In this document: positions 1 to 64,000 of the stretch, in pieces | How positions within the stretch are numbered: the stretch's first letter is position 1 | Layout: each line of letters starts with the position of its first letter | Assembly (NCBI GenBank): GCA_033119305.1 | Contig: VSWD01000007.1 | Span: forward strand, 57,858,741 to 57,922,740 | Reading direction: 5' to 3' | Length of the DNA stretch: 64,000 nt | Source: Pinctada imbricata | Taxonomy: Eukaryota | The notes under the pieces: model-generated | Told to the model about the DNA's origin: nothing | The model's database searches: none | Seen by the model: the letters and a program-made list of their open reading frames with translations, nothing else | Position numbers and translations under genes: made by a program

Positions 1-633
1 TTCACAAAGGACAGTGCAGGTACTGTTTCGCATGTGATTGAGCCTGTAGCTTTCGAATTCAAGCACGAGGGGCATAAAATTCAGTTTTCTTTCAATCAAG
101 AAAGAATTTCAAAGTTATCAGATATTGAGAACTTTATTCGAGACGGTAACTTCGAAAAAGCCTTATCTACTCTTGGTGAACAGAAATCCGCGCTTCAACA
201 AAGAAATAAGATCCTTAAAATTGCTGATAGACATGGTTGGGACACGGTGCACGAGTATTTGGACGACCCGTTGGCTGACAACAACGAGGATGCTGTTAAG
301 CTTCGCTATGCTGTTGGGCGTGCTGCACGCAAACGTTCATTCCGCACTAGACCCTATGATAATAGACGTAGAGGCGGCTCATTTTCCGCAAACGACTTTT
401 TTCGTGGCTTTAGCAACACGTTTAACTCCCAGAATTCCACAAAGCCAATCTATAATCAAGGGAGGCAGTTTGATCCGAGGTTTGGAGTCATGGCAGGATT
501 CCAATTCCCCAGAGACCGTAGTTGCTACTACTGCAGGCAGACAGGCCACCTCATGCGTGACTGCCCATTCACTAAGGCCCAACCCATCCCCGTACTGTCC
601 AGTTCCACCCCAGCTTCCACAAATAAGCAGTAG
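1..633 (+). CDS. Retrotransposon Gag-like protein (open at the window start) with a CCHC zinc knuckle
   Basis: ORF 34..633 reads open back to nt 1 in the same frame. It contains the motif CYYCRQTGHLMRDC (CX2CX4HX4C) and basic stretches. The RT-RNaseH ORF follows immediately. Confidence 0.7.
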   Translation, partial: FTKDSAGTVSHVIEPVAFEFKHEGHKIQFSFNQERISKLSDIENFIRDGNFEKALSTLGEQKSALQQRNKILKIADRHGWDTVHEYLDDPLADNNEDAVKLRYAVGRAARKRSFRTRPYDNRRRGGSFSANDFFRGFSNTFNSQNSTKPIYNQGRQFDPRFGVMAGFQFPRDRSCYYCRQTGHLMRDCPFTKAQPIPVLSSSTPASTNKQ

Positions 634-644
634 TGAAGTTGAGT

Positions 645-2607
645 ATGATTTTGATCATGATGAAGATTCTTTTGATTATGAAAAGTCTCAGAAAAATGTG
701 TCTGTAAAGTCCAAGTTAAGACAAAATGTAGAATTTTGGCAAAATGAATTAAAAGCAAACAATTTCATTTTATCTACCATCAAATTTGGTTATGTGATAC
801 CTTTTGCTCAATTTCCTCCAGCAATTATTTTGAAAAACAATAGATTATCTTTGAATTATCCAGATTTTGTATGTACTGCAATTAATGAACTTCTTTCTGC
901 AGGTTGTATAAACGAAGTTAGAGTTCCGTACGTTGTCAATCCCCTTACAGTGTCTGTAAATAGTTCTGGTAAAAAACGACTTGTTCTCGATTTGAGACAT
1001 GTTAATCGCTTTGTTCAAAAGCAAAAATTAAGTTTGAAGGAATTAAAGAGGCTTTAACATACGCAAAGAAAGGGTTGTTTATGATCAAATTCGATTTAAA
1101 GTCTGGGTATCACCATATAGATATTAATCCAAACAGTCAAAAATACCTTGGCTTTAGCTGGGAATTTGAAGGGAAGTTACGGTATTTTCAGTTTTCAGTC
1201 TTACCTTTTGGATTATCGTCGGCAGGTCATATTTTTACCAAGGTCGTTAGGGTGCTTGTGAAGTATTGGAGGTCAAGGGGAGTACCAATCATTGTTTACT
1301 TAGATGACGGATGGGTTTGCTCAGATTATCAAACTTGCAGAGAATTGTCAGAATTTGTGCAAAAAACCCTTAGTCTTTCTGGTTTTCAAGTAAATTTTGA
1401 GAAATCGTGTTTTGAACCGAAAGATATGATTGTTTGGTTAGGATTTTTATGGAATTTACAGGAAGGTAAAATCGAAGTTCCGCCCGAGAAGTTTCTTAGT
1501 GTACAGTCGGTCCTAAGGGATATATTACACAATATAGGTCATGTGACCGCTAGAAAGGTAGCTTCTTTTGTTGGAAAGATTATTTCGTTGAAACCTGCTT
1601 TGGGTACAGTTTGTCAAATGATGACCAGAAATTTAAGTGTTGCTTTGTGTAATAGAAAAGGTTGGGATCTGAACTTAGATTTACCATCTGTATGTAGACA
1701 GGAGTTAGAATTTTGGCTTAAAAGTCTTCATAGTTTGCCGAACGTGACGTTAACGCCAATAAGCGAAATTCCAGAAAAAATTATGTTTTCTGATGCTAGT
1801 TCATATGCCGCTGCAGGCTTTACTTTGGAGAGAAATACCAAAATTGTACATTATATGTGGAAAGATGATGAAAAGAATAAAAGTTCGACATGGAGGGAAC
1901 TAAAAACAATATGTTTGGTTTTGAAAGGCTTAGGTTCAGATTTGTCGGGAAAACTTGTCAAAATATACACGGACAATCAGAATGTCGTACGCATAGCTTG
2001 TAAAGGGAGTATGAAAATGGAGCTGCATCAGCTAGCTTTAGAAGTGTTGGGTTTCTGTGTGGCACACTCTATTAGATTAGAATTAGCATGGATACCGAGA
2101 GATTTGAATGCATACGCAGACGAATTGAGCAAAATATTTGATTTTGACGATTGGGAGGTCAGAGATGAAATATTTACGTTTTTGAATAAGAAATGGGGTG
2201 AATTTTCGTGTGATATTTTTGCAGCTTGCAAAAATAAGAAAGTCTCAAAATTTTTCTCAAAGTATTACAGTCCTGGTACCTCAGGTGTGGACGCTTTCGC
2301 TCAAAATTGGGATGGAGAAAATTGTTGGTTAGTCCCCCCACCCAACCTGATATGTAGAACGGTTTCTCATTTACGCATTTGCAAAGCATTTGGGGTTTTA
2401 ATTGTCCCTAGGTGGGAATCCGCATTATTTTGGCCAATTATTTGGGAGATAAAATACAAAAATTTCAGATATTTTGTCAGAGATTGGATAGAATTTGAGA
2501 GACCAAAGAATTTTTACAAAGCTGGCTCTGATAAGAACAGTATTTTTGCTTTAGATGTATTCCCAAGCAATGTACTAGTTTTAAAGTTGGATTTTCGTTA
2601 TGATTAG
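645..2607 (+). CDS. Pol: reverse transcriptase + RNase H + DIRS-type C-terminal domain, interrupted by one frameshift near 1015-1025
   Basis: The frame-2 ORF (to 1057) carries the RT N-terminal motifs (PLTVSVNSSGKKRLVLDLRHVNRF). The frame-1 ORF 1075..2607 carries FDLKSGYHHI, the YLDD catalytic box (IIVYLDDGWV) and the RNase H motif TDNQNV. Its tail (FSCDIFAACKN...VDAFAQNWDGENCWLVPPP) is of the kind seen after RNase H in DIRS-type elements. The frames join at an A-run (caaaagcaaaaatt). Confidence 0.8.
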
Positions 2608-2659
2608 TATTAGAGAATGTTAAATGTTGTTGGTATAGATGAATGGGCTTAAATTCAAA

Positions 2660-2800
2660 GGCACCATGTGCATTATGTATTCAATAAAGGCACCATGTGC
2701 AAAATGAAGAATAAGTTTTAATAAAGGCACCATGTGCGTACCGAAGAGATTACATAGAACATTCTAAGAAAAAATCATTGATTTCAAAAGCACCATGTGT
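2660..2800. repeat. Four spaced copies of AAAGGCACCATGTGC between pol and the YR ORF, followed by a poly(A) run at 2866-2894
   Basis: The copies are at about 2662, 2688, 2724 and 2780 (the last reads aaagcaccatgtg). Confidence 0.6.
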
Positions 2801-2865
2801 TTAGCATATTTTTAAAATGCATAAATGTGGCGAGAAGGAATTTGTCGATTTTGTAATGTGAGATA

Positions 2866-2896
<31 letters not shown>

Positions 2897-2970
2897 TTTA
2901 TTTTCATTAATTCGGTTTTATATAACTTTAGGCTTCCAGTCAAGTATGGACGGAAATTCAGCAGTTACGA

Positions 2971-3946
2971 TTGAGAGATGGCAGACTTTCATCCGCAGCA
3001 TCGGATATCCCTCGCATTATCAAAAAAGGCAAGAGCGACAACTCCAACAGAGTGTATGACGCCTATTTCAAAAAGTTTCAGCATTGGTGTAGTTCTTTCA
3101 GCGTTTCATCTATGCCCGCGTCTGTGAGTACTGTGGCCGTATATCTTAGTAGCCGTGTGCAGAAATCAGTGTCAGAATCAGTGTTATCTACCAATTTCTA
3201 TAGTATAAAGTGGCATCATGATATAAGTTTGTGTGCGAACCCATGCGATTCAAAAATTTTACACCTACTTATGGAAGGAGGGAAGAGGATTCTCAGTAAG
3301 CCCATTAATAAAAAGGAGCCGATCACCCCAGAAATATTGAAAAAGATAGTAGACAAATATGGCCAAGATGCAAATAAGAACAATTTATGTTAGAATTTGT
3401 TCTATGTTTTTGTTGGGGTTTTCAGGTTTTTTACGTTTCAGTGAACTTTCAAAACTCAAAGTGAAAAATATTTCTTTTCATGAATTACATATGTCTGTAC
3501 ATATTGAGGGTAGTAAAACTGATGTATATAGGCGTGGAAATAACGTTTTGATTGCTAGAACAAGTAAGGATACTTGTCCTGTATATTGGTTAAAACTTTA
3601 TTTAGATTTAGCTGGAATTTCTAAAAGTCCAGAAGATTTTATTTTTCGTTCTATTCGTTACTTTAAGTCTTCTGACAGTTATAAGCTTTGTAGCTGTAAT
3701 AGGCCCATCTCGTACACGAGAGCTCGTGAGTTATTGCATGACGCGTTAGCGTCTGTTGGTTTAGACACCAAATGTTTTGGTTTACATAGTCTCCGTAGCG
3801 GAGGTGCTACATCCGCCGCTGAAAATAATGTCAGTGATAGGCTTTTGAAATTACATGGTCGCTGGAAATCAGATTTATCAAGAGACAACTATATCAAGGA
3901 TTCCACCTCTAATCAGCTTAGTGTAACTAAAAAGTTGAATATCTAG
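2971..3946 (+). CDS. Tyrosine recombinase (phage-integrase-like) of a DIRS/Ngaro-type element, with a frameshift near 3355-3365
   Basis: Two overlapping ORFs, 2971..3393 and 3359..3946. The second carries YR boxes: LLGFSGFLRFSEL (Arg of box I), HSLRSGGAT (H-x-x-R) and LHGRWKSD...Y (catalytic Tyr region). Confidence 0.75.
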
Positions 3947-3979
3947 TTTTAGTATTAAAATTCTAGCCCTCTTTGTTTA

Positions 3980-4092
3980 CTCTATATAATCTAGCGAGCG
4001 GGAATTCCATATATTGTGTTTTTGTTATTTCTTATATGTATCATTTAATTGATTTATATTCGGACGAACAAAGTGAGGGAGAATATAATTAT
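3980..4092. repeat. Terminal direct repeat copy 1 (~113 bp) of the DIRS-like element
   Basis: ctatataatctagcgagcgggaattccatatattgtg...gagggagaatata recurs almost identically at 4436-4548. Confidence 0.8.
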
Positions 4093-4435
4093 AATTATAT
4101 GGGTAATGTTTGGAGAGTGTTCGATTGTTATTGTAATGAGGCTAGTCACGTGACGGTCAAGTATATACTAAGATAGCACGAGGTAGTGCGGCACTCTAGG
4201 CTCGCTCGCTAGTAGATGTAACGTGGTCAGTGGGTTATATAGGCAGATTTATACATGTAAATTTTTCGGGAGAGGGGGTGTGTTTTAAATAAAATCATTT
4301 ACTTAATTTCTGTAATATTTTGACTTAGTGTGGTGGTCTATGATTTGAGCTTATATCAAAATATTGATTTGTATGAAAAAACTTTTTCATGATATATGAT
4401 GTAACATTATTGAGGGTATGCAGAATATATGCGCT

Positions 4436-4548
4436 CACTATATAATCTAGCGAGCGGGAATTCCATATATTGTGTTTTTGTTATTTCTTATATGTATCAT
4501 TTAATTGATTTATATTCGGACGAACAAAGTGAGGGAGAATATAAATCT
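4436..4548. repeat. Terminal direct repeat copy 2
   Basis: Direct copy of 3980-4092, separated from it by ~345 bp. Confidence 0.8.
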
Positions 4549-6626
4549 TTGTATATGCATAGTCAAACTGTTTATAGATGCTCATGGGTATAGATGGCCG
4601 AGTCTACAATGATTTTTGAAGAATCTTTCTTTTACATTAAATTGTTTATTGAAAACGAATCTTTCAACTTTACGCGTGTTGTGATTACAGTGAATTTTAC
4701 ATCAAGTTTGGTTAAAAAAATCCTTTTCGTCATATTTTTTATTCTCATTTGGTAGAAACATTTAGTTGAAATTAGTGCAATATGTATGTAATGTTTTCTA
4801 CGTTTGTATTGTCCGGTATTACAGCTACATAGAGGCGTTTACCTCTTACTGTAATACCATGTATTGTGTGTTTGTTGCCATATACGATTGTGATGCTTGG
4901 ATGATGTCGGCCTGAGACGATGATGTCACCGATACCTGAGATGATGATATAACTGGTGTCAACTGAGATGACGTACATGTCTCAATGCGCAGTGTAATTG
5001 CATTGGAACCACGAATACAGACTTTTAAGAAATATAAGTACTTTTGTTATTCTGTTATTCTGTCATTGAAAATAACGAGTTTGAATTCTGGCTTTTGAAA
5101 CTTTGTGAATCATTTTGGTAACGTACTGAGTTCAAATATTCTCTTAATTTTGATAATTTCATTTACACATGCTTTGATCTATTTCAGAAGAATGATGCAG
5201 CCTAATGATGGTACACCTATTGCGTTTCAATTGGTGAAGGGAAGGAGTGATGGATAACCATTGAAGCAATGCGATTCGTTTGTGATGAAAGATTTCCGTA
5301 ACAAAGTGCGACTGGTGTACGTTGGTTCTGTCTAGCAGCATGGTTGATTGTTCTCAATGTCACCAGGTTGGAGATGAGACAATTAGTCAACGTGTAACAA
5401 TAACGTTCAAAGTAGTCAGTCTGAGACGTTTGAGATTGTTACGTACTGCTAATATAGTATACGACAGTTAGTCATGCTGAGATGTTAGTTCTTACTAGAA
5501 GATGATGATGTGGCTTTCTGACGATGACGACTGATGTTGGACTTAAGGAAGTCCTGGTGGATGATTACTCAGTGTCGCGGGAGGAGGATGATCACATTTT
5601 CGAACAGAACGATGCGTAAATCTACAAGGACAACTGGACAGGAAGCTGATGTGATTGACGACAGATGGATACAGAAACATGGACTGAACCGTGGATGAAA
5701 TATGCTGAACATTTTGAAATTTTATATGAACTCTTCTCTTTCAGAAATTTTGAATTGTAAATGTTTTATCATAGTGCTTTCTTTTCAGGATGTGAACTCT
5801 GTAGTGATTAATTGTTGGAACTTTGGACTTTGTATTGCTTGATTTGTGATTAACATAATGTGTTCATGTAATTCTATTTTTTTAGTTAAAATATTTGCCA
5901 ATATTTTAGTTTTAAGAAGGCAGGAGTGTGACGGGAACACATTATGTTAGGCTATTTTGATACCCCTATTTAATAGTAAGAACCCCATTTTTTGTATTGA
6001 TCTACCTGTATAACTTACCTGAGTTCAGATTTAACAGATTTATCGTATATATCTCTCGATAAGGATTTAAATGGTCGTCACTGTACTATATTTAGATTGT
6101 CAGGTGATCCGTAGAGTATATAAAGCGCGACATTGAGCTTGTAAGACGGGGAGCTACCTTTATTGCCGAAGGCAATCAGCTCTCCCTCTCCTCCTCCTCT
6201 CTCTCTCTCTAGCAATGGCTTAGGTTGGGCTCTGATAACTATGGGCAGGGGGGTAGATATTCGGACTTAGGCTAAATATTCTCTCTCTATATATGTACGT
6301 TTTCTGTTGTATTTGTCGTATCTATGTTGTTTTTATTAAAGTATCTAAATGTTATCCGTTTTCCTAGTCTTCTTTCATGTTAGTCTGTCATGTAAGGTGT
6401 TGGCTACAATATAGAAATCCTTCGGACCTGAAGACAGGCGCCCGCCCCTACCGGGTCCTGTTACATTCTTATCTTCTTGCTGTGCATCCTTCACAGAGTA
6501 CTCGTTAACGAGGGCGTGAAGTACACAGAGATAGATAGACTTCAACATTAAAGATAAAAGACATGTCTGAATGCCTTCAAGTTTTTTTCCACAAATTATA
6601 ATTTCCACTCACACCTAGTGTTCATG

Positions 6627-6687
<61 letters not shown>
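6627..6687. repeat. (TC)n microsatellite
   Basis: Perfect TC dinucleotide run of ~30 units. It generates the spurious ORF 6618-6827. Confidence 0.95.
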
Positions 6688-6690
<3 letters not shown>

Positions 6691-7004
6691 CAATTCGAGT
6701 CATTATTTTCAAAATTAGTTATAGGCCGATACGTCTAATTGTGGAGGCGGATCATTATCGCTTATATCATGTAAATGTAAACAAAACCAACAAACACAAA
6801 TTTCGTGTTTTCATCTTTTGTTGGTAATATATCAAATTCTCAGATTTATAAAGAAGGCAAATCTTGTCAAGTATGATGCAAACATTACTTCTGTAGGATT
6901 GCCTGCATTTCGACACAGCGATTTTACGCGATGTAAGGGACAACAGGTGATCGGACGTCATCCTGAAATGACAGCATTATTTTCAACTTTGTAAATACAC
7001 AAGG

Positions 7005-7022
7005 ATGGCGTCTCAGGATAAG
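7005..7022 (+). CDS. TBC1D15: TBC1D15-like exon 1 (MASQDK)
   Basis: ATG at 7005, donor gtaaat at 7023. It joins in frame to exon 2, giving MASQDK|VLYEKEGVYIH, which matches the TBC1D15 N-terminal pattern (IYEQEGVYIH). Confidence 0.5.
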
Positions 7023-8277
7023 GTAAATAGATCAATGGATTATGAAAGACTAAGTAGATATCTCTTTTGCACTTTTTAGGATGATACTTGTGTATCTGGT
7101 GTTCTCATTTTCAAAGGGAATTTTAAACTTTGACAAATTTTATTATGACAGTATGACACATTGCCATTTATAGTTTTATCCCCATATGATATGTTTATAG
7201 ATCATTTATGTGAATAGTTTCAATGATACTGGTGTCAAAGCAGCAACCGAATGATTTTGAAGGGTTATTCACGGTAACTTCATTGTTTTGTCAAATTGAG
7301 ACATGAAACTAAGTAGAACAAATACAGTACTGCATACTGATGGTTGGCATTATCGAAGGGTATTTCGGACTTTCATCATCTTTTATGTCAAATCTTTTAA
7401 CCACAAGATTTCCTCTCAACTTCTCAACTTTGATCAAATGTAAAAGAAGAATGTTAACCTGGTTTTAGTGACCATGTCTTGTGTACGTATAATTTATTTC
7501 AATTTAATAATAGACATGAAGTATTTAAGTCGAAATTGCAATTTTAGCTTGTTTATACAATTTTTTTCACCATTCCAGAAACGATTTAAACACTTGAATG
7601 CATGTATGCACAAAGGGGAATCCCCGGTTACATGTACAAAAGTATTTATGCGCAGACATGAGTCAGGTCTTTCACCATTACATTGTATCAAATTTGAAAT
7701 GTGATGCAGCTTTGAGTGTCAAAGCACACGGGCGTCAAAGTTTTGCATTAGAAAATGCAAGCAAGAGCTCTGGTTACTTGTATTTAAAGAAAACGAAGTT
7801 GAAGTGTATATAAATATTATAAGAATGAAATATTTGCATCATTAAACTGTATTTTTGCTAGAGAAACAGTTCATACATCATACTACATGTAGTAATTAAG
7901 CCAACTGATATATCTTTGACTTATGTCAGTATGCATAATAACTAAAATGAAACATTTTGCCGAGTTTCCATAAAATTTGCTTTTAATAAAAAGTAACCGA
8001 AGTTATGGACAAATCATGAAATATTTTACAGTTTTGCAGTGTACGTATTGTAAAAATCTGATTATAATCGATAATCAATTGAATGGCTTATCCAATTGAT
8101 CAATTTTGATTACTCCATTTGATTCCCAACACTATGAGTATGATCATGATGATATGTAGCGTATTGTGAGCATTTTATATTGTTGTAGCCCTGTAGCATA
8201 CAATGTAAATAAAACTGATAAATCGCAATCAGCTAGGTTTATTCGGAATAATTTCTAAGTCTAATTGACAATTTCAG

Positions 8278-8379
8278 GTTCTGTATGAGAAGGAAGGTGT
8301 GTACATCCACATTAATGTGAATTCCCATACATCAGACAAAGACGCACATTTACCAGGAAAAGTCTATCTGATTCAGAAG
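8278..8379 (+). CDS. TBC1D15: TBC1D15 exon 2
   Basis: Acceptor tttcag; encodes VLYEKEGVYIHINVNSHTSDKDAHLPGKVYLIQK; donor gtatta. Confidence 0.8.
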
Positions 8380-9072
8380 GTATTAAATTCATAATAATGC
8401 ATACATGTATATTATAGATCTGCATTTGCTGGTTGTATCATTCTATTTCCATTGTCATTCCAACATTAAAATGGCTAAGCCAGTTTACTCAATACACATT
8501 ACAATCAATTTGTACCTAGGAAATCATCATTCATGTACATTTATCAGAAAACCAATTTGTTGTCATGTCTTGAAAGACAAACAGAGATGTTGAAAGTACT
8601 TAACCGTATGCCATTGGAAAAAAATCAGTTGAAAATTGAAATGAATGGTTGGACATGCTACCCTAATTTGGTTCCTAGACATGTAACTGATAAAAAATTC
8701 TGCCAAAAAGTGTTGTTTTTGGTCTGATGTTCAAACATGCAGATTGTTCATCTGCAGTTAACATGTTAAAGGCAATAGACCATTATCATATCACCGCTAA
8801 ACTTGCATTTTAGACATCACAACTCTTGACGTTATTTAATGACGTCTCAATAATATCAAATGTTGTGATGTCAGGTCTTGGACTGTATAAAGTGCATGTC
8901 GACTGTGTAATGCGAAAATCATGTATTTAACATCGGAACAGGAAAATATCTTAAAATTTGTATTGTTCATTTAGATAATACACTTATGTGTATTTTGTAT
9001 GAATAGTCAAGTTCATGAATAATTTTATTGGTTTACATGGTTTATATACAGTGTTGATAATATTTTTTTTAG

Positions 9073-9202
9073 CCTGAGGGAACATTTATAGAATGGAAAG
9101 CTGAAGAGATTCTCCAAGTAGACGGTAACCAGGACCAAGACTGGGCCGTTATTGGATCCTCCCTGTCCGTGGGATATAAACCAGACAAAGATTCTGACGC
9201 AT
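9073..9202 (+). CDS. TBC1D15: TBC1D15 exon 3
   Basis: Encodes PEGTFIEWKAEEILQVDGNQDQDW..., corresponding to LEKDAEVIVDWRPLDD of TBC1D15; donor gtaagt. Confidence 0.8.
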
Positions 9203-9447
9203 GTAAGTACAATGTATAAGATTCTACTTTATTTCTGGTAGAGTCCAATTATTTCACATAAAAGGTATTATGTTAAGTCCACATGGATTCTTTTTGTTCT
9301 GCCTTTAAAAGTCCCTATACATGTATTTATGTTGCAGAAATATTTGCCAGCTAGCTCACTTGACACTTGCAGGTCGTAGTGTCACTCCCACTTTACTATT
9401 CCTGTTGCTATTTTTGTACCTGTACACACGTCTGTCTTCTTTTTCAG

Positions 9448-9655
9448 TAAATATGTTGACAGAGTCAAGGAAGAAATACAATGTTAGTTTTGATCTGATG
9501 GACCTAAAAAGCTTCAAAAGAAATGCTCCGAATCATGGCTGGGCATACATTATCTTCATACTAAAAGATGGGACCACATACCCAGCACTCCATTTTCATA
9601 ATGGTGGCAGCAAAGCACTTCTCCAGCAATTTGGAAAATACATTCACATCAAACG
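9448..9655 (+). CDS. TBC1D15: TBC1D15 exon 4
   Basis: Encodes KYNVSFDLMDLKSFKRNAPNHGWAYIIFILKDGTTYPALHFHNGGSKALLQQFGKYIHIK. The vertebrate equivalent is KWSFLFSLTDLKSIKQNKEGMGWSYLVFCLKDDVVLPALHFHQGDSKLL. Confidence 0.9.
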
Positions 9656-9838
9656 GTATTATTTCTTCAAATCGAAAAATTACAAATTAAACAGAAGTTG
9701 ATTTGCTTGAAACATGTGAAATGTTGCCCAAAAAAAGTAGTGTACAGGTATGTACCAAGATAAATATGTTAACATCATTCTTGAATTAAATGCATTCCAT
9801 TGAAGCTTAGATTAACATTTCTCTCTTTTACATTTAGG

Positions 9839-9950
9839 TCTCCAAATGATAGTCGGCTATTTATAGTCCAGGAGCATGATCCAGATATGCTTTCAAAGTC
9901 CTTCGATGAGCTCCATCTTTTTGCAGATTCCTCCAGTGATCTCGTTTCAG
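9839..9950 (+). CDS. TBC1D15: TBC1D15 exon 5
   Basis: Encodes RSPNDSRLFIVQEHDPDMLSKSFDELHLF...; donor gtgagt. Confidence 0.85.
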
Positions 9951-11241
9951 TGAGTGTCTTACATTTACTTAATTCATTTTCCTGTGTACCATATTTGAAA
10001 ATTTAAGGTCTGTAAGGCAGAGTTGGAGCACATCCTTTTTTCCTCCATGTCATCTCTGTAAATTCTCCTTTATCCATGTGGTAAAGCCTAGTAGATGTTG
10101 TAAATATATTAATAGGTAATTATAGAATGTAATTATCTATGGTATTCATTAAAAATTTGTATCTTGTCATAGGACATAGTTGTTGTTTAGTTAAATCTCT
10201 CCCTGTCCTAAGGCAAGTGGGAGGGACATTTAGTTTCTGTCTTTTAGTAAATAAGTGTCTGCAGTGTTTTGTCAAAAATTTACATGTATTTGTCTTAAGG
10301 CAAATTAGTTTCTTTCAATTCAAATTTTGTCTTTTAGTTTTGTTTTTTAAAGGCAAATTAGTTTGTGAAATTGAAAGCTTGTCTTAAGGCAAAACTATAA
10401 ACTGAATGGATAAAAAATAATTGTCTAGTTCAAAGTTTGTCTTAAGGCAAGTTGTTTGTCCCAAAGCAAAGGTAGAAACTGAATGAAAATTTTATTTTTG
10501 CTTAGTTTAAAATTTGTCTTAAGTTAAGTTATGTCTTAAGGCAAAGGTAGAAACTAAATGAATTTAAAAAAATTTTTTTTTGTAATTTTAAATGTTGTCT
10601 TAAGGCAAGTTATATGTCTTAAGGCAAAATGTTATGCCTATGTTTAAAGTAAGAAAGCTTTGAACAGTATACATGTAAATACATGTCTTCAAGAAAGATG
10701 GAGATATTTTTAAATGGAGCAGTGGGACAAATGAAGATATTGTACTATTTTGAATTTAAAAATCCCATCTTGTCTTAAGTCAAATTTTATTGTTATATCG
10801 AGGGAATCAAGGAAATTATAACACTAGCCTCTTGTAATGAAAATAGATTTGCTTTAAGGCCTAAATTATGACAGGAATTTCTTGCTTTAAGGCAACAATA
10901 TCTCCTATATAAGAAAAATGTACTTATTTATTGTCATATACATGTACTGACACTGAGTGAAGAAAAAATATGGGTAGATTTAAGGTTCAGTACTTGAAAT
11001 TTTAGTTGATATTTATTGTACTTTTCGATTTACTGAAAAATTTTATTATACACGTATCAAGCCTGTTTAATTTCACATTACATGTTCTTTGCTGCTACTT
11101 GCATATGTCACATATTATGTTTACATATGTTCAAACTAGGAGTGAAGGCATCTCTTAACTTCTTCCATCTCCCCTTCCCATTTTACATGATGCGCAGGTG
11201 AGCTTTCTTTTCTTTTAAGTGCTATTTATTGTTTATTTCAG

Positions 11242-11433
11242 AAATTCATCAAAGATCCCTACACAACAACACTTGGAGGGTTTTCCAAAGTGACCAATTT
11301 TTTGCGTGATACATTATTACAACAAGAAGTAGCCATTCATCGGCCAAAAGAGGAGCTGGCGGCCATCTTGAATGAAGAAATCCCTGGTATGGAGATCAGT
11401 CAGCAAGAGCCAGGATATGAATTAGTCACAAAG
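11242..11433 (+). CDS. TBC1D15: TBC1D15 exon 6
   Basis: Encodes KFIKDPYTTTLGGFSKVTNFLRD...QQEPGYELVTK; donor gtaaga. Confidence 0.85.
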
Positions 11434-11853
11434 GTAAGATATCATAGCCTGCTTTAAGCTGTGATAATGGATTATTTGTACCTTTTCATATGCAGGTGAA
11501 AAGATGGACATATTGTTTTATGCTGTCTGTCCGTCTTTCATTTCTCCGAAAAAAAAACCCTTTTGGCAGGCTTAACCTTAACTTAACCATAATTCAAATT
11601 GATTTTAAAGTCAAAGTCAACGTGTGAATAATTTTTTTGTGTTATATTGTCCATAACCTTGAAGTTTTTAGGGCTATCAGATTAGTCTGCAAATTTCATT
11701 AAAAAATTCATGAACTGTAAAAGTTTCTGTTGCCTCAGTCAATATTTTCAAAATCAGTAAATATCACACCATACTCACCTTGTATAAAGTCTATTACTGT
11801 ATAATATTCAAGTAAAATTGATTTAATATGAATTTATCATTTTTTTTTTCCAG

Positions 11854-11982
11854 ACTAAGCTTCCCTCACGACCAGAAGTAGAAAGAAGTGCTCCTCTGAA
11901 TAATACTGAATGGACCAAACACATGGACAAGGAGGGTAGAATCCTTAATGTAGATCATCTCAAAGAAGTCATATTTAGAGGG
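11854..11982 (+). CDS. TBC1D15: TBC1D15 exon 7
   Basis: Encodes TKLPSRPEVERSAPLNNTEWTKHMDKEGRILNVDHLKEVIFRG. Confidence 0.85.
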
Positions 11983-12254
11983 GTATGTACAGAGATAAAT
12001 TCTTTTGAATATTTAAATAAACATGTTTCTTTTTTGTGCATTGTGCTTTTATAAGAATTTTTGGCCAATGTTAATGTTTATGATTGAGTATAAACATGCA
12101 ACAAAAGACAGAAATACATGCAGTGATTATATTATTTGCAATGTTGACTTTTGGTATATATTAGTCTTATTTTTTCTTTAGCATACTTTGATTATGGTAC
12201 AGATAGAACATTGTTTATTCTAACACAATCCTACATTTCTCCTATTTTATTCAG

Positions 12255-12358
12255 GGTATAGATCCTGGTATCAGAAGTGAGGTGTGGAAATTTCTCCTAG
12301 GTTATTATGACTGGCAATCTACATACAAAACTAGAGCTGATATTAGGAAAAGAAAAGT
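12255..12358 (+). CDS. TBC1D15: TBC1D15 exon 8 (start of the TBC domain)
   Basis: Encodes GIDPGIRSEVWKFLLGYYDWQSTYKTRADIRKRK; donor gtaagg. Confidence 0.85.
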
Positions 12359-12609
12359 GTAAGGAACACATGATTATTTTACTACTTTAAAGAAAGAACT
12401 CCTAGCTTTCTATGGAATGGAAAATTTGATATTCAAAAAATTACTTTAACATTAGGTTTCTTTATGATACGCTCACATTTTATCTATTATTATAAAGCTT
12501 ATCTGAAAATGTCTGTTACAGTTTCGTAAACAATTTAGTGTTTATTGCTAATCATTGATATTGGTACATGTACATACATCAAGTTAATGGTTATGATAAC
12601 TCTTTGTAG

Positions 12610-12704
12610 GGATGACTACTTCCGTATGAAATTACAGTGGAAAACAATCAGTGATGCGCAAGAAAGGCGGTTCTCACTTCTCAGAGAGAGGAAATGTTTG
12701 ATTG
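12610..12704 (+). CDS. TBC1D15: TBC1D15 exon 9
   Basis: Encodes DDYFRMKLQWKTISDAQERRFSLLRERKCLI; the vertebrate equivalent is DEYFRMKLQWKSISQEQEKR. Confidence 0.9.
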
Positions 12705-13088
12705 GTAATTCTTTATTGGACGCTTAGAAATACAGTATACAATAATACATGTATATGGAAAGATGCATAACAAAAGTAAAGCAAAAAAAAAAAAGGCAGC
12801 AAAGTTTTATAGTTTCACATTTTATTGTAACATGTGTTTCGGCTTTGAAGCCTCTTCAGATGATAAGAATGAAATATTTGTAGTAACACTGGATACATGT
12901 TTTATACATGTACTTTCATTTTAGATATACATGTATGTTGAAAATATACATGTATATATTTTAAATACATATCCTGAAGAAAATGTACACTAAGCAGTAT
13001 CAGTTTACGTTTTGTTCAAAATTTTCCATCTTACTATGAATATTACATGTTGTAATAGAAATAATAAATTGACTTGCTGTATTTACAG

Positions 13089-13205
13089 AGAAGGATGTCA
13101 CAAGAACGGATAGAACACACAAGTTCTTTGAGGGGGAATGTAATCCTAATCTACAAGTGCTAAATGATGTATTGATGACTTACTGCATGTACAACTTTGA
13201 CTTGG
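13089..13205 (+). CDS. TBC1D15: TBC1D15 exon 10
   Basis: Encodes KDVTRTDRTHKFFEGECNPNLQVLNDVLMTYCMYNFDLG, which contains the R-finger region. Confidence 0.9.
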
Positions 13206-13559
13206 GTATGTTACTTTCTCAATACTGTCAGTTATGAATAATTTCTATTTGAAATGCAGAATTAAGATGCAGTTTATCTCCAATTTTGCTTCTAGTACAA
13301 AAAAAAGGTATATGAACCTGTCAAAAATCTATGTTTCTACTTGTCCTCTTTAAAAGTTTTAAATCATAAGACAGAAAGTACAAAAATGAAGTATGAGTGA
13401 AATTGAAACCCTTCACACAGTAATTAAACAGAAATATGAATGTTATTGAACTTTATACATATAGTTGTGAATAATTGGTTTCTTGAGTATGTAATTTCGT
13501 TAAAAACTTAATCATACTTGATTTCTATGGAACACTATGGTATGGTACTATAATTGTAG

Positions 13560-13660
13560 GTTATGTCCAAGGTATGAGTGACCTACTTTCTCCCATCCTG
13601 GTTGTCATGGAAAATGAAGTTGACTCATTCTGGTGTTTTGCTGGTCTAATGGAGAGAGTG
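13560..13660 (+). CDS. TBC1D15: TBC1D15 exon 11
   Basis: Encodes YVQGMSDLLSPILVVMENEVDSFWCFAGLMERV, the TBC Q-finger motif (YVQGM). Confidence 0.9.
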
Positions 13661-13813
13661 GTAAGTACATGTATATACATATACAAGTAACACTAATCTA
13701 GCAGATGGAATATACAAGCGTGAAGTCTTTGTTATCCTCCTAAAACAAATACAACAAAGTCATGGTTGCTTATTGCATTGTAAATTCCATCTTGTACTTT
13801 CTTTTTGTCATAG

Positions 13814-13913
13814 TGTAATAATTTTGAGATGGACCAAGCTGGGATGAAGGTACAGTTAGCCCAATTACATAAACTGATGCAGTTTACAGACCCAGAATTA
13901 TGTGGTTACCTAG
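13814..13913 (+). CDS. TBC1D15: TBC1D15 exon 12
   Basis: Encodes CNNFEMDQAGMKVQLAQLHKLMQFTDPELCGYL; donor gtaagt. Confidence 0.85.
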
Positions 13914-14074
13914 GTAAGTAAATGTAAAAAATAAATAAACAGTGTATATCTTTTATATACAAGTTACATGCACTTTGAGTTATAAGAGTAAGCAGATTTA
14001 TTTTTTGACAAAATGCTGATTTCTTTTACTAATAGCAACAAAGCTAAAAAAAAATTAAAATAATCTTTTTTCAG

Positions 14075-14172
14075 AGAGCCATGATTCTGGGAACTTTTAT
14101 TTTTGTTTCCGTTGGTTATTGATACAGTTTAAAAGAGAGTTTTCATTCCAAGATGTACAGAGGTTGTGGGAG
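14075..14172 (+). CDS. TBC1D15: TBC1D15 exon 13
   Basis: Encodes ESHDSGNFYFCFRWLLIQFKREFSFQDVQRLWE; donor gtaggt. Confidence 0.9.
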
Positions 14173-14397
14173 GTAGGTTACTGTCTGCCCTTGATTTTGA
14201 AAGACTGACATAATAGATAAGGATGGTACATCATGTAGAATTATTTTGATGCAATAATTGTAAACTCTAGTGGAAGATTGTACATAATGATATTTGAAGG
14301 AATTATGCCACAATTGTCCTACATTTAAAACAGGTTCTCACCTAGGCAGTAAATATCTAATATTTCCATATTGTATGTATAAATGCCTACATCACAG

Positions 14398-14760
14398 TGG
14401 GTAATCTCGCAACGCAGAACGATTGGGTTTTCTATAATTTCGTGTGATATAGATTATATATCACAAAAAGAAGATTGTGATGCAGTGTAAGGATGCCATA
14501 GCTATGAGTTTTATCCAAAATAAGAGAATAATATATTTTCATCAAGCTGAACAAAGATCAGCGTGATTCATGTAGACGAAAGTGAAAGTAGAACGCTGAT
14601 CGTTTTTATGCGTTATTAAAAGCTAATATTATCCTTATTTTGAATACAACTCATAGCTTAGACATTCTTACACTGCATCACATTCCCCTTCTAGTTATAA
14701 ATGATCTATATTGCACAAAAATTTAGATAAACCGATTGTTCTGCGTTGCAAGATTACCCA
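14398..14760. mobile_element. Foldback/MITE-like element in TBC1D15 intron 13
   Basis: Terminal inverted repeats gggtaatctcgcaacgcagaacgattggg (14398) and cccaatcg..gttctgcgttgcaagattaccc (14731). Internal inverted segments too (gtgtaaggatgccatagctatgag vs ctcatagcttagacattcttacac). Confidence 0.6.
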
Positions 14761-15018
14761 CCGTGTACATGAAGGTACAGAAAGAAATTTTATCCATCAC
14801 TGTCTACCAATGCCTAGCACAAATTCTAATGCCAAATTTTTAAATTCAAGAAAGCTTGAACAACTTTGTTAGTGTAAAAGTCTTCTTGAGTTAGTTATGT
14901 TTGTAATTAAATTGTATTGAATGTTATAATTTTGTCCTGTATTGATTTATAGACGAAAACTTGTGTACAAACAAAAGACTTGTAGATAACTGATGCAAAA
15001 ATATAAAGCTTGCAGATG

Positions 15019-16106
15019 ATAGATTACTGTAAAACGAGAATATTTAGCGCAAACATATTTTAGCGCAATGAGGGATGAAAACCTTTTGGCGCAAACTTAA
15101 TTTAGCGCATTGACACCCTCTTGTCAATAGAATTAGCGCACAGTGTCGCCGGTAGCAAATTGCTGTCGATGAATCGTAATTTTTTGTAACGTCAGACACA
15201 AAATATCCGTCGTGTCTCATGTTCGGACGATCGTTGGTAATACAAAATAATTTTCAATTCTATTAAAAGTGATGAAAGAAAATAACGCTGTTCTGTAACA
15301 TGGATGAATATATATCGTCCCAATTTTTCAACTTGACGTAACGAATCATTTTACGGCAACGGCGCTAACATTGTGTAAATAAATCCTTTTAAAGACTGCG
15401 CATCTAATGTACTTGTTCACAGCGATATACATAGAGGTATTGACCACATGGCGGTACGTCTCTTGGACAATTGAATTGCCTATTCGTATGCTTGTATTAA
15501 TGTTTGTATTATCTTTTCTTTATAGATCTCCTTTTTACCGTATATGCACCTTGTGTTATAAAGTACTGTGTTTTCACACAAATGTTACGCCATCTAAATA
15601 TAAGCGAGAGAGAAGTCTTCTCGTTAGAAATAATACATATGAACATCTATTCCTGCATTTAGGTACGACTTCAATTTTTTATCTGATTGGTTTGAATGAA
15701 AATTTGTTCCGATTAAATACAACTTCAGTTTTATTTTGTTAAAGAATAATCTCGTCCGACTCTTATTTATATTTCATGATTGGTTATTACGACACGTAGA
15801 CAATCATGATCTACCCAGTACAAATGTACATGTTAATCACGGCACGTGTACTTTCATTATCTACCCAAGCGCTGGCGTTAATCCAATTATCTAATTAGCT
15901 ATAAAAACAACAAACGTTGCCGGATAGACCATGCCGTGGACACGGTGTAATGCACTTTGAATAAAATGTCGAATACTTTCTTATTGAAATTTGATGTTGC
16001 ATCTAAAAATTTTAGCGCACTACTTAATTTAGCGCAACCATGCCTTTGCGCTAATGGCGCTAAAATAAATCGAGCGCTAAATATTCTCATTTTACAGTAT
16101 AGGGTT
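15019..16106. mobile_element. Non-autonomous DNA transposon (~1.1 kb) with TIRs and TTAGCGC subterminal repeats, in TBC1D15 intron 13
   Basis: Left end tactgtaaaacgagaatatttagcgc, right end gcgctaaatattctcattttacagta (revcomp match, 1 mismatch). Multiple ttagcgca/gcgctaa subterminal copies at both ends. No ORF with transposase character. Confidence 0.65.
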
Positions 16107-16298
16107 AGTGCATCAATATTTGTCAGTACAATCAATAGGCAGAAAAATTATTACAGTAATCTCTTAAATTGATTATATTCCTGTTTATTTTAAAAGACAG
16201 AAGTAATTGAGGATTTACTTTTAAAGTGACTTGCCTTTAGCATAAAAATGTAAACTTATCTGTCTTGGTTAATCTGAAATATTTACATGTAATTACAG

Positions 16299-16415
16299 GT
16301 GATATGGACAGATCTGCCGTGTAAAAACTTCCATCTTTTAATCTGTCTTGCCATATTAGATACTGAAAAAACTACACTGATAGAAAACAAATTTGGATTC
16401 ACTGAAATACTCAAG
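16299..16415 (+). CDS. TBC1D15: TBC1D15 exon 14
   Basis: Encodes VIWTDLPCKNFHLLICLAILDTEKTTLIENKFGFTEILK. Confidence 0.9.
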
Positions 16416-16780
16416 GTTTGTTTAATTTAGAATGCTCATTAGTAAAGTAATCTTAGAACAGTTTGTGTATGATACCAGTTAAAAAAAATTCAAGTACATT
16501 GGTATGTACATGTATATTCTTTGAAATGAAAGAAATGTGTACATAGAACTGATAAAAATGATTTTTTCATAAATGTACATGAATTCTGACATATGTGTAA
16601 GGTAATTATTAAAAAAATCATGTACAAATTATGAAGTGAACGGAAGGAAAATTTACAAAAGCTATATACATGTGTATTCGATTGAATTTGAATTGAACTT
16701 TGAAAAATAAATATTAAATTTTAAAACTCAATTTAACTGAAAATTTCTAATACAACATGTTAACCCAATCTATTTTGTAG

Positions 16781-17134
16781 CACATCAATGATATGACAGG
16801 TGCAATACATCTAGAGGAAACCTTAAGGAAAGCAGAGGGTATATTCCTACAACTGAAACAAAGTAAGAAGCTTCCAGATGCTCTGAAGGAAATCGTTGGA
16901 GTGGAGGTCACGCCCAGTAGCTCTACGTCAAGTTCAAACTTTGTCACCCCCGCGGGTACTCCAGTCAACGTAGAGGCAGTGCCAAAACTAGAGAAATTGA
17001 CTCTACCCAAAGAAAACGGACATAGTAACGCAAGTTCTGGTACGGGTACGGCAGTTACGACACCTGATGATAGTAGTATAGAAATTCTGGTGGAAAACGG
17101 AGCAGATTCGGCCGTCACAAATTTTTTCACTTGA
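16781..17134 (+). CDS. TBC1D15: TBC1D15 exon 15 (terminal; stop TGA at 17132-17134)
   Basis: Encodes HINDMTGAIHLEETLRKAEGIFLQLKQSKKLPDALKEIVGVEVT..., followed by a Ser/Thr-rich tail. AATAAA at ~17152. Confidence 0.85.
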   Translation, partial: HINDMTGAIHLEETLRKAEGIFLQLKQSKKLPDALKEIVGVEVTPSSSTSSSNFVTPAGTPVNVEAVPKLEKLTLPKENGHSNASSGTGTAVTTPDDSSIEILVENGADSAVTNFFT

Positions 17135-18429
17135 AACTGATCAACGGAAAAATAAATTCCATCTGCTTAGGTGTTCAGAATGTGCGATCCTATGCGTATT
17201 TGTATGTATGCTAAGGCGTATGTGAAACCCCCTTCAAAATGTGATAATGTTCTTGTGTTTTGTTTCCATTTTAGCTTTTGGTTACGTGAATCAAAGTGAA
17301 TTTTGCTATTGGTAGATAAGTGCTTTCTGTTTAGTATATGTGCAGGTATTTTCTAGTCTTATATTCTGAATCAAAGAAATTGATTATGACATTCTACAAT
17401 CATGCATTTCATTGTAAAAATGGTATTAAGTGCACATTACAAACTCTCCACAAACTGTAAGATATTCTACACATACATGTACTTTGTAAATCAAATCTAT
17501 TTCTTGTATTCAAAAGAATTCAGAAAAAAAAACAAGTAAGTAGCAGATAGTTTTTACTGTAGAAGTACATGTGTAGAAATGATAATAAAAACAAGTCAGT
17601 CTGGGAACAAAAAAGTTCAGAATTTTCAGCATTACAATTATACGTTTTAAATCATCAACATTCTTTAACCACTTTATGAGTTTCATGAACATATCATAGA
17701 TCTGTCGACCTCTGATATGAAATACATTGTACATGTAAGTTAAATCATTTGATGACTGGATAATTTATATAATAACAGGTTATTTATTTATTGGAACAAA
17801 GCTGTTAGGTTTGTCATGATTGTTACTTTATGTTTATTCTTTGTCGTTTATACATTACAATCTGTTATCTCATTTACTGTATCAACTGTGACAAGCTTTA
17901 GATTTTTGGACACAATTTTACCATTAAATGATTCCATATTTTACACCATGTCTTATCTTAATTTCTGATATTTCTACTCATAAGATCAGATGAAATCTGT
18001 TTAAGATTTAGAATATAATGCTTCGTATATGTTTGTTGCATACTGGTAGAAGATGTAAAAAGTTCTTGCTTTTAGAAGAGTTGCATTGAAAGGCGAAGTT
18101 GTTCAAACCTGAAAACAAGAAATCTAAGATATATTCATCTGTACAATGATCCAATCCCAAACATGATGAAAGAATGTTGAGATACATGTACATGTATGTT
18201 AGCTTTTACATTTTGACCAGATGAAGGTTGTAAAAACCTCAAATTATAATGTAAAGAAATTTGATATACAAATGTACGTGTACCAGTGCATGCATAATTC
18301 AAAGACATTTGATAAGGATAGAATTCTGCACTCTGAGACCATAAGTTGACTTAGTTGATGAATGCAAGAGATTAGAATATAAAGGCAACCCAAGCATAGC
18401 ATTTTCTACATCAAATTGAGTATCTTCTA

Positions 18430-19263
18430 CAATGTTCACAAGGTTGTTCAAGCTTTTCAGTCCAAACTAATCTTGACATTTGACCCTTGACTTTGAAAAT
18501 CTATAGGTTCATCCTCTCCCTTTGTAGAAATTTGTGAAACGTCTGATGATTCTACTGATTGCTTTGTGTTCTATGCTACCAGGAAGGTAGTCCATAGCGA
18601 CCTTGACTTTTGACCCTTAAAATCAATAGAGTTCACCCTCTCTGTACGCAAAACATTTGTGGAAGGGTTGATGATTCTACTGATTGTCTTGTGTTATATG
18701 ATACCAGGAAGGTAGTCCATAGTGACCTTGACTTTTGACCCTTAAAATCAATAGAGTTCATCCTCTCTGTACGCAAAACATTTGTGGAAGGGTTGATGAT
18801 TCTACCGATTGCCTTGTGTTCTATGCTACCAGCAAGCTATTCCATAGTGACCTTGACCCTTAAAATCAATAGAGTTCATCCTCTCTGTATGCAAAATATT
18901 TGTGGAAGGGTTGATGATTCTACCGATTGCCTTGTGTTCTATGCTACCAGCAAGCTATTCCATAGTGACCTTGACCCTTAAAATCAATAGAGTTCATCCT
19001 CTCTGTATGCAAAACATTTGTGGAAGGGCTGATGATTCTACAATCATTGCTATATGTTAATAGCTGTCAAAAGGTATAGAAAGATGAGAAATAGGCATCC
19101 TCTCCCTATGAAAAACATTGGCAGATTTGATGATCCCTTGGTCCTTCATGCTGTTTACAATACTTTAACACAATGACATTGACCCTTTACCTTGAAAATC
19201 AACAGGAATCATCCTCTCCATACAGGAAACATGTGGAAAGTTGGATGATCCTACTAGATTGTG

Positions 19264-19295
<32 letters not shown>

Positions 19296-19520
19296 TATAA
19301 AGTTTTTTGCCCCCTAGTCCTCAGACTTTGCTTGGAAAATCAATATGGTTCATCCTCTCCATGTTGGGAACATTGGTTGAACGTTTGGTGATTCTATGAC
19401 TATTGTCATTTATACTGTTCACAATGTTTTAAGCCTGGGCCCCTAATGACGTTGACTTTTAAAATGGGATGCATCCATCCTATTCTCAGGAATGTTTGAT
19501 GTTACTATGCTGTTCACAAG
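18430..19520. repeat. Tandem satellite, ~120-bp unit, ~5 homogeneous copies plus degenerate flanking copies
   Basis: The unit ...gaccttgacttttgacccttaaaatcaatagagttcaccctctctgtacgcaaaacatttgtggaagggttgatgattctac... recurs at 18590, 18712, 18833 and 18950, with diverged copies on to ~19520. Confidence 0.8.
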
Positions 19521-21031
19521 AATCCATACCCATACATGCAATGATGATGTTTCATCCCCTCTGCAACAGAGTTTTGTACTTCGCATAATATTTCCTTAAA
19601 ATGATTCCTGTCAAGTTTTGTCAAATTCTGTTCGTTGAAAATGTAAAATAGTTAACAATGGACGACAGATGTCACGCTATGACAATAGTTCACTTGAGCT
19701 TTGCTCAGCTAAGTTAAAGAAAAGGAATTCAAAAGATAAAATAAGTTTGGTTTGATTTATTTCTGGTTGCTTAAAGATCTGTAACAATCAGAATCTTGTA
19801 GATCATATAAACATTTACTTCCTTGGTTAAATTGATGATTGATCATGAGACAAAAGATTCATTAACGATACAAAACAAATTTTAAGACTTCACGGTAAAG
19901 CTACATTTAATATCATACTAACACTTTTAAAGTTTAAAAATAAGTTAACATATCAATAAATTTAAATCATTACAAGCTTAAATGTATACATGTATATCTA
20001 TCATTTAATTGTATATTAGCAGCTTATATCTTAATTAATTTCATTTATAAGTCATAACACTTACATTTTCAGCATGTCTTGCTCTTCTTTATATTATATA
20101 AAGAGAGACTGAACGGGTATGAAAAAAGCACTTTCATTACGTATAATATGGGTAAAGAAGTACTATTCACGTTCAAATCAAAATGCTTCTAATAAGCTTT
20201 CTTATATAATGCCATATATGTATATTGTAAAAACTTCTTAGTTCTGCAGGTATCAATCGATACATGTATATGTACATGCTGAGAAAATGTAGTGTGAAAG
20301 AAGTATTTGCATAAAAGAAAATGTTGGAGATTACACAAAGTACATAAAGATTGGTAATGGCACAAAGTAAAATCAGGCTGATCTCCAATATAGAAATGGA
20401 AGCAAGAAAATAACAGTAAATTGTAATATAATGCTTTGCTGATTATTTGATAAATGAAACATAATAATAAGCACTGAGTAGCTGATTTTGTTTATGGTTA
20501 GGGAGATGAAGCAATGTTGTACATGAAAATTATAAGTACATAGGAAATTTCACATTGTCTTGTACATTTCAAATTCTGCATTTACATGTACTAGGTTATG
20601 TGTATTTGTGAGTTGGCTTCAAATAAAGCTCTATATAATGAAAATATACATTGAAATAGTGAATCTATAATATCCTTTCACGGGTTTTAAATGCATTTTA
20701 GTGAAAGACAGATGTGTACAACAAAGTAATTTGCATATCAGCCTTGACCTTTCACCCTTGGCAAAGGCACACAGCTTTTATTATTCATATTAAATACATG
20801 TATATTAAGGTAAAACAATAATTTAATCATCAAAAATATATCAAAATTTCATTAATTTCTTTCTCTCAATATACTAAATATGTAATACTTGAGACTAAGT
20901 ATATCTAAAATTTGAAGAAAACAAAAAAATGTATATATTAGCTAGGTTCCACTTGTGAATGTTTTTGTTTGATCTAGATTCCACTTGTGTTATAAGTCAA
21001 TACCAGCACCACAATATGTCATCTTAAGTTT

Positions 21032-21097
21032 TCATTTAGAATATCCAAATTCCTTAGCATCGTCAGCCGTAAAGTCACCGTACCGCCATAGGTTAAC
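21032..21097 (-). CDS. SND1: SND1 terminal exon ([21 protein letters not shown], stop TGA)
   Basis: Human SND1 ends [21 protein letters not shown]. Confidence 0.85.
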   Translation of the reverse strand, partial: [21 protein letters not shown]

Positions 21098-21474
21098 CTA
21101 ACGTAAATAAAAATATCATGTATATTAGATTTACAATAGAACATACATGTAACATGACATAATAGAACATACATGTTTAATAGAACATAACGTGTACTTT
21201 ACATTCATGTTTTATACATACACATTGTATTGTATTTTATACCTTTAAAGATCTTGTCAATCTTTCTTTAATACACAACTGATAGTAAAAAAATTTTTAC
21301 AAAAAAATTATTTTCGCATTTTCCAATTCCATGCAAAATTAGGGAAACTAGGTACCTTATGAAATATTTCTGCTTTAATTATATATACACAGCAACAACT
21401 TCTATGCGAAATATTTCAAAGCATAAATATTTATAAAATATATGCCATTAAAAAAAAGAAAAGTATTATCTTAC

Positions 21475-21723
21475 CCTTGAGGATTTAGCCTTTTCTTGAG
21501 CTTTCATGTAATCTGTCACCAATTTTGCCAGTCGTTTTTCCCGTCGCCTCTCTACCAGGAGGAAACCGTTTGATATAAGGGACTGTGCCACATCATCCTT
21601 TGTGTCGGGGTACATCAGACTTGCATAAGGTGCTCCTAGTATCTTATACTCCACATTTAGTAAGAGCTGCTTATTGGAGATGTCATTGTAAAATGCATCC
21701 AGAGCATCATATTTGGCATCCTC
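21475..21723 (-). CDS. SND1: SND1 exon 20 (SN5)
   Basis: Encodes EDAKYDALDAFYNDISNKQLLLNVEYKILGAPYASLMYPDTKDDVAQSLISNGFLLVERRREKRLAKLVTDYMKAQEKAKSSR; donor gtaaga. Confidence 0.85.
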
Positions 21724-21984
21724 CTATATCAATAAATAGAATCAATGCCATTTATGTACCAACTGTATCTTCTGAATTCTTCAATGCATAATGAATTTTC
21801 ACAAAAAAAATTCTTCTAATACAACTACATGTAAAGCATTTAGAAAAGAGAATCTTACATTCCCCGAAGTATGAAAATTTACATGTAATTCATTGAAATT
21901 TATCAAGTCTTTAAAAAGTTCTTTTCTATGACCAAACTGAAAAGCAATCCTTCATGCTAAACTTATCCATATGTTATAACTTAC

Positions 21985-22092
21985 ATCTGGTGGTAGAGCT
22001 GAACAAGCCAGTGTAAACTCCACAGCCTGAGCACTCAATGTGTGATACGCTGCCGGCAATGTCGCCAGGTTTGTTGATTGGGTTTGTTCCCT
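21985..22092 (-). CDS. SND1: SND1 exon 19
   Basis: Encodes REQTQSTNLATLPAAYHTLSAQAVEFTLACSALPPD; donor gtaagt. Confidence 0.8.
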
Positions 22093-22273
22093 CTGTAAAA
22101 CAAGAAAATTCCTCAATATACTTAGATGACGAAGATATACTTGAGATCATGGGTTATACTTAACCAAAAAGGTCTGACATCCAAGAAAATTCTATAAAAA
22201 GTTTTCTTTTATGTTCAATGAAATCATATCTTTCCTCCTTTGTGTGTTATAAAGTTCAAAGATGTAAACTTAC

Positions 22274-22340
22274 ATTTCCATAATCGATGTACAATACTGT
22301 AACTTTGCTTCCTTCAACCTTTTCTACACGAGCTCTGTAC
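22274..22340 (-). CDS. SND1: SND1 exon 18 (Tudor)
   Basis: Encodes YRARVEKVEGSKVTVLYIDYGN; donor gtaagt. Confidence 0.85.
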
Positions 22341-22457
22341 CTGATCAATAAAATATACATGTAAAATATAAGCAAATTTGAATTCTTTTAAAAACATTCT
22401 ATTTATTCAGAAATATTGTAAAAATGTTATTTGAATAATCCTACAAATAAAATGTAC

Positions 22458-22584
22458 CATTCATCATCAGCTGAGAATTTGGCAGCACAAGTGTCTCCTC
22501 GTTTGGGTGTGTAGGAGCCTGGGAGGGGCGGATTGGTCTCCATATCCTGTCTAAGCTGTTCCATCAACTTCTCTAACTGTGGTC
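22458..22584 (-). CDS. SND1: SND1 exon 17 (start of the Tudor domain)
   Basis: Encodes [43 protein letters not shown]. Confidence 0.85.
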
Positions 22585-22917
22585 CTTAACATACACATAA
22601 CAAATATTTACATTATATGTTAATATGGTAAAACATCTTTATAGCGAACAAAAAGGGACCCATATATTTAGTTCATTATACATGTATCTGTAGAGTTTCA
22701 CCATAATCCCTCTAATATTAATTACTAACATGGTATCACTATGACAGTATCTATATCAATTTTAAAAGATCTTTCACTATACTTTAATTTGAAAATAAGA
22801 TTCTTATCTCTGAGGTAATTAGGAACATGTAGGTACATGTATATTTACTAGCCATGATAAAGTTAACAATCAAGTCAGACATTTTAAGAACGTTGATCCA
22901 CAGCTACTTCCACTTAC

Positions 22918-23056
22918 CATTATCTACATATTGAGCGTAGAATTTCAGTTCATCTCCTACTTCTGTTACCACTACTTGTTTGTATTCTACATTACGTTCT
23001 GTGTTATCTTCTACCACCTCAATCTCCTCTTTTGGTTCCTCGTATTTTGACCATAT
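22918..23056 (-). CDS. SND1: SND1 exon 16
   Basis: Encodes IWSKYEEPKEEIEVVEDNTERNVEYKQVVVTEVGDELKFYAQYVDN; donor gtaagt. Confidence 0.85.
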
Positions 23057-23527
23057 CTACATGTACATTAAGATATTATCATATAAACTACAGTTTCTTG
23101 GGGAATTTATTCAGTAAACAGAGCAAAACCTTAATATCACACACTTTTCAAAAGAATGGTGAGGGGGAGGATTTTTATCTAAACATACTTGTTGAAAAAA
23201 TTACTTAACTTTAATCAGTTTGAAAAATTTTAGCACATCCTTTCACAATCTGTGTTTTGGTAAAGATATAATTATTAAAAGCAAAGTACATTTCATTTTA
23301 TTATATGTGGAAAATTTCATCACAAAGAATGTATTAATTGTACATGTCCATGTATTTTTTAATGAATTTGACATATGCTGAGAGAGATACTCAGATAAAA
23401 TTATATTCAAGTTACAAATGATCATCCTCCAAGATTCAATTCCTAAAGGACTCTGCAATTCATAACTTTGTCAAGAAAATTACATGTAAAATCCTATTAA
23501 GAGTACAGAGTTATAAGCAATACTAAC

Positions 23528-23716
23528 ATTAGCTTTTCTTTTCTTGGCATTTTCCTCTGCAATCTGTAGCTGTTTGTAGTAATTACTCCTCTCTGCCGTG
23601 AAGTGTACTTTAGACAGACCCTCCTCCACTAGGGCTACGGACAGGTTGACATTGTCCACAAACAGAAAACCAATAAAGTTTCCTCCTTTATCCATGGTCT
23701 CAACTTGTACCTCTAC
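23528..23716 (-). CDS. SND1: SND1 exon 15
   Basis: Encodes [63 protein letters not shown]; donor GTTAGT (less common). Confidence 0.8.
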
Positions 23717-23970
23717 CTGAAAAGTCAAAAGATTCAATATGATAAATCTAGTAATTCTTAATCTTAAACGACTTAAGCTAAAATAAGAATGAAAAATAAA
23801 TATTTTGAGTGGCAGAATTAGAAAACATTCAATCCCTTCCCTATTTTTAAGTTTTATTTTTAAACCTTCATTATAAATAATAGATGTAGATAGAAGTAAG
23901 AATGTACATGTAGCAATATGAGGGACAAAAACTGTTAGTACTTTTAAAATAGAAAAACAGTTTGTTTTAC

Positions 23971-24083
23971 CTCCCTCTGAAGACAGAGCTCTTTAGTGAA
24001 TTGTGCTGCCTCCTCTCCAAAAGCATCTGAAGGAATGGTGCTGCCATCTGGACCCGGTCTACTACCTCGAGGACACTCGATAC
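23971..24083 (-). CDS. SND1: SND1 exon 14
   Basis: Encodes [38 protein letters not shown]; donor gtaaaa. Confidence 0.85.
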
Positions 24084-24397
24084 CTGAAATGTATGTTAAT
24101 CAATATTTATTTATTACTGATTGAGATATCTTACACACAAATATGATTTAAACAATTATAAAACATTCTAGATTATCTAATAAGGAAGTCAATACATTGT
24201 ACATGTAGATGTTTATGGTGCTAGTACTGCTACAGTAAAATGTGAATTATAATTAACCTGAACGAACTGAAAAAATATGTCTGTTAATCAGTTTTGATAT
24301 GGATAAACCAATACAACAATTCTGTATGAGTACATACATAATGTATGAACACTGATACTCTACTATTACAGTACTGTATGTACTAATTTTGTCATAC

Positions 24398-24539
24398 CTG
24401 ACACAAGGAAAGTAATAAGACATGTTTCTTTAGGAATGTAGAGTCGTAATCTTGATCCACTGGCTATAAACTCTACCACAGCTTCTAATCTACCAGCTCT
24501 TTGTAAGAATGGAAGGAACTGCTTGGACTTAGCTATATC
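24398..24539 (-). CDS. SND1: SND1 exon 13
   Basis: Encodes [47 protein letters not shown]. Confidence 0.85.
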
Positions 24540-25136
24540 CTGAAGAAAAAATTTGACAAAATATATTGATGAGGGTATCAGTATATCAAATCATCTGTTG
24601 AAATCAAACTTGTCCCACTCTTACATACCGTATAACCAGAAATTTTCAAAGTATCAAATTTCACGATTTCATGGTAAAATAGGCTGTCTTAATTTTCGCG
24701 AGTACAATTTTTCGCTAAAAGAATATGTACATATAACTTCACTGTTTTGTACCTTCCATCATTAAAGTTTCAGATATTTCTATCATAAGAATTCACTCAA
24801 ACTACTTTGCTTTGTGTTAAGTCAGGATATGTAAAGATAAAAGAATGACACATGTACAATAAAAACAAAATGTCACTGATATACCAATTCATCTTATACC
24901 TTATTAAACACAATTTTTCGTGATTCCAAATCACTCACGAATATAGCGAAAATTAGTCTCTCGCGAAATTTCTGGTTATACGGTATATCTATAACCCCAG
25001 ACCTACCTAATCTTTATTCATTTAATTCTCAATTTGTACATTTATGGTCAATATTTCTACTAAAGGACAGTAGTCTTTAGCTACGATAATTACAAGATAC
25101 TTTAAGGATAATACATATATATGTATAGGTACCTAC

Positions 25137-25320
25137 CCCTGATACATCTGCCACTCTGTGTATAGGTGCTTCTTTCTTGGCATGCATTCCCATGGCTTTC
25201 TTCTGAGCCCTAGCCTCTGCTGCTAACAGTTCATCATAGTGAGATGACCGCTGGTCATCCTCCGGCCGGTACCTTATGACTGTGGCCAATCCTTTACCCA
25301 CTAATGCTTCCGCTACATTT
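25137..25320 (-). CDS. SND1: SND1 exon 12
   Basis: Encodes [61 protein letters not shown]; coordinates checked against ORF 25077..25406. Confidence 0.9.
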
Positions 25321-25374
25321 CTGTAACACAAGACATGTATGTGCATTATAAGATGACTTAATATGGAGTTTTTA

Positions 25375-25640
25375 CAGTTCATCATAGTGAAATGACCCCT
25401 GATCATCCTCTGGCTGGTACCTTATCACTGTGGCCAATCCTTTACCCACTAATGCCCCAGTTGCATTTCTGTTCCACAAAATATACATATACATTATCTA
25501 ACATGACTTAATATGGAGTAGTTACTGTTAATCATAGGGAGATGACCGCTGGTCATCCTTGAGCCGGTACCTTATCACTATTGCCAATCCTTCGCCCACT
25601 GATGCTTAGGCTACATTTCTGTTACACAAAACATACTTTA
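25375..25640 (-). pseudogene. Two degenerate tandem copies of the SND1 exon-12 5' portion plus adjacent intron (pseudo-exons)
   Basis: A ~140-150-bp unit (cagttcatcatagtgagatgaccgctggtcatcc...ccactaatgcttccgctacatttctgt...) is present three times (25195-25330 is the real one; copies ~25375-25470 and ~25525-25630). The copies have substitutions and an in-frame stop. Confidence 0.7.
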
Positions 25641-25975
25641 TCTATTATGACTAGATATACATTTACAATAGTGAGGGACAAAAACTAATACATGTAGATC
25701 TTCCATAACCTAATTACCTATACCAAAATATACTTTACATTGTATGTTATCATAAATCCAGGGACGTAAAACTGTTTGCAAAGAAGAAGGCATAAAGTAC
25801 GACAGTTATGCATCCCAATATGATTTTTATAAGAACTCCCATCAAATTGACAAGCACTTTTTAAAACAATATATACAAGGCTCTGGCAGAATCAGACTGA
25901 TGGCCTAGGAGTCATTATGGCTTCATGTAACAAAGGATTGAGAGTCTGACATTTAGAACATAAATTGGTACTTAC

Positions 25976-26058
25976 ATTCCTGATATAGTAACAGTACAGC
26001 AAGTTTTCTCGGGGAAGCTATTATTTGCTGGCTGAATGTAATCAACTTGCACGTTCAC
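25976..26058 (-). CDS. SND1: SND1 exon 11
   Basis: Encodes VNVQVDYIQPANNSFPEKTCCTVTISG; donor gtaagt. Confidence 0.8.
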
Positions 26059-26379
26059 CTACAAAACAATTACAAGATAAGAAGGTATGGGAAACGGAAG
26101 TTGATCAACATTATCCATTTTATGCAATCTGGTGATATTATGACACAATAAACAACTTAAATTTCTTTTCATGTCATTTTTTTTTCAATTTAGGCAGCTT
26201 CCATTGAAATTTTTGCAGAAGTAATTAATATTTTAGAGAATGGATACAATGAATGAAAATTTTAAATTCAAATATGAACTAAATTTTAAAATATAATCAT
26301 AACTTTGTCAAATAAAAAAAGTCACATGGCTATCCTAAAAGAAAATTTCCCATAAAATTACAACTCCATCTTGTAGTAC

Positions 26380-26607
26380 CTTCTTTCCGATAAGTTTCTT
26401 TCTAAGAAATTCCCTGGCTTCAAACATGTATGGAATGTCATATAGGGGGCGTGTTCGCCTAGCTGCCTCTCTGGTGGGTTGTCCCCCCTCAGTTGCTGCC
26501 TCAACCCCTTGTGCCCTTGGGGGTCTCACACTGGCAAGGAAGACTTTTCTTGATTTGCCATCACTGGTTTTTATGGTTAAGGCATCCCCATTGATGACTT
26601 CTACCAC
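26380..26607 (-). CDS. SND1: SND1 exon 10
   Basis: Encodes VVEVINGDALTIKTSDGKSRKVFLASVRPP...RPLYDIPYMFEAREFLRKKLIGKK, near-identical to the human SN3 region. Confidence 0.9.
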
Positions 26608-26691
26608 CTATGGTTAAAAATTTAACAATTTACAACTCTACTGGTGCACATATAAGTAGCTTCATTCATAATATCTTTATGAAGGAAATTC

Positions 26692-26800
26692 AAAAATACA
26701 AACGCCTGAATGAATTGAATATAAATACAATGTACATGTACTATCCAATCAATGAATTGAATATAAATACAATGTACATGTACTATCCAATCAGAGAAAA
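26692..26800. repeat. Tandem duplication of a ~42-bp unit (caatgaattgaatataaatacaatgtacatgtactatccaat ×2)
   Basis: Direct reading; in an SND1 intron. Confidence 0.85.
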
Positions 26801-26864
26801 TGAGTATGATGGTTTTACAGTATATTGTACATGAATACAACATTAGTAAGACAGTAGTACTTAC

Positions 26865-26955
26865 TTTTCCTGAGAAGTTTTTGTCTTTCACATCAATAGT
26901 GGATTCTGATGGTTTGTAATCCTTCCATAATCTTAGCTTCTTCTCCTTAGCAACT
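26865..26955 (-). CDS. SND1: SND1 exon 9
   Basis: Encodes KVAKEKKLRLWKDYKPSESTIDVKDKNFSGK. Confidence 0.85.
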
Positions 26956-27158
26956 CTGAAAACAGTAATAAATTGTAAAATAGTAATAAATTGAGAGGAA
27001 TCAATCATTTATTGTGCTTTAGCTACTTGAAAAGCATTTCATTATGGTACATAAAATCTTTGTAGAATTATGGTGCTGCTTATCTTATTGTACAATCTAA
27101 CATAATTTCTTTGTCAAAAATAAGATCCTTAAATAAAGGTATAAAATCTAAGACTTAC

Positions 27159-27265
27159 TTTTCAGCTGCTCTAAGTTTATCAGCTCCCTGTGTGACCACA
27201 CCCATACTCCAGTCCACACACCTGGCAAACCCTTCCCTCAGCAGTAACTCTGCTATATTACCATT
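27159..27265 (-). CDS. SND1: SND1 exon 8
   Basis: Encodes [36 protein letters not shown]; donor gtaagt. Confidence 0.85.
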
Positions 27266-27429
27266 CTGTAAATATGAAATATTTCTATTTCAATGTTGCA
27301 GTACAAATGTACTTAAATATCATGCAGCACTTTATGTACTTCAAATATGACCTTGAGTTACCACACACAGGTACATGTACAGAGGTTTTTGATGTCAGAG
27401 GTATCGTACAAATTTTCCTTTACATGTTA

Positions 27430-27800
27430 TAACTCATACTCTAAATATTCACGCTCTACTCTAAATATTCCTACTCTATTCTAAATCCACGGTAACTCAA
27501 ACTCTAAATAACCCATACCCTAAATCCATGGTAACTTATACTCTAAATCCATGGTAACTCAAACTCTGAATAACTCATACTCTAAATCCTTGGTAACTTA
27601 TATTCTAAATCCTTGGTAACTTATATTCTAAATCCATGGTAACTTTAACTGTAGATAACTCGTACTTTAAATCCATGGTAACCATACCCTAAATCCATGG
27701 TAACTCAAACTCTAAATAACTCATACTTTAAACCATGGTAACTCATGTTCTAAATCAATGGTAACTCAAACTCTAAATAACTCATACTCTAAATTCATGA
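27430..27800. repeat. Minisatellite (~22-24-bp unit, ctctaaatccatggtaactcaaa-like) in an SND1 intron
   Basis: About 15 degenerate tandem copies are visible. Confidence 0.8.
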
Positions 27801-27931
27801 TATTCACATTTACTACAAATGTACATGACCTTGATGAAGTATGTTAATATCCTTTCATGTGAGAGCCTTGAATCTAAGCTGTATTTCTTTACATTCTAAG
27901 AGACATGAGACCATAGGTTTCATAAACTCAC

Positions 27932-28090
27932 CGGATGCAAAACTGTTCCTAGTAAATTCTGGTTGGAAACCCCCTCTAGAATGATTTTCACCTCTCTTTG
28001 TAATAATCGAACTTCTGTGAAATACTTGGCTTCCTCTGCAAACGGTTCACCTACATTTTTGCCTGACTCATCTTGTTTGAACATTGGGCA
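27932..28090 (-). CDS. SND1: SND1 exon 7
   Basis: Encodes CPMFKQDESGKNVGEPFAEEAKYFTEVRLLQREVKIILEGVSNQNLLGTVLHP; donor gtgagt. Confidence 0.85.
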
Positions 28091-29565
28091 CTGAAAAAAT
28101 ATGCAAGATATCGTTCTAAGGTTCCTTAATGCTGATTTGTTGATGACTATTATATTAATTCAGTATTAAGAAAGACTGATTGCAAAGGTCTGAAACTATT
28201 CCATGTTCATAATCGTTTTTACATGTATGCCAAATATTCCTGAACAACTATAGTACAGTATATTTTGTGAAAACCGGATCTTCTGTATTCCGGAATCTTG
28301 TCTACATCGGTTTTTTCTTACGGTCCCGAGCGATTCTCCGTAATGTTTTATAGTAAAATCTTTTGTGTATTCCGTATCTTGTCTATTCCGTACTCCGGCC
28401 GTCAATTAGGGTACCGATCACACTAATTAGGGTTAATTGATCACCTGTATACCGGCCTTATATAAACATCTACTCAGGTGTGATTTGGTCAACAGTAATT
28501 ATACCTTCGGCAACGTATTTTTGGTATAACAAAGAATTTAAAGCTATTCAGTGTAAATGTTTATCATGGCGATTAATAAATAATTAAAGATATAATGTTG
28601 ATAATGCATATCCATCTCATAAAAGACAAAGGAAAGAATTAAACTGGAAGAAAAAATATCTTTGATTGACGATCCGTAAAAAGTACAAAAACTCACAGAA
28701 GTATGGCATCGGAGCAAGCAACTACTGTTAGTGACATAATAAAAAATTGCAGTGATTGGGAAGGCCATGCGCCCTTTGCCATAGTCCCATTCTGATAAAA
28801 AATGGCTCATCAAATTGACAACTCACTGCGCCCTGGTGCGCATTTTTCTTCGTGTCCCATTTTGGTTTTTAAATCTATCAAAAAGTTCTGTATTTCTATT
28901 TACGTTGTTACGTAGATCTACACCAAGAGAGGTAACGTGTGGATCATAGCTTACTGTACATGGCCAGTCAGAAGCACAAAATTCTTCTGTTGACCGACAA
29001 TTAATGCAATGATACAATACAGTATTGATTTTTCTATAACATTCTTTTTTTCCTCGTTCTGCGCCTGAGATTTAAATCTCCAACGTCCACTTACGTATCT
29101 TATCTATGCAACGGTACTTGTGTATTCGTTCGTCCGTAAAAATGACTGAATGTTATTTATTTGCAGACTTTACGCATTATAAAAGAGAATGAAATTGTTA
29201 ATGCAAATCATTAAAAACTCATCCTTGACAGATTTTTCCGCAAAAGGTAGACAATGATATGAAATCTGTTTGATCTCTCTTTATATATGATTAAATCTGT
29301 TTGTATTTTGTATTGATATGATGATCAATTATTCTATTCATCAGTAAAGGTATAGCAGTGAGCATTCTTGTACATATTATTTCAATTTATTTGGGTCAAA
29401 TATATCGATTTTCTGTACACCGGATCTTGCCGAAACCGGCCGATTCAACCGGAACCAATGAAAGCCGGTTTACACAGATTATACTGTATACAAGTATTAC
29501 AATTATTTTCATTAAATGAGACATGGAAACACTAACTGATACAGTCAACATCCATTTATAAATAC

Positions 29566-29657
29566 CTTAATGCCAGACAACATGACTGTTACATAGTCAA
29601 AGGAGGGGAGGAGGAAAGCTCTCACTGTACATCCATCTCTTACATGCTCTATGACAG
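29566..29657 (-). CDS. SND1: SND1 exon 6
   Basis: Encodes [31 protein letters not shown]; donor gtattt. Confidence 0.8.
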
Positions 29658-29776
29658 CTGAAATTATATTATGACAAATTATGGCAATAAATTTCTAATA
29701 AAGTCCATATTTAAATGCTGAATAAACAAATGTCTGTATGTTTACAGAGTACATGGTATAAAATTCAAAGGCTTAC

Positions 29777-29934
29777 CATCTATTGGTTTGTTGTGGTGAG
29801 AGTCTACAAAATTCCTTGGACTTTCTACAGTCCACTTGACATCTCTCACACGACTCGAGGCATCAGCAGCCCATTTACCCTTTGCAGCTGATTTGGCTGC
29901 ATCTTCAAATGTTACCAACTTCTGCTGATTTGGA
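29777..29934 (-). CDS. SND1: SND1 exon 5
   Basis: Encodes PNQQKLVTFEDAAKSAAKGKWAADASSRVRDVKWTVESPRNFVDSHHNKPID. Confidence 0.85.
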
Positions 29935-30257
29935 CTGAAGTTAATAAAGTCAGAGAATGTAAATTCAAACTTGTAATTCTTAAAAGCTTAGTATCAAGAT
30001 AATCAGAGCATACATGTACTAAGCAAAATTAAAGAAAACTTAGTTTTTCAATAGAATAGTCAAAACATCAGCTGATATTACTTTATATAAAATGGTACAT
30101 GTATATGTGTGCTAAAATATGGTACATAGAAAAATTCTTTTCACTTCAAGAGTTATAACTTGTAAGCAAAGACAGTACAAAAGCAGTATGCCAAAAATCC
30201 TTTAGTACACATGTACGAGTACATTAGGGAGAAAAAAGTTTGTTAAAGCTGTCTTAC

Positions 30258-30339
30258 TCATCAGGTCTAAGTCCTCCTCTACGGACTTCTACAAGTCCCT
30301 CTGCCACTAAAAGCTCTGTGATGTTTTCACCTTGAGTGT
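30258..30339 (-). CDS. SND1: SND1 exon 4
   Basis: Encodes DTQGENITELLVAEGLVEVRRGGLRPD; donor gtaaga. Confidence 0.85.
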
Positions 30340-30435
30340 CTGTAAAATAAAATATTACATTGTACACAATGATACAAGCTCAAATTTTCTAGATCAATAC
30401 AATCCTTCTTAATTATACATATATACAGTACCCAC

Positions 30436-30559
30436 CTTTACCCATATAAACACAGCCATACTCTCGTCCTGTCCCTGGTACGGTATACTCTATTACAAAT
30501 GCCACTTCTTTGTTTATCAGCTTCTTTCTCACATATTCTCTGGCTTCCCAGGCAAAAGG
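30436..30559 (-). CDS. SND1: SND1 exon 3
   Basis: Encodes [41 protein letters not shown] (SN domain 1). Confidence 0.85.
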
Positions 30560-30922
30560 CTGTCAATAAACATTGTCTCCATAACGCATGAATGTATATA
30601 GATAATACTGTATTACAGTGAAGAAATACATGTTGTATATGTACCGGTAGTTGATAAAATCCTAAACTAAAAATTGTATGTAAATTGTAATGTTTATCTA
30701 ACTAGACAAAAAGTTTCTGTCAAGTTAAGATGTACTGTACGTTTATCACTTTCAGATTGACTTTATTTAACCCATGTTCTGAGAAAATAGTCAACAGAAA
30801 AATTTTTTTCCAGATATTTAATTAAAGCTACAAATTACGATACTTTTTCATGAGAAATACACAATGTAACAGAAATTATAAGACATGCAAGTTTAAGTAA
30901 AAAAAAAAAAAGTTTAAGTTAC

Positions 30923-31069
30923 CTCATCTTTGGTTTCTGTGGTATCTGTCATGGGGTTTGGACGACGAGCCATACGAGGGGCGGTAATGTTGGAGAAGCA
31001 TATCGTCTTCTCTGGTGGTGGACCTCCTTTAGGTTGGCCCCTTATTACCACTGCATCTCCAGATAATAC
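30923..31069 (-). CDS. SND1: SND1 exon 2
   Basis: Encodes [49 protein letters not shown]; acceptor cag, donor gtaact. Confidence 0.85.
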
Positions 31070-31169
31070 CTGTAACGATGATCAGTTAATCGTTAAATAA
31101 TACTTTTACAATTTCTTTAGTTTATACGTACATTTACGAGGGACATACAGAAATTTTCTGTGAAAATCA

Positions 31170-32060
31170 AATTGAAATTAAACAAAACGTTTTTCATAAA
31201 AAAACAGATGTCTCCCCCCTCCCTCTAAGTTACTTTGACCTTAGGCCAAAATGCAAAATGATGTGAAACCTTTGAGTCATGGGCAACATCATACTAAAAC
31301 ATGAAAGTGATTCATTACATTGTTTGAGGTAAAGGCCAAACATGATTGGCATATACAATTTCATTATAAGCATATTTAAAGAAATTGACTTTGGTCACAT
31401 GACCTTGGATATAGGTGATCTGAAACCTACACTCACTGACGAGGATTAAGTATCCGAAACATGCATGTCTGGTCCATGCCGCAAACTTACCTGCTTTTAA
31501 ATGATGCTATTGAATTTGAAGACGTTTAACATTGTATGGATCATGAGCAACAAAAAACTGAATTAGTGATTGGATACACGGTTCAAATTATAAAGCCTAA
31601 ACATTATTAGCATAGACAATTTCAGCCTGGACATGCTTAGCATATACAATTTCATTACCAAAGTAAGAAGCTACCTTAACCATGTGACGTTGGGACAATG
31701 TGATAAGAAACATTTAGTCCTTAGAAACAACATTCTAAAATATGAAAACAATTGTAAGAAGGGTTCAGGAGATATAACCCAGACAATATTAGTATGTACA
31801 AGTTCATTAAAAAGAACTAAATGATCTTGACCTTGGGCACATGACCTTGGGTCAAGATGATAAGAAACCCTCCAATCCTGAGCAACAGCATACTATAGTA
31901 TAAGAGTGATCCAGTATACGATTCAACAGATATAGCACAGACTCAATAGCATTTACAATTTCATTAAAAAATGTAATACTTGACCTTAGTCATATGACCT
32001 TTGATCAAGGAGGTGTGAAACCTTTGGGTCATCAGCACAATCATACTAATCATCTTTACA
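31170..32060. repeat. ~890-bp block homologous to the start of the 52040-54760 satellite array (segmental copy), in SND1 intron 1
   Basis: 31170-31260 matches 52044-52135, with an inserted ~100-bp segment after it. 31560-32060 matches 52290-52810 almost base for base. Confidence 0.8.
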
Positions 32061-33249
32061 AATTAATGTTTACAAATAATGCAATCATATGACATCAGAT
32101 CATAATTTATAAAGCTTCTTGAGGGCAAAATCAAACACAATTTCTTTCCCCTACAGCTACTTGTACCGGTAGAGTGACCTTTAAAATGATGACCAGATGA
32201 AATAAAAGATATCTTAATTATTGTCAAATACATGCGTGTGCAATGAGCACACTTCCTGACATACTTCTATTTTTTTTAATTTTTTTTTTTTTACTTTCGA
32301 GGCCATTAGTCCCATGTGCAAGATTATACATTTCATTTTCAGAGATGCTGCTACTTTAAATACAATGTAAATGCTAGCTGATATTTGCCATATTGTGTTA
32401 AAGAAATATATACATGTACATGATAGGAAACTTTAGTACTGGTTTTTATTAAGTTCAATGACAGTTGGATTACACAGCCCAAACAAAATACACAAGTTCC
32501 AATTTGAAACTTTTTTTTTTATTTTGCAAATCATTACCGGCTTTCTTTTACAAACTACCTGTACATAATTCTTGAAGAGTAGTCATGGTAGTAGTAAAAA
32601 CTAGAACTGCCCTAAAGCGATGAATTATATCACCCGCAGAACTTTTTTTTCTAAACGGATTTATGACATTACATTCAATTCTGCACATTGAATACTCTCA
32701 TACAGGTTCTTCATTCAAGGTAAAAACTAAAATGCTGCGAAATGAAAATTGGATATTTTGAACCTTTCACCCTTTTAATGAGTGTACTATAACATGTTCA
32801 TAAAGACAGAAGGATATTAATTATTATTGTCTCTTCTATGAATAGACTAATCCCTTTTGCAATAGACCACTTGCTGAAATTTAACATTTATGGCTGAAAA
32901 AATGATGACAAATGTCTGAGGTTGGCAAATGTCTGAGGTTGGCCGGCAACTTGTGCACACTTTTTCATTGTTACGTTTCAATGGAATTGTGTCTTTTAAT
33001 AGTGACATCATAATGATAAACAGCGCCAAAAGATTCGACTAGAGCAATTTGAGTTTTCAAACAAAATTGGAAAATGGTCTATTCTTGCATACAGTAGGAC
33101 GTATTTATTATTTCATTATGCTATCATTCACAAGCACATGTAGAAAGAGGGTCAATATCCTGTATGATGCCCATTTACAGGTCCTATTTATTATACAGGC
33201 TATTTCATACCCAGTTGCTACATGTGCCTGTGCTGTCATTCAGAATGAT

Positions 33250-33835
33250 TGACAGACTACTGGTCGAGGACTAGTGGCCACCCAAGACCAGTTACCGCCC
33301 GTTGCATGTTTAGGGGACTTTGGGTTAAAATAATCATTAATAATGACATTAAAATTTGTCAGCAGTTTTTTTTAATATATTCTTTACCTAATTATACAAA
33401 AATTAAGTTAATTCTGTCACTAGATTTATTGGAATAACAATAAGAGAATACTGACATGAATCTTGGGGGTTGAGGAAAGGGTAATTTGGTTTCATAATTT
33501 TTCATAAAAATGACGCCAAACAATCAGGTTAAGATTAATTTCATTGCTCTAAAAGAACTGGAACAAAATATTTCTGTTTAGAGAAATGGGAGACAAATAG
33601 GTGACATCTGGTACAGCAGTCTTGAAAGATGTGTTCAATTTTAAGCTTAATTTAAGACACTATATAAACAAAATTATGAAAAATTTCCAAGAAAACTCTT
33701 CACAATCAAGTGAGATAAGAGTCAACCATTGACAAAGAAAATAATTGTTAATTACAATTTTTATTTGCAAAGAATCTTGAAACAAAAAATAGGTGGCTAC
33801 TGGTCCAGTGGTCCTCCACCAGTTATTTACCATAT
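33250..33835. mobile_element. Possible MITE-like inverted-repeat element in SND1 intron 1
   Basis: gactactggtcgaggactagtggccacc (33250) vs ggtggctactggtccagtggtcctccaccag (33795), ~80% inverted identity. Confidence 0.35.
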
Positions 33836-34132
33836 TCTGTTCATTACTTGGCAACTTTAAGAAATAAATTTTGTAACAAAGTAGAATAATCATGGATAAT
33901 CCTAAGACAATTTTGCGGTTGAATATTTAATTCTAAGTCTTAAAGTATGCACTGAACAGCTGTTTACATTTTCAAAAAGCAGGCAATGTGGATACTCGGC
34001 CACGTAGCAAGTTCATGCGATTGTCAATTTTCAAAAGTATCAAACTGGAGTTTGTCTTATATTTCAATTACAAATTAGAAAGTGACTTAATTGTCATCTC
34101 CTGCCAAGAATTCGTCAATGAAAATCAATTAC

Positions 34133-34180
34133 CTGCTTCACAATGCCTCTGTGAACAGCTGCGGCCGGTGTCGTGCTCAT
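34133..34180 (-). CDS. SND1: SND1 exon 1 (MSTTPAAAVHRGIVKQ)
   Basis: ATG at 34180-34178 on the - strand, donor gtaatt. It joins in frame to the next exon ([13 protein letters not shown]). Human SND1 reads ...VQRGIIKMVLSGCAIIVRGQP. Confidence 0.7.
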
Positions 34181-34426
34181 GTTGTTGAATGTGTCGTGGC
34201 GGAAAAGGAAATACGTCAGCAAGCTGCGGAGCTTGATCACGTGGTCAAAATAGTATTGCGCAATCAACACCGGAGGCAAGGACTTATTCTTGAACAAAAT
34301 AACTGACTTTATATCAAGACAGAAAATATAAAAGGAGAGAAAAAATAACATTAATAGAAACCAAGCTAATTAGACCAAGCAAGGACTTATATATAAACTG
34401 TTTTATGAAAACTAAGTCCTTGTTCA

Positions 34427-35268
34427 CAGCGGCGGATTTAGAGGGGGGCCCAGGGGGCCCGCCCCCCCCCCTTTTTCACCCAAAGTTATTGATTCAGAAT
34501 ACTCTTTTTATGCTTAATCTCTTTACTTGTGGGGAAATTTTCGGCTCGCTTCGCTCGCCACACTTAATTTTTCATTAGCCGTCTATTTTCGTCTTCACTT
34601 TGTCTTGAACTTTCTTTGTCATCGTGTTTGAACGGATTCATATGTCATAAACATATACAAAAATCAAAATTAAATTAACACTTGAATAATTACCAAATGC
34701 TTCATTTTCATGGGCCGATCTAACCAGTTTAGACAGGTGGATAGTGGGGTTGCAATGCCCTAATCTTCCCAACCTTCCCCAATTGGTCAAACAAAAAAAG
34801 AGGATGGAAAATGAGAGAGATATTGTAATCTTAATATGACAATATGTAACCATCTATTCCAAACATTTCCCGGCTCGCTCCGCTCGCCATTTTAGAATAA
34901 TATATATACATGTATGTATATATACATGTATGGATGACTGAACCAAAACAAAAAAAAAAAAAGAAAACTTCAAATCTTAAAATTTTCCGGCTCGCTACGC
35001 TCGCCAGTATACCTATAAACTTAAGTAAACGTATCAAGAAACTCTATCTTCTAAATGCAACATGCAGTTGGAATGACCCCCCCCCCCCCCAACTTATTAA
35101 TTAAAATCACCAGTCTTGAGCTTCAGGTTTTGGAGGTCCTTTTTTTTTTTTCGTCTTCGACTTTTTTTTTTTTTTTTTTTTTTGCTTGTCAGTTTTTCTT
35201 TGAACAATTTTCTTCGAGCTGAAACTTTGGCCCCCCCCCCCTTTCTGAAATCCTAGATCCGCCACTGG
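34427..35268. mobile_element. MITE-like element A with TIR ~CAGYGRCGGATYYAG, ~250 bp upstream of the SND1 ATG
   Basis: cagcggcggatttagagggggg at 34427 and ctagatccgccactgg at 35253 (inverted). Poly-C/G tracts lie next to both termini. No coding capacity. Confidence 0.5.
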
Positions 35269-35596
35269 TTCAGACTAATAATTATATGACACGATTCCTA
35301 AAGAGTAATTGCTACATGCATAATCCGAAGTATGGATGAGATGTAATGTTTTCTCATCTGACAATTTTGGTTAGTTTATTTTACTTAAAAAAGAAACATA
35401 TTTATTGCTCATACATGTAATGGGTATACTGATAAGTTTTTGGTCAGTTGCATCATATATGATTGTCTCCCGATGAAGAAGCCGCTGGAGCTCCGAAAAA
35501 TTGAGTTCTTTTATTTCAGTGTCGCGCACCATTTTTGTGCTGTTTATATCTTATTTTCTGCGAGTGACATGCACTAGCCCTTGGGCCTATGCGACA

Positions 35597-35752
35597 CTTT
35601 CTCAGTGACGGATCCAGCGCTCCCTTTAAGCGATTTTTACAGAAAATTGGCCAAAATATAAGGGTTTTTTGGAAAATTTGGGACAGTGCCGCGGGATGGG
35701 GGGCGGACGCCCCCTCCGCACCCCTTAATCCGCCACTGAGAAAGAATTCGTT
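35597..35752. mobile_element. MITE-like element B (~155 bp), same TIR family as element A
   Basis: ctttctcagtgacggatccagcg (35594) and taatccgccactgagaaag (35738) are inverted complements. Confidence 0.55.
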
Positions 35753-36167
35753 GTTTTATTTTTATTCCTTGTGCCTTTTATAACTTTAGCCGGTGTATAT
35801 ATAATCATGTCCTTGGCTTATCTTCTTTCATAGAGACGGTCTCTCACTGTAAAATAGTTGCACAAACAATGTTATGCAGGAGAGATCGCGAAAGAGAGAG
35901 AGAGAGGGATTTCTCATTCAGGTTTATAACAGTTCATTTTTATATGATTTAAAGAAAAAAGTTTCAGTACGAGAAATTGGAAGAACATAAGAAATTGAAA
36001 GAACATAGGGAATTGAAAGAACATAAGAAATTGAGAGAAAAAGAGAGAGATTCCTGGTTTCAGGTGTGTGATATTTCGACTTATTATGTATGCTTTTAAA
36101 TGTATCAGAGAGAGGGAAAGAACAACATAGAGAGAGCTAGTGATTTCCATGTTGTAAAACGATGTCT

Positions 36168-36203
<36 letters not shown>

Positions 36204-36212
36204 ATCGATCCC
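36168..36212. repeat. (GA)n microsatellite
   Basis: gagagagag run. Confidence 0.9.
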
Positions 36213-36744
36213 CATGGATATCAGATCGCCCCTATCAGAAAAAAATGGAAATATCTAGACAGTTTTTCCGAATTTAAGATTTGAAGAAGTTATAAAGCTT
36301 TACTACATGGGTTCTCCGAGAAGTACGTTGAAAACTCGGCTGATTTTGCTCTTAAATTCTTGAAGACGGTTCTCGTAAACCCGATTCCAGACTATATCAT
36401 ACTAAATGTTTTAAATTAATTTTCAAAGAAAATAGTAGTAGTATTTTTTTTCCACTTTACAAATCTGCTGCTGTATAACAAAGAAGAAAATACTTATCTA
36501 ATTAGGTAGAAAAGCACGTTCTAATGCGAAATTAATTAGATACGAAATCATGCATTTTTTTTAAATAATCCAACCGATTTTATTGTATATATGAATTTAT
36601 AATAGCTTGTGACATCTGATAGTAATTTGTTTAAACCAAAATAATCAAACTGAAAGAAAGTCAAAGAAGTCCCCGCGATATATGTAACATCAATACAGCC
36701 AACTGTCAGTGCTTAGAAAGAAAGAAAAGGAATGAAAGAAAAAA

Positions 36745-36751
36745 GAAAGAA

Positions 36752-36827
<76 letters not shown>

Positions 36828-36830
36828 AAT
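36745..36830. repeat. (GAAA)n microsatellite
   Basis: aagaaagaaagaa... run. Confidence 0.95.
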
Positions 36831-37215
36831 TGTCAATATTTAGAGTTAATAAGGATGCATATTAGAGTTAATTGAGACAAAAGGGAAAAGACATAATCAA
36901 AAGAGGTGATAATCATCTACCAGACAATTACCCAAGCCACTTACGTAAGTTAAAAGAAGAAGCCGCCCAAGCTCCATCCTGGTCATTTGTCCCTAATTAT
37001 CGAGGTGCGAATGTATTGTAATTACCCGAAAATGACTGTGGCTTAGTACTTTATATGCCATGTCCGTCAATCTGGTCCTCAGTGCTTCATTGACCTTCAG
37101 AGAATAACGATGTCTACAACTTGTAACACCGATACATCTGTACCCGTCTTCCAACCTCTGTTCGTGGACACCAACATTGAGTATACCATGGACCCCGCCC
37201 ACTTCCCCGGGATAG

Positions 37216-37373
37216 ACGATTCCACTGAGAGCTGCCGAGCCACAGTTACTGATCCACTCAGAATCAACGTGTAGCTGCCACCTTGTTGTGCAGTCCCTCT
37301 ACAGCAGCTTTTCCGACACCAGCTCTGTTTCCAACCAAAGCGTGGCAGAACCTGAACTCTACGTTCTTATAGG
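37216..37373 (+). CDS. Internal exon of an unidentified gene
   Basis: Acceptor ...ccccgggatag|, then an open frame TIPLRAAEPQLLIHSESTCSCHLVVQSLYSSFSDTSSVSNQSVAEPELYVLI, donor gtaaat. It is phase-compatible with the exon at 38250. Confidence 0.45.
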
Positions 37374-37376
37374 TAA

Positions 37377-37385
37377 ATAGAACAT

Positions 37386-37472
<87 letters not shown>
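37377..37472. repeat. (ATTT)n microsatellite
   Basis: tttatttattt... with ~23 units. It lies inside the intron of the 37216/38250 gene fragment. Confidence 0.95.
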
Positions 37473-38249
37473 TCTATAAAGCGAAGGTATAACATTTTTT
37501 TATTTGGTGAACGGTTCAACCTATGAAATATTAAAGCATATGATTGAAAGATTTTTCTCCATACGATTTATCATTTATTATTTCATCAAATATTAATATT
37601 TATGACTATGTGTAGCATGTACTCATATCGTTATTCAAAGCAGGATCTTCATGCTATCATTCGCTTTCTTTTCGGGGGGGGGGGTCAGAAACAAATACAA
37701 ATTAAATCTTTTTTATGCTTACGACGCATGCAAAATTTGAAACAACTGATTTTTAAGAACAAAGAAAAAGTATCAAATTATACGTCCCTGCTTGAAACGC
37801 AGTCCATTAAATACAAAATGAAGTAAAAATCGTCTCTGATAAAATTCTTCTATGATTCTTTCGAATTCTTACGTTAATCACGAAAGATGTTTCTATGTCG
37901 TAGAATACTATTGCAAAACCGTACGTACTCTCGACACTTATCATAGTCTTATGGAAATATGCTACATCGATGTGTCATTCATAAACTCCTTTTACAAAAT
38001 ATATATTTATATTTAAAAATAAATACAAATATAAGACTTTTGTTGAAAATATATATTAGGGTATTCTGATCTTCAACGCAAAAATTTAAAGAATCGAAAG
38101 AGTACGTCGATCCTTACTGGTACCTACATTACTTTTCAAACTATCAAAGTAGATCAAATGATTACGAATTACTCTTTTCTTTTTATACTTATTGGATTTT
38201 CTTGATTTTTTGTTTTTATGAATCTAATTATGTAAAATTTTCATTTCAG

Positions 38250-38560
38250 ATTCATTTGAGGACCCCGAGGCCGACATATTGGAAGCCGTACTACACTCCT
38301 CCCTCCACGACACGTCATTCACCTCCGCTGCCATCTCACTCAGCCAGTCTTGTACGTCTGACACTTCATTCGCCGACACTTCGTCCCTGGACCAGACCAG
38401 CGAATACGACATCTTCCGTCGACTCTGCGAACAACTGGACATCGAGGTAGAGAAGTCAACGAAACGCAAACGCCGACGCAGTGACAGTGATGACGTATGT
38501 AATGACGCCAAACGCCAACGTAGTGCCATCACTGACGACCTGTGCAGCGATGAACATTGA
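38250..38560 (+). CDS. Terminal exon of the same unidentified gene (acidic Ser/Thr-rich, KRKRRR basic cluster, stop TGA)
   Basis: Acceptor ttttcatttcag. Encodes DSFEDPEADILEAVLHSSLHDTSFTSAAISLSQSCTSDTSFADTSSLDQTSEYDIFRRLCEQLDIEVEKSTKRKRRRSDSDDVCNDAKRQRSAITDDLCSDEH*. Confidence 0.5.
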
Positions 38561-39058
38561 TGATCTCCTACTCAGTAGAGGATTATAGACTAGTGATTGT
38601 GATGATGACATCAACTTGAATATAATGTGTCAAAAGACTATCACACTTTGTATCAAATAAGATGAACATTATGAAATCAGTATTTTCATGTATATGTAAT
38701 TTTAGTGCTATGACAGAAGTAAAATCATAAGGAATGAATTATAGATATTTTTTCTCTTTGTCTTAAAAAGGGTTTTTACACATTATGTTGCTCCGAGCGA
38801 GCAATTCTGATTACTTCAAAGTCAATCAAAAGTTCAAGGAAACATTTCTTGTCAAACTTTGGTTACAACAGCAAGGTTATACATTTGAAAGTCATACTTC
38901 CCTAGCCATGCATTCAAAATGTATGTCCAAGGTTTCTTAAATGCAGCTGAAAGGTACTTTCAGGTATTCATAGAAAGATTAAGTATAAAGGAATGACAGA
39001 TTTACATGAATTAGTTATGGTCAAAGGTTGGACAAAAACGGTGCCCGTGGTCGGTTTC

Positions 39059-39066
39059 ACAAAAAA

Positions 39067-39097
<31 letters not shown>

Positions 39098-39150
39098 GAA
39101 CAAAAAAAAAAAAAAACAAACAAACAAAACACACACACAAAAACAAAACA
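39059..39150. repeat. Poly(A)/(CAAAA)n low-complexity tract
   Basis: aaaaaaaaaaacaaaacaaaac... Confidence 0.9.
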
Positions 39151-39554
39151 AAACCACGAAAATTTAAGAAATTTCGCAACTTTCGTCTTTAGATGATTTA
39201 AAAAGTTCTGTTTAGAATGCATTATATTTTCGTTTACTTTATCATGTAACTGAATAGGAATTCAGAAACGAAGCTCCGTAATTTTTTTTTTTTAAATTTA
39301 TTAATGTAGTTTTTCAATGGAATAAAGCGATCAAAATTTCAGAAAATTTTCGTTAAAGTTTTTTTAAACCAGGTCAAACATACAATCAGGCCTGATACAA
39401 TGTCACAGTACATCCATGCATGAAGTTCCTCTTGTGGAAAAAGATCTTGTAACAACTCTATGTATAGCCAATCAGAGACAAACAGACTGAAAAAGTTCAT
39501 CAACATACACACACCAAATGTCCAATTTTAAGGCGATTCAAATCTGAGGATTGT

Positions 39555-40232
39555 TAGGTCCGTGTACTAAACCACAATTCAATTTTCCATTTTGGAAATG
39601 TTAATGAAAAATGGAAAATTGAATCAATATTTCATTTTTCGTTTTCAATTTAGTAAATGAAAAATGGAAAATTGAATCAATTTTCCATTTTTCATTTTAA
39701 AATTTCAAATTGAAAAACGAAAATGGAAAATGGACTCAAATACGCTGTATTAAACCACAATTCAATTTTCCATTGCAAAAGTAAAAAACGAAAATGGAAA
39801 ATTGAACCCATTTTCAATTTTCATTTTGAAAATGAAAAATGAAAATTTGATTCAATTTTTCATTTTTCATTTCAAAAATGAAAATTGAAAATTGAAAATG
39901 GGTTCAATTTTCAATTTTCCTTTTTAATATTTTATTTTCCTAATGAAAAATAGAAAATGGACTGTAATAGGCTGTACTAAACCACAATTCAATTTTCCTT
40001 TTCAAAATCCGTTATGGAAAATGAAAAATTGAGTCAATTTTCAATTTTTAAACTCCGCGCGCTAATGCAAAAATGAAAAATTGAATCCATTTTCAATTTT
40101 TCATTTTTCATTTTCGATTTAACGACACACGACCTGTACACCCCTATCACTATAATCCAGTAGTCCAGCAATTAGCCAATCAGAGCGCTCGTTTCAAACG
40201 TAAACAAAAGTCTCTATCTCTCTCGCTTCGCC
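39555..40232. repeat. Left TIR arm, itself built of ~200-bp subrepeats rich in gaaaatggaaaattgaatcaattttcatttt
   Basis: actaaaccacaattcaattttcc recurs at 39567, 39747 and 39975. Confidence 0.75.
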
Positions 40233-42894
40233 AATAAACAGTTGTAGTTTAATGAAATATTGTTATCTTAGACACATAAATTTTACAGCTCTCTCGTATT
40301 TTTCTAACAAAGCTATATGACAAGACAATGCGATAAGCATATAAAGGATCATGGACTTTAAAGCTTCCTTGTTATCGCCTTATTTCGAGTGAATCTAACA
40401 GAAATATGTTTTTTTTTTGTGGGGGGGGGGGGGGGGGGGGGGGGGCTCCCCGGGAATTAAAAAAATATAGACTAAAATTGTGCAATCTGAAGCATATTTT
40501 CTCCTTATTATCTCGAACATCAGGACCATTTTAGGAATACCAGTTCCAATTAGTAGGGAGAGCCTGGGTTTATCTCGATCTTTTTTTTAAGATTACTTGT
40601 ACTTAAATACTTATTGTTTATTTGTCCCCACAGTTACAGTGTTACATGGACATAAAATTAGAATATTAGTATGATATGGAGTAAAATTTGTTTCCTTCAT
40701 TTTTGTTTGTTAGTTTGTTTTTACATAATTTCCAAGTCCAATGTTTAATAAATGTACATTTCTATGTTTTAAACAAAATTTGAAGACTAAAAAATCCTTC
40801 TATAAGCATAAAAGCGTGAAGGTTCCCGTACCATTTATATGTTTTGTAAATCATTTTACAGGTTTATATGATTGTTAATTTTCCGATAAAATGTAGAAAT
40901 TGAATTGAAAGATATGATAACTAGTTGGAATAAGGACCAATTTTCGGGCATAAAATGAACAGAAACCCCCTGCGCGATGTACATTACAAAACTTTGCAAT
41001 AAATATTGTTTGTACGAACAAATTTAGAACCTAAAAAAATTGGATTTACAACCTCAATAAATTCTCAAATAAGGTATCGATATATGATTGAATACATATA
41101 AAAAATAATTTTTTTCTAATTGGTTAATTCTGCTGAACATTTAGCAATTTCTACTGATGCGTTTGCAGTTTTTTTTTTCGATTGCTGATGTTACCAAAAT
41201 AAAAAGAAAACCTAGGGCGGTTCCCATAGGGGGTGGTACCTATGGGGGGGGTTTCCATTTGCAACCCCCCCCCCCCCCCACCACCACCACCACCACCACT
41301 CACCCCCTAAATCCGTCTATGTACTGTTGAAACTTAAGTGGTTGGATAGATGTTGATTTCTAGCATCTATAGATAGTAGATATCTAATTTTCATTCCGAT
41401 ATTTTGATAACTTCATGGGAAAATAATGATAAAGTTCTCTATCTTCTTACGCCTGCTGAATAGCGCATGCCTCTTATGTCACATGTATTTCAAACATTAA
41501 TATTATTTTCATAGTACAACAATGTAATTATCACCTCTACATGGTATCCACATGATAGATTTCTTGAATGATATTTAGTTTCGTAACAAGTACTATAAGA
41601 GACGTACATATACCATGATATACGTGCCTGGAACTATATTGTATTTGGTTTCTTATATAAATCTATTCTATACATGTATAAATGTATTTTAATCAGTACT
41701 AATCAATATTCTTGCACATGTTGCAGATCAAAATATATGGTAAAAAAAAAGGGGGGGGGGGGGGGGGAGTTGAGCACTTTGCCGGATTTTCACTAAAATA
41801 TTAGTTTACCGTCTATTATACTGATTGATCAGTGTCGGAGCGTAGCTTCGATGTGGACGATTAGCAGGGACCGGCGGGCCTAAATCCTCAAATGGGGGGG
41901 GGGGGGGGGGTTGCATAATTATACACTTTTTGTGGAATGACTCGCAAAGCCCGAGGGGTCTATGTGGGTAGGGTATATAGATGGAAGATGATTTCCCTCC
42001 CAATGGCAAGGAGTTAGGAGTTCGGGGGCCTCCCCGAGAGGATTTTGAAAAAAAAGTCAAGCAAATCTATACCCTCTGTCCCATGAATGCGTCGTGTCAT
42101 GGTTTGGCAAACCTACAAACGGGTAACTTTGGCGAAAAAAAAAATGCAAGTAACATTCTTCAGGGAAAAAATATTTAAACCACAAAAAAACTTTGAAGTC
42201 CGATTAAATTTAAAAATCAAAATATGGGGAATGTAAAAAGATTTTTAAAAATGCCTCGGATTACACCATTTTGTCATAAAAATCCGAAAATTTGGCGTAC
42301 GATTTTAGATTTTTTTTTTTTTTTGGGGGGGGTATATTTGTTCATTTTTTCCAAGATATACAATGATTATTGAATCGATTTATTTTGATTTTGACCATGC
42401 ATAGCACCATTACCTTTAAAATGGGATCGAGAATCGATCATGCTCGCTTAATAGTTCAAAGTTCAAGTTCAAATAATTTATTATAGTGTCACATGTTATA
42501 AAAACATTGTTATGATTACAAATATAAAATTCAAATAAAATATTTATAACATCCAGCCTATAAGACTTATGAGACACTTGTCATTATATACAATAAAATC
42601 ATAAATCACAATTCAAAAAGGTCATTAAAATTTGTGTTAAGTGATATACAAAAATCATTCTGAACACTCTTAAAATTTATCATGTAATACTGTATTTTTC
42701 CTATTTTGACCAGTGACTTTCAAAATCTATAGAGAATTATTTTAAATGTATAACATAAATGAGCAAATGACCTTGACTTTCTGTTGTTTTATGATAAGTT
42801 TGCATTACGCCACACACAATAATTTACATTTCTTTCAAATACATGTATTCAAAAATACAAATGACAACTTATTATCTAAGCAGTATATTTAGCA

Positions 42895-44186
42895 TTAACC
42901 CAAAAATATCTTTCTACGATTAAACATAAGATATAGTGTCTTTGCAACATCATGTTGTAAACTGATATGATTCATCAAAAAACATAATTTATCTTTATCT
43001 GATAAGTGTTCAAAACTTTCATATATATTAATAGCTTTAGAATACAATTCAAATCTAATATCTGAATAAAGATCACATTGAAGCAGAAAGTGTTTTTCAT
43101 CCTCAACTTCATTTTTATCACAAAATTTACATAATCTTTGATCTAACGGGATAATAGGCTTGACATATCTACATGTTTCAATTGCTAATGGAAGTGAGCC
43201 ACTTCTAAAGTTTGCATAAATTTTTCTATATAAACGACTATTTACCAGTTTTACATAAGGGCTTGTACTCAAGAAAGATTTGTATTCTCTAAATGTTCTT
43301 AATTTGTTTCCATTTTCTAAATTCTTATCATTATACAATTGATTATACCACTCTAAACAGTCCTTTTCATAAATAACATCATTAATTAAACCCATTTTCA
43401 ATTTTGTACTCCAGTTTCTGTGAATGATATCCTGGATATTCAAGTCTGCAGCCATTTTTAATACAGTGGAGTCCCATGATCTCTGGAGATTCAATGACGC
43501 TGCATGAATTTTAGTTACATATCTATTATTGCTGAAAGATTGAATTCTCAAGAGAAGCCTGAAAGTTTCCAAAATTTGCTTCGAATGAGTACTAATAAAT
43601 CCCATATCACCTCTAGATGCAGTATTTGATGCATTTTTGCGTAACCCTAAAAAATATCTACACGCCTTATTTTGGACAACACTTATTTCTCTCCATTTAT
43701 TCAAACCCCAGATCAACAAAGGTTCTGTAAAGCTTAGTGAAAACATCATAGGTCATACCACCACAGTATAAGAACTTAGTGTATAATGCTGATAGAGCCC
43801 TACTTGCAGATTTTCTGACTTCTTTCACTGTAAATCTATAATCCAAAAATTCATTTAATGACACACCAAGATATCTATAGCTTGAATCGTAGTCAATATC
43901 CAGATCACCACATTTAAAGGAAAATTTGGATCTTGTTACACGAGATCCCCTAAAATGCAGAATTTTAGTTTTCTCTTTATTTATTGTAAGGCGCCATTTC
44001 TTACACCACATAGCTACAGTATCAAGCATAATTTGCAATTTATTTTCATCTGGTGCAATAAGTGCAATATCATCAGCATATAAAAGTACTGATAAATTAA
44101 GTTCATCATCAATGTCTATTCCAGATAATGTCAGTAACGCTGAGCGTGCAAACAACGTCTACCCCTGCGTTAATCCAATTATCTAA
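42895..44186 (-). mobile_element. 5'-truncated non-LTR (LINE) retrotransposon fragment: RT domain plus the C-terminal part of ORF2
   Basis: ORF 43697..44155 carries the RT motifs LLYADDIALIAPDE (YADD box) and KTKIL. ORF 42895..43749 continues as an ORF2 C-terminal region. It lies inside the IR-bounded unit. Confidence 0.7.
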
Positions 44187-44639
44187 TTAGCAGTGACTAT
44201 GTGTATTATTAAATTTAACTTTTGACTGTCAAACGGAAACAAGTAACTATTCAATTCAATGTCTTTTAAAACGCCATTATCTAAAGCGTGTCCACGTTGC
44301 AGACCCGTTGGACTTCACAGTAAAATCAACAGAAAGTCTGAAATATGGACTAGTTTTTTTTTACTTTCACGGTGTCTTCACTAACATATTTTATGAAGAA
44401 GATATATTTTGTTCTACAGTACTATGGAGTAAACGTGATTACGGGTCGCTCCGCTGATTTTGAGATTTTAAAAAGTTTTAAAATGGTTTCGTAGAGTCTC
44501 AGCACAATACTTTACAATATGTTTGTAAATAAATTGTATGGTGGAGTTGGATGACTATAAGGGGAGGTTGGAGGCAATTAAAACACACACCCATATTTCA
44601 TAATTTTTATTTTGAAAACATATAAACAGGCTGTCTACT

Positions 44640-44760
44640 CTACCTTGATGAAAAAGTAGGAAAAAAGTAGGAGTAGTCAATGAAAAAAAGTAGGAGAAAA
44701 ATAGGAAAAAGTAGGAATTAATAGGGGAAAAGTAGGAAATTTTCCATCACTTTTAGCGAC
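44640..44760. repeat. (GAAAAAGTAGGA)n-type minisatellite, left flank of the direct-repeat pair
   Basis: aaaagtaggagaaaaataggaaaaagtaggaatt... Confidence 0.8.
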
Positions 44761-44920
44761 AATTTTCAGTAAGTATGACACACAAATCACAGTAAGCAAT
44801 GATTGTAGACTGGTAATGTTCATCTTTGAGGAAATCACAGAGAGAAATAAGGAAAGATTGATTTTCATGTAAAATATACAGAATGGGCGAGCGAAGCGAG
44901 CCCGAAATTTTTTATAAGGT

Positions 44921-45597
44921 TGCACTCCACTGTATTGGTCATTGAAAATTGAGCGTTTTGAATGAAAGGCATGCAATAGTTGACGTTATATTAATAATTT
45001 TATATTGCTCATACATTATAAAGCTACATATCAATAAAAAGTACTCTTATTACTGATTACTTCTATTATTCTTGATTTCATCTGAACAAATCCTGTCAGT
45101 CAGACATGCTGCTCAAAGTTATAGCAGTACATTAGAAGATGACATGGAAATGGGGCATGACCCCTCAAAGTGACTCAAATTTGACATCCTTCTCAAATGA
45201 TTTTCTTAATAAACTGTATGTCTATTTGTTGTGTATTTCTTATTCTATAATATGTGCAATTTATTTGAATTTTCACCTGATGCAATTCGAGAAATATGAC
45301 GTCAAAGTTTTCTTACCTAAATACAGCATTCATTTCTTTGCCCAAGGCTAGTCACATGACCTCTTACTTTCACATCCGGTCATGTTATACATATGAGGTA
45401 TACAATGGAAATAATGTGCTTTTCTCAAGACAACAAGCTAGTTCTTTCTTCCAAATATCAAAAATCATAGTTATTTCAATAATAAAGCTCACATAATGAA
45501 GCTGGACCCCAGCTGTCCCCTATTTAAAAAATCATCCCTAGCCAAATTCCAAATGCGACACTGCGGATACTATCTAGTGTAACCTATAGGAGTACAT
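44921..45597. repeat. Direct repeat copy 1 (~675 bp)
   Basis: Near-identical to 46351-47012, which is why ORFs 45139/45296 and 46569/46726 are identical. Confidence 0.85.
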
Positions 45598-46350
45598 TTT
45601 TCTTTATGCGAGAAATTTTTTTTGTCGATATGTGTTTTTAAGGTCTTTCGCATCTTGCGATACCAGATATTTTGTGTTACGCACTATACTTTTGTCGCGA
45701 CACACCGTCAAAGGTCCCATGATACCGTCAGGCCTTAACCCCAATGTTACATTACATGGCCATAATAGGAAATACATATATGATCAATAGGAGCTATTTA
45801 TGATGCTTAAGTACTATAATGGTACATTAAAAGATAGAATAAAGGCTAAATGTCATTCTTAAAAGAATGTTGCAATGGAAACGACAAACTTTTTTGTCGT
45901 AACGACATATATTTGTCGCGTCGAAGCTAATTATATACCATAACGCTTTACCGCGAACAACAGAAATGCCCATGTAAGCTATAATATTTTGAACAGATTT
46001 TGGTTGCTATGGTAACCACATTGTGGTAAATTTAAGTCATTTGAGATACTTTAACATTTTCAGAATATTTTGATACCTCTCATCATAATGTAAACCTCTT
46101 ATCTATATGGCAAAGGTGCATCACATCCACAATGGTGTCACAGACTTAACAGCATTTTTCCTGCATAAATGAGCTAATACTGGAGCAACATCAATTTTCA
46201 TGACAATCAAAAAATTTTTATTTTTGAATTAAACATGTCTATATTTGATTTTTAAGAAACAACAGAGTCAATACCTTTTTATGATATAAATGGTAACCAT
46301 AGCAACCAAATATGAAAATTTGAATTGAGGAGCATATGTGCGTATAAGGT

Positions 46351-47012
46351 TGCACTCCACTGTATTGGTCATTGAAAATTGAGCGTTTTGAATGAAAGGC
46401 ATGCAATAGTTGACGTTATATTAATAATTTTATATTGCTCATACATTATAAAGCTACATATCAATAAAAAGTACTCTTATTACTGATTACTTCTATTATT
46501 CTTGATTTCATCTGAACAAATCCTGTCAGTCAGACATGCTGCTCAAAGTTATAGCAGTACATTAGAAGATGACATGGAAATGGGGCATGACCCCTCAAAG
46601 TGACTCAAATTTGACATCCTTCTCAAATGATTTTCTTAATAAACTGTATGTCTATTTGTTGTGTATTTCTTATTCTATAATATGTGCAATTTATTTGAAT
46701 TTTCACCTGATGCAATTCGAGAAATATGACGTCAAAGTTTTCTTACCTAAATACAGCATTCATTTCTTTGCCCAAGGCTAGTCACATGACCTCTTACTTT
46801 CACATCCGGTCATGTTATACATATGAGGTATACAATGGAAATAATGTGCTTTTCTCAAGACAACAAGCTAGTTCTTTCTTCCAAATATCAAAAATCATAG
46901 TTATTTCAATAATAAAGCTCACATAATGAAGCTGGACCCCAGCTGTCCCCTATTTAAAAAATCATCCCTAGCCAAATTCCAAATGCGACACTGCGGATAC
47001 TATCTAGTGTAA
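46351..47012. repeat. Direct repeat copy 2 (~660 bp)
   Basis: Both copies start aggttgcactccactgtattggtc and end ctgcggatactatctagtgtaacc. Confidence 0.85.
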
Positions 47013-47069
47013 CCAAAACTTTGAATCAGATGTTGATGACAAGTGAAGCAAGTAATTTTTTTACTTTTG

Positions 47070-47190
47070 AGATGAAAAAGTAGGAATAGTAGGAGGTTTT
47101 GAAGAAAAAGTAGGAAAAAATAGGATCAAAATAAAAAAGTAGGAAAAGTAGGAAATAGTAGGAAAAAGTAGGAACAGTAGAAAGCCTGTT
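47070..47190. repeat. (GAAAAAGTAGGA)n-type minisatellite, right flank (same orientation)
   Basis: gaaaaagtaggaatagtaggagg...aaaagtaggaaaagtaggaaatagtaggaaaaagtaggaacagtag. Confidence 0.8.
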
Positions 47191-47262
47191 ATAATAAAAT
47201 GTTATTTCCACAACTACAACTGTTTATTCGGTCTTTTCGAAATACAGAGTTACTTCCCATTT

Positions 47263-47410
47263 GTGCAGGTATCTGACGTCAACGCATTGTGACGTCATCA
47301 AATTCTATGAAAACCAGCATGAAATTCAGGGAAACAGGGTTACATGTATGACGTTTTCAAAGGAATTTAATGACGTCACAATGCTTTTACGTCAGATACC
47401 TGCACAAATC
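47263..47410. repeat. 36-bp near-perfect inverted repeat with a ~68-bp loop, containing four TGACGTCA (CRE-like) palindromes
   Basis: caggtatctgacgtcaacgcattgtgacgtcat ... atgacgtcacaatgcttttacgtcagatacctg. Confidence 0.8.
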
Positions 47411-47446
47411 GAACGTAGGACTGTAAAATCGAAAAGACGGAATTTG

Positions 47447-48130
47447 CGAAGCGAGAGAAAGGGCAAGCTGCCGATAGAGACTTTTGTTTACGTTTGAAAC
47501 GAGCGCTCTGATTGGCTAATCGCTGGACCTCTGGATTATAGAAATAGGGGTGTGCAGGTCGTGTGTCATTAAAACGAGAATGAAAAATGAAAAATTGAAA
47601 ATGGATTCAATTTTTCATTTTTCATTTTTGCATTAGCGCGCGGAGCTTGTGTAAAATGGAAAATTGACTCAATTTTTCATTTTCCATAACGGATTTTGAA
47701 AAGGAAAATTGAATTGTGGTTTAGCACAGCCTATTATTGTCCATTTTCTATTTTTCATTAGGAAAATAAAATATTAAAAAGGAAAATTGAAAATTGAACC
47801 CATTTTCAATTTTCCATTTTCATTTTTAAAATGAAAAATGAAAAATTGAATCAATTTTTCATTTTTCATTTTCAAAATGAAAATTGGTTCAATTTTCCAT
47901 TTTCGTTTTTTACTTTTGCAATGGAAAATTGAATTGTGGTTTAATACAGCGTATTTGAGTCCATTTTCCATTTTCGTTTTTCGATTTGAAATTTTAAAAT
48001 GAAAAATGGAAAATTGATTCAATTTTCCATTTTCTAAATTGAAAACGAAAAATGAAAAATTGATTCAATTTTCCATTTTTCATTAACATTTCCAAAATGG
48101 AAAATTGAATTGTGGTTTAGTACACGGACC
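47447..48130. repeat. Right TIR arm (reverse complement of the left arm)
   Basis: Direct comparison of revcomp(48040-48130) with 39555-39640. The inner end has a 13-bp insertion relative to the left arm. Confidence 0.75.
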
Positions 48131-48930
48131 TTGTTACCCCCCTGCTTGTTTCTAAAATCCTCAAATCTGAGGATTGTTACCCCCCCCCCCCCCTTGGGTG
48201 TTTGTCATAAAAATGTTGGTACCCATGAAAGCCGTTATCACGGGAATGCACATGTTTTAAACGATAAAAAGTCCTATTTATATCACTCACAAATCAAGAG
48301 TAATGCCCAACGTCATTCCTTTACAAAAGAAAGTCAATCACTCAGTTCTAAGTCATAAGGTCAAATATTTTGGTACCAGTTTGAAAGTCTTGTTGCAATG
48401 AATATACTTAGGAAATATGAAAGCCTTTCTAAATTTATGCTGAACGGTTAAAGTTTTTGAAAAGCAACTAAAGACACATTCTAAGGTCAAGATCATAAGG
48501 TAAAAAAATTTAGTACCAACAAAAGTCTTGTCATTGCGAATAAACATGTGAAATATGGAACTTTCACTCACATTTCAAAAGTTATACCCCTGTTAAAGTT
48601 TGCTAGAGTCAAAAGGTCAAAGTCACCCAAATTGAATGATGAAAAGGCATACACATGGGAAATATGAAAGTCCTTTCAATCACAATTCAAAATATAATAT
48701 GTCCAAGGTATAAATTTTTATATTTACATTACTAGTAAATTCCCTATGTTGAACGCCCATTATGAAACTAGAATTATATTCCAATAACTTGGGTTGCTAT
48801 CGTGACGCCACGTGCAAGTTTTGCATGTATGGAGAATTTACCAAAGCGATGATATATTTGACGCTGTTACAGGCAAAATGTGCGATGTTTATGCAAATAA
48901 AAATGACTGATAATTAGGATAAATGTAAAT

Positions 48931-49078
48931 ATAAGTAATGACTGTCTTACTTTTGGTGTTCATGGGTGTATAATTCTGGTTGGACACGTGCAAATTTTCC
49001 GAGAATCGCTTCGCGATTCACGGAATTTGCACGTGACCAACCAGAATTATACACCCATGAACACCAAAAGTAAGACAG
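48931..49078. repeat. Near-perfect ~148-bp palindrome (hairpin / foldback element)
   Basis: taatgactgtcttacttttggtgttcatgggtgtataattctggttggacacgtgcaaatt is mirrored as its reverse complement with one mismatch. The centre ttccgagaatcgcttcgcgattcacggaa is itself palindromic. Confidence 0.85.
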
Positions 49079-50551
49079 TCATTTCTTAAGTAATGGTATG
49101 ATGTACCCACATATTTCAATGTCCATCAGCTCACTTCCATGAAAATGGGGATAAGAATGTTGGTATTCATGGAAAGATTTTGCAACAAATTGAAAGATGA
49201 AAGCCCAGTCACTGTTGAAGAGCGATATCCAAGGTAACAGCTACGAAGCCCATGGACCTCATTACTCATATTGGAGAAAAGACATTAAATGAGAACAGCA
49301 GACTGATAGTTATTATAGATAATCATCATGTACAAAATGACCTTTAATTTCGTCACATGAATATCAGTTATGTCAATGTTTCTCATCATTTGATGCATTG
49401 ATGAACATTGATAAACCTTTGTTTCATGAGTTACAATAAACTCAATTATGAAAGTGTTCAGATATACAGTTTCAGAGATATGGACTGATGTCAGACAGAC
49501 ATGAGGGCAAAAATAAAAGGTTATCATCTCTTGAGGCCAAATCAGATACATGTACAATGTACATACATTGTAACATATGATTGATTGAATTACAGTTATC
49601 TTTATTTCTTTGAGCATCCTAACAAACTGCACTGGTTTTATATAATGAATTCATTATTTCAGACCCTCGAAATTACATGCATACAATCATTCATAGGCAA
49701 TCGTTAAGCATTGTCAAGGTCAAATAAAAGATGTATGATTGCAATTCTACACAGGAATTTTAATTGACTTAATTCAATACACATTTGTTAAGGTTTACAT
49801 ACAGCATAACAATTAAATCTTTCAACAGTATTACACCTAATGATAAAATAGTTGGATGTTAGCGTTGCATTTGTCACTTATGTAGTTCTTACAACAATAA
49901 AGACTTGTCAGAAGACAACATTGCTCGCCGTGTAGGTTTTTGATAGTAAAATGGCATTTTTTAAGAACAGGTTAATTTTTTTTTAAAGAAGGTCAAACTC
50001 AGTGGACATGGTCCAAAATGAAAGGTCTGGTCAAGAGGTATCCACGTGTGAAATATCAAAGTCCTATTATAAGTTATAGCACATGAGATATAGCCCAGTT
50101 TATTTTTTTTTTAAAGTAGGTCAAACTCCAAGGTCAAGGTGTCTAGGTCAAAAGTCATGGTCCCAAATGAAAAGGTCTGGTCATTGGGTATCAACATATG
50201 AAATATGAAATATCAAAACCATTAATAATAACCCCTTATAGTTCATGAAATATAGCCTTGGTTAAATTTTGTCCACGCAACAGACGCCTCTGATCAGGCT
50301 TTGAAAATAGCTCCATGATAAATCATTTTTTTCCCAAATAAGCAGGCCACCCTTTTTTGTAATTTAATTTTAGCATTACCTTCTTGCATAGGAAAGATTC
50401 TATTAACAGTTGGACAAATTTCACATGGTATTAATTTTAATCAAACTGCATGACTATAATGATGTTTTTTTGCAGAGAATTCATTGCTGTCACTTCAAAT
50501 GACATATTGCACATAATAAGCATGTCAATGGCAGATTGTTTCCTTAATGTT

Positions 50552-50637
50552 TCACACTATATCTACTCTGTTGATAAATTCAGTCCATACATTTGGTTTC
50601 CTGAAATCTGTGGAGTTTCTCAGTGTCATTACTGTCT
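50552..50637 (-). CDS. Terminal exon of an unidentified multi-exon gene ('gene C') (...ETVMTLRNSTDFRKPNVWTEFINRVDIV*)
   Basis: Acceptor cag; phase fits the upstream exon; stop TGA at 50552-50554. Confidence 0.55.
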
Positions 50638-50795
50638 CTGAAATATAAAATTTGAGAGTTAATGTATTAATTTTGTATCACATTCATCTGAATCATCACC
50701 AAATCAAATCAAATCAATAGATTGAGTTTGGATAGACAAACAGACAGACAATCTATAATGAAGCCAGTCCTCTTTGTTTTCTCTTATGATACATA

Positions 50796-50868
50796 AAATC
50801 TTACCATCTAAGAGAATGGAGGTCTTTTCATCCACTGCATTATCATCACTTGTAAAAACCCCAATCCA
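50796..50868 (-). CDS. Gene C exon (VYDWIGVFTSDDNAVDEKTSILLD)
   Basis: Acceptor tacag, donor gtaaga, open frame. Confidence 0.6.
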
Positions 50869-50999
50869 ATCATAAACCTGTATAAATATTTAAAAAACAT
50901 ATATGATTAAATCAAATACTTTGAATTGTTCCTTGCACAACTTTTTTTGTGGAATGACTTTTTTTTACATTCATTTAATTGAAATTTAAGAGGTCAAAC

Positions 51000-51242
51000 C
51001 TTAGGTAATATCTGGCTCCAAGGTTCATTCAATAGTTCATCAACAAACACAGGAAAATATGTAACAGAACTCTCAAATAAAGAGGGCAATGTAAGTTTTC
51101 TTCCTTCAGCAAACGGGTCAGTGGAGAACTCATTGGACAGAAAATCACATCTAATATCGAGGAAAATTGGAGATGACAGATGAGTCCATAATGTAACAGC
51201 TGAAGCCAGTGTGGATGCTGCAAACTTGTATATAAAAGAAAT
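51000..51242 (-). CDS. Gene C exon (81 codons: ISFIYKFAASTLASAVTLWTHLSSPIFLDIRCDFLSNEF...NEPWSQILPK)
   Basis: 81 codons open with no stop; acceptor ttttcag, donor gtttga. Confidence 0.65.
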
Positions 51243-51738
51243 CTGAAAAAAAATAAAATAAAATTTAAGTTTATAATAATTATTAGTTAATTCAATGAAA
51301 ACGATTCAAAGAACACATACATGTCAAGTTTCCCTCTTTTGGAAGGAGTCTCCCCCTTTTGCACCTCATCTCCCTCCTAAAATTACAACCATCCTCCTTG
51401 GAAGGAGACTCCCTCTTTTTAGCCACATCTCTCATTTATCATTTTTACCATGAAAAAAAATTGAACTGAATTTAGTCATGGTACAAGCAAATACTTGGCA
51501 CTCTGGGTATATGATACTTTGTCAATGATCACACCCAATGATAGATTCCTATAGTCTTCTTGGGTGTGTTTATATCACATATACAGTATGATTGGCCTGC
51601 ATCCAAGTTCCGTGAACTGCAAAACACAAGATTTACAGAATTTGCATGAGACAAACCAGAGTGTATTTGCCATTACCATGACCAAAAGGACATTCATTTT
51701 TTAAATTAGAATTTATTACTATAATATACTTGACTTAC

Positions 51739-51937
51739 ATTTCCAAGTGACTTGCTCTCTGTTGAGTATGCTTCTTGAAGGAATTTGACTTTTCTCCCTC
51801 CCTTAAACTCGTTACTTAGGTGACCAAGGAGATCTGTCAGCCATTTTAGTTTATCCATAGCAGACGTGAAGTCTGTTTTATACTTTGTCATTTGCCAGAA
51901 CATATGTTGTAATAGGGTCTCTGCTGTGTCAAAGTCA
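51739..51937 (-). CDS. Gene C exon (DFDTAETLLQHMFWQMTKYKTDFTSAMDKLKWLTDLLGHLSNEFKGGRKVKFLQEAYSTESKSLGN)
   Basis: 66 codons open; acceptor ttcag, donor gtaagt. Confidence 0.65.
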
Positions 51938-52039
51938 CTGAAGAAATAGAAAATATGTAAGTTACATCATAGCAGTTGAGCAAATAAAGGTAAACAAGCA
52001 TTCTGATGTACTGCAAGCAAAACTAGAACTGCCCTAAAG

Positions 52040-54790
52040 TGGACAAATTAAATCAAATGTTTTTCAGAAAAAAACAGATGTCTCCCCCCTCCCTCTAAGT
52101 TACTTTGAGCTTGGGCCAAGATGATGTGAAACCTTTGAGTCATGGGCAACACCATACTAAAACATGAAAGTGATTGTTTTAGGTAAAGCCCAAACATGAT
52201 TAGCATATACAATTTCATATTTAGTGAAATTGACTTTGGTCACATGACCTTGGATATAGGTGATCTGAAAAATACATTGTATGGATCATGCGCAACAAAA
52301 AACTGAATTAGTGATTGGATACACGATTCAAAATATAAAGCCTAAACATGATAAGCATAACAATTTCAGCCTGGACATGATTTGCATATACAATTTCATT
52401 ACCAAAGTAAGAAGTGACCTCAATCATGTGACCTTGGGACAATGTGATAAGAAACATTTAGTCCTGAGAAACAACGAATTAAAATATGAAAACAATTGTA
52501 AGAAGGGTTCAGCAGATATAGCCCAGACAAGATTAGTACGTACAATTTCATTAAAAAGAACTAAATGATCTTGACCTTGGGCACATGACCTTGGGTCAAG
52601 ATGATAAGAAACCTTCCAATCCTGAGCAACAGCATTCTAAAGTATCAGAGCGATCCAGTATACGATTCCACAGATATAGTCTAGACTCAATAGTATTTAC
52701 AATTTCATTAAAAAATGTAATATCTGACCTTGACCTTAGTAATATGACCTTGGATCAAGGTGGTGTGAAACCTTTGGGTCATCAGCACCATCATACTAAA
52801 ATATCAAATGATCCGATTACAGTTCAAAAGATTAAGCCTGGACATAATACACATAACAAATACAATTTCATTTAAAATACATGTATACTAATTGACCCTG
52901 ACCTTGGTCACATGATCTTGAGTCAACATGATGTGAAACCTTTGGGTCATAAGCAACAACATACTAAAATATAAAGCGATCCGGCAAACCGTTCAAGAGA
53001 TATAGCCCGGACAGGAATGCATGTACAATTTCATTAAAATTGTACTATATGACCTTGACCTTGGTCACATGACCTTGGGTCAAGGTGATGCAAAACCTTT
53101 GGGTCATAAGCAACAACATACTAAAATATGAAACTGATCCGGCAAACAGTTCAAGAGATCAAGCCTGGACATGACTGTATGCATAATTTCATTAAAAATG
53201 CACTAAGTGACCTTGACCTTGGTCACATGACCTTGGGTCAAGGTGATGTGAAATCTTTGGGTCATAAGCAAAAACATACTAAAATATGAAAGTGATCTGG
53301 CAAACGGTTCAAGAGATATAGCCCGGACAGGAATGTATTCATAATATCTTTAAACATGCAGTAAGTGATCTTGACCTTGGTCACATGACCTTTGGTCAAG
53401 GTGATGCAAAACCTTTGGGTCATAAGCAACAACATACTAAAATATGAAAGTGATCTGGCAAACGGTTCAAGAGATCTAGCCTGGACATGAATGTATGCAT
53501 AATTTCATTAAAAATGCACTAAGTGACCTTGACCTTGGTCACATGACCTTGGGTCAAGGTGATGTGAAATCTTTGGGTCATAAGCAACAACATACTAAAA
53601 TATGAAAGTGATCTGGCAAACGGTTCAAGAGATATAGCCCGGACAGGAATGTATTCAAAATATCTTTAAACATGCAGTAAGTGATCTTGACCTTGGTCAC
53701 ATGACCTTGAGTCAAGGTGATGCAAAACCTTCGGGTCATAAGCAACAACATCCTAAAATATGAAAGTGATCCGGCAAACGGTTCAAGAGATATAGCCTGG
53801 ACATGAATGTTTGCATAATTTCATTAAAAATGCACTAAGTGACCTTGACCTTGGTCACATGACCTTGGGTCAAGGTGATGCGAAACCTTCGGGTCATAAA
53901 CATCAACATACTAAAATATGAAAGTGATCCGGCAAACGGTTCAAGAGATCTAGCCCAGACAGGAATGTATGCTTAATTTCATTAAAAATGCACAAAGTTA
54001 CCTTGACCTTGGTCACATGACCTTGGGTCAAGGTGATGTGAAATCTTTGGGTCATAAGCAACAACATACTAAAATATGAAAGTGATCCGGTTAAAGGTTC
54101 AAGAGATATAGCCCAGACAGGAATGTTTTCATAATTTCTTTAAAAATGCACTAAGTGACCTTGACCTTGGTCACATGACCTTGGGTCAAGGTGATGTAAA
54201 ATCTTTGGGTCATAAGCAACTACATACTAAAATATGAAAGTGATCCGGCAAACGGTTCAAGAGATATAGCCCGGACAGGAATGTATTCATAATTTCTTTT
54301 AAAATGCACTAAGTGACCTTGACCTTGGTCACATGACCTAGGGTCAAGGTGATGCAAAACCTTCGGGTCATAAACAACAACATACTAAAATATGAAAGTG
54401 ATCCGGCAAACAGTTCAAGAGATCTAGCCCGGACAGGAATGTATTCATAATTTCTTTAAAAATGCACTAAGTGACCTTGACCTTGGTCACATGACCTTGG
54501 GTCAAGATGATGTGAAACCTTCGGGTCATAAGCAACAACATACTAAAATATGAAAGTGATCCGGCAAACGGTTCAAGAGATCTAGCCCGGACAGGAATGT
54601 ATGCATAATTTCATTAAAAATGCACTAAGTGACCTTGACCTTTGTCACATGACCTTGGGTCAAGGTGATGTGAAACCTTCGGGTCATAAGCAACAACATA
54701 CTAAAATATGAAAGTGATCGGGCAAACGGTTCAGGAGATATAGCCCGGACACGATGTGTGACAGACGGACAGACAGACAGACGGTTGACG
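52040..54790. repeat. Tandem satellite array, ~150-166-bp unit, ~17 copies (very homogeneous in the 53000-54750 part)
   Basis: The anchor tgaccttgaccttggtcacatgaccttgggtcaaggtgatg recurs at 53048, 53213, 53378, 53527, 53693, 53842, 54005, 54163, 54312, 54474 and 54633. The array ends in (GACA)n plus the hairpin gtctcctccccgtttggggggagac. It lies in an intron of gene C. Confidence 0.9.
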
Positions 54791-54889
54791 AAGGCAAAAC
54801 CAATATGTCTCCTCCCCGTTTGGGGGGAGACATAATTATACCCCCGAGGGACGTTATTTATAAATGGGACCATATATGATGCAACGTGA

Positions 54890-55590
54890 AAAGCCTACAA
54901 TTTATAGTATGCAACAAATCTGCTTTCAAATCTTCTTAACTTAAACTGCAACATTAATCCAAAGTCAAGGTCACAAGTCATGATACCAAACTGTAGTACT
55001 CTTTGAGGTAAATGTTTGCATGAAATATGAAAGACCTACCATTTATAGTATGAAAGAAATCTGCTTTCAAAATTTCTTACCTGTCCTAATTTCAACATAA
55101 GCCCAAACTCAAGGTCAAGGTCAAAAGACCAAAATGTAGTACTCTTTGTGGTGAATGTGTGTATGAAATATGAAAGGCCTACCATTTATAGTATAAAAGA
55201 AATCTGCTTTCAAAGCATCTTAACATAAAATGTTATACGGGGTGAACGTCAAGATCACAGGGTCAAAAGTCATGGAACCAAAATGTAGTACTCTCAAACG
55301 TCATGGTACCAAAATGTAGTACTCTTTACGGTGAATGTGTGTATGAAATATGAAAGGCCTACCATTTATAGTTTAAAAGAAATCTGCTTTAAAAACATCT
55401 TAACATAAAATGTTATACAGGGTGAAGGTCAAGATCACAGGGTCAAAAGTCATGGTAACAAAATGTAGTACTCTCAAACATCATGGTACCAAAATGTAGT
55501 ACTCTTTATGGTGAATGTGTGTATGAAATATGAAAGGCCTACCATTTTAAAAGTATACAAGAAATCTGCTTTCAAAACTTCTTAACTGGA
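54890..55590. repeat. Second tandem repeat, ~180-bp unit with ~4 copies, immediately 3' of the first array
   Basis: The unit ...gtgaatgtgtgtatgaaatatgaaaggcctaccatttatagt...ggtcaaaagtcatgg...aaatgtagtactct... recurs at ~54970, 55150, 55330 and 55510. Confidence 0.8.
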
Positions 55591-55930
55591 CAGACAGATG
55601 AGTATAATAAATAGCCCCCTACCCGTGGGAGAGATGAGCTAATCCACTGATATTCAAAGCAATGGCTAAAATAACAATGAATAGCAAAGGATATTCAATA
55701 TTAAAATCTCAGAAAATCTTCATGGGAAAAAAAAAGGAATATATCACATCATGTGTATCACATTGAGATATTAGAGAGGTTGAGATTTCCTACGTGTAAC
55801 TTGTACGTGTACTTGTATTCTGATCAACTATTGTGACGTCATCATTTATTGCGTTTGACGTCATTTGCTTTACAAGCTACACGTCACCAGTGAACGTGTG
55901 AAGTGCAAGATACACGTAGGTCTTTACTTC

Positions 55931-56119
55931 GGCACCGTGGTCTAGTGGTAAGGGCGTCGGGCCAGTGACCAAAAGGTTGCTGGTTCCAGCCTCACTAGGA
56001 TCATGGGACGGTCGACATATACTCCTCTATGTTCTGTGTTTATATACAAAAATGTTGTTGTCTGTGTGTTGTTTACATGTCTGTGGTGTTTAAAAAAAAA
56101 AAAAAAAAAAAAAAAAGAA
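55931..56119 (+). mobile_element. tRNA-derived SINE insertion with a poly(A) tail and a 13-bp target-site duplication
   Basis: The 5' end ggcaccgtggtctagtggtaagggcg is A-box-like, and ggttgctggttccagcc is B-box-like. Poly(A) at 56091-56117. TSD AGGTCTTTACTTC at 55918-55930 and 56120-56132. Confidence 0.8.
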
Positions 56120-56716
56120 GGTCTTTACTTCAAGATATCTCATTCCCTTTATTCTATCAAATAGTATAAAAAGTATGGCTATCAATTCATAATGATTTCA
56201 AGTTTCTATTTCAATATAGATTTAACCGAACTCAATGTTCCTCTTGAATTTATACTGTCCAAAAGTCAACTCAAGTTCACTAAGATTTTATAAGTACGCG
56301 TAGCGGTCCTTGAAAAGAAATCTCAACAACAGTTTTGTGTAATTTAACATGTACTCTAGATGTACCCGTACAAGTAACCCGTAGGAAATCTCAACCTCTC
56401 TATTATTCCTACGCCAATTATCAGTTCATTATCTGCTATAATTGTGAGAAATACTGTAAAATAGAACAGTTCAAGAATAGGAATGCTGTCTGTCACCTAG
56501 TGTTTCAATCTAAATAATTGTAACCTTGACCTTGTAGATGACCTTGAGGATTGACTCTCATTATGCTTGAACATGAAGAAATTATAATGTATGTCAATCA
56601 GTGACTAACAGACAGATGGATGGACAGACAGACAGATGCCTGACAGACAGATAACTATACGTGTACATATGTTGCTCTGGTATTGCATAAAAATTTGACA
56701 AGTGTGATATTTTTAC

Positions 56717-56932
56717 AGATGTATAATAATACCATGTTGGGTTACTGATACAGGCGTCAATAAAGCTGTTTAATACTGCTATGGGTTGTCTCCCCTGTCC
56801 TACTAGGTAACATCTAACAAATAAACCTTTCATAAAGGATTCTTCTGATTGGCTGTCTGCCTCCGTTACAGAGTCAAACAGGTCATCTGGAATGCTACCT
56901 AAACACTCTGCTATCAGGTGAAGTGTGTCATA
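56717..56932 (-). CDS. Gene C exon (YDTLHLIAECLGSIPDDLFDSVTEADSQSEESFMKGLFVRCYLVGQGRQPIAVLNSF...); 3' boundary uncertain
   Basis: Acceptor ccttacag. Candidate donors are gtttat at 56826 or gtaaaa at 56716. The phase does not join directly to the 51937 exon, so other exons are probably missing. Confidence 0.4.
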
Positions 56933-57705
56933 CTGTAAGGGAAAATATAAAGCCAATTACATTTTACAATTGCATTCAGTCTGAAAAAATAAAATAAGTT
57001 TTAAGTAATTTAGATTATATCTTGGATGTTGACTTAATAAAATGTACCTGAGATGTACATAGTGTGCAACATTTTTAGCTAAAACTTAAATGTTGTGGAC
57101 AACATATACAATATAATTTATCATAAAGTAAAAGTTTTATAGGCTTGTCTTTCAGTATATTCATCTGAATTTATACTGTTTACAGCCCTGAACTCACCTA
57201 GACTTACATTTATTTAGACTTTTACAACAATTGAACTAAATTATCAAGTCTTAATTATGCTTTCTTATCAATTTTGTTCAATAATCCTCTAATTACATAC
57301 ATGTACCAGACAGCCTTATATGATTTTGCTCTCTTTACATCGAGTGAAAAATAGAACTGTTCAAGTATAGATATGTTGCCTGTTGCACATTTGACCCTTA
57401 ATATGTGATCTTGACCTTGAAAGTGACGTTTACCTATATTGGGTGATGAGTTTCATCATGCTTTATCATCCCTGCAAGTTTGAAAGATGTCTGATGTATA
57501 TCAAGTAAGTTATAGCCAAATATGTGAAAGTGTGACTACCAGACAGATGGACAGACAGGCAAACAGACAGACAGCAGGATGCAGGACAAAGTGATACCTA
57601 AATGTCCCTATTACATTGTAGGCGACATTAAAAATGGGGATCAAATATTTTCCAGTTAACAGTATCAAGCTAAAAGTGTAAAATAATACCATATATTTTC
57701 TGATA

Positions 57706-57942
57706 CCTCTGTTATGGGCAGTTTATATACTTCTTTAACAGCCTGGTATAAAACTGATGTGACAGACTCTGGTGGGTCATTGACCTTTAGAGCTCTGTGG
57801 AACCCAAGCAAGAAATGGTGGAATGTGTCCTTGACCTCAGTATATGACCTCTGACCTTGCTGAAGGAATGACTTTATGGTGTCAGCTGATGCACTTTTGA
57901 TCAAGACTGGCAGCGAGTCATACATCTGATGAACACATATGT
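57706..57942 (-). CDS. Gene C exon (79 codons: DICVHQMYDSLPVLIKSASADTIKSFLQQGQRSYTEVKDTFHHFLLGFHRALKVNDPPESVTSVLYQAVKEVYKLPITE)
   Basis: Acceptor tttcag, donor gtatca; helical-repeat-like composition. Confidence 0.6.
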
Positions 57943-58289
57943 CCTGAAATAATGAAATATGTATTATATGAATGAATAATTGTTTGAAAAAGTCTTATAT
58001 TGAGTAATGAAAATAAACCTACCTATTCAGACAGTCAAAAATTATCAGCATAAATACAAGAAAAGCACAAAAAATTAACAGTACTTTAAGAAATACAAAC
58101 ATATATATATTTGAAAATTTGGATAAAATTTGGGGATCCGTACTTGATCATTGCTTAACCAGTATGTAGTCCTTACAGTCTCCATATGAATTTTGGAGTA
58201 TGTATACATAGATACGCCATAGCAATGATAGTGTATGCAGAACTATCGCTGTGTTTGGTCTGTATGCAGCCTATGTATTCATCCATTCC

Positions 58290-59100
58290 ATTCACCTACC
58301 ATTCAAAAGTTACAGCCAAGGTTAAAGTTTGTTTAGAAGTAGGCCAAACGCCAACATCAATGAGCCAAAGAAGATCCTGACGATAATCTCAACAGCACTC
58401 ACAATAGATCACCAAATGGAGCATCGACGGACCCCTAGCAAGCCAGAGGCGGGACCAGGTGCCCAGGAGGAGCAAGCATCCCCTGTTGGCTAGCCGCACC
58501 CGCCATCAATGTTCACGCACGAAAATGAAAATATATAAAATACATGCACTGTCTATGGTTCTGTCTACATAGAAAGTGCTATGGTGACAATGTCAGGGAA
58601 AAATATTCAAACTTACTGTCAAACCCCTCGCGGGGAACTTTTTTACAAGCTCCACACGGCAAAGGGCATAAGTCACAAGGAAAAAAATTTGGCAACAATG
58701 GAAAGGTCTTATCTTAAGGAATGCATATATAAAATATGAAAACCCTATCATTTACAATTCAAAAGTTATGGCCAAGGTTAAAGTTTTTAAAAGTAGGTCA
58801 AACTTAAAGGTCAAGGTCACAGATAAAAAAAATGTTAGTCCCCATGGAAATGTCTTATCACAAAGAGCACACATGTGAAATATGAAAGCCTCATCACTTG
58901 TCATTTAAAAATTATGGCCAAGGTTGAAGTTATTTTTAAAGAAAGACAAACTCCATAGTCGACGTCACAAGGTCAAACATTTTATTGGTATCCATGAAAA
59001 GATCTTGTCACAAGGAATGAACATGTGAAAGCCCTTTTACTTACACTTCAAAAGTTATGGTCAAGGTTAAAGTTTTTGTGGACAAACAGCTTAACAAACA
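58290..59100. repeat. Tandem/dispersed repeat family (..tgaaatatgaaag..ttcaaaagttatggccaaggttaaagtt..ggtcaaac..aaggtcaaggtcacag..)
   Basis: ~160-bp periodic copies here. Related fragments occur at 48350-48700, 49990-50300 and 54890-55560. Confidence 0.7.
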
Positions 59101-59799
59101 TTTACATGTATAAAGGAGTCAGGACAAAATCTATATGCCCCCGTATCTCCCATTATAGGGGCATAAAAATGCACAGCCCAAAAGCACACATGGCCGGTTG
59201 TGACTTGCAAGGCTAAAAGATTAAGACCCTAACTTACAGGTAAAGAGGTATAAAGAGGTGGTAACATCCAGGCTGTCAGGAACATAGCTGCCGATTGTAA
59301 GGACAGGCTCTGTTGTACACCCAGTCTCAAGGTCAAATCCTTTACTCTGTCACCTGGGTAATATGAATGTATATACATGTACACTAACAGTAGTGAATAA
59401 GACACTGTTTACGCAAGTATTAATGTCCTAATTGTGGGACAGCAAATTGTGTTTTGAAGCACTATGTCCATTGAAAGCAGTGGTACCTTACTACAATAAA
59501 GTCAAATTCAAAATTGTATCTTCAATGTAATATTTCACTTTGTTTATTGGTACAGTATAATGCTTAACTCTAAATTACATTTTTCAAGGTAAATGTAACC
59601 CAAGACCAAGGTCAAAGACAATACCTTTGTTCAAATCATCTCACTATGCTTTATCACTATACTAATTTTTAAGACTGTACCCTTAACAGTTCTTTTATGA
59701 CTGACCTAACTGCAACAGCTAAACCAAATTGTTGACATATACGGATGGACAGACAAATATAGTCTTTTCATTGGCCGGATTTTGCTTATTTACAATCTG

Positions 59800-60070
59800 G
59801 CCAATAATACTGAAAGGTTTTTTTTGGGGTCTCAACTTCTTTTTCATTTCCAAAATTGAACTGTGACAATTTTTAAGAGAAGATCTGTGAAAATTTTAAA
59901 GAGATGAATTGTGACAATTTTTAAGAGATGAACTGCAACAATTTTTAAGAGATGAACTGTGACAATTTTTTAAAGAATTTTTAAAGAGATGAACTGCAAC
60001 AATTTTTTAAAAGATGAACTGTAACAATTTTTTAAAGAGATGAACTATGACAATTTTAAAAGAGATGAAC
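59800..60070. repeat. Minisatellite, ~31-bp unit (agagatgaactgtgacaatttttaag) with ~8 copies
   Basis: Direct reading of the sequence. Confidence 0.9.
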
Positions 60071-60429
60071 TGTGTCAATTTTAAGAGTATAAACAAATCA
60101 AAACAACTTCATTATCACAAAAATAATCTTAAGATAATTTTGCTATAAATGCTTTTACTTATATGCATCCCTATATTACACTGATATCAACACATTACTG
60201 CAGACATTAACTGTACGTATGTAAATCATTTTAAAATGTTTTAAAATTGTCTCATACAGAATTATACCCATGTCTATGATACAAACAACAAAGAGTCATT
60301 TACTTTGTTTAGATGAGGTACCAACAAGTTAAAAGAATTAAAATAGGGAAGAAGCACAAGTAATCATAGATTACGAAGCTCACCTCGTGGCAGCAAAATT
60401 AAATTCAAACATATTTCTAAGTACATGTA

Positions 60430-61100
60430 TATTGCCTTTTAAAGGTAAAATCACTCAAGTGGAAAAAGTAGGTCAAGGTCATTTTATGAAAGTTTCATCA
60501 AAGAAACATCCAATATGCAAGTTTGGTACATGTAGCACTTATACTTTGCTCAATATTGGCTTTTAAAGGTAAAATCACTCACGCGGAAAAAGTAGGTCAA
60601 GGTCATTTTATGAAAGTTTCATCAAAGATACATCTAACATTCAAGTTTGGTACATGTAGCACTTATACTTTGCTCAATATTGGCTTTTCAAGGTAAAATC
60701 ACTCACACGGAAAAAGTAGGTCAAGGTCATTTTATGAAAGTTTCATCAAAGATACATCCAATATTAAAGTTTGGTACATGTAGCACTTATACTTTGCTCA
60801 ATATTGGCTTTTAAAAGCAAAATCACTCAAGTGGAAAAAGTAGGTCAGTTGCTGCTTCCGATGCATGTTTCCATCTCGACATCCCAAGATGAATCACTTG
60901 AGCAAGTTTGGTTACTGTAGCATCAGTACTTTGTGAGATACTGAGCTACCCCAAACTTCTTAACCAAGCCACTCTGAGCTACCCAGCATCTAATCCATGG
61001 GTTCACCTCAGCATCAAAAGATGAATCACTTGTGCAAGTTTGGTTACTGTAGCATCAGTACTTTGCCAAATACTGAGCTACCCCAAACTTCTTAACCGGA
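60430..61100. repeat. Two adjacent tandem repeats: a ~121-bp unit ×3.5 (60430-60850) and a ~120-bp unit ×2 (60850-61100)
   Basis: ttttaaaggtaaaatcactcaagtggaaaaagtaggtcaaggtcattttatgaaagtttcatcaaag... repeated; then ..caagatgaatcacttgagcaagtttggttactgtagcatcagtactttg.. repeated. Confidence 0.85.
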
Positions 61101-61233
61101 CATGGACACGGACGCGGATGCGGACGCGCAGGGTTATAGCATAAGCTCACTCAACTTCGTCGAGGTGAGCTAAAAACAAATGCCAAAATGAGCAATAGAA
61201 ATCTGTCAACATAATCATTTAATGAATACACAC

Positions 61234-61359
61234 CATAATTGATCCTCATTAAGGGTGACAGTACTCCTGTCCAGTTAAGAGGGGGGAGTGGTCTCTTCGT
61301 ACAGGACTGTAAGGCAGTAAGTACTGTACTAACATAATCATCAGGGACAAACTCTGGAC
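61234..61359 (-). CDS. Gene C exon (GPEFVPDDYVSTVLTALQSCTKRPLPPLNWTGVLSPLMRINYG)
   Basis: Acceptor tttacag, donor gtgtgt. Confidence 0.5.
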
Positions 61360-62848
61360 CTGTAAATAAAATCAACCTTCATGGCCTCTGACACTTGATC
61401 ATTGAAAAGCAAAGTTTTAACATGTCAAATTATGTACAAAATAACATTTCTTTTTATTCCTGGCATTTTTAGAATAAGAATCTTACAAGTAACTTAATAT
61501 GCATTATGGATATGCAACACAATGCAGTTGTGTTTATTGTACACGTGTGTTTGTGTAATGAATAAAAGCACATTACATACATTAAAAGCACTAGCTTTGG
61601 GTTGCATACCCCTGTAAAAACAAGACAAATTATGGATTCCTTCTGTATACATGTACATGTATATAAACATGTACATCATAATTACAAATTTCATTTTTTT
61701 TTGGTATTTGAAATCTTTCTTTCTGTTTGGGCACCCGGTAGCCCTCTATTGGGTCAGTTGGCTGTATTGATGTTACATATATTGCGGGGAACTCATTCGC
61801 CAACTGCCCGTTACAGAGTAGCCCTTTCTATTATTTTAAGGGGCGGAGTGCTACCCCATTTCATGCCCATCCTCCATTTGTGTATGCATGTATGCAGGAG
61901 GGTTGTATAGTTTTGTATACTGCTTGGATGGAACATGTTTCCAACAGCTTTTATAAGGTGCCACCACACCTGGATACCTTTGCCGCAGCATGAACGTGGG
62001 TACCCAACCGGGCCCTTTATAGTCCCCCCCCCCCCCAATGAGTAGACTCGGTAGGGACGAACAAATGGATGTGACTTTCAGCACTCATATGAACGCACTG
62101 GGATTCAAACGCCAGAATCTTTGCTGTGTATTTAGGATACATTTATTTATCACATGATGCACCTGTTATGCAGTTTCATAAAGCCATTTCATAAATATAT
62201 GATATTTTAACACGTTACATATCCCCTGATTGAATGCGATTGGTCAAGTTTGGAACCTAATCACATAAAATTTGACAAGTGTGACCTTTCAAATATTGGT
62301 CAATCATTAAATTCAGACGCGGACTCAATATCAATGATCAAAATTGTTGTAGAATTAATTATTGCATTGAAATACTAAACAAATTTGAAATATTTTTCTC
62401 TTACGCACAGAATATATATCTATATGACGAGGAACTACTTCTCATGGCGAATCAGACAACCTGTAGGTCACGGCGTGGCTCGATCGCCTCTAATTCTCAG
62501 AAACATTTAGGCAATATCATGTGATAAAAAGAATCTCAAATGAATTTTCATTTTATACAATGTATTATGCAACTCGTTGTGCGTTTTATATCCCCCCCAA
62601 AAAAAACACACAACTCGTTTCATAACACATCATATGAAATGAAAATTCATTTTGAGATCCTATATATATGGAATCACTATGGGTTCAGTTTGCAGGTAAA
62701 AATAGCTGTCAAATCTCGTCTTCAATAGAGTAAGTGCACAATAACACCACAAATTCCATCAGTGGAAAATTCAATACATTTCATTTTCAGACTTTTAACA
62801 AATATGTGAATGCATAGGTTGTGCATATATAAAAGCTGAAGTACAAAC

Positions 62849-62929
62849 CCTGCTTTCCTGAATCTATCAAGTAGTCCACAAGGGCTCTAATGAAGCTCTG
62901 CTCTGGTAGGTAGCCATAATTTGGAGGAA
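62849..62929 (-). CDS. Gene C exon (PPNYGYLPEQSFIRALVDYLIDSGKQ)
   Basis: Acceptor ttttacag, donor gtttgt. Confidence 0.55.
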
Positions 62930-63112
62930 CTGTAAAATAATTAATTACTTATATTTGAATTTTAGGAAAATTATAACCCATCATCAAATCAAACATATCT
63001 ACTGCACAGTTTGCTCAATAATGGCGGAGAAGGGATACAGAGGAGAGATCAAGCAGGGAAAGAAAGAAGAATTTGACTGAAACATGTAGAGAACAGAATG
63101 AAAAGTATTTAC

Positions 63113-63284
63113 CACTAGCACGACTTTGTGTTGCTGTGGAGACAGCTAAATATAGATGTCCTAAGATCCACGCAGCACTGCTCTGAACTCCCTGGTCAGT
63201 ACTACTGGTCACTGCTGTCTTGGTCACTCTAACAACGTCATCAGCACTTATGTCAGGAATAGAACTGGTTGTATCACTTTGAAT
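63113..63284 (-). CDS. Gene C exon (IQSDTTSSIPDISADDVVRVTKTAVTSSTDQGVQSSAAWILGHLYLAVSTATQSRAS)
   Basis: Acceptor tttcag, donor gtaaat. Confidence 0.55.
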
Positions 63285-63801
63285 CTGAAACAAACGTCAG
63301 AAAATGTTGAAGTTTCTGTTTCCATGGAATAGATTGAAATTCAGACTCAACAAGGCATTGTTACAAAGTGCAGCAAAGTGTACTTTAATGGGATTCATAC
63401 TCTAGCAGAGTAAGTCCTGTTACATCCGTGCTAACTCTTATGGATAATGATGGAAAATAATTCAAGTGTGGTTATATTTTGCAATAATGCCTATATGTCA
63501 GTTTGTCCAAATTTGCTCTGGTTCCGCTAACATTTGATTGTGTTGACATAAGTACGCGTACAGTATTCTTACAAGGATTTTTTTTTTTCAAATTGGTTCA
63601 AGATGACATTGCTCAGATATGACCATAAAGGTATGACCTTGACTATTTATATTTTACACTGAAGCCAAGATTTTATTTCCTCAAAAAGGAAAATTCATGA
63701 AATTTCATGACTGCATGGTTCATAATTCTTAACATATTGTCCATACATGTAGAAACTGCATGCATACAGAGATACGTGTATATAATGAGATGTTCACATA
63801 C

Positions 63802-63879
63802 TGGTACTAGTGTCCTTTCTGTTCCCACCATTGCCATCATCCCCGTCAGCACAGCCATTTGTTGCACACAGCTCGTATC
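63802..63879 (-). CDS. Gene C exon (YELCATNGCADGDDGNGGNRKDTST)
   Basis: Acceptor ctctag, donor gtatgt; the gene continues beyond the window end. Confidence 0.4.
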
Positions 63880-64000
63880 CTAGAGAGTAACATTGAAATG
63901 AATCAATCAAAACATGAATGGAGGTAAAGCTGGCGATACATTTTTATATGTACTGTATATAATATCTACATTTTTTATCTCATATTTCTCCACGTAGTCT

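What the first reader, a model, noticed from the sequence alone, without database searches (positions are those of the whole stretch)
1..4550. DIRS/Ngaro-type tyrosine-recombinase retrotransposon with gag-RT/RH-YR order, two frameshifts and split 3' direct repeats
A YLDD reverse transcriptase with RNase H is followed by a phage-integrase-like tyrosine recombinase in place of a DDE integrase. This defines the YR retroelement class (DIRS, Ngaro, PAT), which is much rarer than LTR or LINE elements. Pol switches frame in an A-run near 1015-1025. The YR ORF switches frame near 3360. So this copy is either defective or both sites are homopolymer sequencing errors. A ~113-bp sequence occurs twice, at 3980 and 4436, consistent with the split-direct-repeat ends of Ngaro-type elements. 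Four spaced copies of AAAGGCACCATGTGC sit just upstream of the YR ORF, in a position where an internal promoter or regulatory array could lie.
Basis: partly seen in the sequence, partly recalled or inferred. Interest (0 to 1): 0.55.

Follow-up and report, generated by a model that had tools for sequence, protein, structure and literature searches.

The report
PAT-like tyrosine-recombinase retrotransposon, damaged oyster copy
This is one damaged copy, cut off at its 5' end by the window edge, of a known but uncommon kind of jumping gene (a PAT-like, DIRS-order retrotransposon) in a pearl-oyster genome; the element itself is ordinary, but comparison with relatives suggests its recombinase is made from a spliced messenger RNA, much as retroviruses make env.

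Summary
Window 1-4544 (+) carries gag (CCHC knuckle), RT (YLDD)/RNase H, a tyrosine recombinase with all Cre-type catalytic residues, a 107-nt perfect direct repeat (3982-4088 = 4438-4544), four GCACCATGTG(C/T) motifs and two frameshifts.

The host is a Pinctada pearl oyster. Sibling copies there are 98-99% identical in protein.

The "Ngaro-type" label is wrong. Pol ends in the PCIF1/Dam-like pseudo-methyltransferase domain that Ngaro lacks. The RT groups with PAT-like references (53% identity to Repbase DIRS-1_CGi) and never with Ngaro. Seven intact bivalve relatives all show A1-gag-pol-YR-B1-A2-B2. It is therefore a PAT-like ("echinoderm-form Pat1-like") element.

Intact siblings show that the pol shift is one A lost from an A-run. 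The YR shift is a 5-nt deletion at 3388, so it is not a homopolymer error.

New here:
- The YR ORF has no start codon.
- An invariant AA|GTTGAGTAT donor just after the gag stop (window 638) and a T-rich YAG acceptor (2931|2932) are conserved in all relatives.
- Two RefSeq gene models use these same sites. This points to a spliced subgenomic YR mRNA.
- The repeat array lies inside that intron, not at an obvious internal promoter.

It is a new member of a known kind, of modest interest.

The parts
1..633 (+). gag ORF in frame 1. The 5' end is cut by the window edge, so about 54 codons plus the A1 repeat are missing. The CCHC zinc knuckle is at about 520-567 and the stop codon TAG is at 631-633.
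   Evidence: The zf-CCHC hit has E 3.8e-6. P0121, a Pinctada imbricata gag of 264 aa, differs at 1 residue over the 210 aa seen in the window.
356..637 (+). Leader ORF in the pol frame (frame 2), overlapping the 3' part of gag. The ATG is at 356-358. This is the inferred shared N-terminus of Pol (from unspliced RNA) and YR (from spliced RNA).
   Evidence: The window translation MIIDVEAAHFPQTTFFVALATR aligns with the start of RefSeq model P0185, MKDAEEALRPVTFFVALASR. Which AUG is really used is inference.
638..646 (+). Inferred 5' splice donor GTTGAGTAT, beginning 4 nt after the gag stop codon.
   Evidence: AA|GTTGAGTAT is invariant in 8 of 8 elements while the flanking sequence varies. It is used as the donor in RefSeq models P0185 (locus L008) and P0193 (locus L009).
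632..2607 (+). Pol body: RT at about 968-1446 (YLDD at 1297-1308), RNase H at about 1777-2133, and the PCIF1/Dam-like MT-like domain at 2146-2604. The stop codon is at 2605-2607. It reads in frame 2 up to about 1020 and in frame 1 afterwards.
   Evidence: RVT_1 scores E 4e-17; RT_RNaseH, RVT_3 and RNase_H give weak hits; Dam scores E 3.6e-7. The AlphaFold model has pLDDT 94 and its top Foldseek hits are PCIF1/CAPAM. P0001, a Pinctada sibling, is 99% identical.
1021..1025 (+). Frameshift lesion 1: one A is missing from an A-run (A5 here, A6 in an intact sibling).
   Evidence: P0156, a Pinctada copy, reads ...RFVQKQKIKFEGIKEAL in one frame. The window needs one extra A to do the same.
2657..2800 (+). 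Array of 4 spaced copies of AAAGGCACCATGTGC. The core GCACCATGTG(C/T) is an imperfect palindrome, GCAC-N3-GTGC. The array lies between the pol stop and the YR acceptor.
   Evidence: Found. The same core in the same position occurs 4 times in Saccostrea L008, at least 11 times in M. edulis L009, 6 to 10 times in L006 and once in the truncated L002. A variant array is present in L007.
2871..2896 (+). A26 homopolymer inside the pol-YR spacer.
   Evidence: No equivalent long A-run is seen in the L001, L006, L007, L008 and L009 spacers read; the L005 spacer has an (AAAAG)x7.6 tract.
2897..2931 (+). Inferred 3' splice site: a T/A-rich tract ending in TTTAG. The AG at 2930-2931 is part of the in-frame TAG that closes the YR frame upstream.
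   Evidence: A T-rich tract plus YAG lies 4 to 7 codons before a conserved Trp in 7 of 7 elements, and is in phase with the donor in 6 of 7. RefSeq models P0185 and P0193 use the homologous AG.
2932..3946 (+). Tyrosine recombinase exon. It reads in frame 1 up to 3387 and in frame 2 from 3389. There is no in-frame ATG before codon 61. The catalytic residues R, K, H-x-x-R, W and Y are all present.
   Evidence: Phage_integrase scores E 1.6e-8. It aligns along its length to Cre and Tre (E 6e-6 to 5e-5), with R173, K201, H289, R292, W315 and Y324 equivalents conserved. P0184, a Pinctada sibling, is 98% identical and starts at the same ASSQVW....
3385..3390 (+). Frameshift lesion 2: a 5-nt deletion. 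The intact sibling reads ...NKNNLSHVRICSM and the window reads ...NKNNL|VRICSM with one stray T at 3388.
   Evidence: Comparison of P0184 with the window. This is not a homopolymer context.
3982..4088 (+). B1 repeat (107 nt). Its 3' end, TATATTCGGACGAACAAAGTGAGGGAGAATATAA, is conserved across elements.
   Evidence: B1 and B2 are 107/107 identical. The B-end motif is found twice each in the window, L001, L006 and L008.
4089..4257 (+). A2 repeat. The start at 4089 is firm. The end near 4257 is inferred by analogy and cannot be fixed without A1. It contains CACGTG (4147-4152) and a TATA-like box (4162-4168).
   Evidence: The A start TTATAATTATATGGG aligns with the L001 and L008 starts TTAAAATTAT.... 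The CACGTG plus TATAAATA pair is conserved in L001 and L008.
4258..4437 (+). Non-repeated spacer between A2 and B2. Its boundary with A2 is inferred.
   Evidence: Relatives also carry a variable spacer: about 102 nt in L001 and about 930 nt with tandem repeats in L005.
4438..4544 (+). B2 repeat. [quoted passage not shown]
4203..4212 (+). CGCTCGCTAG within A2, complementary to CTAGCGAGCG at the start of B (3991-4000 and 4447-4456).
   Evidence: Only 2 of 1000 shuffles reach this match length. A complement occurs at the equivalent position in L001, at 9 nt in L009 (13 of 1000 shuffles) and weakly in L008. L005 has a 12-nt complement of entirely different sequence at A offset about 205 (0 of 1000 shuffles).

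Best explanation
Window 1-4544 is the 3' nine-tenths of one copy of a young, multi-copy PAT-like ("echinoderm-form Pat1-like") tyrosine-recombinase retrotransposon of the DIRS order, in a Pinctada pearl-oyster genome.

**Layout.** The family layout is A1, gag (CCHC), pol (RT, RNase H, inactive PCIF1/Dam-like MT domain), spacer with a palindromic repeat array, YR, B1, A2, spacer, B2. Only the 5' end (A1 and 54 gag codons) falls outside the window.

**How it works. Shown steps:**
- The protein set is gag, RT/RH/MT-like and a Cre-like recombinase with an intact active site.
- The repeats are split direct repeats.
- The copy carries two frameshifts, so it cannot make Pol or YR itself.

**Inferred from relatives and from the established model for split-direct-repeat elements:**
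- Transcription starts in A1, which carries a CACGTG plus TATA pair.
- The internal B1-A2 junction templates the joining of the cDNA ends.
- YR inserts the product by site-specific recombination across a 1-3 nt AT(T) overlap, without a target-site duplication.

**Inferred here from conservation plus two RefSeq gene models:**
- Unspliced RNA serves as genome and as gag/pol mRNA.
- A spliced subgenomic RNA (donor 637|638 just after the gag stop, acceptor 2931|2932) removes RT/RH/MT and the repeat array.
- That splice joins a 94-codon leader in the pol frame to the YR exon, so YR, which has no start codon of its own, can be translated.
- The conserved GCACCWTGTGC array is therefore an intronic cis-element. 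It most likely tunes splicing or the export of unspliced RNA. Its real function is unknown.
For: **Host and family**
- The best hits are Pinctada imbricata proteins at 98-100% identity, on four contigs of different length.

**Domains**
- The MT-like fold matches PCIF1. This agrees with Iyer et al. 2016 (PMC4738411), who place the DIRS1-type MTase in the PCIF1 clade and consider it inactive. The motif here is VPP(P/I) where I recall the active PCIF1 enzyme carrying NPPF (own knowledge; VPP(P/I)).
- The YR active site is complete.

**Classification**
- The RT is 53% identical to PAT-like DIRS-1_CGi, 38% to PAT and SkowPat, and 19-27% to Ngaro elements.
- In the NJ bootstrap, the window groups with DIRS1_CGi, SkowPat and PAT in 143 of 200 replicates, and with Ngaro in 0 of 200.
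- The YR is 54.5% identical to DIRS-1_CGi and 28% to an oyster Ngaro.
- The feature-based scheme is from PMC4157794. The reference labels are from PMC6681497.

**Split direct repeats**
- A1...B1-A2-B2 is found in L001, L005, L006, L007, L008 and L009.
- The window's B1 and B2 are 107/107 identical.

**Frameshifts**
- P0156 and P0184 are intact across the two frameshift sites.

**Splicing**
- The donor is invariant in 8 of 8 elements, and the acceptor is present in 7 of 7 and in phase in 6 of 7.
- RefSeq models P0185 (Saccostrea) and P0193 (Mytilus edulis) map to exactly these sites with GT-AG borders.
- The YR N-terminal 60 residues are conserved yet lie upstream of the first in-frame Met.
Against: - A1 is not in the window, so the full A1...B1A2B2 layout of this particular copy is inferred from relatives.
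- I could not retrieve upstream DNA.
- The splice model rests on sequence conservation and on computational RefSeq models. I could not inspect any RNA-seq support for them, and no transcript reads were examined.
- Two M. trossulus models (P0012, P0120) instead splice from near the pol 3' end, and in L007 the nearest acceptor is out of phase with the 5' donor.
- The NJ tree uses one 197-column RT alignment and gives only 72% support for the PAT-like grouping.
- PAT-like is itself not monophyletic in published trees (PMC6681497).
Confidence: 0.88

Rival explanations
1. It is an Ngaro-type element: gag, RT/RH and YR with split direct repeats and no methyltransferase domain.
For: Split direct repeats lie downstream of YR. 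Among the few non-PAT references I could compare, the YR is more similar to an oyster Ngaro YR (28% identity, E 4e-15) than to DIRS-like YRs.
Against: An MT-like domain is present. The RT is only 19-27% identical to Ngaro RTs, against 53% to PAT-like DIRS-1_CGi. It never groups with Ngaro in 200 bootstraps, while the Ngaro references themselves group together in 198 of 200.
Confidence: 0.03
2. It is a DIRS1-like element in the strict sense: inverted terminal repeats plus an internal complementary region, with the direct repeat being incidental.
For: It carries the MT-like domain typical of DIRS1 and PAT elements. A short inverted complementarity exists between A and the start of B. Elements begin and end with an AT(T) overlap like the one reported for DIRS1-like termini (PMC3266345).
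Against: The repeat arms are direct and 100% identical. Six intact relatives have direct A1/A2 and B1/B2 pairs; in the three scanned for inverted repeats (L001, L005, L006) no long terminal inverted repeats were found (direct pairs also in L007-L009). The RT groups with PAT, SkowPat and DIRS-1_CGi rather than with the 16 DIRS-like references.
Confidence: 0.04
3. YR is expressed from an internal promoter formed by the GCACCATGTGC array, and not by splicing.
For: The array lies 130-275 nt upstream of the YR ORF. It is conserved in position and core sequence across oysters and mussels. Palindromic repeats are typical of protein-binding sites.
Against: No in-frame ATG precedes the conserved N-terminal 60 residues of YR in the window or in its intact sibling P0184. 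A T-rich YAG acceptor sits right at the opening of the ORF in all elements. Two RefSeq models splice across the array.
Confidence: 0.12
4. Both frameshifts are assembly or sequencing errors, and the copy is actually intact and autonomous.
For: The pol shift lies in an A5/A6 run, a classic long-read error context. B1 and B2 are identical, as expected for a recent insertion.
Against: The YR shift is a 5-nt deletion in non-repetitive sequence relative to P0184. That is not a typical homopolymer error. The 107-nt repeat is also too short for its identity to say much about age.
Confidence: 0.1

Closest known systems
DIRS-1_CGi (Repbase, Crassostrea gigas), labelled PAT-like in Ribeiro et al. 2019 (PMC6681497)
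   Same: It is the closest reference. The RT is 53% identical over 178 aligned positions and the YR catalytic region is 54.5% identical. It shares RT motifs such as DL(K/R)SGYHHI and YLDDG, and its host is also a bivalve.
   Different: It is a different family, with only about half the residues shared. I had only its RT, RH and YR alignment blocks, so its repeats, spacer array and splice signals could not be compared.
Echinoderm-form Pat1-like elements (SpPat1; reported in Lottia, Nematostella and Romanomermis; Szitenberg et al. 2014, PMC4157794)
   Same: [quoted passage not shown]
   Different: No SpPat1 sequence was available for direct comparison. The bivalve clade has a variable unique spacer between A2 and B2, and a repeat array between pol and YR, neither of which is mentioned in the papers held.
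PAT (Panagrellus redivivus) and SkowPAT (Saccoglossus)
   Same: The RT is 38% identical to each, and they group together in 143 of 200 bootstraps.
   Different: Nematode-form PAT has its internal repeats between MT and YR (PMC4157794). Here they lie downstream of YR.
Ngaro elements (DrNgaro1, DIRS-6_CGi and DIRS-7_CGi)
   Same: It shares a YR in place of a DDE integrase, and an A1...B1-A2-B2 split direct repeat downstream of YR.
   Different: Ngaro elements lack the MT-like domain and have a clearly different RT (19-27% identity). The window never groups with them.
Simple retroviruses, and LTR elements with a spliced env or ORF3 mRNA
   Same: The inferred strategy is the same. Full-length RNA serves for gag/pol and as genome, and a subgenomic mRNA is made by splicing from a donor near the gag-pol border to an acceptor before the 3' gene. 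This is an analogy from general knowledge.
   Different: The 3' gene here is the recombinase rather than an envelope protein. The terminal repeats and the integration chemistry are unrelated. The splicing is not experimentally shown.

Membership tests
DIRS order (tyrosine-recombinase retrotransposons) | Reverse transcriptase plus RNase H of the LTR-retroelement type | tested here: met
   RVT_1 scores E 4e-17 and YLDD is at 1297-1308. RT_RNaseH, RVT_3 and RNase_H give weak hits at 1777-2133.
DIRS order (tyrosine-recombinase retrotransposons) | Tyrosine recombinase with its catalytic residues, in place of a DDE integrase | tested here: met
   Phage_integrase scores E 1.6e-8. R, K, H-x-x-R, W and Y align to Cre R173, K201, H289, R292, W315 and Y324. 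No integrase or protease family was hit in any ORF scanned. In relatives, A1 abuts gag, leaving no room for an upstream integrase.
PAT-like / Pat1-like (echinoderm form) | Methyltransferase-like domain downstream of RNase H | tested here: met
   Pfam Dam scores 30.5 bits (cut-off 28.1) on window 2146-2604, and 21 of 21 relatives match. The AlphaFold model has pLDDT 94. The top Foldseek hits are PCIF1/CAPAM, with E 2.4e-5 and TM 0.68-0.70.
PAT-like / Pat1-like (echinoderm form) | Split direct repeats: B1 and B2 flanking A2, located downstream of YR | tested here: met
   B1 (3982-4088) equals B2 (4438-4544) at 107/107. A2 starts at 4089 and is homologous to the A repeats of L001 and L008.
PAT-like / Pat1-like (echinoderm form) | An A1 copy of A2 at the 5' end of the same element | not testable with these tools
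   The window starts inside gag, and upstream DNA could not be fetched. The feature is met in six intact relatives (seven loci): L001 (L003 is the same locus in another sample), L005, L006, L007, L008 and L009.
PAT-like / Pat1-like (echinoderm form) | Zinc-finger motif in gag and YR in the same orientation as pol | tested here: met
   zf-CCHC scores E 3.8e-6. All ORFs are on the + strand.
PAT-like / Pat1-like (echinoderm form) | RT groups with PAT-like reference elements | tested here: met
   NJ tree on the published RT alignment: the window groups with DIRS1_CGi, SkowPat and PAT in 143 of 200 bootstraps. The support is moderate, and no maximum-likelihood tree was run.
Ngaro | Absence of the MT-like domain | tested here: not met
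   The domain is present.
Ngaro | RT groups with Ngaro references | tested here: not met
   0 of 200 bootstraps, with 19-27% identity.
DIRS1-like in the strict sense | Inverted terminal repeats with an internal complementary region | tested here: not met
   The 3' repeats are direct. Relatives have direct A1/A2 and B1/B2 pairs; L001, L005 and L006 were scanned for inverted repeats and showed no long terminal ones; L007-L009 were checked for direct pairs only. Only a 9-12 nt inverted match between A and B exists.

The most novel reading that the evidence does not exclude
Bivalve PAT-like elements express their recombinase in a retrovirus-like way. A donor that is invariant across the clade (AA|GTTGAGTAT, just after the gag stop) is spliced to an acceptor at the first codon of the start-codon-less YR ORF. 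The roughly 2.2-3.1 kb intron holds RT/RH/MT and a conserved array of GCAC-N3-GTGC palindromes, which would govern the balance between spliced and unspliced RNA. None of the YR-retrotransposon papers I could search mentions splicing.
Probability: 0.35. Interest if true: 0.5.

Novelty: new member of a known kind. Interest (0 to 1): 0.33.

Why it matters
**The element itself.** It is routine repeat annotation. DIRS-order and PAT-like elements are already known in molluscs at low copy number (PMC3266345, PMC4157794, PMC10294476, PMC8905726). Its practical value is in correct labelling. The Pinctada proteins from this family are deposited as 'hypothetical' and the mussel and oyster ones as 'integrase/recombinase xerD homolog', so they should be masked as transposon-derived.

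**The comparative by-products.** These are more useful.
- They give a testable account of how a YR ORF with no start codon is expressed.
- They pinpoint three conserved non-coding elements: the donor, the intronic palindrome array and the A-to-B complementarity.
- These could be mutated in a retrotransposition assay. That would help a transposon class whose replication is still largely modelled rather than measured.

Tried and rejected
1. **Extending the window 5' to see A1.** Exact-protein look-ups for P0001, P0121 and two window ORFs found no contig, so A1 of this copy remains unseen.
2. **A second copy in the window.** There is none. Only poly-A tracts match.
3. **PDB sequence-profile search with the MT-like domain alignment.** No hit, even at E 10. 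The fold search was needed instead.
4. **Rfam on 1-6000 at E up to 1.** Nothing found.
5. **Biopython bootstrap.** It timed out and was replaced by a numpy distance and NJ routine.
6. **A third frameshift at the A-run 3021-3026, linking ATG 2946 (frame 3) to the YR frame.** Rejected. The frame-1 translation from 2932 aligns with relatives and with sibling P0184 from its first residue.
7. **A pol-YR fusion by splicing at the conserved SN|GTA near the pol end (window 2571|2572), as in M. trossulus models P0012 and P0120.**
   - It is in frame in four elements.
   - It is disfavoured because NVLVLKL is the last beta-strand of the confidently modelled MT-like domain, so the nucleotide conservation is explained by the protein.
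   - P0012 and P0120 also come from deleted copies.
8. **E-box or Kozak readings of GCACCATGTGC.** Rejected as general explanations, because mussel elements have GCACCTTGTGC.
9. **Nested insertion of two unrelated transposons.** Rejected, because the same gag-pol-YR-repeat layout recurs in six relatives from oysters and mussels.

Full report
**Observation.** The region reads as described.

- Frame 1 holds a gag fragment (1-633) with a CCHC knuckle (E 3.8e-6).
- A 510-codon ORF (1075-2607) has RVT_1 (E 1.7e-15), weak RNase H hits and a Dam-family hit.
- ORFs at 2971-3393 and 3359-3946 together make a Phage_integrase protein.
- The pol frame changes from frame 2 to frame 1 in the A-run at 1021-1025. 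The YR frame changes from frame 1 to frame 2 at 3388.
- The reported direct repeat (120 nt, 96%) is really 107 nt at 107/107 identity, 3982-4088 = 4438-4544.
- GCACCATGTGC occurs three times exactly and once with one mismatch between 2657 and 2800. The window has 8 matches at up to 1 mismatch against about 1 expected.
- The window holds no second copy. It is 34% GC and clearly eukaryotic.

**Host and family.** The best protein hits are Pinctada imbricata hypothetical proteins.

- For pol, P0001 is 99% identical.
- For gag, P0121 has 1 difference in 210 residues.
- For YR, P0184 is 98% identical.
- P0156 and P0203 are further copies.

These lie on four contigs of different length. The family is therefore young and multi-copy in pearl oysters. 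P0121 shows that the window lacks the first 54 gag codons. The truncation is due to the window edge and is not shown to be biological.

**Classification.** Three lines of evidence agree.

1. *The MT-like domain.* The pol C-terminus (2146-2604) is a methyltransferase-like domain.
   - Scanned alone, it passes the Pfam Dam cut-off (30.5 against 28.1 bits), and all 21 aligned relatives match.
   - An AlphaFold model has mean pLDDT 94.
   - Its best solved-structure matches are the cap-adenosine N6-methyltransferase PCIF1/CAPAM (E 2.4e-5, TM 0.68-0.70).
   - This reproduces Iyer et al. 2016 (PMC4738411), who place the DIRS1-type MTase in the PCIF1 clade and regard it as inactive. Here the strand-4 motif is VPP(P/I) where I recall the active PCIF1 enzyme carrying NPPF (own knowledge; VPP(P/I)).
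   - Published schemes use this domain to separate DIRS and PAT from Ngaro and VIPER (PMC4157794; PMC3266345).

2. *RT and YR similarity.* I added the window RT to the published RT alignment of Ribeiro et al. 2019 (PMC6681497, supplement 16).
   - It is 53% identical to Repbase DIRS-1_CGi, which that paper labels PAT-like.
   - It is 38% identical to PAT and to SkowPAT, 26-36% to DIRS-like elements and 19-27% to Ngaro.
   - NJ bootstrapping groups it with DIRS1_CGi, SkowPat and PAT in 143 of 200 replicates, and with Ngaro in 0 of 200.
   - The YR is 54.5% identical to DIRS-1_CGi and 28% to an oyster Ngaro.

3. *Repeat layout.* Six intact relatives (seven loci, L003 being L001's locus in another sample) were fetched from metagenome and genome contigs.
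   - They are L001 (L003 is the same locus in another sample), L005, L006, L007 (Mytilus trossulus), L008 (Saccostrea cucullata) and L009 (M. edulis).
   - All have direct A1/A2 and B1/B2 pairs arranged A1-gag-pol-YR-B1-A2-spacer-B2.
   - No long inverted terminal repeats were found in L001, L005 and L006, the three relatives scanned for them.
   - The last 35 nt or so of B (TATATTCGGACGAAC..AGTGAGGGAGAATATAA) and the first 10 nt or so of A (TTAAAATTAT) are conserved between elements whose pol proteins are only 54-63% identical.

With a zinc-finger gag and the internal repeats downstream of YR, this is the 'echinoderm-form Pat1-like' architecture of Szitenberg et al. 2014. It is not Ngaro.

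**The recombinase.** After frame correction, the YR aligns along its length to Cre and Tre (E 6e-6 to 5e-5). It keeps equivalents of R173, K201, H289, R292, W315 and Y324.

**The frameshifts.**
- P0156 reads ...RFVQKQKIKFEGIKEAL without interruption. The window has lost one A from an A6 run. This could be a real mutation or a homopolymer miscall.
- P0184 reads ...NKNNLSHVRICSMF. The window reads ...NKNNL, then a stray T, then VRICSMF, which is a 5-nt deletion in non-repetitive sequence. This is most likely a real lesion.

As assembled, the copy cannot encode YR. The identity of B1 and B2 is compatible with a recent insertion, but 107 nt is too short to date it.

**Expression of YR (inference, partly supported).** In the window and in its intact sibling P0184, the YR frame opens directly after a TAG (2929-2931). 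It has no in-frame ATG for 60 codons, even though those codons are conserved across relatives.

- *Acceptor.* In all seven elements a T-rich tract ending in YAG lies 4-7 codons before a conserved Trp.
- *Donor.* At the other end, AA|GTTGAGTAT is invariant in 8 of 8 elements, within about 10 nt after the gag stop, while its flanks vary freely.
- *Phase.* The donor is in phase 0 of the pol frame (it is read as V-E-Y). The acceptor is in phase 0 of the YR frame in 6 of 7 elements, although intron lengths differ in their remainder modulo 3.
- *Gene models.* Two RefSeq models use exactly these sites. P0185 in Saccostrea has exon 1 at 3001-3267, then GTTGAG...TTTAG, then exon 2 from 5491. P0193 in M. 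edulis joins 3375 to 6017. Both join a leader in the pol frame that overlaps the 3' part of gag (M...FFVALA(S/T)R...) to YR, skipping RT/RH/MT.
- *In the window.* The corresponding features are ATG 356, donor 637|638 and acceptor 2931|2932, giving a 2294-nt intron.

I could not inspect transcript evidence, so this remains a prediction. None of the DIRS-focused papers I searched mentions splicing. The two main reviews were not available.

**The repeat array.**
- The GCACCWTGTGC core (GCAC-N3-GTGC) recurs between the pol stop and the acceptor in several elements.
  - Saccostrea has 4 copies with an identical core.
  - M. edulis has at least 11 copies at 27-nt spacing.
  - L006 has 6-10 copies.
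  - The truncated L002 has one.
  - M. trossulus has a variant 28-nt array.
- L001 and L005 lack the exact core.
- Conservation of an 11-nt non-coding core between oyster and mussel elements argues for function.
- Its position inside the inferred intron, together with the missing YR start codon, makes a splicing or export role more plausible than an internal promoter. Neither has been tested. The stem bases never vary, so an RNA hairpin and a DNA palindrome cannot be told apart.

**Other conserved cis features.**
- A carries CACGTG followed about 15 nt later by TATA(A)ATA in the window, L001 and L008. This fits a promoter in A1.
- A 9-12 nt segment in A is complementary to the first bases of B.
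  - This holds in the window, L001, L009 and L005, and weakly in L008.
  - L005 uses an entirely different 12-mer.
  - Only 0-13 of 1000 shuffles reach the observed match lengths.
  - Its role is unexplained.
- Element ends overlap by 1-3 nt (T, AT or ATT) with the internal B1|A2 junction. This resembles the 3-nt circular-junction overlap described for DIRS1-like elements (PMC3266345).

**Verdict.** This is a genuine but ordinary transposon copy. It is PAT-like rather than Ngaro, defective, and from a family that was recently active in Pinctada. The comparative splice-site and cis-element observations are the only parts with some novelty.

Noticed in passing
window 4203-4212 vs 3991-4000 and 4447-4456; L001 10427-10436 vs 10236-10245; L005 9438-9449 vs 9082-9093; L009 7318-7326 vs 7114-7122: A short segment inside repeat A is the reverse complement of the first bases of repeat B. 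The pairing is kept even where the sequence is entirely different (the L005 12-mer), which suggests a functional A-B duplex in RNA or cDNA. Its role is unknown.
   Followed up: partly
window 4147-4168; L001 about 10373-10400; L008 about 6768-6795: A conserved CACGTG palindrome is followed about 15 nt later by a TATA(A)ATA box inside repeat A. This looks like the element's promoter. The prokaryotic promoter scanner was not used because it would be meaningless here.
   Followed up: partly
window 2871-2896: An A26 homopolymer lies inside the pol-YR spacer, about 35 nt before the inferred acceptor. No relative read has an equivalent long A-run (L005 carries an (AAAAG) tract). It may be copy- or family-specific, or a length artefact.
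   Followed up: no
window 42895-44155 (- strand): Two adjacent ORFs (284 and 152 aa) carry a ...LLYADDIALIA... motif. They look like the C-terminal part of a LINE-type reverse transcriptase remnant.
   Followed up: no
window 52506-54751; also 18485-19041, 25226-25636, 55128-55586 and 60429-60847: A 158-bp satellite of about 14 units, plus several other tandem arrays with periods of 118-180 bp. A (TC)29 microsatellite lies at 6629-6687.
   Followed up: no
L001 10678-11170: In the closest intact relative, B2 is followed at once by a 145-bp tandem repeat of about 3.4 units. It is unclear whether this belongs to the element or to the target site.
   Followed up: no
protein hits P0025 and P0028: Two close pol homologues (45-48% identity, on contigs of 2-3 kb) are deposited as proteins of 'Candidatus Thiodiazotropha' MAGs. 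These are most likely bivalve host transposon fragments binned into symbiont genomes.
   Followed up: no
protein hits P0154, P0165, P0171 and P0177: Mytilus gene models named 'organic solute transporter subunit alpha' and 'CHCHD2' match this gag. They are probably chimeric annotations that have absorbed a transposon ORF.
   Followed up: no
window 125-1057 (frame 2): The pol reading frame stays open for about 170 codons upstream of the gag stop, overlapping gag. Whether Pol and YR start at the internal ATG at 356 by leaky scanning, or through a +1 frameshift from gag, is unresolved.
   Followed up: partly

Follow-up and report, generated by a model that had tools for sequence, protein, structure and literature searches.

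Within the 64-kb window, the whole stretch of Pinctada imbricata DNA analysed here, an 8.6-kb unit is bounded by long inverted arms and a short flanking duplication. The question is whether this unit is a mobile element and, if so, of which kind. The original prediction saw in it a Polinton/Maverick, IS3EU or Dada signature, and also entertained a composite carrier of other repeats and an unrelated inverted segmental duplication.

Extent of the unit and its insertion site

The two arms are reverse complements of ~703 bp each, a little longer than predicted, and their identity is above 90%, as had been claimed. They align in blastn (39556-40218 with 48131-47473) at 93.6% identity over 673 columns, with gaps counted, and MAFFT alignment of the full arms gives 664 of 688 identical positions (96.5%; K2P 0.036), the differences being 24 substitutions and five indels of 3-14 bp each. 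Homology between the arms ends at the identical base on both sides, right at the termini, and the terminal 32-mer is the same at both ends and absent from the rest of the window. The right arm is split by a 213-bp insertion, whereas the left arm is unbroken at the homologous point. No further arm copies were detected elsewhere within the 64-kb window by blastn. The coordinates of all features are given in Table 1.

Table 1 Features of the inserted unit, its nested elements and its flanks
Feature	Position	Strand	Details
Left target flank	39538-39556	+	TCAAATCTGAGGATTGTTA; exact 19-mer copy of 48161-48179
Left target-site duplication copy	39551-39556	+	TTGTTA, last 6 bases of the left flank
Left arm (TIR)	39557-40259	+	703 bp, terminus GGTCCGTGTACTAAACC
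Left-arm units	39557-39739, 39740-39966, 39967-40128	+	Invariant head TAAACCACAATTCAATTTTCC in each
Non-coding interior	40260-42454	.	No Pfam match in six frames; starts with TTGTTA (40260-40265)
5'-truncated LINE (non-LTR retrotransposon) fragment	42455-44190 (approximate bounds)	-	ORFs, RVT_1 match
MITE-like element	44626-47189	+	~465 bp without its own insert; carries both GTAGGA minisatellites
Non-autonomous KolobokP-type element	44918-47014	+	2097 bp; nested in the MITE-like element
KolobokP-type long terminal direct repeats	44918-45584, 46348-47014	+	100% identical
KolobokP-type internal part	45585-46347	+	Between the terminal direct repeats
Right arm, inner end	47203(approx.)-47228	-	Homologous to left arm 40235-40259
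Palindromic MITE-like insertion	47229-47441	.	213 bp; interrupts the right arm; three TGACGTCA motifs
Right arm (TIR), main part	47442-48130	-	Three-unit architecture as in the left arm
Right target-site duplication copy	48131-48136	+	TTGTTA, then CCCCCC
Uninterrupted target paralogue	48161-48185	+	TCAAATCTGAGGATTGTTACCCCCC; exact 25/25 identity

TTGTTA lies immediately outside both termini, as predicted. The hexamer occurs 26 times in 64 kb, and a 6-mer match at two random junctions of the window has a probability of 0.00055. The flanks outside the arms are direct, not inverted, repeats, and an intact copy of the target is present 30 bp downstream: the 19 nt of the left flank, with its single TTGTTA, followed by the CCCCCC of the right flank, are identical at 25 of 25 positions to this uninterrupted stretch. 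The paralogue serves as an in-window analogue of the empty site that had been proposed as a check, and because the joined flanks are identical to it, 39557-48130 entered as a single unit with long TIRs and a duplication, as the prediction had it. An additional 18-bp direct match, previously placed at 39533 and 48161, is the same feature; the match stands, at 19 bp, and its left copy starts a few bases away, at 39538.

The duplication can be read in two ways, as 6 bp (TTGTTA) with termini GG..CC or as 4 bp (TGTT) with termini AGG..CCT, that is, T[TGTT]{AGG..CCT}[TGTT]A, and the uninterrupted paralogue fits both alike. The pre-insertion target sequence would be expected to have been GAGGATTGTTACCCCCC. 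A third TTGTTA, even ATTGTTA, falls right on the inner limit of the left arm (40259/40260-40265), and ATGTTA adjoins the inner end of the right arm; a simple single-insertion model leaves both to chance. TTGTTA is locally dense just inward of the left arm (40260, 40369, 40707 and 40872).

Iterated motifs in the arms

Each arm contains three units of 183, 227 and ~160 bp, in agreement with the ~200-bp subrepeats described earlier. The 21-mer heading the units is invariant in all six of them, amid a mean column identity of 65%, and this suggests constraint on a binding site, for which the 21-mer is the candidate. Each unit also contains a pair of 31-bp palindromes, patterned as AAAATGGAAAATTGA-N-TCAATTTTCCATTTT, about six per arm, and the half-site TTCAATTTTC occurs ten times in the window, all ten inside the arms. 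The inner ~130 bp of the left arm are unique and contain GCCAATCAGAGCG (CCAAT box).

Interior of the unit and its nested insertions

No coding content belonging to the element itself was detected: with stops masked, the six-frame translation of the interior apart from the LINE returned zero Pfam families at E<=1, and the predicted absence of a transposase therefore holds at Pfam sensitivity. The truncated LINE, GTAGGA arrays, poly-G/C tracts and hairpin (with TGACGTCA motifs) listed by the original prediction were all found; it treated them as oddities of the unit, whereas several are separate nested transposons with their own ends and duplications. At least four foreign nested elements make up ~4.5 kb of the 8.6-kb unit, which is in this sense the suggested composite carrier. 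The interior was colonised after the insertion by the LINE, by a MITE-like element, itself hit by a KolobokP element, and by the hairpin in the right arm.

Of the RT, the LINE fragment retains the C-terminal part, matching only positions 144-204 of the 205-position RVT_1 profile (E 7.7e-13); it also has a C-terminal ORF rich in Cys and, at its 3' end, a (TTGAAC)n-like tail. A possible 10-bp LINE duplication, TTTAAAATGG, is found at 42415 and 44477, a k-mer match that alone is not significant. The 213-bp insertion has an end-to-end predicted fold (-64.3 kcal/mol, z -13.7) and is flanked by the duplication ATT (47226-47228 and 47442-47444). The MITE-like element has TIRs ACAGGCTGTCTACT and ACAGGCTTTCTACT, matching at 13 of 14 positions, within a TATAA duplication (44621-44625 and 47190-47194). 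Four poly-G/C tracts are located in the non-coding interior, at 40421, 41265, 41751 and 41894. They were rejected as a feature of the unit, since such tracts also lie at 34462-37674 and at 62024; several adjoin a GGCGGAT(C/T)TAGG-type motif.

The direct repeats noted earlier as 675 bp long measure 672 bp and are 100% identical; as terminal repeats of the nested element they span 667 bp. Judged by comparison with the text and supplementary sequences of Kojima & Bao 2022, they are the long terminal repeats of a nested non-autonomous KolobokP-type element. At 667 bp they belong to the ~660-bp class (known classes, ~450 or ~660 bp), and each has its own imperfect TIR, as in the family (11-18 bp), with the first and last 18 nt agreeing at 13 of 18 positions, the first 9 nt at 8 of 9, and GG..CC ends conforming to RR..YY. 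Further points of agreement are the TATA..TATAA that borders the internal part, a total length within 1.7-3.3 kb and a bivalve host. In its terminal motif, GGTTGCAC...GTGTAACC, the element is similar to KolobokP-1_CVi, -3_MyCo and -6_MeMe; the ends of the nested element, GGTTGCACTCC...AGTGTAACC, compare with ggttgcaccact in KolobokP-1_CVi, ggttgcacttgtg...caagtgcaacc in KolobokP-3_MyCo and ggttacact in KolobokP-6_MeMe. At the flanks, the 3-5 bp duplication of the family is blurred, with TAA against AAA (..TATAA before the element and AAAAC after it). For Pinctada, only a family with 450-bp repeats has been reported (Kojima & Bao 2022), and the nested element would thus be an unreported family.

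Comparison with known transposons

The arms resemble those of fold-back elements (Drosophila FB, Galileo and Tetris), which have long TIRs of tandem subrepeats around a variable interior and of which most copies are non-coding, as is the element here, with no ORF carrying a domain; fold-back elements form a class by structure and do not make up a superfamily. The target duplication measures 9 bp for FB, which is grouped with MuDR, and 7 bp for Galileo, of the P superfamily; here it is 6 or 4 bp. The likeness drawn here is structural. The ends of hAT elements, as in Ac/Ds, hold many subterminal transposase-binding repeats; the terminus GGTCC is presumably unlike the usual hAT terminal motif. 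A 6-bp duplication is compatible in length with hAT, for which 5, 6 or 8 bp are described (PMC7165386).

Kolobok elements, a superfamily abundant in bivalves, have 5'-RR..YY-3' termini and a TTAA-specific 4-bp duplication (PMC9587614). Termini of GG..CC or AG..CT and a valid 4-bp reading are in keeping with this, but that reading gives TGTT, not TTAA, and a k-mer comparison of the arm termini and motifs with the KolobokP sequences in the supplement of PMC9587614 gave no match.

The three signatures named in the original prediction each fail a defining test, in termini, genes, TIRs or target. IS3EU/GingerRoot elements combine TA..TA termini with a 6-bp duplication (PMC10045372), whereas the termini here are GG..CC and a frame moved so as to begin with TA leaves no duplication. 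Dada elements are without TIRs and insert in multicopy small RNA genes (U6, U1 and tRNA; PMC3706591), in contrast to the 703-bp TIRs here; across 38500-49200, no Rfam match at the gathering score and no ARAGORN tRNA were found. The case of Polinton/Maverick is considered below. Reading the arms as DIRS-type inverted terminal repeats was rejected, as a flanking duplication is present, the only RT remnant inside is the truncated LINE, no tyrosine-recombinase gene is found, and the arms are dissimilar to the DIRS-like element at 34-3946. SINEs, solo LTRs and Helentron-type satellite carriers were likewise discarded because ends and flanks do not fit.

Exact scans with the invariant 21-mer yielded one chance match among JGI metagenome contigs, in unrelated coding-like DNA, and none among viral contigs. 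The 82-aa ORF of the right arm found no match in a protein collection that appears to be without Pinctada shotgun data; as a gauge of this collection, a multicopy DIRS ORF gave one NCBI match at 99% and the next at 63%. A full-text literature search with four arm sequences and a k-mer comparison of the arm termini and motifs with the supplementary sequences of the bivalve mobilome paper found none.

Origin of the unit

The best explanation, with a probability of roughly 0.7, is that 39557-48130 entered long ago as a non-autonomous DNA transposon of class II (cut-and-paste type) and fold-back-like build. It is improbable that the unit is instead a deleted non-autonomous Polinton/Maverick, a self-synthesising element that lost its genes, with the arms as TIRs that would have acted as replication origins and integrase sites. 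Polintons and Mavericks make a 6-bp duplication, and their TIRs run to several hundred bp (PMC8097293, PMC3014272), and Mavericks were found in every mollusc genome analysed (PMC10294476); the 703-bp TIRs here lie within the 46-1447 bp of intact vertebrate Mavericks (PMC8097293), a 6-bp duplication is one valid reading, and the iterated palindromes could be origin-like. Against this derivation, Pfam searching of the interior in all six frames, the LINE excepted, revealed no gene remnants for pPolB, integrase, ATPase, protease or capsid, and the unit, mostly foreign in content, has half the usual size. The end motifs documented for vertebrate Mavericks are AG-type, (AGT)2 or (AG)3 (PMC8097293), whereas the termini here are GGTCCG under the 6-bp reading and AGGTCC under the 4-bp reading. 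Since ends of AG..CT shrink the duplication to 4 bp, both Maverick hallmarks cannot hold together.

The TTGTTA bordering the left arm on its inner side and the ATGTTA likewise bordering the right, together with the rarity of the hexamer in the window, lend something to an origin in two steps, in which separate ~703-bp arm units had TTGTTA-like flanks of their own, or a pure fold-back, in which an 8-nt loop, TATTGTTA, joined the two arms, was later opened by a 6.9-kb interior insertion that duplicated TTGTTA. Such an origin is nevertheless unlikely: a single arm has no inverted repeat of its own and so would not transpose alone, the interior has no ends of its own, and each arm adjoins just one half of the target, left or right according to its side, so that two independent insertions cannot explain the 25-mer match. 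Given the local density of TTGTTA just inward of the left arm, its chance placement at the boundary is a matter of a few percent. A local inverted segmental duplication or an assembly artefact, with no mobile element involved, would agree with the single copy in 64 kb and with the lack of copies retrieved by the external searches, yet it is hardly credible in view of the direct flanks, the homology that ends at the same base on both sides and the intact target copy. Nor can mis-assembly have made both arms from one sequence, for 24 substitutions and 5 indels separate them and the 213-bp insertion is present in one alone.

For the favoured fold-back-like transposon, mobilization would have relied on a trans-acting transposase, encoded by an autonomous relative not seen here, and this transposase may have bound the repeated arm sites, putatively the 21-mer heads (three per arm) and the 31-bp palindromes (about six per arm). 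It would then have brought the GG..CC ends together and inserted the element at a staggered cut. The 3.6% divergence between the arms, the indels and the insertion breaking one arm suggest that this copy is now immobile.

Implications

There is an outside chance that the arms represent an undescribed DNA-transposon lineage with a 6-bp duplication, GG..CC ends and ~700-bp TIRs with iterated palindromic sites. If so, an unusual transposase or a self-replicating element of virus-like kind might serve as its autonomous partner, and the repeated TTGTTA at all four arm junctions could be a genuine target or assembly rule rather than chance.

The element is otherwise an ordinary kind of genomic parasite, with no tie to Polinton/Maverick, and it illustrates that a 6-bp duplication together with long TIRs is insufficient for a Polinton call. 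About 10% of annotated mollusc repeats are still classed as 'unknown' (PMC10294476). The locus, cleanly bounded, with termini known to the base, a putative binding motif and an empty-site control inside the window, could be the seed for defining this family in Pinctada, a contribution of modest value. It also dates a stack of four nested insertions, including a very young non-autonomous element, probably of KolobokP type, whose ~660-bp repeat class would be new for Pinctada.

Inverted arms

The ~8.6-kb unit at 39557-48130 is a genuine insertion with well-defined boundaries, of an ordinary type. Its two inverted arms, anticipated by the original prediction, were recovered by gapped local alignment as collinear blocks (39556-40235 versus 48131-47442) and by blastn at 93.6% identity over 673 columns, gaps counted. 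Global alignment of the complete arms gave 664 of 688 aligned positions identical (96.5%; K2P 0.036), with five indels of 3-14 bp. Both ends carry the same terminal 32-mer, GGTCCGTGTACTAAACCACAATTCAATTTTCC, which is absent from the rest of the 64-kb window. The stop of the right arm at 47442 is only apparent, caused by a 213-bp element inserted there; homology resumes beyond the insert.

In each arm, three units (183, 227 and ~160 bp) stand in tandem, in agreement with the ~200-bp subrepeats described earlier, and an inner unique part of ~130 bp follows. The head of the units, TAAACCACAATTCAATTTTCC, is invariant in 6/6 copies, against a mean column identity of 65% in the six-unit alignment; such an invariant head amid diverged surroundings would be expected of a putative protein-binding site kept by selection. 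A 31-bp palindrome, AAAATGGAAAATTGA-N-TCAATTTTCCATTTT, also occurs twice in each unit, and all 10 occurrences of the half-site TTCAATTTTC in the window lie within the arms. The invariant 21-mer has a single metagenome match (L001:8057-8077), in unrelated coding-like DNA, which was dismissed as chance. The inner unique part of both arms holds an inwardly directed CCAAT box, GCCAATCAGAGCG, for which a promoter role would be speculation.

Features of the unit and its nested elements
Feature	Position	Strand	Description
Left arm	39557-40259		ends at 40259
LINE fragment	~42455-44190	minus	5'-truncated non-LTR retrotransposon
MITE-like element	44626-47189		14-bp TIRs, ACAGGCTGTCTACT and ACAGGCTTTCTACT, 13/14 matching
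KolobokP-type non-autonomous element	44918-47014		inside the MITE-like element
Hairpin element	47229-47441		213 bp, end-to-end palindrome, inserted in the right arm
Right arm	48130-47442, then 47228-~47203		inner piece homologous to 40235-40259

Target site and single insertion

As predicted, TTGTTA stands directly outside both arm ends (39551-39556 and 48131-48136); two random junctions in the window share a 6-mer at a rate of 0.00055. The additional direct flank match was also confirmed: a 19-mer, TCAAATCTGAGGATTGTTA, runs up to the left junction and is found again at 48161-48179, and TTGTTACCCCCC, beginning at the right junction, has a second copy at 48174-48185. Left flank, one TTGTTA and right flank together read TCAAATCTGAGGATTGTTACCCCCC, identical at 25/25 positions to 48161-48185; the two flanks were therefore once contiguous, and all of 39557-48130 is therefore inserted DNA. 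An inverted segmental duplication, one of the alternatives originally raised, would not give direct-orientation flanks, and here the flanks are direct and an uninterrupted target copy lies in the window. Two independent arm insertions into two target copies were likewise rejected, as just one half of the target adjoins each arm, the left half the left arm and the right half the right arm. Most simply, the target region had been duplicated in tandem (43 bp) before the single insertion took place, the second copy now serving as the uninterrupted reference. This duplication (48143-48185) repeats a 25-mer perfectly, with 18 bp between the copies, carries an imperfect palindrome, AAAATCCTCAAATCTGAGGATT, and has a longer poly-C run after the second copy.

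Because TTGTTA starts with T and ends with A, the same bases allow a 6-bp duplication with GG..CC termini or a 4-bp TGTT duplication with AGG..CCT termini, and the paralogue fits both. Roughly estimated, the odds favour 6 bp only about threefold, one base-pair coincidence being required for 6 bp and two for 4 bp. A third TTGTTA (even ATTGTTA) lies exactly at the inner end of the left arm (40260-40265), and ATGTTA adjoins that of the right arm (~47201-47206), the (T/A)TGTTA being oriented as in the outer duplication. It could mark a two-step assembly, or else a fold-back that at first consisted of arms and loop alone and whose loop then received the 6.9-kb interior as an insertion; TTGTTA occurs only 26 times in the 64 kb, four of them in the first 620 bp inward of the left arm, and the chance probability of this placement is roughly a few percent.

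Nested elements and coding content

The interior items noted previously are present, several of them as separate nested elements. The predicted truncated LINE accounts for all protein signal in the unit: a minus-strand ORF (43700-44155) matches positions 144-204 of the 205-position RVT_1 profile, its C-terminal part (E 7.7e-13), and a 284-aa ORF downstream of it has a weak zf-RVT match. The 10-mer TTTAAAATGG on both sides of the fragment (42415-42424 and 44477-44486) could be its target-site duplication, although the pair is not significant on its own. When the rest of the interior (40236-42900 and 44150-46345) was translated in six frames with masked stops, no Pfam family matched at E<=1, consistent with the reported absence of a transposase.

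The MITE-like element, flanked by a TATAA duplication (44621-44625 and 47190-47194), includes both GTAGGA minisatellites and is split by the KolobokP-type insertion. The direct repeats originally given as 675 bp are 667 bp long and form the terminal repeats of the latter; they are 100% identical, and the insertion is therefore recent. Imperfect inverted ends, GGTTGCACT...AGTGTAACC, bound each repeat, and the 763 bp between the two repeats start with TATAGG and end with GTATAA; the flanking duplication is not clean. KolobokP elements, particularly abundant in bivalves, Pinctada included, have long terminal direct repeats of ~450 or ~660 bp, each with TIRs of 11-18 bp, and RR..YY ends; non-autonomous forms measure 1.7-3.3 kb, and one family has a TATA-bounded internal part (Kojima & Bao 2022). 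The supplementary sequences of that study share the terminal motif (ggttgcaccact; ggttgcacttgtg...caagtgcaacc; ggttacact). Because the study gives only a 450-bp-repeat family for Pinctada, and no ~660-bp-repeat family, the element probably represents an unreported non-autonomous family.

The CRE-rich hairpin retained its three TGACGTCA motifs and its fold, a single end-to-end hairpin (-64.3 kcal/mol, z -13.7), but is a separate insertion flanked by an ATT duplication; its Rfam matches are only sub-threshold and miRNA-precursor-like.

Surrounding repeats

With a GC content of about 0.30-0.38 the window is AT-rich, and it abounds in eukaryotic mobile elements. Poly-G/C tracts of at least 10 bases are present in the interior but are not special to the unit, occurring at 34462, 35077, 35231, 37674, 40421, 41265, 41751, 41894, 48180 and 62024, and so clustering around this region; a GGCGGAT(C/T)TAGG-type motif adjoins several of them, as members of a dispersed repeat family might show. 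A DIRS-like retroelement (34-3946) has gag-like, RT/RNase H and tyrosine-recombinase-like ORFs; the 510-aa RT/RNase H ORF (1075-2607) is 99% identical to the hypothetical protein FSP39_009337 of Pinctada imbricata, the next best match among 5.8 billion proteins being 63%, and on this basis the window is assigned to the Akoya pearl oyster or a species very close to it. A near-perfect hairpin 0.8 kb right of the unit (48932-49088; 65-nt arms, 97% complementary, 27-nt loop) has sub-threshold miRNA-like Rfam matches on both strands. An inverted repeat at 14393-14765 (132-nt arms, 81%, 109 nt apart) is probably another MITE-like element.

Relation to known superfamilies

The proposed Polinton/Maverick link is not supported. 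TIR length falls within the 46-1447 bp of intact vertebrate Mavericks and a 6-bp duplication fits, but under the 6-bp reading the unit lacks their conserved AG-type end motifs (PMC8097293), and six-frame Pfam searches of the interior outside the LINE found no Polinton gene remnant. IS3EU/GingerRoot, also suggested, always has TA..TA termini with 6 bp (PMC10045372), which the unit does not. Dada elements, with 6-7-bp duplications, are without TIRs and lie in U6, U1 or tRNA genes (PMC3706591), whereas the unit has TIRs, with only sub-threshold hairpin matches in Rfam and no tRNA by ARAGORN. The RR..YY termini of Kolobok fit, but its expected duplication is TTAA (PMC9587614), unlike that of the unit.

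The unit fits none of these superfamilies, and hAT stays a candidate. Members of hAT typically have many subterminal binding repeats. Their duplications can be 5, 6 or 8 bp (PMC7165386). Closest in structure are fold-back-type non-autonomous transposons.

The suggestion of a carrier of other repeats holds, with LINE, MITE-like, KolobokP-type and hairpin elements nested in the unit. It is likely (probability about 0.7) that the unit is an old non-autonomous long-TIR DNA transposon into which younger elements have inserted.
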